From Octopus bimaculoides (Eukaryota): a stretch of 42,365 bases of DNA. Each line of letters begins with the position of its first letter. The stretch's first letter is position 1. The stretch is taken from contig NC_069007.1 in NCBI RefSeq assembly GCF_001194135.2, positions 21,737,238 through 21,779,602 of the forward strand, given 5' to 3'. The notes under the pieces were generated by a model. That model did not search any database. It worked only from the letters and a program-made list of their open reading frames with translations, and was not told the origin of the DNA. Shown in pieces: positions 1 to 42,365 of the stretch. The position numbers and the translations under genes are program-made.

Positions 1-307
1 CATGGCTCGCACAGCTCTCACTAGCCATTCTTCTATCCCAAGTTTCCTCATTGACCACCAGATAAGGGATCGGGGGACCCTGTCAAAGGCTTTCTCCATG
101 TCAACGAAAGCCAGGTACAGAGGTTTATCCTTGGCTAGGTATTTCTCTTGCAACTGTCTCACTAGAAATAAGGCATCAGTAGTGCTTTTACCTGGCACGA
201 ACCCAAACTGCATCTCATCTAAATTGATTCGCTCCCTAATTAGTTGGGCTATGACCCTCTCTGTAACTTTCATAACCTGATCTAACAGCTTGATGCCTCT
301 GTAATTA
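1..307 (-). mobile_element. RTE-clade non-LTR retrotransposon, reverse transcriptase fragment
   Basis: Minus strand reads NYRGIKLLDQVMKVTERVIAQLIRERINLDEMQFGFVPGKSTTDALFLVRQLQEKYLAKDKPLYLAFVDMEKAFDRVPRSLIWWSMRKLGIEEWLVRAVRAM (YRGI, QFGF and FVD-EKAFD motifs). It runs off the window edge. Confidence 0.93.
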
Positions 308-729
308 TTTGTATATATATATATATGTATATGCATATATACACATACATTTACATATATACAGATATACATTATATATATAAGTATATATATCATATAT
401 GTGTGTAGGCATTGTGAGACCAATAACTCGATATAAAACTCAATATATGTATGTTTCAGAATGAAGTGTTGGCTGATAATAAATAGAGATTACAAAGGAA
501 TAAATGATTGTCTTAGGAACTTCAATGGCTTACAGCTGTTTCTGCCATAAGACACACTGGACTTGTAGTTGAGTACCTGAATAACACTTATAGCTTCATC
601 AGAGCCTTGAAGTTCATCAGATAATCATTTATTCATACAGCAGCACACCTTTGACCTCACTCTATCTTATTGTATATATATATATATGTGCGTGTTTAAT
701 GACAAGTCCCTTAACCCCTTGATGGTCGT

Positions 730-872
730 TGGGGCACTGCAGCCATGCATTTCTACAGCTGAGAGGTCTGGAGCAACATGGAGTGAAGTGTTTTGCTCAA
801 GAACAAAACGGATCGCCCGGTCCAGGAATCGAAACTGCAGTCTTACAGTCATAAATCCAACACCCTAACCAG
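730..872 (-). mobile_element. tRNA-derived SINE fragment
   Basis: Minus strand GGTTAGGGTGTTGG (A-box-like) and GTTTCGATTCC (B-box-like), followed by a SINE-type body. Confidence 0.65.
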
Positions 873-1039
873 AACTAGAGAACCTTTCAATGTTAATGTA
901 AAGAGACTTCATGTCTGTCTTTCAGATGAGAGAGCCTCAATGTGATGATCACTCAGCTTGCTAGAAATGGCAGTCAAATCTCTTTCATATTATACACTGC
1001 CAACCTGGAAAGAGAAGAGTGCATAGGAAAATTTAGTTT

Positions 1040-1355
1040 TAATCAGACAACTGAAGAAAGCCACCAAAGAGATAGGAATGGTAGCTGAAAACCAACTCAA
1101 GATGGTTGTGGTTGAAAAGAGACTGTAGTGGAACTCACCCACAGTTCTCATCGCCCCATTCAAATGAAGAGCACAGGCTAAGGAGTGAAATGTTTGTAAC
1201 CCTGAAATACCAACTGATGATACAGAAGGGTTTCTGATATTGCAATAGGTTCAAAAGATGAGCTTGCACTCCCTTTGTGTAGTTCCTGCAGTTTTTGTAT
1301 AGAGCAAAGTATCTCCGATGTTTACTTCACCCACAAGTATTGAAGTCGGTTTAAT
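1040..1355 (+). mobile_element. RLE-type (HERO-like) non-LTR element, C-terminus and 3' UTR remnant
   Basis: IRQLKKATKEIGMVAE, then after a frameshift SRWLWLKRD. This resembles the recalled AExASxWLWLKR terminus of HERO-type elements. Confidence 0.4.
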
Positions 1356-1367
1356 ATTCCTTTAAAG

Positions 1368-2005
1368 CAGCCATTCTCAACCTTTCTATTTTTCGTGGAC
1401 CCCTTTCATTATTATTTTATTCTGGTGCCACCCCTCTAGTTATTCGACGTTCAACCTTTTAGCATTCAAATTACTCTATCAAATGTAATGCTTATTTATT
1501 CAAATAGTTTTGAATTAATCATGCATTCTCTTGTAACTTTGAGATTTCAATGATGCGATTGTATAGTTTTAGAATAACATTGTAGAGTAAATGTGAGATG
1601 CCAGATCTGGCCAGTTTGAATATGAAAATATGAAACAGGTAGAATATTTTGGTCATGCATGGCTAAAGGATTAAAAACTAGTTTTGTAGATATGTTTTTT
1701 CAAAATTCCTGTATAGTCTTTCACATGTTTACCTGTGTAAGTTTACCAAAGCATTCTTTAAGAGAACATGTTTCAGTGGCTGGAAATAAATATGTGAAGC
1801 CATGTGAAACATTGGAGAAGGGAAGCCAAGCTGCTTCTTGCCATAAATACATACAAAAGCAAACTTTATTCCTGAACCCTAAAAATGCCACTGAAGGTCC
1901 TTGATTTACTAGTTTAATTGCATGGAGACCCGCCCCCTTCTATCCATCCACCCAAATCTTAGATGGACCTCAAGGGATCATATGGACCCTGGATGAGAAC
2001 CACTG
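1368..2005. mobile_element. hAT-type non-autonomous DNA transposon (MITE), 638 bp
   Basis: Ends CAGCCATTCTCAACC ... GGATGAGAACCACTG. Flanks CTTTAAAG (1360-1367) and CTTCAAAG (2006-2013) form an 8-bp TSD with one mismatch. Confidence 0.75.
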
Positions 2006-2348
2006 CTTCAAAGCATCTGAGATGTGAATGGAATTGTGACAGAAAGAGAAGAAGAAGGTCAAAGGGAGGAGGCAACACACCCCTCCCTCACCACCCTCCC
2101 TCACCGCCCTCTCCTCCTCCAATAAGGTTAACTAAAAGAAGTGGAATCACTTCTCAAAGGAAAAATGGGAGTTTGCATTCTCTTGTTATTAAATTAGTAC
2201 TTTTGCTCTTTGCTATGTTGACATTTAAACGGTTTGGCACTCTGGACCGTCTTCCCAGTTACAAAAAACGCCAGTCAATCCCAATGATTCAGTACAATAA
2301 TTATGATTGCCATGTGTACATGTATACCTAGACACATACAGATATGTT

Positions 2349-2349
<1 letters not shown>

Positions 2350-2390
<41 letters not shown>

Positions 2391-2531
2391 AATATTATTT
2401 ATATATATATATTAATATTTATATATATATTTATTGATATTTATACACACACATACACACTCACACACATACACACTCACACACATACACATAAACATGT
2501 ATATAAAAATAAATATGTATGTATATATGTA

Positions 2532-2603
<72 letters not shown>

Positions 2604-2670
2604 CACACAGAAATACATACACAGATAGAGTCAGAAAGGTACAGAAAAGTGTGTGTGTGTGTGTGCGTGT
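2350..2670. repeat. Compound (TA)n/(CA)n/(TG)n microsatellite
   Basis: Directly visible. Similar tracts occur throughout the window. Confidence 0.97.
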
Positions 2671-3494
2671 GTAAAGAGCAAGTGTAATAATATGACAAGA
2701 AATACCAGTTGAGCGCTGGGGTCCAATATAATCGACTTATCCCCTCCCCCTCCTGAAACTGCTGGCCTTGTGGTAATATTTGAAACCAATAATGTAAGAG
2801 AGAGAAAGAGGGGGAGAGGGAGAAGTGGTAGAGTTATGAATAATAAGAGAAATTATGAGGCTGTGATGAGGATGTGACAATAAACGAAGGCAGCTTCATC
2901 AGTGCAGTCGGCATGGCAACTGCAACACGAAGAGTGTGAAAGGCAGGGCACAGCTGACGGAGGAAAGCAGTGCTTGGTAAGGAGGTGGCATAATGAGTGG
3001 TGGTTGTAGGAGGATGAAATAAGGCATTGTTGTCGTTAGCGGTAAATGGTGGTGGTGGGTGTTTGAGTGAACAAGTTCAGAAGTGATGTTGTTGTTGTTT
3101 CTGTTGATGGTGGTGGTGGTGGTGGGGTAGTTATGCCCTGGGTCAGTCTTAAATGAAGAGATATGATCAAAAGCATTCCAGCCATGGCCATCCAATTTTT
3201 TTGGCATCTGTCATCACATATCTATGACATTAGAGTGTTATTTCAATTAATATGTAGCTAGTAATTTTAGCAGATCAAGCCACCATATTGAACACTGGTT
3301 TTCAACTGGGGTCCACATGGCCCTTGTGGGCCCATAAAATATTTTTTTGTTAATATTTATAAGCGATAAATCTAAGGCAGAAAGCTAACAGAATTATTAT
3401 CTTGCTGGACAAAATGCTTTCCATCTTTACATTCTGAGTTCAAATCCCGTCCACTTGTGACCAAGGAGGACCATTGCTGACCTTTAGAAACATT

Positions 3495-3807
3495 GTGCAC
3501 TCTAGGACTAACTTGTATTTTGCATTTGCGGCTCCATTGGTGGCTAATGAGCCCTGCTCTTGACAAGCATACACAACTGCAAACATTGCAAACCAAGCTT
3601 GTGCACCATTGCCTCAATACTGAAAATATCAGCTGTCTTCAGGATGTGTGTGTCTGGAGTTTTTAAGGTTCAGCCAACATTCAGAATGTGTCTCAGACAT
3701 CTCTGATGACAGCTTTCAAGGACCCTTACATGACGTTTGTAAAGGGTCCATGTCTCACATGAGTAAAGGAGCGATGCCAGTACACATGCACGGTACACAG
3801 CAATTTT
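3495..3807 (-). pseudogene. RTE LINE ORF C-terminal remnant with an internal deletion
   Basis: KIAVYRACVLASLLYSCETWTLYKRHVRVLESCHQRCLRHILNVG*TLKTPDTHILKTADIFSIEAMVHK, joined out of frame to a terminal CNVCSCVCLSRAGLISH zinc-finger-like segment. Confidence 0.85.
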
Positions 3808-3959
3808 TGTTTGCTTTGTGATTGCCTGCGATTTTATTTTTGATCTTCTATATAAATGAAGACATTTCCTCCGTCTGGCTGTTTTTCTCTCTACAAAATG
3901 GAAAGTTACATTGTGGAACAGTCATTTTAATGAGTTATATTTATTTATTTATCACCCAA

Positions 3960-4085
3960 CGAGATACATCTGCACCACCGGATGCTCCTGAACCAGTTGC
4001 TGAGTGTCCCACCCAAGAGGAATCAATGCTGGATGTGTCGAAACAATGGTCGTGATTAACAATAAATTCTCGTATATTCCATCTT
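3960..4085 (+). mobile_element. Penelope-like pseudo-LTR remnant, copy 1
   Basis: Homologous to 13615-13740 (opposite strand); GTCGAAAC-N4-GTC followed by AATAAA. Confidence 0.5.
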
Positions 4086-4724
4086 CTGTTTTTCATTTGT
4101 TATACACCCAACGATCGCTATGAAAGTGACTGTGCTTTACCAGTAAGCTACCAGGGGTTAAACCATTCATTTTATTATCTATATCAATATATATATACAC
4201 ACACACACACACACACTCACATACACATGTATGTATATCTGGAATAACTATATGAATCATGTATGTATGTATGTATGTATGTATGATTGTGTGAATGTTT
4301 GTATGTAAGTATGTATACATGTATACACATGTATAAAGCTCTCCAGAGCTGGCCTACCAAAATACAAAGCCAGCAACATCGGTTAATATGCAAATATATC
4401 TTAACGATTAGTTTGCACATGCATGTATATGGATCCACCTGTGTGTGTGTGTGTATGTACATGCATATTTATAGGCATATATCTCTATGTGTACGCATGT
4501 ATATCCATATGCGTGTCTGTGACCAGAAAAGTGTAACTAATAAAAGACAAGACAGAGAGAAACTGAATAGGAAAAGAGAGGAAGATATTGGCTTCGTTGG
4601 TTGCAGCCTTTGTTACACCAGCACAATTGTCTCCTGATGACACAAGCAATATAATGTCAATTCAATATAAATTCAATCTAACTACTGTTTCCTCCTGTAC
4701 TGGCATGTCTTGTTTTTTATCTTT

Positions 4725-5235
4725 TAATTATTTCACTCGTTGGATAGTGGCCATGCTGGGGCACTGCCTTGAATGGTTTTAGTTGAACAAATTGTCTCCA
4801 GGACTTACTTTTTTTTGTTTTTAATGCCTAGTACTTATTCTCTCGGTCTCTTTTGCTGAACTGCTAGGTTACAGAGAGGTAAGCAAAGCAACAGTGGTTG
4901 TCGAGTCATGGGTGGGGTAGCCAAACACAAGCACAAAAGACACACAGACATGCACACACACACACAAACATACATACATACACACACACATGCACAATCA
5001 ACCCCAAGACTTTTTTTAAGCCTAGTATGTATTCTATTGGACTCTTTTGCTGAACTGTTAGTTACGAGGGACGTAAACACACCAACACCAGTTGTCAAGC
5101 AGAAATGGGGAGGGGGGGACAAATACAAAGACACACAGAGAGATATATACACACACACACACACACACACATGCACGCAAACACAAACACACACACATAT
5201 AAAATGAGCTTCTTTCAGTTTCCATCTACCCTGGG
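4725..5235 (-). mobile_element. SINE family A copy with a duplicated 3' module
   Basis: The gcctagta...ctcttttgctgaactg...gttgtc module occurs twice (about 4825-4905 and 5020-5100), followed by a (CA)n tract and gcttctttcagtttccatctacc. Confidence 0.8.
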
Positions 5236-5589
5236 ATACCTGCAGACAATATGGAAAGCTTTACAACATTGTGATGGATTTAGAAGAGTTTTCAAAACCT
5301 CTGAGAAGCTTCTGCAGTTTCTGCAAGATATAAAGCATCTTCAATGTTTATTTTACCAATATATGTCTGTCTGTGTGTCGTTATTCAGATTTATTTCAAG
5401 ATTTCTTGCCAATAAAGAAGGAACCGGTTTCTAACCTAGATCGAAGGCTCCTTCATTGGAATTTCAACATCAACAGAGTATTTTTGTATGTATATATGTA
5501 TGTATATGTGAAAATTTGTATGTTTTGCTTTGTGTATGCATTCTCATTCATATAGTTGCATATCTAGACATGTTCTTATATATTTAAAT

Positions 5590-5950
5590 GTTAAACTTCT
5601 GGAAAGGTTTACAGACTTTTACAGTTCCAGTGATGCTTGAATCTGTAGTCCACAAATCAACTCTTTTCTGGTTTTGAGAAGCATAATTTCTCAAGATTGG
5701 CATTTAGACTGTGTGTTACATATCCTAGTACCCCAATAATTACAGCTATAAAACCTGAACTTGTAATCTGGATAGAGTAGCTGTAGATTCCTCGATAGTT
5801 CAGCATAGGTATTTTCTTTTTCGCTGATCTTCAGCTTTATGTTAACATCCACTGGGCAACTGATTTCCACAGCTGTACACACTTTCTCTTCTATGTCCCA
5901 AATCACTATGTCAGGTCTATTATGTTTACATTTTATTGAGGTCTTCACTG
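5590..5950 (-). pseudogene. Restriction-like endonuclease domain of an R4/R2-group non-LTR retrotransposon
   Basis: KHNRPDIVIWDIEEKVCTAVEISCPVDVNIKLKISEKENTYAELSRNLQLLYPDYKF, then after a frameshift IAVIIGVLGYV. Matches the PD-(D/E)xK-type RPD...E...P.D.N...K...K...Y signature. Confidence 0.85.
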
Positions 5951-6468
5951 GGACATTCCACTAGTACTCCTTTTTATTATGTATGTCTATGTATGTATGT
6001 ATTGGTATTACTTATGATCAATGATGCTTCACCTGTGACCATCCCAAGTATTTTCTACGAGCAGGGATATGTTGGATACCACATTATCCAACATGTCCTT
6101 GTTTCCTGGGGCAACGATTTTAGGTACATTTGGCTCATTTTTCTAGCAGATCTGGAGACTACGTAGAGGTTTTCCTACTAGCTTGTTGCTGTATGGATGA
6201 GAGATTTGTGTGTGTGTATGTGTATGAATGTGGTCTATTTAAGTGTGTATGTGTGATTATATGATGGTGTATATGTTTGTGTGCGGATGCATGCGTCTGT
6301 GTGTGTGTATGTGTGTATGTGTGTTAAGTTTCCTGCATTAATGCGGATGCGACATAGATGTGTGAATGTGTCATCCAATCTGTGTGTATGTATATATCTG
6401 TGATTGCATGTACATGTATATTCATATATTTGTATAAACGTATGACATTTGTGTGCGTGTGTGATGTG

Positions 6469-6501
<33 letters not shown>

Positions 6502-6524
6502 ATATATATGAATATGCGGGTTAT

Positions 6525-6592
6525 CTATCTATCTATCTATCTATTTGTCTATCTACCTCTGTCTACCTATCAAATCGATCGATCGTTTTGTT

Positions 6593-6639
<47 letters not shown>

Positions 6640-6715
6640 GTCTGTCTATCTGTCTGTCTATCTGTCTCTGTCTACCTATAAAATCGATCAATCGTTTTGT
6701 CTATCTGTCTGTAGA
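6525..6715. repeat. (CTAT)n/(CT)n/(CTGT)n microsatellite block (similar blocks at 8418-8540 and 14855-15060)
   Basis: Directly visible. The 14855-15060 block contains an 81-bp direct duplication (catttaccaac at 14930 and 15011). Confidence 0.95.
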
Positions 6716-7400
6716 TATTCTAAGATCAAATATATATATGTCTGAAACAATTCTTCACAATTTTCCTGCAAACTCATCAAAATTATTATTATTTTTTTTT
6801 CAAGTAATTTTCCATTTCTTTCTGCCACGTTATTCGGATCACTTAATTCCGTNNNNNNNNNNNNNNNNNNNNNNNNNNNNNNNNNNNNNNNNNNNNNNNN
6901 NNNNNNNNNNNNNNNNNNNNNNNNNNNNNNNNNNNNNNNNNNNNNNNNNNNNNNNNNNNNNNNNNNNNNNNNNNNNNNNNNNNNNNNNNNNNNNNNNNNN
7001 NNNNNNNNNNNNNNNNNNNNNNNNNNNNNNNNNNNNNNNNNNNNNNNNNNNNNNNNNNNNNNNNNNNNNNNNNNNNNNNNNNNNNNNNNNNNNNNNNNNN
7101 NNNNNNNNNNNNNNNNNNNNNNNNNNNNNNNNNNNNNNNNNNNNNNNNNNNNNNNNNNNNNNNNNNNNNNNNNNNNNNNNNNNNNNNNNNNNNNNNNNNN
7201 NNNNNNNNNNNNNNNNNNNNNNNNNNNNNNNNNNNNNNNNNNNNNNNNNNNNNNNNNNNNNNNNNNNNNNNNNNNNNNNNNNNNNNNNNNNNNNNNNNNN
7301 NNNNNNNNNNNNNNNNNNNNNNNNNNNNNNNNNNNNNNNNNNNNNNNNNNNNNNNNNNNNNNNNNNNNNNNNNNNNNNNNNNNNNNNNNNNNNNNNNNNN

Positions 7401-7441
<41 letters not shown>

Positions 7442-7687
7442 TAGAGGCTTTCAATGGCGGTGTTTTTTTATTGTTTTTTTAACAGAAGCTACCTGAGTTT
7501 CGTAAAATTCAGTCAATGTTTCATAAGCGAAAACTGACAATTATTTTAAAATTAAGAAGTATATATATCAATAAACGGAGAATTCGTTGAAACTTTATAA
7601 ACAGAAGCGACTGAAATCACAAATAAAAAGTAAAATTTACTATTAACTGCTTCAACATTGATTAGCAACCATATTCTTTTTTATTTT

Positions 7688-7721
<34 letters not shown>

Positions 7722-8415
7722 AATATATATATATAAAAGTTACACGTGAGGTTTTTAAAATATCGTTTTCTGATATGAAACGTGTGCTTTATAAGAAAAT
7801 AATCATAAGGAGTTTTGAAGTTCATAGCTTGCGATAGAAGGCATTAGCGGTGCAAATCAAAACAGCTCGGCTGGAGGAAACAATAAAAGAAAAATCGAAA
7901 CACTGTCGTGCATTCGGTTTATTCGTTGCAAACTTAGACAAGGCAAATTATATAAAGAAAAGAAATAAACCAAAAGCGCGCGCGCATGTATGTATCTGTG
8001 CGTATGTTCGTGCGTGTGTCTGTGTACTTGTGTGTATGGATGTAAATAGATGTGTGTGTGTTTGTGTGCGTCCTTATATGTATGTAAATAGTTATATATG
8101 TATGTGTGAGTGTATGTATGTAAATATGTGTGTGTTCGTGTTTTGTGTGTATATGGATATGAGTGTGTGCGCGCATACAAGCGTGTCTCTGTAAGTTGGT
8201 GCGAGTCTATGTATTGCGTGTATGTATACATGTATGCATACAAGTGCGCGTTTATATATAGATGTCTATCATATATATGTTTATATATATAAGTATACAC
8301 TTGTATGGATATATGTGTGTGCATGTGTAAATACATTCAATGTAGCCATGTTGACAATAATCATTTTTTAATAAAATCATTGATTATGTCATATACTACA
8401 TGTAATGTGTCACTA

Positions 8416-8448
<33 letters not shown>

Positions 8449-9309
8449 GCTGTCCGTCTATCTACCTAGATACCCACCTATCCATTTACCAATCTGTCTT
8501 ATCTGTCTATCTATCTGTCTATCTATCTATCTATCTATCTTCCGAACCCCGATGAGACTCCCACAGGTCAATGTGCGTTATTGCTTCCAGCTCCCACAAT
8601 AATTATTTACTGTAAGGTTGTCTGTACACATACAAACACGAAGAGATAGATAGATAGATATATGTATGTATATATGTACATATACTTACACACACACACA
8701 CGCTCACAGACAATACGAGAGGAAAAAATAGAGTAGAAGAAAAAAGAAATTATGGAGTTGCACATGAAATACAAACAATCGATGGCGAAAAGACAGAAGA
8801 GAGGGAAAATATCTGTAAATAAACATAATTTGTTTATTCTTTGTTCATTCGAAGAAATCTTCATTTCCGCCGAGGACTGAACTTTTATATGAAGTGTAAT
8901 CAAGATTAGCTGCTTCAAGCCCAGAGTCAAACCATTTATTTAATTTCGTTTATTATATCATTTCATCGTTCAATGGTTTCATCAGGAGAGAAAGGGCAGT
9001 GTTCATGAGCCCTTTCTGTCCCCTTTTTACCATTTTCTTTTCGTGAAGGGATTCCGAGAGTTGTAAGGAAGAAATGCAGAACAATCCACGACTCAAGAAC
9101 CCTTCACCAACCGGTGACCCTGACTGAAAACCTGAAGCGGAGTGGATAGGATTGCATTTAAGGGTCAGGTTGTTGTGTTAAGGGTTCAAACTCAAACTCA
9201 ATCAAAGGCAATCTTTTTCAAGAAGCGGGTTGCATGAGACACGGTTCATCATTAGGTGGACAGCATGAATAAAAATATTAATTTCAGATTTTGGCAGATC
9301 AGTAATTTC

Positions 9310-9490
9310 GGAGGAGGGGGGGTAAGTCAATTTGATTGTCCCCAGTGCTCGACTGGTTCTTATTTTATCAACCCCGAATGGATGAAAGGCAATGTTGACC
9401 TCAGAGGAATTTGAACTCAAAACGTAAAGAACGAAATGCCCCTCTGCATTTTGTCCGGCGTTATAACGATTCTGTCACCGCGCCGCCTTT
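9310..9490 (-). mobile_element. SINE family B copy
   Basis: ggatgaaaggcaa...gacctc...ggaatttgaactca, the reverse of a tRNA-like head plus body that recurs more than 8 times in the window. Confidence 0.85.
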
Positions 9491-9847
9491 GCATTGCTAA
9501 AAATATTCAAGATATTCTCTTAGGTGTGCAATTCACAAAGTCCTGCAAGCCGCATTTTTTTTTTTTTTTTTTTTTTTGCCATGACTGGATTAAATAGTGC
9601 GATAGGATCGAATCGCACTGATCGCATCCTTTGTGAAAGAAATGGTTTGATCGTTACTCATCAAATGACCCTTTATCTAAAACAAGATATAGTTCCGGAA
9701 ACTCCCTTCATTTTGGGAGCTTGTGGTTAATTTTCATACATTAAATTCCCTCCTATCCAGAACTACAGGAACCAAAAGGTTGCTGGATAACTGAATTTTC
9801 TGGATATCTGATCAGCGCATTTTAATTTACCATAGCACCTCACAAAA

Positions 9848-9882
<35 letters not shown>

Positions 9883-9944
9883 CACCAGTATTATCTTTGA
9901 TTTCAAATTTTGGTACGCGGGCAGCAAATTCGTGGAAAATGGGA

Positions 9945-10095
9945 AAGCCAATTACATCGATCCCAGTTCTTAACTGGTACTTATTTTACCGATTCCGAAC
10001 GGATGAAAGGCAAAGCGGAATTTAAACTCAGTTGGACAAAATGCTGCCAAGCATTTTGCTCAGCGCAGTAGCGATGCTCTCAGCTCGCTGCCTTG
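9945..10095 (-). mobile_element. SINE family B copy
   Basis: Same family motif (actggtacttattttacc...ggatgaaaggcaaag). Confidence 0.85.
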
Positions 10096-10607
10096 TCATC
10101 AGTATTATCATTAATATTCTAAATATTAACTAAAACTGAGAGAAATAGGAATAAACACGAATATAATTTAAGTAAAGAAGTTTTATTCACCTAATAAAAT
10201 ACAGTTACTGTAAACGCAGAATAAAATACTTCGAGAAGCAACGATCCATTTTGGATACGGTAGAAACTTGCTTTTAACGACAATTAATTAACACAAATAA
10301 TTCTCTTAATTAATTAGTAAGACTTTCCTTTTATTTTTCCAGGTGTCGGTTGAATATTTGAGTATCGGATAAGAGGGTGTCTACTATAGAATTTTCCCGC
10401 TTTATAGCGATGGAAACGACCGAACATCCCGATTGCTGTTTCTTTTTTTTTTCACCTTTAATCTCTTTAGAGTATTTAAGAACTTCCCTGCTAGAGTAAT
10501 TTTCTTGTTACTGACCCACAAGCAGCCAGCTTACAAACCAGGAAGTGTCTTCTTTACAAAGTACATTTGCTACACTTGCATTCCATTTACACATGATACA
10601 CAGCACT

Positions 10608-10643
<36 letters not shown>

Positions 10644-11223
10644 CTAGCACTAAGGTATCTTGAGGNNNNNNNNNNNNNNNNNNNNNNNNNNNNNNNNNNN
10701 NNNNNNNNNNNNNNNNNNNNNNNNNNNNNNNNNNNNNNNNNNNNNNNNNNNNNNNNNNNNNNNNNNNNNNNNNNNNNNNNNNNNNNNNNNNNNNNNNNNN
10801 NNNNNNNNNNNNNNNNNNNNNNNNNNNNNNNNNNTATATATATATATTGTGTGTGTGTTAGAAAGAAAGCTTGAGCAAGCAAAACTTGTGGCATCACTTA
10901 AGAGCTTGTAATTTATAATTCAAACGTAATAACAAAATAGTTTGAATAAATAAGGGATTTAGAAATAATGCTTAAAGTCACTAATGTGTGTGTGTGTGTG
11001 TGTGTGTGCGTATATATTTGTATATATATGTACACATACATTATGTCTATACACACGCACCTGTTTTCTGGGGAGGGTCATTTGTCAATAATAAACACAC
11101 ACTGGTTTTTATTCACTTCTTATTTGTTAGTCAACAAGTTAATCAATTAACCACTTAACTAATCGATTGCCATTGCCTGAGTAATCGTTCGATCAATCAA
11201 TCAATCAATCACTCGGCTTGGTT

Positions 11224-11266
11224 TGTCAGAGTCCTTTCGTCGCCATTCACGACCTCATCAATGACA
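11224..11266 (-). ncRNA. Candidate minimal type I hammerhead ribozyme (C3U variant)
   Basis: TGTCA-TTGATGA-G-GTCGT(GAATG)GCGAC-GAAA-G(GA)CTC-TGACA: stems I, II and III all pair around the conserved core. Confidence 0.5.
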
Positions 11267-12230
11267 GGCTGCTGTCTTTATGCCCAGTCTGTCTCGTTTG
11301 CCTCCAAACCTTGATGTATTTTATACATTTTGGGGGAAATGTGTGTTTATGATAGTATATATGTGTGTGAGGGACGCATATCTGGTTCGTTTTATTTTCT
11401 TTTTACCAGGTTGTGTGTGTGTTCAGTCGTTTTTGTTGCTTTGCTAGTATTTTCACGACTGTCTGTACCTTCATTTCTAATTACCTCTTAAATATCGAGT
11501 AAATAAAGTATTCATTCATAAACGTGCTGATCCACCGTTACTTACACACACATGTACAATGTTCTACATAAATAAATATCCATGTGCTACAAACGTACTT
11601 ATCTTCGAAGACATACATATATACACACACACAAACATGGATGCACGCACATATACATTCAAACACACACAGCCACATATAAGCACACACAAACCTTTAC
11701 ATGCTCTCGGGTCTTGAGTCACCGTAATTTCTGCCGATTATTAATTAAAACAAAAAAAGCAGGTGTAGATAGATAGAAAAAAAAAAAAAACACGCACACA
11801 CACATATATATATATTTTGAGTTCTACTTTCCTGTTTGCACCACCAAACACATATGTATGTATATATATATATATGTGTATATATATNNNNNNNNNNNNN
11901 NNNNNNNNNNNNNNNNNNNNNNNNNNNNNNNNNNNNNNNNNNNNNNNNNNNNNNNNNNNNNNNNNNNNNNNNNNNNNNNNNNNNNNNNNNNNNNNNNNNN
12001 NNNNNNNNNNNNNNNNNNNNNNNNNNNNNNNNNNNNNNNNNNNNNNNNNNNNNNNNNNNNNNNNNNNNNNNNNNNNNNNNNNNNNNNNNNNNNNNNNNNN
12101 NNNNNNNNNNNNATACAAGAATCATGCCAGCATAGGCACAAGGAGAGCGGAGCACAGTGGACCGCATTCGACCGCGGTATGTGACAAGCACCTTGTCCCT
12201 CCATCTCGCACCTTGATACGTGTGTGTGTG

Positions 12231-12267
<37 letters not shown>

Positions 12268-13557
12268 GCACACATCCATATGCACACAAACGTAGGCATA
12301 CATACGTCCCTAAATAGTAGTGGCGGTGGAGTTTTTTTGTGGAGGTAATAGTGGCGGCGGCGGCGGTGATGGTGGGTGGGGGACTCATTGTTATATAACG
12401 ATTATATGAACAAAGGCATGTTATATCCAGGTTACACACACGCATTCATACAGAAACCCTTGCACATATTGTCACATACGCACACACACACACACATATA
12501 TATATATACACACACACAAAATGTAAATATATATAGAATGTACATACATATGTATATATACATACACGTACACAAGTAAAGACATGCATATATATTTATA
12601 TATATATATATATATATACATACATACACACGTATACAATATACACGCACCCACTGGCACACATACACACACACATACATATATACATACATATATACAT
12701 ATATCCTATACACATTCATGCATACACGAGAGGCGACTTTAATTAGTCTTAAAAGCCACACTAATGGCGCCTGATTTGGCAATGGTATCAAAATTTCATG
12801 TTAAACATATTTATATCGTAGCTTCTCAGTGTATAAATCTTTACACGTGAGTCTAGAGTAAATTAATCCGTTATAAACACTCGCAGAGATCGAGCGAGAG
12901 ATAAATTACCAGCGTATTTGCTAAACAATATAGGACTATTGCACACACATATATATATATACATATATATATATATCTATTTAGGTTGACATAGTAATAC
13001 TACCGAACACACAGACACATTAATGTGAACTAATACGGGTGCACAAACCACGCGCACATGGGGGAAATAGAGCAAGTTTTTAATTTATATCATGTTTGAT
13101 ACACTCTTGTACAAATAAATGAGCATTGACTACATAGATAGATAGTTCGATTGATAGTGTGATAAATTTGATTCACTGATTTGTAGATATATGCCTAGAG
13201 AGCTGGACAGTTTATTTAGCGGATATAGTGTTACAGTATATATTACTCTACATATTCGTCTGTTTTTTTCGTACTGTATTCATATTTTATACAATGTTTG
13301 CATCAATCTGTGTGTAATATGTATGTGTGTATATATGTATGTACCTATATCTGCGTGTGTGCATATATGTATGCATGTATTTGTATATGCATATGTATAT
13401 CAACTGTGTCATATATCTATATATATATATATATATATATATATCAAATGAAGGATATTTAATTTTTAGAAGGAAAATAGTGACTTCGAAGTTTTGCCTC
13501 TTTGTTTCTTCCTCAATGTACACGTACACACATAGATATAGGCAGTTAGATATAGAT

Positions 13558-13601
<44 letters not shown>

Positions 13602-13614
13602 CAAATGACAAAGA

Positions 13615-13740
13615 TGGAAAATGGAATATACGAGAATCTTTATTGCTCACAACGATCGTTTCGACGCATTCTGCATCGATCCCTTACAGGTAGAATATTG
13701 TACAACTGGTGTGATGCATCCCTCGGTGCAGACACATACA
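13615..13740 (-). mobile_element. Penelope-like pseudo-LTR remnant, copy 2
   Basis: Minus strand CCTGTAAGGGATCGATGCAGAATGCGTCGAAACGATCGTTGTGAGCAATAAAGATTCTCGTATATTCC aligns to 4010-4080. Confidence 0.5.
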
Positions 13741-13749
13741 TTGTGATAT

Positions 13750-14080
13750 ATAGGTGCACTGTGGTAAGATACTTCCTTCCCAACCACATGATTCCGGCTT
13801 CAGTCCCACTGCGTGGCAGCTTGGGCAAGTGTCTTCTACAATAGCCTCGGGTCGACCAAAGCCTTCTGAGTGGATTTGGTAGACGGAAACGAAAGAACTC
13901 TGTATGTATATATATATATATATATATATACGCCCCTGCGACATAGCGGTTCGACAAAATGACCCGTAGGATTAAGTACCAGGCTTTTAAAAAATAATTC
14001 CTGGGGTCGAATTGTTCGACTAAAAATTCCTCAAGGCAGAGCTCCGGCACGACCACAATCAAATGACTGAAATAAGAGAA
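13750..14080 (+). mobile_element. SINE family A copy with a central (TA)n tract
   Basis: tRNA-like head gtggtaag...cccaaccacatg...cagtcccactgcgtggca; ggatttggtagacggaaac; 3' module ending aaatgactgaaa. Confidence 0.9.
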
Positions 14081-15529
14081 CGATTTGCTTTTCATGATTC
14101 TTGAAGTTAGACTGCCAGTTGAAAAAGAGAATTTAACAAATCAGTCAGTTCAGAAGTGAACTACAACCAGTGCTTGTGTTGTTATTGGTGGGATGACCTT
14201 CCCAACATACAGATTAAGAAGCTCGCTTTGCAACACGGTGCCTAGGTCAAACGCTTTGTTCTTTAATCCCGGGCTGACCAATGTTGCTGCATATTTTATT
14301 GTGTCTAGAGAGAATCATTCTGTTTTAGTGCCTTATTATTTAACACACACAGGTAAAATTTCCACTCATTTATTTATTGTAGGTTTGTTTACGTCCCGTA
14401 ACTTAGCAGCTCGGCAAAAATAGATCGACAGTACTAAAATTAAAGCAAAAAGCACATAAGTATTGGGTTCGACCTCAGTCTCCTTCACAGTGTAGCACCA
14501 GCATGGCCGCAGTCCAGTGACAGGAACAAATAAAAGATGAGATATAAAAGAAAGGTACGCGCGCGCAAACACTCAAACGTGAACAATGAGGAAGAGAGAG
14601 CACTCAATACTGAACTTGAAGTGTTTGTTTTACTGAAACATGAAACTCTACGACTCGTTATACGCACGCGCACACAGAGGAACACAAACATAGCATGCAC
14701 TCACACGCATCGATGCATCCATATTGCTGCGATCTCTTGTCAACAGCTGATAAATAGAATGTCATGCAACTAAAAGCGATGTGTAAAAATTTGTTTGTGT
14801 GTATGTGAGAGAGAGAGAGAGAAAGAGAGAGAATGACAGCGAGAGAGCGTTTAGATCTATCTATCCATTTACCTACATATCTATATATCTATCTGTATGT
14901 ATGTTTATCTGTCTATCTATCTATCCATCCATTTACCAACATATCTATTTATCTCTTTACCTGTCTACCTACCTACTCTATCTACCTACCTACCTATCTA
15001 TCTATCCATCCATTTACCAACATATCTATTTATCTATTTACCTGTCTATCTATCTATCTACCGGGGTATATATCCACTGATCGTACGCACGCACACACTG
15101 ACAATATTTACCCCGAAGGATGCTTTCGGCATGAGAGAAAGAAATATAATTTCCCGTTAGGCGTAGCTGGAGGCTCAGTTTCGAAACTTCACAAATACTT
15201 TGTTTTAGCTCATGCTTAATAAATTTGAAAAATGTAACATCTCTCAGAATGTGGCGGAGATGGTGGCGATTGCGGCTGAAGTAGTAGTAGTAGCAGCAGC
15301 AGTAGTAACGATAATAGTTGGGGGGTGGAGGGTGGAACGGCAGAGGTAGGCGGGATGATGGTGATGTAGTGCGGGAAGTTGTGTAGTGATAATGAAGATA
15401 TTGATGATTAGATGACTAACGATGATGCTGGTAGGTAGGTAGGTGGGGGGAGGGTAGTGAAGAAGTAATTTAAGATGATGTAATGATGAGGGAAGGGAGG
15501 AAGGGGGGCTGATATTATTAATAGCTGTT

Positions 15530-16113
15530 GTTGTTGTTAAGCTCTAGGTCTGCCTTGAGTCAAATCAGTCCTATGAACAAAGGTAATTTCAGCCGGGATC
15601 ATTGTCTATTTTCCTACTGTACAGGGAACCAACCCTAGGAGCACATTATTCAATGTGTCATTTAAAAAATAAACGACAGGATTTGATTTTGAAGAAGACT
15701 TGCTGCTATGTCTAGCATCTTGAGAGACCACGTAGAGGGACCTCACGCTTTTAATGGCTGTAAGGTCAGTTTTCATTAAACAGTCCTCAGCTGTGATCCT
15801 CCTGTATTTTGCCGCTGTACAAGGGAACAGAGAAGAGCATTATTCAATGACTCATTAAGTTTTTTTCTTTCGTATACGATAAGATGTGATTTGCAGAAGA
15901 CTTGCTGCTATGTCTAGCAGCTTGAGAGACCACGTAGAGGGAACTGATGTTCTTAATAGTTGTTGTTGCTTGGCCCCAGGTCAATCTCCATCAGTCTGTC
16001 CTAAACTCTGATCCTTCTGCATTTTCCGGCTGTATAGGGGACCGAAGAGCCTATTAGTCAGTCCTTTTAAAAAGACGACAGCGTGTGATTTGAGGAAGAC
16101 TTGCTGCTATGTC
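15530..16113 (+). repeat. Three diverged tandem units of about 200 bp
   Basis: gaagacttgctgctatgtc at 15694, 15896 and 16095. Related single copies at about 960, 6140 and 40555. Confidence 0.85.
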
Positions 16114-16114
16114 A

Positions 16115-16400
16115 TAGGGTGTTAGTCGAACAAATCGACCCCAGGACTTATTCTTTGTAAGCCCAAAACTTATTCTATCGGTCTCTTGTGCCGAACCGCT
16201 ATGTTACGAGGGCATAAACACACCAGCATCGGTTGTCAAGCGATGTTGGGGGAACGTCTACCAAATCCACTCACAAAGCTTTGGTCGGCCCGAGGCTAGG
16301 TTATAGTAGAAGACACCTGCCCTAAGCGCCACACAGCGGGATTGAACCCGGAGCCATGTGGTTGGGAAGCAAGCTTCTTACCACACAGCCACGCCTTCGC
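16115..16400 (-). mobile_element. SINE family A copy
   Basis: gtcgaacaaatcgaccccaggacttattc...ctaccaaatccactcacaaag...cttaccacacagccac; it truncates the third tandem unit. Confidence 0.9.
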
Positions 16401-18094
16401 CTATAAACATAATTATTATTATAATTTTCTTTAAATATACTTTTAGTAATAAAAGAAAAGTTTCTAAATCTCTGATGTTGAACACCAAAATCCACATCTA
16501 TCTAATTCCGTCCACCCTCCTCGTGAATAGGTGATAGCCTGAAACACATTCGCTGNNNNNNNNNNNNNNNNNNNNNNNNNNNNNNNNNNNNNNNNNNNNN
16601 NNNNNNNNNNNNNNNNNNNNNNNNNNNNNNNNNNNNNNNNNNNNNNNNNNNNNNNNNNNNNNNNNNNNNNNNNNNNNNNNNNNNNNNNNNNNNNNNNNNN
16701 NNNNNNNNNNNNNNNNNNNNNNNNNNNNNNNNNNNNNNNNNNNNNNNNNNNNNNNNNNNNNNNNNNNNNNNNNNNNNNNNNNNNNNNNNNNNNNNNNNNN
16801 NNNNNNNNNNNNNNNNNNNNNNNNNNNNNNNNNNNNNNNNNNNNNNNNNNNNNNNNNNNNNNNNNNNNNNNNNNNNNNNNNNNNNNNNNNNNNNNNNNNN
16901 NNNNNNNNNNNNNNNNNNNNNNNNNNNNNNNNNNNNNNNNNNNNNNNNNNNNNNNNNNNNNNNNNNNNNNNNNNNNNNNNNNNNNNNNNNNNNNNNNNNN
17001 NNNNNNNNNNNNNNNNNNNNNNNNNNNNNNNNNNNNNNNNNNNNNNNNNNNNNNNNNNNNNNNNNNNNNNNNNNNNNNNNNNNNNNNNNNNNNNNNNNNN
17101 NNNNNNNNNNNNNNNNNNNNNNNNNNNNNNNNNNNNNNNNNNNNNNNNNNNNNNNNNNNNNNNNNNNNNNNNNNNNNNNNNNNNNNNNNNNNNNNNNNNN
17201 NNNNNNNNNNNNNNNNAATTGATTACCATTTCTTGCAAATCGGGCAATCACTACTATATTCTTTACCATTGTCCGCACTGTTTTTAAATTCCGTAACGTT
17301 GAATTTAAGAATGCTAATAAAATCATTAGATTATATTAATTATAAGTTGATAGGGCGTCAGGATAGAATGGCCTAAAGAACTTGATTCAGGTTTTCTTAT
17401 GATGAGAATTTAAATGCTGCCGAGGTCGACTTTGCCTTTCATCCATTCGGAGTGGTTAAGAAAATAATTACCAGTCTGAGTGCGGTATATTGTCGAAATG
17501 CTCGAACCTCAGACGGGAAGCTTTGCGCTTATCTGTTCCAGATCTATACGTTATGAGTTCGAATTCCGCCTCCTATCACCGGGCTTCTGGTAACAGGGAA
17601 TTAATCTTTCCGAACACCGCTAACGGTGATCAGCTTCTAATTCCGGGACGAGGAACGAGTCGATGGATGAACATCTCGGTCTCAATAAAACAAAACCGAT
17701 CAAACAATTTTTTTTTAGTTGAGGGAGATAACATTTAAAACACCGATAGTTCTCGTAAAACGTGGGGAGATAAACCAACTTTTTGCTGGTAGTGAGATAA
17801 ACATTATGAGACCCTACTATGTATTATTTCGTATGTAGAACATTCCCTTGAACTTAATGCCCCCTAATATTTTTCTTCGAAGATAAATATTTGTATTTAA
17901 AATTTTATTTTATTCTAAGAAGCCTTTTAAAATAATTTTAATACGAAGCTATCAGCTATTGAAGCAGCTTTGCATGTATGATTGATTAAGAAATAGTGTT
18001 TGTTTGCAAGCCACCCATTAAAAGCATTCAGCGCCACATTCACCTACTTTTTGCCCCCTTTTGAAAATAGAAGAAAATCAGAAATAAATTCGAT

Positions 18095-19119
18095 AAATTT
18101 TCAGAGCAACACCTGCACGATTTTCATAAAGAAAAAAAAAACAAAAAACAAAAAAAGTCAAGTACCCTGACTTTATAATATGCTACAAATCCCTTNNNNN
18201 NNNNNNNNNNNNNNNNNNNNNNNNNNNNNNNNNNNNNNNNNNNNNNNNNNNNNNNNNNNNNNNNNNNNNNNNNNNNNNNNNNNNNNNNNNNNNNNNNNNN
18301 NNNNNNNNNNNNNNNNNNNNNNNNNNNNNNNNNNNNNNNNNNNNNNNNNNNNNNNNNNNNNNNNNNNNNNNNNNNNNNNNNNNNNNNNNNNNNNNNNNNN
18401 NNNNNNNNNNNNNNNNNNNNNNNNNNNNNNNNNNNNNNNNNNNNNNNNNNNNNNNNNNNNNNNNNNNNNNNNNNNNNNNNNNNNNNNNNNNNNNNNNNNN
18501 NNNNNNNNNNNNNNNNNNNNNNNNNNNNNNNNNNNNNNNNNNNNNNNNNNNNNNNNNNNNNNNNNNNNNNNNNNNNNNNNNNNNNNNNNNNNNNNNNNNN
18601 NNNNNNNNNNNNNNNNNNNNNNNNNNNNNNNNNNNNNNNNNNNNNNNNNNNNNNNNNNNNNNNNNNNNNNNNNNNNNNNNNNNNNNNNNNNNNNNNNNNN
18701 NNNNNNNNNNNNNNNNNNNNNNNNNNNNNNNNNNNNNNNNNNNNNNNNNNNNNNNNNNNNNNNNNNNNNNNNNNNNNNNNNNNNNNNNNNNNNNNNNNNN
18801 NNNNNNNNNNNNNNNNNNNNNNNNNNNNNNNNNNNNNNNNNNNNNNNNNNNNNNNNNNNNNNNNNNNNNNNNNNNNNNNNNNNNNNNNNNNNNNNNNNNN
18901 NNNNNNNNNNNNNNNNNNNNNNNNNNNNNNNNNNNNNNNNNNNNNNNNNNNNNNNNNNNNNNNNNNNNNNNNNNNNNNNNNNNNNNNNNNNNNNNNNNNN
19001 NNNNNNNNNNNNNNNNNNNNNNNNNNNNNNNNNNNNNNNNNNNNNNNNNNNNNNNNNNNCCCCGATTTTTTTTTTTTTTTTTCTTAGTGAAAATCGTCCA
19101 GGTGTTAGTCTGAAAATTT
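18095..19119. repeat. Inverted repeats flanking an assembly gap
   Basis: aaattttcagagcaacacctgcacgattttcataaagaaaa (18095-18140) matches the reverse complement of 19066-19119. Confidence 0.7.
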
Positions 19120-19525
19120 ACCTTAAAATATTCTACTGAAAGAAATGTAATGACACTGATTAAAGATATTTAAGTGAGAGACACGAAGCTCGAGGGAACA
19201 TTCTACGTATGAAATGGGATGGAGTAGGCTCCCCACATAATGTGGTCAAAGGGAAGTAACCCATACATTTATGGCATTGAATAAAAAACTGGAACCTGAT
19301 GACATGTTTAGTCTTTTTGCTAAATTTACCTTCAAACCTCTTCTTGGTGAAATTCCGTTACGTTGAAGAATATGTAGATTTAAATTTTAATTCTTGACAT
19401 TTTTTTGCCACTATAACATGGCTGTTCTATAAAGAACTATGTTATGCAGTGTTTTGATTTGAGTGACTTAACCTTGATATAAAGGGAAAATGCATTTGAT
19501 GATCAGAGAGAGAGAGAATTTAATT

Positions 19526-19830
19526 ATATTCATAGACAATTTAATTATATGTGGGAAAGATCAAAATGACCATGATAAGAATTTAGAAAAATTTGAAATA
19601 GCAGCAAAAAGTGAGGGTCTCGTTATGAATGAAGAGAAATACGTTTACTGAAAATCAACTCTAGACTTTCTTGGATACCATATCTCACACAATACCCACA
19701 TACCCGACCCAGAAAAGCTTGCTCTACTCAGTCTTTTTACACCAACCGACCAGAAATAATTTAAATTGGTATGATTTCTCATAATGCTAAGTGGATCTCC
19801 AAATTTTCTGACAAGATATATCCTCTCAAT
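19526..19830 (+). pseudogene. Ty3/Gypsy LTR retrotransposon RT remnant
   Basis: IFIDNLIICGKDQNDHDKNLEKFEIAAKSEGLVMNEEKYVY*KSTLDFLGYHISHNTHIPDPEKL, then frameshifted SHNAKWISKFSDKIYPL (YxDD region, FLGY, PDP). Confidence 0.85.
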
Positions 19831-20159
19831 AACGTGTCAAAATTTCCTCTAAACAGTCAACAAGTAAAGTGTAGCAGAAGTGATTTGACACTGTCATAAT
19901 GTGTGAGATGTGTTCGTTTTGACTCATCTAGGCTTAATTAAATACTGGGATATCGGTTCCACAAGCCTTTTCATTCCAGGTCACATGACCTCATAATTAA
20001 ATGAATCTGTCGTTTGTATTGGTCCAGCTGTCCACTCATGCTGGTGCAACAGTTCATTTTTCCTTATGCGGGAAATTAATCATGGAAGAAACAACTGTAG
20101 CAAGAACAACAAAAGAAAACTACATAAAAGATTATATTTTATTCATTAATATATATTAA

Positions 20160-20690
20160 CCCTTTCGTTACTGTATTTATTTTGAGATGCTGTGTTTCTT
20201 TCAATTACGTTAAATATAACAAAGAACTTAGAAAAATAACTTAGTTATCATTAAGCTAGTGTTAGGAACATAAATTGTGACTAAGGTTTGGTGAAAGATT
20301 TTAATTCAGAACTTATGAAAATGAGATATTTGTACAGTTCTATATTTAAGAGATGAGGAATTATGTACATTATTTGCATTTGACGGATATTTATCCTCAT
20401 CTTGTTTGTTGTAGTTAAGAGTGTGGGCTACTAACCCCAAGATTCCGAGTTCGATTCCAAGCAGTGACCTGAATAATATAATAATAATAATAATATCCTA
20501 AAATACCTTAGGAATGAGAACCCAGATTTGAAATTTCCCCAAGACACCTGATAAAGGCTGGTGGGTATATCAGCCGAAATGTTGTGTTAACAACAAACAA
20601 GATGAGGACAAATATTTGTCAAATGTAAATAATGTAAGACAATTGTACTCAGTGTCAGAACCGGTTTCAGCCGGGTTGGTAACGAAAGGG
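20160..20690. mobile_element. piggyBac-type MITE containing a nested insertion
   Basis: TTAA-CCCTTTCGTTAC ... GTAACGAAAGGG-TTAA: perfect 12-bp TIRs with TTAA TSDs. Confidence 0.88.
20366..20636 (+). mobile_element. tRNA-head SINE with a Penelope-like 3' end and an inverted terminal arm
   Basis: B-box GAGTTCGATTCC near 20445; (TAA)n; CTGATAA-A-GGCTG...CAGCC-GAAA at 20548-20579; 47-bp inverted arms at 20366-20412 and 20590-20636 (4 mismatches). Confidence 0.65.
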
Positions 20691-20788
20691 TTAAATTGGA
20701 AACAACATTATCTATGGGTTTTACATGTTTGAGTAAACAACAACAACAACAATAATAATAATGGTTTGAAATTTTGTCAAGAGGGCAG

Positions 20789-20833
<45 letters not shown>

Positions 20834-21894
20834 CATACAGATATACATACATACATATATATATGTGTGCATAAGTTGGTGTTGTTATGCATGTGTTGTG
20901 CTGTTCCATGTGTGCTGTATTGTGCATGTGTTGTGCTGTTTTGTATGTGTATGTGTTATTGTTGTGCCAGATGTTTCCATGTTGTGTAGCGATAAGATAT
21001 AAAATAAAATGAAGAAAGGATTGAAAATTGTCAAAGACACCATCACCAACAAAACTAAAAGATTATCATGGATACTGCCATCACCAACACCATCACAAGA
21101 CTCTCACCACTGCTATCTTTACACACCACCATCACTTTTGTCTCACTGTCTCTCCCTCTCTCTCTCTCACACACACAGACAAATCATTAAGATTTTTATT
21201 TTCCCAAACATCATCACAACCACCATCATCATTGATACCTGCTCGATCATCATCACTGTCACCATCATCATCATCATCACACACATGGTCACACACACAC
21301 CCTCACCCTCACCACATGAGTGCATGTTAACACAGGCATACTTCAACTTATGAATGTAGTTGTTCCCAAGATAGATAAATACAGAGATATATTGACAGAT
21401 AGATATGTGTGTGTGTGTATGTTTATCAACACTTTAACATGGGTGTTTTCTAAGAACCAACAATTCTGCTATTTTAACCCCAGGAAGACATCTCCTCTAG
21501 CTGGTTACTCAGTGTGTTTTGCACACAACATTCATTACAAGCGGGTGAGAACTCCTGCCACTCTAGCTCCAAGACCACCACATCATGTAATTTCGATCTT
21601 ATTGGATCACCTCAGTGGTGGGCACGGCAATGGTCTGACCTCGCTCGCAATATATAGACTATAGTGTCATACGATCACTGACCTTGTAACTAGCAAACTA
21701 GTCCATTAGAAAATCTGTTCAAGATGATGTATATATATATATAAACATATATGTGTGTATCTGTCTATCTATCTATCTATATATATAATTATATATATAT
21801 ATACCTTCAAAGGAATGTCTCGTGCAATGACTAAGAAAAATAGTCTAATAATGGAGCATATAAGCCCTCGACAGAAAAAAATATAGGCTTTCCT

Positions 21895-21956
21895 ATCCAT
21901 GTGGGACTCGAACCCACATCCCTTTGTTAACACAACTAAGTGTGTTACCATTATAT
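21895..21956 (-). pseudogene. tRNA-derived pseudogene or SINE head
   Basis: Perfect T-arm GTGGG-TTCGAGT-CCCAC and an A-box-like ATAATGGTAA, but the acceptor and anticodon stems do not pair. Confidence 0.45.
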
Positions 21957-22964
21957 CTGTTTTAATAAAGATTTTGTACCTATTTTCATGTGTGTTTATT
22001 TCATTTTCCTTCTTCAGTTTTCTGTTAACATTTTTATGCATTTAAATATGCACCAAGAGCGACGTTAAATGAGACAAACTGACTGAAGTTGAGTCCCCCC
22101 CACCATTTATTTCTTTAGAAAAAAAAAAGGATATAAAGTCAAAAAAAGATGTAACTTGAACTGGCCTAAGTTGAAGTATGCCTGTATATATATTTATGTA
22201 CGTGCTCACACGCATACACACACTACACTTGTTCCATTATCCTTTTACCACATTTCACAACACTATTTCATGCCTTTACACCAGTCCTCACAAAGTCTTT
22301 GAGAGTCATTGAAATAATAAAAAATACAAAAAACAATATATTTACCCAAGGAGGGAGCTTCTATTTTAACAGTAAATATATAGGTTGATATATNNNNNNN
22401 NNNTATATATATATATATATATATAAATATAATAATATAATATATATAAGCATAGTTTTTGTCAACTGACATACTGTAATAAGTATGTACTATGAGTACT
22501 CAGATTGGTGCACCACTAAGACTCCAGCTTGAAATACAACTGAAAAATGGGGTTTTGAGACTGCCTATCAAGGCTGGCTAGAAGTGGTTTCTCTTTGAGC
22601 AGGTGGGTATAGATTAAAATATATTTTTCTCAACTGATACCAAATGCTTTGCATTTTCATTTTCTATATATATAGACACACACAAACATATATATATATA
22701 TATATACACACACATGAACATAGACATCTTGAAAGTAAATAAACAGCCTTCATTATGCAGTTTTATCTATGCGGATGCTAACTGGTGCTTCAGACTTGTT
22801 TGAAGACATGTCTACTAAATACAAGCTGAAGTATTTAAGTGAATCAAATGATTTTTTGCTTCTAGAAATAAATGTTTAAAAAAGACGGTGTCTATTTACT
22901 TCTGAGATGTGTGTGTGTATTATATGAGCTATGAATAAAGCAACCAATGGAGGGAAGAAGGGGC

Positions 22965-23250
22965 ATCTCTATATGTCACATGACCTCTTAATGAAGGGAG
23001 AGGGGGGTGTATGTGACATCATGTATTAATAAATGAATTTCTAAGCAAGTCTTGAATATGTCAAATGACCTGCTAATGAAGAAAGGAAAGAAATATCTGG
23101 TCATGTGATATGACCTGTTAATTAACTGGCCAATGAGCAAGCCTCTATATGTCACATGACCGGTTCACAAAGAGAACTTCTAAATATATCACATGACCTG
23201 GAAATAAGGAAACTAATAAAGGAATATTTCTATGTGAGATGACTTCCTAA
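22965..23250. repeat. Diverged minisatellite of about 43 bp (about 7 units), each built on a GTCACATGAC-like core
   Basis: Cores at about 22975, 23013, 23060, 23105, 23151, 23188 and 23234. Confidence 0.7.
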
Positions 23251-23620
23251 ATGAGTCACAGATGGCTGGGTAACATGCCAAGAAATTGATTTACCAAAGA
23301 GTCCAGTGCCAATGCACATTGCTCTCAGTGTTCCAATCAATTGTAAGTTCTTGTGGTCTTTATGGCTGAGTGACATTACACCACAGTTCAATTCCCATGA
23401 AAATGGTATGAGAAATGAGCACATGTAAGAGGACATGATCTAGGTAGACCTGGCTCTCTAAGAGTGTCAGGAACAAACAGGCCAAAACACTGTCTCGGTG
23501 GGAGTTCTTCCCCTGAAGATTTCTCCTGCTGTCAGCAGTGAATTTTTATTCCTGTAATCCCACAGATTATGGGACTCACCGGTGGTCACATGATTGTAAT
23601 AGCCAGCATGTATGTTACTC

Positions 23621-23670
23621 GGAGCTCTGAGGCCCCTGTTTTCTAACAGGGGCCGAAAGGTGTCGGTTCC
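23621..23670 (+). ncRNA. Decayed hammerhead ribozyme remnant
   Basis: GGAGCT-CTGA[delTGA]-GGCCCCTGTT(TTCT)AACAGGGGCC-GAAA-GGT-GTC-GGTTCC. Confidence 0.45.
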
Positions 23671-23694
23671 CAGTCTTCCCAAGCAACTCATCCC

Positions 23695-23880
23695 CATCAT
23701 CATCATTCAATGTCTGTTTCCCACGCTGGGGTGGACAGTTCGGTAGGAGCTGGCAAAGCTGGAGAGCTGTACCAGACTCCATTGTCTGTTTTAGTATAGT
23801 TTCAATGGTTGGCAGCCCTTCCTAATGCCAACCACTTTACAGAGCATACTGGGTGCCTATTTTACATGGCACCAAGTACT
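23695..23880 (-). mobile_element. SINE family C copy with a (GAT)n tail
   Basis: catcatcatcat tail and gcccttcctaatgccaaccac...gggtgc body shared with other copies. Confidence 0.75.
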
Positions 23881-24169
23881 CTGTAAGACAAAAAAATAGA
23901 ATACAAAGAGAGAGAGAGACAGAAAAGGAAACAAAAACATCCGTGTCACAGAGAGTGGGAAAGAAGATGAGTGTTTACAGAAAAAAGGAGGGGGAAAAGA
24001 AGAGAGAGAGAAAGAAAAAGAGGCTAAGATTCAAACATGGAGGATATGAAAATCCTTGAAATTTGAGGCCAATGTTTTTTTTTTCTTCTAAATAACAGCC
24101 ATTTAAATTGTAGAAGCTTCCACTGTTTTAAACCAAAGGCCATCACACTTGTTACATATTTTCTTTTCT

Positions 24170-24375
24170 ACTCTAGGCACAAGGCCAAGAATTTTTGGGG
24201 AGGAGGCCAGTCGATTAGATCGACCCCAGAATGCAACTGGTGCTTAATTTATCAACCCTGAAAGGATGAAAGGCAAAGTCGACCTTGGTAGAATTTGAAC
24301 TCAGTACGTGAAGGCAGACGAAATACCACTAAGCATTTCACCCGGTGTGCTAACAATTCTGCCAGCGCGTGGCCT
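24170..24375 (-). mobile_element. SINE family B copy
   Basis: gtcgattagatcgacccc...aaaggatgaaaggcaaagtcgacc...gaatttgaactca. Confidence 0.9.
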
Positions 24376-24394
24376 CACTTGTTACATATTGTTT

Positions 24395-24865
24395 GTTGTA
24401 ATGTCACAATGTGTTACATATACCATGGCATTGCAAAGTTACTATGTACTGTGACATCACAACGTTATATGTACTGGATTGTGATATTGCAATGTCACAA
24501 TGTACTGTGAGCGTAACATTATTATGTTACATGTACTGCGATATTGCAATGTTACAATATGTACTGTGACATCTCAAATGTTACAACATTTACTGCACTG
24601 CACTGTGACTGTGACATCACTATGTTACAGTATGTAGTGTTATCAGTGTTACGATGTACAGTGATTGTATCATCACACTGTCACATATGCTGGTACTATG
24701 ATTTTTACATTGCTATGTGTCTCAGCCTGTATGCTACCGTCACAATGATGCAGGTCGTACTGTGACATCGGGTGTTACAGCAGGCAGTGTGACATCGCAG
24801 TATGTTATAGGTGTGTACTGTGATGTCACAATGTATTACAGAGTGTGTACTTTGATGTCACACTT
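24395..24865. repeat. Degenerate tandem array of tgtactGTGACATCAcaatgttac-like units
   Basis: At least 5 TGTGACATC and 2 TGATGTCAC cores, interspersed with TGTACTG and ATGTTAC. Confidence 0.8.
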
Positions 24866-25060
24866 TGATGAAAGTTTACATTTAATATTTGAAAGATTTA
24901 AGTTGTATTACATCACCTTTTCGTGAAAGAGAAGAAATGGATACGTTTACTTTTTCTGAAGACTTATATCCTAATAAAGCTTGGCTCTATCTATAACTAA
25001 CAGCAGTTAACAATGGAAATAAACCCACAGAGCAACTTATTATTTATATTAATTTCTTAA

Positions 25061-25275
25061 CCCTTTAGCATTTAAATCAGTCCTATCCAACCCAAATATT
25101 CCACCAGTTTTAGGTTTAAACTGTTGAAATCAAGCATTCTAAACCTGCAATACAATATCATTCTGAGAAAACACAATCACATCACTGAAATAACGAAGCT
25201 ATGAGATAATGCATGATTAGTCCAAAACAATGTGAATAAATAAGCATTTGACAGAGTAATCTGAAGGCTAAAGGG
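25061..25275. mobile_element. piggyBac-type MITE (215 bp) followed by a partial second copy to about 25446
   Basis: TTAA-CCCTTTAGC ... GCTAAAGGG-TTAA. Family fragments also at about 1590-1675 and 26140-26226. Confidence 0.8.
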
Positions 25276-25533
25276 TTAAACTGGCCAGATCTGGCCTCTC
25301 ATACCTATCCTACAATGTCATTCTAAAAATAAACAATCATGTCATTGAAATCTTGAAGCTATGATAATGCATGATTAATTCCAAACAATTGTGAATGAAT
25401 ACGGATAGCATTCGACAGAGGAATCTGATTAATGAAAGGGTTTTAAACTGAGATTCAATGTTAGAAGAAAGCAAAGTGATAACTTTACCAGGAGACTGTA
25501 ACGGGTAAAATGTTAACGAATGACGAAGTTTGG

Positions 25534-25538
25534 TCATT
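25534..25538 (-). CDS. Candidate stop-containing exon start (A|AA TGA, protein ends ...FMKK*)
   Basis: Very long pyrimidine tract ending ctccag before 25538; phase 1 from exon 12 gives Lys then stop. Confidence 0.45.
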
Positions 25539-26245
25539 CTGGAGATTGAAGAAGAGAAAAAAAAGAAAAAAAAAAGAAAACAAAGAACCTCATAAACCGT
25601 ATAGTTTTTAAAATTTCAGAAAATGTAACTGATATTTGCAATGAGGAGCAGAAAAACAGAGACAGCAACATCTCCGGAAACCACGAACAACATCAGCATT
25701 CCATTGCAATGTTAAGAGAAAGTGTGTAACTTCTTGTCTTAACTATAAATGAATTATTGAATTAATTGTTTAGTGTACAGAGAGAAGAAATACAAATAAT
25801 AGAGTCTGTGGGATGCTGTATATCTTCACAAAGACTCCATTTGTATAAAAAAGGAAGACCGAGTTTTATCATCTAACAAGCAATCAATTAGCTAGAGTAA
25901 CTGAACCGGATGCTATGGTGTTAAGATTTTGCTTCTAGAAAAGTAAATCCATATTTGGAATATTTGGTGAAATCTGCATTTCTTCCTCAGTTGGCTGAAC
26001 GGCATTCACCTCATTTATCACCTGTCTACAATTGGCAACATCCATTTCATGTTTTTTGTCGCTCAATTCTGAAATTTAATAAAGATGACAAAATAAAAAA
26101 ATTAGTTATTTCATTTCCATTTTTTGGTTCATTCATTAGTTACAAGATAACGCGTGTTTACTTCAAAAACAATGTAAATACATAAGCATTAAATTTCACA
26201 GAGTAATCTGAAAGCTAAAGGATTAAGATTATGTAAGATTAAGTA

Positions 26246-29200
26246 TTACAATATCCAGAAGTTCAAATACTTACTCTTCATGAATACAAAAATGTCATTC
26301 ACAGAACACCTCTCTGAAGGGTCTCCAGTCAATAAGCTGCTTATTAAGGAAGCCAAACTCCCCCATGCATCAACCAAGCTCTTCATTATATCCGGATAAC
26401 GAGAATACTTCAAAGTAAAAAGAAATAAGAGTCTCATTACAATAACAGCATACATATATATATATACATAAATTTAATAATAAGGGTAGAAATTGATATT
26501 AATCAATTAAAACCAGTGGTCTAGCATATTAAAAAAAATCCGAAGATTAAAATTATATTACATACAAAATTAAGAGGAATGACCAGCAAAAGTGGACCCC
26601 TTTTACAGTCTGGTGTCTTGCTGAAATTTTTTTCTTGAGAACATATTCTTCATGGTTAGGTGATTCGGCATCTATTTCTAGCATATAGGAGTCCACNNNN
26701 NNNNNNAATTGCAGCCAATTTGATGCTTTACCATTAATTCAGTTTTAGCTAGATCTTAATTCAATTTTTTTTTTTTTGCACTATGATGAACCAGTGGTAA
26801 ACTATTTGGTTGGTGCATAATTATTGTGGCTTTTTTTCAATAAATTTTATTCAACAAAAAAATTTAAACAAAACGCCAAGCAGAAATTGAAGTAGATGGT
26901 GAATATGCTCCAGAATAATCATTTAAAGATGTTTACGTTAAATGTTGTTATTGTTTTTGTTGAATAAAATTTATTGAAAAAAAAGCTGCAATAATTATGC
27001 ACCAACCTAATACATTTTGACATAAAATAATTGAAATTTGATTTGGTATATATATATGTGTATACATATATATATATTATTTACTAAACACAATATATGT
27101 TTTTATGAGCTACTATCAATTTCATACGATGACAGATAGCATTTTTAACACAGCCAGTGCTTCAGCACAATCCTCAGGCTGCACTCATGCATGCATGCAT
27201 GCATGTATGTATTAAGAATTCAGTAGAAGTTACAAAGTGACTCAAAGACTGAAATTTTCATGCATTGGCATATATCAAATGTGTTCACACACACACGCAC
27301 ATACATGCAGACACATGTATGTATATCCACATGTGTGTCTGTAAGTTTCCTTCCTTTTGTAAAAGAGTTAGTCGAACTTAAGGAAAACTTGACTGCTATT
27401 TTGACCAAATCAAGTAAGCGTATACAAGTTCCCTGGGTGACAGTCACAATTAGAAAAGGTGATGTTCCAGTGTGATGCATTTGCAAGAAACAATAAGCAG
27501 AACATTTGATAGAAATTTCTATGGAGAAGCAGAGGGAGCAGAGACGACAGGAGGATGGGAAGAGGAAAAATTGACTGGTGTGTGCAATTACAATGGGGTA
27601 GATGCTATGAGTTCAAACCACCCATTCTCCTACCCTGCACCAAAAAAGAAAAAAAAAGAAGAAAAAAATTAGAAGGAACAATACCATTTTTGGTATGCCG
27701 TACTTGACTTGTTTCAACAACAACTTCCATGGGTCATTGTGCCACTTAATGAACAGACAAACCAAACCAACAGAGAAAAGGTCACACTTCTCTGTCACTG
27801 AACATGTATGATAGTTCTTACAGAAATCCTGAGTCATGTCCAAAACTGCAAAACACAAATATGGATACATACAGGGTAACAACCACAAAGGATCTTGGGA
27901 ATATTTTTATAATTAATAATAACCTCACTGCCTATACAATTATACACACGCACACACATATATATACATACCATATTTTAATGTGTTAAAATATGAGATT
28001 TGTTGGTTGAAATACCAAAACTTAGCTTGACTGGAAACTGAAGTGTCTTAGATTCAAATGGAACATCTGTAGGTATGAGAGGAATTTTGGGAATAAAGAC
28101 ATTTTCTTTTTTGTGACTACCTGTTATGATTGTTGCCTGTAGGACAAGGGGATTCACGGAAGTAACAGTTAAGTGAGTTCCATTACACAGGTGAGATGGG
28201 TCAAAATTCCTAAGCAATATATAATGAGAGCACCCAGTTTTAGTGTGAAGTTATGCGGTGGCATCCCAGTGGGTTTAAGAGTGTTCAGAAATTCAACAGG
28301 GTATTGAACAGATATGCATGTGTGGATGTGTGTTTTAATCCAAATGTAAATGAAAATTATCACACATACACTCACACATGCAGTCACATACATATACTAA
28401 GACAGATACATACAGACATACATTCACACATGTCAGTCATTACATGTATATGCATGTCTAGATGTGTGTGTGTATTTAATAACGTACCTAATGCAGAAAC
28501 ACACACACACTCATATACAAAATATGACGTCATGGTGATGGTATAAAATGTCCTATAGAAAGATTATTTGAGATAAAATGTTATATTGTTTTAATGCAAA
28601 TGAAAAAACATTAGATGTTGGCACTCGTGAATTGTAATACTATTGACTTGTAAAATTTGATTTAGTTTGGTCGAGTTGTTTGAGAATGCATAGCGAACAG
28701 ACAGACAGACAAAGAATTTTATAAATACAGAGATAGATACACCAACCTTCTTGGTATTTTCCAGAATTTCTGTCACAATGTAACAGGAATTTCTTGCAAC
28801 AATCATAGTGGATTTCAGGAGCTGCATACATTAGTGTAACACCTTCACTGAAAAATTCGCTGTTGGCATCCTTTGATGCCCCGAAATCAGTCAGTTTTAG
28901 TTTGATGCAGTTTTGAAAAGCATAGACACAAACATTCTGGGCTGTAGAATGAAAATGGATAAAATACGTATGAGACAAAAGCGGAACAGACAGAAACAAA
29001 AATAGTCAAAGGCACCCAGTCCACACTGTAGGGTAGCTGGCATTTGGAAGAACATCCAGCTGTAAAAAAAAAACCATGCCAAAACAGACACTGAAGTCTG
29101 GTGCAGGCTACTGCCTGGTCAGCTCCTGTCATATACACACACCACACACACACACACAATCACCACCACCACCACCACCACCATCACCACTACTTACACA

Positions 29201-32200
29201 TGAGCAACAGACTTACTAGATTTTTTTAGGGTCACCCCAAATGTTAGGGCCCCACCTATCATCAACAATCTTGCCTGGTGAAGGTACATTCTTAATATAG
29301 CTAGAACTATTTCTCAAAGACTGGCCCTTCTCATCAGGACCTGAAAATACTTCAGTTCCAACCCTACACCAAGCTTCAACAATTCCTGACAAATGGGGCC
29401 CAGAATGCAGGTTTGCTCCCACACACAAAGACATCATAATCCACATCCAGAAAAAAGCCATTTGATTGATATTCCAGCCTCTTGTTACCCACAACTGTAT
29501 TGTCTCTGCTCTCTCAGCTCTAATAATGGCCTCTGCTTCTCAGAACTTGCTGGTGTCATACCACCTCCCAACCCATTCATCTGTTCTCTTCACAACATGT
29601 GTGTTGTGTCCAAACTTCTAAGCCCCACACTGACTACTATTCTCATTACTTCTTCCCCCCAATATAATCCCACTGGAATCTTTTTGCAGCTCACATCCTT
29701 TCACCAGGTCTTGCTTTGCAACAGTTTAAGTGGTACATTGACAGCATCAATCTTGCCAGTTTTGGATGCCAATGAAGTTAGTGATGGACAGAGGTACTAA
29801 AAGAAAAATCACAACAAAAAACATCACACACATGCACATAACCAAAAGACATGGAGACTCACGTTTGATATCAAGGTGAAAGATATTCTGATGATTACAG
29901 TGGTAAATTGCTTCAGCAATCTGAGTTATGAAACTGTCCAGCTGTTCATCGATGATCAAATTCCATTCCATTTGCATAGCAGAATGCAGATCTAAACCTG
30001 TAGAGAAACAACATCAATCAACATACATTTAATATTCTTTACTTGCAGGAGCCGTGAATATTTTAAAGAATTAATGGTAAACCTATTGGGTTATTTCTGA
30101 AAACTTTATCCCTGAATGCGTGGCCTGTGTTGTGTCTATATCAAAAGACAGTTGCTCAGCTGCTAATCATTGAAAAGTGAAGGAAATTGGTACATGCTCT
30201 TCACCTTTCCATATATTGTGACTTAAATGAGGCCAGATGAAATTGTTGTCTATGACTATATGTAAAATGGTGTGAGAACTCTCGGTTGGGATGTCCCAAA
30301 TTTTCATAGGAATTAGAAGCAGCCTGAGAGATAAATAACATCAGATACACACACACACACATACAGAAACAAACAAACAGAACTCAACCAGAGCTCAGTT
30401 TTGCTGAAGTGGAAGAATCTTCTTGAAAACTAAGAACGGTATGTCACCAGTCATCCTCATCTTTTGCCATCACCTCCAGGAAGTTCAAGATACTTAGATC
30501 AGTTCTCATCCTTTCATCCCATATCTTCCTGGATTTCCCTCTTCCACAAGCTTCAGTCTGTCCTTTTCCTTAATGGTAAGTCAACTTTGTATGTATTTTT
30601 TGTGTGCTATATCCCTTTACACCAAGGGAGACTCAGCCATATGATAATTAAAAAGAGATGAATTATAATGTACTGAGGTCAATATAGCCAGCTAAAAACC
30701 CTTTCAGATATTGGACCCATTATGGTTCCACACTAACGACTGACAACAGTGAAATAATTAAACAACAAAACCAAATTTCAACTTACCACAATATTCTAGG
30801 AGAATCTCATAGCGGTCACTTTTGACACAGAACCCCAAAATTTTGGAAATGTTATGGCAGTTCAGCCGACATAGGTGTTCTACCTCTCTTGCTCTGAATT
30901 TGCTCACTTTTATCTGGTAAAAAAATGAGAGGGAAATGATAAAAATTAATGGGGCAAAAAACAAGAGGTTTGGTTAAGGCAGGGAAAAATTATTCTCATT
31001 GAATTTAATGTCTACTTTTCCATACTTGTATAAGTCAGATGAACTTTGTTGAGGCAGATTTTCTAAAGCCATTTGAGCGTGGCTGTTGCCAGTACCGCTG
31101 GATTGGCACATGTGCCGGTGGCATGTAAAAAGCACTCACTACACTCTCGGAGTGGTTGGCATTAGGAAGGGCATCCAGCTGTAGAAATTCTGCCAGATCA
31201 GATTGGAGCCTGGTGTAGCCATCTGGTTTGCCAGTCCCCAATCAAATCGTCCAACCCATGCTAGCATGGAAAACGGACGTTAAACGATGATGATGATGAT
31301 ATATACCAGAGTAAGCACATAAATGCGAAACAAGGTGGAATAGTACTTGAATACCAGAGGTAGAGTAATATGCTTTTTAATAAAGTCTGTATATATATAC
31401 ATATATATATATTAATACACACACATACACAATGGGCCTCTTAAAATTCAAAATTTCTGTCAATGAAATTCCACACACATACCACTGTTTGGTCAAGCTG
31501 CCATAGTGTAAGACACCAGCTGACAATGACCATCCAATGGGAACAAACTCTCAAAGGAAAAATGAAATTTTCATTTAAAACAACAATAATGAAAATGGAA
31601 AAAGGGAGGTAAATCAGAATTACTTCTTTCCTGACAAAGTTTCGAGCACTTCGGATGTCAAGGCACAAATCAACGGATGTAGCAAATCCTCCGGGAGTGA
31701 AACTTCCTTGGGGCAAATAACCATCGTCAAGACATAGCTGTGGAAGAATAAGAACAGATAAAAAAGGGTCAGCTGGGTCTGTTGAGTGAGAATAGGATAG
31801 TTAGTGAGGGAGTCAGGTAATCAGGATGAGAGTAGCTTAACATATATTAAGGTCCAATATGGAGAAGCTGCTTTGGAAAACCTTTGAAATTTTTATTAAT
31901 TTCAAAAAAAGGTGCAAAACTTCTTACCACACAGCCATGCCTGCACCTAACTGTACAAGAAATTGTTAAAATATTTCGTGTATTGTAGAAATACAACCAT
32001 TTTATTGAAGATAAACTTCTAACAACGAAATCTTATATGGACCCTCAAAGGTCACATGGACCTCAGTTGATAGCCATTGCTTTATAGCTTTAGATAAAGT
32101 CTCTCAAGAGCCAAGGTTCAAAAAACAAAAAAAGAGAAAAAAAGAGAAAGAAAAAGATTTATTTTAAGTCCATTTGTAAGTTTTAAAAAATCCTTTTAAT

Positions 32201-33587
32201 GTCATCAACTCTATAAATTTAACAGAAATGTATTGCCTTTAGTCTTACCTCATCCTTGAGGACGACAGCCGTATCTGGATATTGCATTCTATGTTCAAGC
32301 AATTTCAAAATGTCTTCATTATTGCCATGTAAGAGATTTCTTAAAAGAGAACAAAACACAAATCAATACTTTATGCTCCCACTAATTCCTGCCACTCTAC
32401 TTACACATTGACATACCTCTACACACACATCACTTCTTCCCTTACGCCCATCTCATAACACCGATACATTCTTATGCACGCATGTACACCTCTGCTCTTT
32501 TCTTCCTTCTAAATTTGACCCCACAGAAACGCATTCCCTTTTAGCTTCACAAAGCCAATTTCTTACCACCCTGCAAACCTCATCTTCAACCAATCCTTGG
32601 TTTCTGTTGCAGATATTTGGGAGTATTTTGATGAACGTTGGATTTCTTTGTGGGAAACATTTGAGAAGGCTTTGGTGAGTTCTAACCATACTGCTGAGAG
32701 AATCTTGTTCCTCCTCCTCTTTGTGTCTCTTAAATGAAAGTCAGAAAAGGTCTATGGAAAGAAAATAACAACAAAAAGGCATATATTTACTTGTATGTGT
32801 GGCGTCCGTCCGGAATATTTCTTCTCACATCACCCAAATTCACAATGTTCCTGTCCGAAGTATCTAAACACAACAACAACAGAAATAATAATAATAATAA
32901 TAATAATAAGGATGGTAATAATAATAATAATAAGATGAAGAAGAATAATAATGGTGGTGGTGGTTTCAAATTTTGCCAGAAGGGCAGCAATTTTGTGGGA
33001 GGGGATGAAAGGTAAAGTCAACCGTGGCAGAATCTGAACTCAGAACATAGTGGCAGATGAAATACCACTAGGCATTTCGCCCCATGGGCTGACGATTCTA
33101 CCAGTTCACTGCCTTGAAGAGGACGAAGGAGGAGGAGGAGGAGAATAATAATAATGATAATAATATTAATAATCATCATTTCTCCTATAGGCACAGGGCC
33201 TGGAATTTTTTTTGGTGGAGAGACTAGTCAATTACATCGACCCCAGTGTTTCACTGGTACTTGATTTGTCAACCCTGAAAGGATGAAAGGCAAAGTCGAC
33301 CTCGACGGAATTTGAACTCAGAACGTAAGGACAGATGAAATGCCACTATGCTCATGATTCTGCCAACAACAATAAAGATAATAATTCTTTCGACTGCAGG
33401 CAGAAGGCCTGAAATTTTGTGGGTGAGTGGATAGTTGTGGATACTGACCACAGTATATAACTAGTATTTATTTCATCAACATCCCAAAAGGATGAAAGGC
33501 AGAGTTGTCCTTGTTGATATTTGAACTTGGGACATAAGGAATAAAAATCAAGTTTCATTAAGCATCCAGAGAAGAAAAAAAGAAATG

Positions 33588-33625
<38 letters not shown>

Positions 33626-34702
33626 CGTTTCATTTTGTTTCATCTCTAGTAGTCATCAGGGAGTCACACCCCTGGATTAGCAGCTCTGGAATTTGAACTC
33701 ACTACATTTCAATCAATGAGCAGTCTGATTGCTGATCATTATCAGTCATTTTATTCTTGGATGTGTACATAACTGTTGACTGGATTTGAACTCATAACCT
33801 TTATTAATAAAATGACAGACAAGCAAACCCAGAACAGCCAATTGGGGGAAAAACTTCCCAAGAGAAGATCAAAACCAACTTACCAATAGCCGGTGCTACA
33901 TTTACTTCTTCTTCATTTTTTACATCTGAAAACCAAAAAAAATTGTCAATATATTTATATTTAAAATACTTTATAAATAAATTTTTATAAATATCACAAA
34001 TGGTGCCTAGAAGGAATTTGAACTTGGTGCATTTTAGTAAATCAGTAGTTTGATTGCCAATTATTATCAGGTAGCTGATTCCTGAATGTGTATGTAGCTG
34101 TTGACTGGATTTGAACTTATAACCTTTATTTATTAAGATGACAGTCAAACCCAGAACAACTAACCAGAACAAAACTTCCCAGAAGAATATCAAGAATACT
34201 TTACCTGTAGCTAGTACTTTGTAGATATCTTCGAGATCTAAAAAAAAAAGAAGAAAAATGGTTATTATGTTTATGTTTATAATACTTTATAAATATAAAA
34301 AAAAAAAAATTAATAATAGATGCAGCTTCGTTAACCACCAATTCTTTCATCATTGATCCAGAATAACATGGTACACCCAATTGCAAACGTTGTTATGCTT
34401 ATCACAGACTGACCTGTGATAGCAAGAGTCAGCAATCAGTCAAAGATTCTGTTTGGATTGCAAAATCTTGCTCCTGAAACCAACCACATTTCTTTGCCAT
34501 CCAGAATCCACTGACTTTCGCATATTTCTAGGCCAGCATGTCTGGACTGGGGGGCTAAGTCAATTAAATTGACTCCAGTATTCAGCTGGTACCTGTTCTA
34601 TCAACGCCAAATGGAGGAAAGGCAAAGTTAACCTCGGCAGAATTTGAACTCAGAACATAAAGACAGATGAAATACTGCTAACCATTCTGCCAGTTTGCTG
34701 CT

Positions 34703-34735
<33 letters not shown>

Positions 34736-35226
34736 GTAATAATAACTCTTTCTAATATTGGCACAAGGTCAGCAATTCTGAGGAAAAGGAGGAGAAGCAA
34801 GTTGATTACACTGATTCCAGTACTTGAAGATTAACTGCAACGTTGACCTTACTGGGATTTGAGCTCAGTATGTAAGGAACAGAAAGAAAAGCCACTAAAC
34901 CTTTCATCAATCTCGAAAGGATGAAAGGAGGCAAAGGTGACCTCAGCAAGATTTGAACTCAGAACAGACAGAACCAGAAGAAATTCTGCTTCGCATTTTG
35001 TCCGACATGTTGATGATTCAGCCAGCTTGTTACCTTCTAACCTATCTTACTAATTACCAAAAAAGATCAAATAAAATGAATTAAGATAAAAGATAAATCA
35101 ATCAATGTGGCTGAATCGAAGAAGAGTGAAAGAGTGAAACAATGCAGTTCAATACTCACTTTTGCTCTCATCAGCAGCATGCTGTTTGAGATCAATTATC
35201 ATGGAATATCTGACTTGTTCCTCCAT
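26246..35226 (-). CDS. Multi-exon Ser/Thr protein kinase (non-RD), NIK/Tpl2 (MAP3K14/MAP3K8)-like; about 436-444 aa
   Basis: Hand-spliced chain: 35226-35160, 34237-34205, 33925-33884, 32863-32829, 32751-32579, 32339-32249, 31737-31624, 30913-30787, 29997-29863, 28941-28747, 27845-27685, 26407-26275. All introns are GT-AG with matching phases. Kinase motifs in order: PGGFATSV, FVRKE, REVE, HLDIKPQN, DFG, YAAPE, CDLFSVG, DPSER. Family call rests on recalled similarity (KEIKVSKFRAREVE vs NIK KKVRLEVFRAEEL and Tpl2 KLIPVDQFKPSDVE). The kinase core is solid; the N-terminal joins are less so. Confidence 0.85.
26275..26407 (-). CDS. Kinase exon 12, subdomains X-XI: YSRYPDIMKSLVDAWGSLASLISSLLTGDPSERCSVNDIFVFMK
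   Basis: tactttgaag acceptor in phase 0; DPxxR motif; strong donor A|GTAAGT. Without splicing the frame reads through to TAA at 26246. Confidence 0.85.
26805..27010. mobile_element. Tc1/mariner MITE in kinase intron 11
   Basis: TA-TTTGGTTGGTGCATAATTA ... TAATTATGCACCAACCTAA-TA; inverted arms of about 55 bp; TA TSD. Confidence 0.88.
27685..27845 (-). CDS. Kinase exon 11, subdomain IX: (V)LDMTQDFCKNYHTCSVTEKCDLFSVGLVCLFIKWHNDPWKLLLKQVKYGIPKM
   Basis: ttttgcag acceptor in phase 1; D-x-x-S-x-G motif and DPW; donor ATG|GTATTG in phase 0. Confidence 0.88.
27993..28306 (-). pseudogene. Helitron RepHel Pif1-helicase C-terminal fragment in kinase intron 10
   Basis: QYPVEFLNTLKPTGMPPHNFTLKLGALII, then a +2 TA slip, then LLRNFDPSHLCNGTHL...FIPKIPLIPTDVPFESKTLQFPVKLSFGISTNKSH. 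Confidence 0.9.
28747..28941 (-). CDS. Kinase exon 10, subdomains VIb-VIII: (P)QNVCVYAFQNCIKLKLTDFGASKDANSEFFSEGVTLMYAAPEIHYDCCKKFLLHCDRNSGKYQE
   Basis: ttctacag acceptor; C|CC completes HLDIKPQN; DFG and APE present; donor AAG|GTTGGT; 195 nt. Confidence 0.93.
29863..29997 (-). CDS. Kinase exon 9, subdomain VIa-b: (G)LDLHSAMQMEWNLIIDEQLDSFITQIAEAIYHCNHQNIFHLDIK
   Basis: ctctacag acceptor; donor C|GTGAGT; 135 nt, phase 1-1; catalytic loop HLDIK. Confidence 0.93.
30430..30560 (-). pseudogene. RTE LINE extreme C-terminus remnant in kinase intron 8
   Basis: CGRGKSRKIWDERMRTDLSILNFLEVMAKDEDDW*HTVL, similar to the GRPRKTW...DR..WR terminus. Confidence 0.7.
30787..30913 (-). CDS. Kinase exon 8, subdomains III-V: IKVSKFRAREVEHLCRLNCHNISKILGFCVKSDRYEILLEYC
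   Basis: ttttaccag acceptor; donor G|GTAAGT; alphaC Glu and hinge LLEYC. Confidence 0.92.
31035..31280 (+). mobile_element. SINE family C copy in kinase intron 7
   Basis: ggaagggcatccagctgtagaaa...ccaacccatgctagcatggaaaacggacgttaaacgatgatgatgat. Confidence 0.9.
31624..31737 (-). CDS. Kinase exon 7, subdomains I-II: LCLDDGYLPQGSFTPGGFATSVDLCLDIRSARNFVRKE
   Basis: cttccacag acceptor; donor GAA|GTAATT; Gly-loop-like segment and beta3 Lys. Confidence 0.88.
32249..32339 (-). CDS. Kinase exon 6: NLLHGNNEDILKLLEHRMQYPDTAVVLKDE
   Basis: ctcttttaag acceptor; donor GAG|GTAAGA in phase 0. Confidence 0.8.
32579..32751 (-). CDS. Kinase exon 5: TFSDFHLRDTKRRRNKILSAVWLELTKAFSNVSHKEIQRSSKYSQISATETKDWLKM(R)
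   Basis: ctttccatag acceptor in phase 0 (or ttaag before 32728 in phase 2); donor AG|GTTTGC in phase 2 joins exon 6 in frame. Frame and donor are ambiguous (see findings). Confidence 0.5.
32829..32863 (-). CDS. Kinase exon 4: (D)TSDRNIVNLGD (alternative donor after 32791)
   Basis: gtgtttag|AT acceptor in phase 1; donor GAT|GTGAGA in phase 0, or AA|GTAAAT in phase 2. Confidence 0.55.
32955..33560 (-). mobile_element. Cluster of three SINE family B copies
   Basis: ggatgaaagg(c/t)a(a/g)agt at about 33003, 33281 and 33491, separated by (AAT)n tracts. Confidence 0.85.
33884..33925 (-). CDS. Kinase micro-exon 3 (42 nt): (D)VKNEEEVNVAPAI
   Basis: ttttcag|AT acceptor; donor TTG|GTAAGT; phase 1-1; open frame. 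Confidence 0.7.
34205..34237 (-). CDS. Kinase micro-exon 2 (33 nt): (N)LEDIYKVLAT
   Basis: Poly-T tract then tag|AT; donor CAG|GTAAAG; phase 1-1; open frame. Confidence 0.7.
34520..35035 (-). mobile_element. Cluster of SINE family B copies (2-3)
   Basis: ggcaaagttaacctcggcagaatttgaactcagaac (about 34621) and ggcaaaggtgacctcagcaagatttgaactcagaac (about 34930). Confidence 0.85.
35160..35226 (-). CDS. Kinase coding exon 1 (start): MEEQVRYSMIIDLKQHAADESK
   Basis: GCAGCCATGG Kozak context, in-frame TGA five codons upstream, acceptor tttcag before 35255, donor A|GTGAGT in phase 1. Confidence 0.7.
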
Positions 35227-35569
35227 GGCTGCAAAACTATCTCACTTTCTTTCTTCTGAAATGTAATATAACATAATATAAATTGATACAATATAATATA
35301 GTATGATATAATATAAAGATAAGTATAAAATGAAGTAATATATTTATGTCAGGTTGGTATAAAAACTATAACAGTTGTTAATCATAAACTTTGAAGCAAT
35401 ATATCTCAGCTTGGAATAAATTATATACATACATCACTTTGATCACATTAACCATCACATATCTATCAATTATTTCCGCATCCTAACCGATGCATCTATC
35501 TATATTCACATTCTGAAGAGATTTGTCCCGCAGCACTACTTTGCAAGCAATGTAGATGTGGTCTTTACC

Positions 35570-35856
35570 TATAACTTAGTGCTTTGGTTAAAAGAGACCA
35601 ACAGACTAAGTATCTGGTTTTAAAAAAAATGAAAAATTTCCAGGGTTGATTTGTTTGACTAAAACTTTTCAAGGCGGTGCAGCACCATGGCTGCAGTCTA
35701 TTGACTGAAATATGCTTCCCAACCAGATGGCTCTGGGTTCAGTTCCACTTCGTGGCACCTTGGGCATGTGTCTTCTACTATAGCCCCGGGCCGACCAAAG
35801 ACTTGTGAGTGGATTTGGTAGACAGAAACTGAAAGAAGCCCATCATGTATATATAC

Positions 35857-35913
<57 letters not shown>

Positions 35914-36180
35914 TATATGTGTGTNNNNNNNNNNNNNNNNNNNNTATATATACATATATATATATACACACACATATATGTGTGTATGTTTGTCCCCCCC
36001 CCCCCCACCATCACTTGATAACCGATGCTAGTGTGTTTACGTCTCTGTAACTTAGCGGTTCGGCAAAATTGTCCGATAGAATAAGTATTAGGCTAACAAA
36101 GAATAAGTTCTTCGGTCGATTTGTTCGATGAAAGGCGGTGCTCCAGCATGGCCGCAGGCAAATGACTGAAAACAAATAAA
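35570..36180 (+). mobile_element. SINE family A: a 3' fragment followed head-to-tail by a near-complete copy with a central microsatellite
   Basis: 3' module at 35570-35710, head at 35710-35845, (TA)n with a short gap, 3' module at 36010-36180. Confidence 0.88.
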
Positions 36181-37010
36181 AGGGCAAAGTCTTTATCTCA
36201 ACTCGGCGTTCCACAACTTGCGAACCGTCCGACTGCTTTTGGGACAAGAGTAACAAAGAAGAAAAGAAGAAAAAAGTAACAGAAAGCGTGACAACAGCAA
36301 CAACAAGAAGAACAACAGTGAGGTGAAGCCAGCTTACCTTTCCTTTTGTATTGTAATGTGGAGGGAGAGAGTATTACGAGTTCGGTCCGGGGCTAGTTTT
36401 ATTTTCACAGTGTTAATTACACAGATACACACACACAGCTCACGTGCGGGGGAAATAGACAGGCAGCCGGACGGTCAGCCGGACAGACAGATGGAAGCAC
36501 TGCCGTCGCACGTTGGATAGCCATGACAACACAATGACGTTCGGTGTGCGCATTTGGGCGTGTGGGTGATGTATGCATGCATGCATGTATGTATATATGT
36601 GTGTGATGTATGTATGTACGTATGTATTATCCGTTGACAAGAAAAGTATTGACAATGAAGTTTCGGACAGTCCGATAAAGATTATGCTGGCCGAAACTTC
36701 GAAGTCACTGTCAACACACACTGTTCTTGTAGAAGAAGAATAAATATGTGTAGACCAACAGCTACTGTGTGTGTGTGTGCGTGTGTATGCATCAGGAATC
36801 TTGCAACACAAATTCGTGTATGTGTGTATGTGTTTATGTGCGTTAGTGTGTGTGTGTGTGTGTGTAAATATATACAAAAATATCTCAACTTACGTTTTCG
36901 AGTTACGTCTTTTTTGTCTCTATGTTCCGTTTTCGTTTTTTATAGAAATTAATGGGGAAGAAAAAGGACATCGATTTCGGTCAGTGTTATTCACTTAACG
37001 TCGCTCTCAG
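36180..37010 (-). promoter_or_regulatory. Candidate promoter and 5'-UTR exon region of the kinase
   Basis: Locally CpG-richer non-SINE sequence 1-1.8 kb upstream of the ATG exon, with two strong minus-strand donors (AAG|GTAAGC after 36338; AAC|GTAAGT after 36894). Confidence 0.45.
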
Positions 37011-37559
37011 CAAAAACAATTATCTAAATATAAAAAAAAAAAAATATTTAAAACAAAAGAAAAAGACTTAGAAGTGGAGAAATGAAATGAAATGTATGTG
37101 AAATTATGTAGAAACCTTTTATTAAAACAGATATAAGCAAAAAAAAAAAAAAAAATNNNNNNNNNNNNNNNNNNNNNNNNNNNNNNNNNNNNNNNNNNNN
37201 NNNNNNNNNNNNNNNNNNNNNNNNNNNNNNNNNNNNNNNNNNNNNNNNNNNNNNNNNNNNNNNNNNNNNNNNNNNNNNNNNNNNNNNNNNNNNNNNNNNN
37301 NNNNNNNNNNNNNNNNNNNNNNNNNNNNNNNNNNNNNNNNNNNNNNNNNNNNNNNNNNNNNNNNNNNNNNNNNNNNNNNNNNNNNNNNNNNNNNNNNNNN
37401 NNNNNNNNNNNNNNNNNNNNNNNNNNNNNNNNNNNNNNNNNNNNNNNNNNNNNNNNNNNNNNNNNNNNNNNNNNNNNNNNNNNNNNNNNNNNNNNNNNNT
37501 ATATATATATATATATATATATGCATATATATATATATATGTATATATACACACACTCC

Positions 37560-37700
37560 TTTACTTGTTTCAGTCATTTGACTGCGGCCATGCTGGAGCA
37601 CCGCCTTGAAGGGCTTTTGGTCGAACAAATCGACCCCAGGACTTTTTTAAAGCATGGTACTTATTCTATCGGTCACTTATGCCAAACTGCTACGTTACGA
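37560..37700 (-). mobile_element. SINE family A 3' fragment
   Basis: tttcagtcatttgactgcggccatgctggagcaccgcc...aaatcgaccccaggact. Confidence 0.88.
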
Positions 37701-37759
37701 GGAGAACCCACGATCTTGAAATCATGAGGGATACACCCTAACCACTAAGCCATGCCCCA

Positions 37760-38037
37760 TTCGAACGTAGTCGTTGCCAGTGCCACCAGACTGGCTCCTG
37801 TGCAGGTGGCACGTAAAAAGCACCATTTGAGCGTAGCCGATGCCAGTACCACTAGACTGGCCCTCATGCTGGTGGCATGTAAAAAGCACCCACTACTGGC
37901 GTTAAGAAGAGCATTCAGCTGTAGAAACTCTGCCAGATCAGATTGGAGTCTGGTGCAGCCATCTGGTTCGCCGGTCCTCAGTCAAACCGTCCAACCCATG
38001 CTAGCATGGAAAGCGGACGTTAAACGATGATGATGAT
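37760..38037 (+). mobile_element. SINE family C copy
   Basis: Ends ccaacccatgctagcatggaaagcggacgttaaacgatgatgatgat; internal repeats of gtggca(c/t)gtaaaaagcacc. Confidence 0.9.
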
Positions 38038-38212
38038 TGGCAATACTACAAATAAAGATTACTCCAAAGTAGTAATAGCATTACCTTTAATTGGATAATC
38101 ATATACAGCCTTTGAGACCAACAGGTTTCAATTGCATCGATTAATTAACATTGCAATTGCATTGAATTACATTTGGAATACCTGGGTGGAAGAATCCCTT
38201 ACTTTATATATA

Positions 38213-38438
38213 TCATCATCATCATCGTTTAACGTCCGCTTTCCATGCTAGCATGGGTTGGACGATTTGACTGAGGACTGGTGAAACCGGATGGCAACAC
38301 CAGGCTCCAGTCTGATTTGGCAGAGTTTCTACAGCTGGATGCCCTTCCTAACGCCAACCACTCAGAGAGTGTAGTGGGTGCTTTTACGTGTCACCCGCAC
38401 GAAAACGGCCACGCTCGAAATGGTGTCTTTTATGTGCC
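38213..38438 (-). mobile_element. SINE family C copy, inverted relative to 37760-38037
   Basis: atcatcatcatcatcgtttaacgtccgctttccatgctagcatgggttggacg; runs into a gap. Confidence 0.9.
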
Positions 38439-39071
38439 NNNNNNNNNNNNNNNNNNNNNNNNNNNNNNNNNNNNNNNNNNNNNNNNNNNNNNNNNNNNNN
38501 NNNNNNNNNNNNNNNNNNNNNNNNNNNNNNNNNNNNNNNNNNNNNNNNNNNNNNNNNNNNNNNNNNNNNNNNNNNNNNNNNNNNNNNNNNNNNNNNNNNN
38601 NNNNNNNNNNNNNNNNNNNNNNNNNNNNNNNNNNNNNNNNNNNNNNNNNNNNNNNNNNNNNNNNNNNNNNNNNNNNNNNNNNNNNNNNNNNNNNNNNNNN
38701 NNNNNNNNNNNNNNNNNNNNNNNNNNNNNNNNNNNNNNNNNNNNNNNNNNNNNNNNNNNNNNNNNNNNNNNNNNNNNNNNNNNNNNNNNNNNNNNNNNNN
38801 NNNNNNNNNNNNNNNNNNNNNNNNNNNNNNNNNNNNNNNNNNNNNNNNNNNNNNNNNNNNNNNNNNNNNNNNNNNNNNNNNNNNNNNNNNNNNNNNNNNN
38901 NNNNNNNNNNNNNNNNNNNNNNNNNNNNNNNNNNNNNNNNNNNNNNNNNNNNNNNNNNNNNNNNNNNNNNNNNNNNNNNNNNNNNNNNNNNNNNNNNNNN
39001 NNNNNNNNNNNNNNNNNNNNNNNNNNNNNNNNNNNNNNNNNNNNNNNNNNNNNNNNNNNNNNNNNNNNNNN

Positions 39072-39420
39072 GGTTCCGGGTCCAGTCGCACTGCTTGGCA
39101 TCTTGGGCAAGTGTCTTCTACTATAGTCTCGGGCCGACCAAAGCCTTATGAGTGGATTTGGTAGACGGAAACTGAAAGAAGCCCATCGTATATATGTATA
39201 TATATATGTATGTTTGTGTGTCTCTGCTTGTCCCTCCAGCATGGCTTGACAACCGATGCTGGTGTGTTTACGTCCCCGTAACTTAGCGGTTCAGCAAAAA
39301 AGAGACCGATAGAATAAGTACTGGGCTTACAAAGAATAAGTCCTGGGGTCAATTCGCTCGACTAAAGGCGGTGCTCCAGCATGGCCACAGTCAAATGACT
39401 GAAACAAGTAAAAGAGTTAA
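39072..39420 (+). mobile_element. SINE family A copy
   Basis: ggttccgggtccagtc...gtagacggaaactgaaagaagccc-(TA)n-gcttgacaaccgatgctgg...aaatgactgaaacaagtaaaagag. Confidence 0.92.
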
Positions 39421-39719
39421 GAGAGTATATTTATATATTAACAAAGAAAACTTACACAGAAAATTAGAGGGAGAATGTATAGGGTTACGGATCCGAGAGC
39501 TGTTTCTAGGGTCTTGGAATCACACCACAATTTTCATCGATGTAGATCACAAAAAAACTCAAGAATATACAACCAGTAATGGAAGCATACAAACAACAGG
39601 TCGACATGGTTTCTATCTCCAGAGTGGAGAATTAGGAAGCTAACCGAGTTAAAAGCATTTAATGTTGATCCAAAAATAGTTGCAGGTTAGTGTGGGGAAT
39701 TTGCGCAGGTAGCCCTAAA

Positions 39720-39970
39720 AAAACACCTTTTGAGCATGGTTGTTGCCAGAACCGCCTGACTGGCTCTCGTGATGGTGGCACGTAACAGCACCCACTTCAC
39801 TCTCGGAGTGGTTGGCGTTAGGAAGGGCATCCAGCTGTAGAAACTTTGCCAGATCAGACTGGAGCTGGTGCAGCCTTCTGGCTCGCCAGTCCTCAGTCGA
39901 ACCGTCCAACCCATGCCAACATAGAAAGTGGACGTTAAACGACGACGACGATGATGATGATGATGATGAT
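39720..39970 (+). mobile_element. SINE family C copy
   Basis: ggaagggcatccagctgtagaaac...gtggacgttaaacgacgacgacgatgatgat. Confidence 0.88.
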
Positions 39971-40799
39971 GCATGTAATATTTATGCAAACAAAGGGTCT
40001 AAGCCAGAGATGGGGAAACTCCCGCTCATGGGTGCAATTGTGCCCACGAGCCCATTTTATTGCGTGTGCAGGTTGCTGTACTTGTATGTATAAAATAAAG
40101 TAAAGTTTTTCAATCATAAAATTTATACAATACTCATATTCCTCTTTGTGACATAGGTCACGTTTCCACCATGACTTAAAACGGTTAGGCTCGAACAGAA
40201 AATCTGGTAATTCTGATTTGAACGGAAATTTTGTTTCCACTATAAAACACATATTGCTGTGTTTGTACCACACCCTTCAGACCCAACTACATAAACTAGC
40301 TGAAGAATATAGAATACCTCATGAGTAATATAATGGTCCTAAATTCAGTGGTAGCATCAATGAAGATGTTACGCATTAATTTTATGTCTTAAACTTATTT
40401 TTATTAATATATATCAAACTATACATAAATATATACAAGATTTACACAGATATAAGAGTTAGAACTTGTGATCTGCCCGCAGACCTTTTTCTTTGGAAAA
40501 TTTTGCCCACCGCACTAAAAAGTTTCCCCACCCCTGCTCTAAGCATTTGGTTGACCTGCTAGAAATAGCAGCCTGAACTTCCTGCAACAACACAATTATC
40601 TTTCGATCTTGAAGGTTATCAGTAGTCTAATGTTGTGTAACATTAAATGCTTCGGCTAACATCTTTATTATTAATTTCTAGATGAATTAAATGAATGCGA
40701 TTTGCGTCATCAGCATGCTCATATTAATATCAGACGACATATTTAAAAAAAAAAATAATCTTGTCAAATTTTCAAAAACTTCAAGTGATTGCATGTGTG

Positions 40800-41000
40800 T
40801 GTGTTTGTCCCCCCAAAAATTGCTTGACAACCGATGTTGGTGTGTTTACGTCACTGTAACTTAGCAGTTCGGCAAGGCAGACCGATAGAATAAGTACTAG
40901 ACTTAAAAAGAATAAGTCCTGGGGTCGATTTGCTCGACTTAAAGTGGCGCTCCAACATGGGCGCAGTCAAATGACTAACAAGTAAAAGAGTAAAAGAATA
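40800..41000 (+). mobile_element. SINE family A 3' half
   Basis: gcttgacaaccgatgttggtgtgtttacgtc...agaataagtcctggggtcgatttgctcgact. Confidence 0.88.
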
Positions 41001-41015
41001 TGAATATACATTATA

Positions 41016-41142
41016 CAGGGTGTCCATAAAGTCTGGGTCCATGGGGATTAACACGTACTTTAAGAAATTACTATTTCTTATATTTAATTGTTTATGTTAT
41101 GATTTTATTTACTCTATGTACCCAGACCTTGTGGACACCCTG
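41016..41142. mobile_element. Tc1/mariner-type mini-MITE (127 bp)
   Basis: TA-CAGGGTGTCCATAAAGTCTGGGT ... ACCCAGACCTTGTGGACACCCTG-TA. Confidence 0.88.
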
Positions 41143-41481
41143 TATATATCTCCATACACACATATATATATGCACACGCAGACACACACACACAAGAGAC
41201 AGAGATGATGTAATATATTTGTATAGATAAATATATGTAAATATATATGTGTGTGTGTGTGTTTGAGAGAGAGAGAAAATATAGAGAATGAAAAAGGCAA
41301 ATAGAAACTACATATGCTTCATAGCTAAACAATGTTTATTCGCTCTAACTTTTAATACGAAATCCGTTTCACTAATTCTCAGGTCAGATTACCTCAAAAT
41401 GTTTACATTGTTGCTTGGAGATGAATGAATAAAATGGTTCACCAATCTAGCCGCAGAACAAATGGCACATTACAAACAAAA

Positions 41482-41519
<38 letters not shown>

Positions 41520-41756
41520 AATGACCAGTGAGATAAATTGTTAGTAGACAAGTAGCCATATAAGGAAAAAAGGTGGACGTGTTTACAGGTATCAGATTAG
41601 GAAAAGAAGGAGAGGCCAGGTGTGGCAGGAAGGTGTGACTGGAAGGACAAATGGGAATGAGAGACAAGGCGGGGGGGTCAAAAAAAAATCTTTAGCTTGT
41701 CCACCATTGTTGTTCTTTCTGTACAACTTGAACTGTGTGTGTATAAATATTCTTTC

Positions 41757-41985
41757 ATTTCTTTCAGTCATTTGACTGCGGCCATGCTGGAGCACCACCT
41801 TCAGCCGAGCAAATCAACCCCAGGATTTATTCTTTGTAAGCCTAGTACTTATTCTAGCATGGTTTGATGGAGGACTGACAAGCTAGTAGGCTGCACCAGG
41901 TTCCAATCTAATCTGGCAAGGTTTCTACAGCAGGATGCCCTTCCTAATGCCATCTACTCCGAGAGTGTAGTGGGTGCTTTTTATA
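41757..41985 (-). mobile_element. Fused SINE family A 3' fragment and SINE family C fragment
   Basis: The family A module breaks at gtacttattct and continues directly with agcatggtttgatgg...ggatgcccttcctaatgcc. Confidence 0.75.
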
Positions 41986-41994
41986 TGTGTGTAT

Positions 41995-42200
41995 ATAGTA
42001 TTAATTTTAGCCTTAAATGGGAAATTATAAGAAAAGCTCAACCTTATAGAAATAATAGATATGGATGTGAATTGTGTTCTATGGAAATATATGAAATTTT
42101 TAAACTTAGGAACAATCCTAATCTAATCAATAATAGATTAGACCTTAGGGTATCATGTGTGCATTGCTCTACTCGCACTTTTAAATTTTTTAAAAAATAG
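41995..42200 (+). pseudogene. Penelope-like element, GIY-YIG C-terminal remnant
   Basis: NFSLKWEIIRKAQPYRNNRYGCELCSMEIYEIFKLRNNPNLINNRLDLRVSCVH, similar to the recalled PLE terminus (W.I...A..Y.....C.LC..E....LN.R.E....C.H). Confidence 0.75.
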
Positions 42201-42365
42201 GACTTTTATTTAAATAACTAAAGTTATCAAAATTTATAGTACCTTACTTCTATTATAGTCATCTAGAACTATCAACTAGCACATATTTATTTTGGTAATT
42301 GAAACTTTACAACATATATTCCTGATCTCTATCCTTAACATCTAATCTACTTAAATCAGTCATCA

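What the first reader, a model, noticed from the sequence alone, without database searches (positions are those of the whole stretch)
26246..35226. Hidden divergent NIK/Tpl2-like non-RD kinase fragmented into 12 small exons
No ORF in the track exceeds one exon, yet the exons splice in phase into a complete catalytic domain. Unusual features are a Gly-loop lacking the first and third Gly with an apparent one-residue insertion (TPGGFATSV), HLD instead of HRD, GVTLMY in place of GTxxY, and a roughly 150-aa N-terminus I cannot match, with a basic KRRRNK patch (possible NLS). Non-RD kinases are enriched among innate-immune signalling kinases, and NIK and Tpl2 act in NF-kB and ERK signalling. A fast-evolving lineage-specific immune kinase is therefore plausible but inferred.
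Basis: partly seen in the sequence, partly recalled or inferred. Interest (0 to 1): 0.7.

Follow-up and report, generated by a model that had tools for sequence, protein, structure and literature searches.

The report
Divergent NIK/Tpl2-like octopus kinase gene
This is a real, intact, spliced octopus protein-kinase gene that public annotation already holds under misleading names. It belongs to an unstudied mollusc-wide kinase family whose closest characterised relatives are the immune-signalling kinases NIK and Tpl2/COT.

Summary
The window is Octopus bimaculoides. The exon chain is real. Twelve minus-strand GT-AG exons (35226 down to 25935) reproduce RefSeq XP_014772131.1 (434 aa) exactly, so the gene is annotated rather than hidden. 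NCBI has named it and its orthologues MAP3K7-like, SBK1 and CDPK2.

- The "KRRRNK" exon (32579-32728) is absent from all public models and is frame-broken in O. sinensis.

The N gap (26697-26706) is intronic and does not affect the coding sequence.

TPGGFATSV, HLD and GVTLMYAAPE are all present. Lys, Glu, Asp, Asn and DFG are intact. dN/dS against O. sinensis is 0.30.

The protein belongs to an uncharacterised mollusc-wide family with these marks:
- an HLD catalytic loop;
- a 26-44 aa spacer after APE;
- a terminal GN-x-P-[DN]-F..L motif.

A profile of the pre-kinase extension plus N-lobe hits NIK first and Tpl2 next in the PDB. An AlphaFold model's best 15 Foldseek matches are all COT or NIK. 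The C-lobe shows no specific affinity, and pairwise scores to Tpl2 are weak. The NIK/Tpl2-like reading is therefore supported at family level, orthology is unresolved, and an immune role is untested.

The parts
35160..35226 (-). Coding exon 1 (Met1 to aa 22). It holds the conserved N-terminal short motif YSMIIDLK at 35185-35208.
   Evidence: The family alignment shows a recurring [FY]x[DE]LK near the N-terminus.
34205..34237 (-). Coding exon 2 (aa 23-33), in the disordered N-terminal region.
   Evidence: pLDDT is below 50 for residues 14-63.
33884..33925 (-). Coding exon 3 (aa 34-47).
   Evidence: The splice sites are conserved in O. sinensis.
32791..32863 (-). Coding exon 4 (aa 48-72). It splices directly to exon 5 at 32339.
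32579..32728 (-). It is not an exon in any public model and lies in a well-conserved part of intron 4.
   Evidence: It is absent from P0001 and P0002. The O. sinensis counterpart has -2/+19 bp indels and a premature stop. Protein versions that include it are not in the 15-billion-sequence collection.
32249..32339 (-). Coding exon 5 (aa 72-102). It holds most of the NIK/COT-like pre-kinase extension (NLLHGNNEDILKLLEH...AVVLKDE).
   Evidence: pLDDT is above 90. The profile hits NIK's EGVLLTEKLKPVDxEY.
31624..31737 (-). Coding exon 6 (aa 103-140). It holds the end of the extension, the degenerate G-loop TPGGFATSV (31672-31698) and beta3 with Lys139 (FVRK).
   Evidence: (K139 invariant).
30787..30913 (-). 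Coding exon 7 (aa 141-183). It holds the short beta3-alphaC link KFRAREVEHL with Glu150, and runs to the hinge (LLEYCG).
   Evidence: This stretch aligns to NIK without gaps.
29863..29997 (-). Coding exon 8 (aa 183-228). It holds alphaD-alphaE and the start of the catalytic loop, H223-L224-D225 (non-RD).
28747..28941 (-). Coding exon 9 (aa 228-293). It holds KPQN, the DFG motif (D246), the activation segment, GVTLMYAAPE and the first half of the 43-aa post-APE spacer.
27685..27845 (-). Coding exon 10 (aa 293-346). It holds the second half of the spacer (predicted helix 288-303), DLFSVG (subdomain IX) and alphaF.
26697..26706 (.). Assembly gap (10 N) inside intron 10. It is 978 bp after the exon-10 donor and 289 bp before the exon-11 acceptor.
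26275..26407 (-). Coding exon 11 (aa 347-391). It holds alphaG-alphaI and Arg379 (DPSER), and ends at the donor FMK|gtaagt.
26246..26274 (-). It is intronic.
   Evidence: It is also conserved in O. sinensis at the intron-typical level.
25935..26068 (-). Coding exon 12 (aa 391-434 plus stop), outside the finding's coordinates. It holds the family-wide extreme C-terminal motif SPNIPNMDLLF (25938-25970).
   Evidence: P428 invariant; motif present in 27 of 27 members.

Best explanation
WHAT IT IS
The locus is an intact, single-copy Octopus bimaculoides gene with 12 coding exons on the minus strand (window 35226 to 25935). It encodes a 434-aa serine/threonine-type protein kinase, RefSeq XP_014772131.1. 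The protein is a fast-evolving octopod member of an uncharacterised kinase family found across molluscs (bivalves, gastropods, cephalopods). The family's closest characterised relatives are the two 'STE-unique' MAP3Ks, NIK (MAP3K14) and COT/Tpl2 (MAP3K8).

SHOWN
- The exon structure.
- Purifying selection.
- Retention of beta3 Lys139, alphaC Glu150, the catalytic loop H-L-D225-x-K-x-x-N230, and DFG Asp246.
- A confidently predicted pre-kinase extension (aa 64-107) that matches the NIK/COT extension in both sequence and predicted fold.
- A beta3-alphaC link of NIK/Tpl2 length.
- A family-specific enlarged spacer after APE (43 aa in Octopus, predicted as two helices).
- An invariantly placed C-terminal motif: an acidic run followed by G-N-[IVLMF]-P-[DNK]-F-x-x-L.

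INFERRED MECHANISM
- Like NIK and COT, the kinase probably does not depend on activation-loop phosphorylation. It has no Arg before the catalytic Asp, and the extension probably braces the N-lobe and alphaC.
- It is therefore probably controlled by abundance and by partners that dock on the conserved terminal short motifs. The C-terminal motif is a candidate degron or docking site.
- It probably acts as an upstream (MAP3K-level) kinase.
- The octopod G-loop (Gly1 and Gly3 lost, one residue inserted) is derived and may weaken nucleotide binding.
- A role in NF-kB/ERK-type immune signalling follows only by analogy with NIK and COT.
For: GENE MODEL
- The 12 exons reproduce P0001 exactly.
- The locus in the chromosome assembly is identical to the window.
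- Orthologues exist in O. sinensis and O. vulgaris, with conserved splice sites for exons 3-12.
- dN/dS is 0.30 over 400 codons, with dS 0.30.

KINASE
- Pfam Pkinase scores 94 bits.
- K139, E150, H223, D225, K227, N230, D246, G248, P269, E270, D314 and R379 are invariant in 20 family members.

FAMILY
- HMMER against 1.84 billion representatives gives Argonauta P0006 (39% identity, full length, E=6e-72) and P0007 (E=5e-34). Mollusc proteins that share HLD, DFG[ST][SA], a 26-44 aa spacer and the C-terminal motif follow.
- All named members are molluscs, and all are 'uncharacterized' or named from weak best hits.

NIK/COT AFFINITY
- The extension plus N-lobe profile against the PDB puts 11 NIK sequences on top (57-61 bits, E about 1e-15, a nearly gapless 95-residue alignment). 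Tpl2 follows at 53 bits and the best other kinase at 48.7 bits.
- The extension-only profile has NIK as its single PDB hit, at the homologous position.
- The whole-family profile scores Tpl2 at 130 bits, second of all PDB kinases, and NIK at 119 bits.
- CAMK hits need 6-8 residue insertions between beta3 and alphaC. NIK and Tpl2 need none.

STRUCTURE
- The template-free AlphaFold2 model has pLDDT 80, with the extension above 90.
- Its 15 best Foldseek matches among 350,542 PDB chains are all COT or NIK. They also give the longest alignments and the highest query TM-scores (0.51-0.57 against 0.40-0.48).

LITERATURE
- NIK and Tpl2 orthologues could not be identified in Aplysia by domain annotation (PMC9334734).
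Against: - The specific NIK/COT signal sits almost wholly in the pre-kinase extension. On its own it is weak: 12.9 bits and E=1 for NIK, and about 4 bits for Tpl2.
- The N-lobe proper scores about the same for NIK, Tpl2, Snf1 and CDPKs.
- The C-lobe profile puts TTK, CDPK, twitchin and p38 first. NIK and Tpl2 are not among its best 60.
- The catalytic loop HLDxKPENxC and the TPEYxAPE motif look like MLCK and twitchin. A scallop member searched alone hits MYLK4 and twitchin first, with Tpl2 ninth.
- The octopus protein searched alone hits Aurora A first, at 47 bits.
- Human Tpl2's own best relatives are STE20 kinases and NIK (118-134 bits). It scores only 20-62 bits against family members.
- No phylogeny was made, and no RNA-seq or biochemical data were available.
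- The degenerate G-loop could mean weak or no catalysis.
Confidence: 0.6

Rival explanations
1. It is an orphan CAMK-like (MLCK/twitchin-type) kinase. The pre-kinase extension resembles that of NIK and COT only by convergence or by chance, and the family has no special relationship to NIK or Tpl2.
For: - The catalytic loop HLDxKPENxC and the TPEYxAPE motif match MYLK4 and twitchin. Scallop P0034 searched alone hits MYLK4 at 65.8 bits and twitchin at 62.4 bits first.
- The 5-sequence and 20-sequence whole-domain profiles put CDPKs first.
- The C-lobe profile does not list NIK or Tpl2 among its best 60.
- Tpl2 scores only 20-62 bits against family members.
- The extension alone is not significant, at E=1.
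Against: - CAMK alignments need a 6-8 residue insertion between beta3 and alphaC. NIK and Tpl2 align without one.
- No EF-hand or other extra domain was detected.
- No other STE kinase, and no CAMK, reaches NIK or Tpl2 once the extension is included.
- Foldseek puts COT and NIK in all of the first 15 places.
Confidence: 0.25
2. In octopods the protein has become a pseudokinase or scaffold. The G-loop has lost two of its three glycines and gained a residue, so it may no longer bind ATP productively. It would then signal through its conserved docking motifs only.
For: - The G-loop is TPGGFATSV in Octopus, KRGGFSRLV in Argonauta and FKGGFSKSV in P0007. Bivalves and gastropods have LGxGxFGxV.
- The enlarged 43-aa spacer and fast evolution are consistent with relaxed constraint: about 38% identity between Octopus and Argonauta, and dN/dS of 0.30.
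Against: - All residues needed for phosphotransfer are kept in every octopod sequence: K139, E150, D225, N230 and D246.
- Gly2 (G118) is invariant.
- dN/dS in the kinase core is 0.32, which shows constraint.
- From general knowledge, active kinases with atypical G-loops exist.
Confidence: 0.12
3. It is a pseudogene or an annotation artefact with no functional product.
For: - No RNA-seq evidence could be examined here.
- The exact O. bimaculoides protein occurs only in genome-derived sources.
Against: - The 434-codon frame is intact across 12 exons with canonical splice sites.
- Orthologues with the same structure exist in O. sinensis, O. vulgaris and Argonauta.
- dN/dS is 0.30, with no frame-breaking indels in the exons. 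A neighbouring non-exon stretch does have them.
- Related members are found as uninterrupted ORFs on transcript-sized contigs of sequencing-run assemblies; one run (SRR3401653) is listed in a study of bivalve transcriptomes.
Confidence: 0.03

Closest known systems
NIK (MAP3K14, NF-kB-inducing kinase)
   Same: - It has a pre-kinase extension with the motif G-[VI]-[LI]-L...L.P....Y directly before beta1.
- The beta3-alphaC link has the same length, with an F-[KR] motif (NIK VFRAEE, octopus KFRARE).
- The catalytic loop is non-RD.
- It is the best PDB hit of the extension plus N-lobe profile and the only hit of the extension profile.
- It is among the 15 best structural matches.
   Different: - From memory, NIK has HGD where the family has HLD.
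- The post-APE spacer aligns as a gap against both COT/Tpl2 and a CDPK. From memory, NIK has no such spacer either.
- NIK is a protein of about 950 aa, with a TRAF3-binding N-terminus and an IKKalpha/p100-binding C-terminus (from memory). The octopus protein is 434 aa and has a family-specific C-terminal motif.
- The C-lobe shows no special similarity.
COT/Tpl2 (MAP3K8)
   Same: - It ranks second of all PDB kinases for the whole-family profile, at 130 bits. The alignment runs from the pre-kinase extension to the end of the domain.
- It takes the five best Foldseek places.
- Its catalytic loop is non-RD (HHD). One family member, P0028, also has HHD.
- YMSPE in the activation segment is shared with many family members.
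   Different: - Tpl2 has an extra insertion before beta1 (dsdvllipw, in the alignment) that the family lacks.
- Tpl2 has no post-APE spacer.
- Pairwise scores are low, at 20-62 bits.
- Tpl2's own nearest relatives are STE20 kinases and NIK.
- The extension adds only about 4 bits.
MLCK/twitchin-type CAMK kinases
   Same: - The catalytic loop is HLD-x-KPEN-x-C, and T-P-E-[FY]-x-A-PE precedes the P+1 loop.
- They are the best single-sequence PDB hits of the scallop member.
- NCBI names some family members 'MLCK-like'.
   Different: - They need a 6-residue insertion between beta3 and alphaC relative to the family.
- The family has no Pfam-detectable extra domain such as Ig, Fn3 or EF-hand.
- They are not the best structural matches.
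SBK1 (NKF1 family), CDPK2 and MAP3K7-like: the names NCBI has given these Octopus proteins
   Same: They are eukaryotic protein kinases, which share the fold with the octopus protein.
   Different: - Three different names have been given to the O. bimaculoides protein and its O. sinensis orthologue, which shows they come from weak best hits.
- There is no EF-hand domain, so it is not a CDPK.
- TAK1/MAP3K7 ranks low in the PDB searches.
- SBK1 could not be tested, because no SBK1 sequence was at hand.

Membership tests
Eukaryotic protein kinase superfamily (Pfam PF00069) | Profile match above the curated cut-off | tested here: met
   94.3 bits against a cut-off of 31.7, E=1e-26.
Eukaryotic protein kinase superfamily (Pfam PF00069) | Catalytic residues: beta3 Lys, alphaC Glu, HxD Asp, catalytic-loop Asn, DFG Asp | tested here: met
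   K139, E150, D225, N230 and D246 are present and invariant in 20 family members.
Eukaryotic protein kinase superfamily (Pfam PF00069) | Canonical GxGxxG nucleotide-binding loop | tested here: not met
   The loop is T-P-G-G-F-A-T-S-V. Gly1 and Gly3 are replaced and one residue is inserted. Non-octopod members keep LGxGxFGxV.
Non-RD kinases | No Arg immediately before the catalytic Asp | tested here: met
   The loop is H-L-D. The family has HLD, HHD or HMD.
NIK (MAP3K14) | Pre-kinase N-terminal extension homologous to NIK's and packed on the N-lobe | tested here: met
   NIK sequences take the top 11 places for the extension plus N-lobe profile. NIK is the only PDB hit of the extension profile, though at E=1. 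The extension has pLDDT above 90, and the Foldseek top 15 are all COT or NIK. Packing itself is predicted, not observed.
NIK (MAP3K14) | Reciprocal best similarity or phylogenetic placement with NIK | tested here: inconclusive
   The single octopus sequence hits Aurora A first. The C-lobe profile does not list NIK. The whole-family profile scores NIK at 119 bits, below CDPK and Tpl2. No tree was made.
NIK (MAP3K14) | TRAF3-binding N-terminal motif and IKKalpha/p100-binding C-terminal region | not testable with these tools
   Only kinase-domain constructs are in the PDB. The octopus protein has just 63 disordered N-terminal and about 45 C-terminal residues outside the extension plus domain.
COT/Tpl2 (MAP3K8) | Whole-domain similarity including the pre-kinase extension | tested here: met
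   Tpl2 scores 130 bits, second of 177,635 PDB sequences, aligned over profile positions 112-433. It takes Foldseek ranks 1-5.
COT/Tpl2 (MAP3K8) | Tpl2-specific insertion ahead of beta1 | tested here: not met
   The Tpl2 residues 'dsdvllipw' are an insertion relative to the family profile.
COT/Tpl2 (MAP3K8) | Reciprocal best similarity | tested here: not met
   Human Tpl2's best PDB relatives are MST4/STK24 and NIK, at 118-134 bits. Family members score 20-62 bits, and the octopus protein 20.7 bits.
Calcium-dependent protein kinase (the name given in O. sinensis and O. vulgaris) | C-terminal calmodulin-like EF-hand domain | tested here: not met
   There is no EF-hand match. P0001 ends 44 aa after the FVFMK that closes the kinase domain.
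MLCK/twitchin-type CAMK | HLDxKPENxC catalytic loop | tested here: met
   The octopus loop is FHLDIKPQNVC, and C232 is invariant in the family. The MYLK4 and twitchin alignments show the same loop.
MLCK/twitchin-type CAMK | CAMK-length beta3-alphaC segment and flanking regulatory, Ig or Fn3 modules | tested here: not met
   The MLCK-type kinases (MYLK4, twitchin) carry a 6-residue insertion there relative to the family. CDPKs carry 6-8. No extra Pfam domains were found.
SBK1 / NKF1 (current NCBI name) | Specific similarity to SBK1 | not tested
   No SBK1 sequence or structure was available in the tools. The name has changed between releases and species.

The most novel reading that the evidence does not exclude
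The mollusc-wide family is the long-missing molluscan counterpart of NIK and/or COT/Tpl2, either as an orthologue or as a sister lineage. On this reading it is the MAP3K-level kinase that links TNFR/TLR-type receptors to NF-kB or ERK signalling in molluscs. Its invariantly placed C-terminal motif (acidic run, then G-N-x-P-[DN]-F-x-x-L) would be the degron or docking site through which its abundance is controlled. That would parallel the stability-based control of NIK and COT. The octopod branch would be a rapidly evolving derivative with a remodelled ATP-binding loop and an added helical hairpin.
Probability: 0.3. Interest if true: 0.6.

Novelty: new member of a known kind. Interest (0 to 1): 0.42.

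Why it matters
The gene model itself is already public, so finding it is not news. The placement is what is new. NCBI has named the O. bimaculoides protein and its Octopus orthologues MAP3K7-like, SBK1 and CDPK2. The evidence here puts it in an unstudied family present in bivalves, gastropods and cephalopods. That family shares its pre-kinase extension and predicted fold with NIK and COT/Tpl2.

At least one inventory of mollusc immune genes reports that NIK and Tpl2 could not be identified (PMC9334734). If this family fills that role, it gives a concrete candidate for the upstream kinase of NF-kB/ERK signalling in oysters, clams, abalone and octopus.

The family also offers two testable features:
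- a conserved terminal short motif, which is a candidate degron or docking site;
- a variable helical insert after APE.

For annotation, this is a clear case where names taken from weak best hits mislead.

Tried and rejected
1. I rebuilt it and rejected two parts. The KRRRNK exon is rejected. The read-through 3' end is rejected.
2. A hidden exon in the N gap. Rejected because the protein is collinear in species without the gap, and the O. sinensis counterpart is A+T-rich with no kinase-like ORF.
3. A tandem paralogue array. tblastn of the protein against the whole window finds only the gene itself. The 1.84-billion-representative search shows no further named Octopus paralogue.
4. The Cys-rich insert as a zinc site. 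Rejected because the cysteines are not conserved in Argonauta or P0007, and the insert is predicted as two helices.
5. Word-indexed homologue searches with the protein, the 5-sequence alignment and P0009. They gave few family members and mostly generic kinases. They were useful only for names and taxa.
6. P0008 and P0009 as possible cephalopod 'canonical' paralogues. Rejected because their nearest named relative is the clam Tegillarca, at 76% identity, and the P0008 run (SRR3401653) is listed in a study of bivalve transcriptomes.
7. The N-terminal extension as a strong independent signal for Tpl2. Local hmmsearch shows it adds only about 4 bits.
8. Literature searches for mollusc or octopus NIK/Tpl2. 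They gave only the Aplysia statement that the two could not be identified.
9. Rfam and tRNA scans of the window found nothing.
10. The organism behind P0007 (run SRR26222430) could not be determined.

Full report
ORIGIN AND GENE MODEL

The window is 100% identical, gaps included, to Octopus bimaculoides chromosome record CM046627.1 (assembly GCA_001194135.2). It gives an open frame of 449 codons with GT-AG at every junction and matches Pfam Pkinase at 94.3 bits, E=1e-26. The observation of a spliced kinase is therefore real and far beyond chance.

A homologue search then returned a public O. bimaculoides protein of 434 aa (P0001) and an O. sinensis orthologue of 429 aa (P0002). Both also continue past 'FVFMK' into a further exon. 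With those two changes, 12 exons reproduce P0001 residue for residue. Their coordinates are 35160-35226, 34205-34237, 33884-33925, 32791-32863, 32249-32339, 31624-31737, 30787-30913, 29863-29997, 28747-28941, 27685-27845, 26275-26407 and 25935-26068.

P0001 is XP_014772131.1/.2, UniProt A0A0L8HJJ5. Over time NCBI has named it 'putative MAP3K7-like' and 'SBK1'. The O. sinensis and O. vulgaris orthologues are named 'calcium-dependent protein kinase 2'. The gene is thus annotated rather than hidden, and its names are unstable.

THE ASSEMBLY GAP

The N run at 26697-26706 lies inside the 1277-bp intron between exons 10 and 11. The newer chromosome assembly has the same gap. O. sinensis has no N in the locus. 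There the interval collinear with window 26597-26711 is about 745 bp instead of 114 bp. It is 73% A+T, contains simple and inverted repeats, and has no kinase-like ORF.

The protein is continuous across the junction (GIPKM|YSRYP) in the O. sinensis model. The same point of the protein is uninterrupted in the Argonauta model and in P0007, whose ORF lies uninterrupted on a 1.5-kb transcript-sized contig. The model is confidently helical at this point. The gap probably hides several hundred bases of intron. It does not bear on the coding sequence.

THE REJECTED EXON AND THE MISSED EXON

The stretch 32579-32728 (DTKRRRNK...) is open and in frame in O. bimaculoides. In O. sinensis the same stretch carries a 2-bp deletion inside the basic patch and a 19-bp insertion. 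With the same splice sites it is 167 nt long, runs into a stop, and shifts all downstream exons. Its DNA identity of about 90% matches that of the surrounding intron and of other intron blocks, which are 80-95% identical. Protein versions that include it are absent from the 15-billion-sequence collection. The proposed KRRRNK nuclear-localisation patch therefore has no support.

The real last exon lies outside the finding's coordinates.

SELECTION

I codon-aligned exons 3-12 of O. bimaculoides and O. sinensis. Their splice sites are conserved. This gives dS 0.30, dN 0.089 and dN/dS 0.30. The kinase core gives 0.32, the post-APE insert 0.45 and the N-terminal part 0.18. No exon has a frame-breaking indel. 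This is a constrained, functional gene that evolves rather fast for a kinase. Octopus and Argonauta orthologues are only about 38% identical.

CATALYTIC ANATOMY

The following features are present:
- beta3 Lys139 (FVRK) and alphaC Glu150 (REVEHL);
- the catalytic loop FHLDIKPQN, with Asp225, Lys227 and Asn230;
- DFG Asp246 and GVTLMYAAPE;
- subdomain IX DLFSVG and Arg379.

Each of these residues is invariant in a 20-member family alignment. The loop is non-RD (H-L-D).

The same degeneration is seen in Argonauta and in P0007, but not in bivalves or gastropods, so it is derived.

Between APE and subdomain IX lie 43 residues, where ordinary kinases have about 11. The cysteines in this spacer are not conserved. 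It is predicted with high confidence as two helices.

THE FAMILY

HMMER against 1.84 billion representatives gave only three hits below 1e-30: P0002, P0006 and P0007. P0006 is from Argonauta hians and aligns over its full length at E=6e-72. P0007 is a 398-aa protein from a sequencing-run (Logan) assembly of an unidentified organism, at E=5e-34. A group at 65-100 bits follows.

That group, unlike the other hits, shares four marks:
- HLD (rarely HHD or HMD), followed by KPxN-x-C;
- DFG-[ST]-[SA];
- a post-APE spacer of 26-44 residues;
- a motif at the very C-terminus: an acidic run, then G-N-[IVLMF]-P-[DNK]-F-x-x-L. It is present in 27 of 27 members.

Named members come from Magallana, Saccostrea, Mizuhopecten, Pecten, Argopecten, Mercenaria, Mactra, Mya, Sinanodonta, Potamilus, Tegillarca, Haliotis, Lottia, Patella, Argonauta and Octopus. 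All are 'uncharacterized' or 'hypothetical', or carry names from weak best hits such as wee-1.1, MLCK, SBK1 and CDPK2. Pfam finds only the kinase domain in them. The window holds no paralogue.

WHICH KNOWN KINASES IT RESEMBLES

Single sequences are uninformative:
- The octopus protein alone hits Aurora A first, at 47 bits.
- A scallop member hits MYLK4 and twitchin first, with Tpl2 ninth.

Profiles are more telling:
- The 20-sequence profile scores a CDPK at 132 bits and MAP3K8 (COT/Tpl2) at 130 bits. Tpl2 is thus second of 177,635 PDB sequences. Its alignment starts in the pre-kinase region. NIK scores 119 bits.
- A profile of the pre-kinase extension plus the N-lobe puts 11 NIK sequences first (57-61 bits, E about 1e-15). 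They align over 95 positions with a single one-residue gap, covering NIK's EGVLLTEKLKPVDxEY and its short beta3-alphaC link. Tpl2 follows at 53 bits and Snf1 at 48.7 bits.
- The extension profile alone has one PDB hit, NIK, at the homologous position. That hit is only 12.9 bits with E=1.
- CAMK-type hits need 6-8 extra residues between beta3 and alphaC, whereas NIK and Tpl2 need none.

A template-free AlphaFold2 model built from the family alignment has mean pLDDT 80 and pTM 0.76. Residues 64-107 score above 90 and form strand-helix-strand. Its 15 best Foldseek matches among 350,542 PDB chains are all COT or NIK. They also give the longest alignments and the highest query TM-scores, 0.51-0.57 against 0.40-0.48 for the other kinases listed.

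LIMITS OF THAT RESULT

- The extension adds only about 4 bits for Tpl2.
- The N-lobe proper scores alike for NIK, Tpl2, Snf1 and CDPKs.
- The C-lobe profile puts TTK, CDPK, twitchin and p38 first, without NIK or Tpl2 among the best 60.
- The catalytic loop looks MLCK-like.
- Human Tpl2's own nearest relatives are STE20 kinases and NIK at 118-134 bits. It scores only 20-62 bits against family members.

I therefore file the family as NIK/COT-like, with moderate confidence. I do not file it as an orthologue of either.

MECHANISM

Shown: an intact kinase core, a non-RD loop, a structured NIK/COT-like extension, and conserved terminal short motifs.

Inferred, from what is established for NIK and COT: activity that does not depend on activation-loop phosphorylation, control by abundance and binding partners, and action at the MAP3K level. 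The C-terminal motif is a candidate degron or docking site. From memory, its V/I-P-[DN] core preceded by acidic residues loosely recalls COP1-type 'VP' degrons. I did not test this. The degenerate octopod G-loop leaves a pseudokinase reading open. The immune role is analogy only.

CONTEXT AND NOVELTY

An in-silico inventory of Aplysia immune genes states that NIK and Tpl2 orthologues could not be identified by domain annotation (PMC9334734). My other literature searches found nothing on this family. The gene model is public. The family placement and its shared marks appear not to have been described.

Noticed in passing
window 25938-25970 (-), and the C-termini of P0006-P0009, P0013, P0014, P0019-P0021, P0028, P0029, P0031, P0033, P0034, P0043, P0050, P0061, P0070 and P0293-P0299: A short linear motif sits at the very C-terminus of every family member: an acidic run, then G-N-[IVLMF]-P-[DNK]-F-x-x-L. 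Its partner is unknown. From memory, it loosely resembles acidic-VP degrons.
   Followed up: partly
window 35185-35208 (-), and alignment A3 columns about 180-190: A second short conserved motif lies near the N-terminus of most family members, in an otherwise disordered region: [FY]-x-[DE]-L-K (YSMIIDLK in Octopus).
   Followed up: no
window 32579-32790, 30542-30713 and 34280-34530: Intron blocks are 90-95% identical to O. sinensis, as conserved as the exons or more so. They could be regulatory elements or simply slowly diverging sequence.
   Followed up: partly
window 33003-33351, 33487-33540, 34602-34673, 34915-34965, 24253-24334, 9369-9447 and others: An interspersed repeat of about 80 bp (...GGCAAAGTCGACCTCGACGGAATTTGAACTCAGAACGT...) occurs about 10 times in the window, five of them in introns of this gene. 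Neither the tRNA scan nor Rfam matched it.
   Followed up: partly
window 31080-31299, 37841-38037, 38213-38400, 39737-39954, 41863-41987 and 23695-23873: A second interspersed repeat of about 220 bp, ending in a GATGATGA run, occurs about 8 times on both strands.
   Followed up: partly
window 1-489 (-): A reverse-transcriptase fragment (Pfam RVT_1, 45 bits) is cut by the window edge, so a retrotransposon remnant lies here. Nearby ORFs at 3673-3921 and 5694-5960 (-) look retroelement-like by eye but gave no Pfam hit.
   Followed up: partly
L004 and L005 (Argonauta hians contigs BAAFZT010000075.1 and BAAFZT010000069.1): The identical Argonauta orthologue is encoded on two contigs. Each has an ARID plus RFX-DNA-binding gene upstream. 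This is either a pair of haplotigs or a recent segmental duplication.
   Followed up: no
window 6853-7400, 10666-10834, 11888-12112, 16556-17216, 18196-19059, 22394-22403, 35925-35944, 37157-37499 and 38439-39071: Nine further assembly gaps bring the total to 3483 N in the window. All persist in the chromosome-level assembly.
   Followed up: partly
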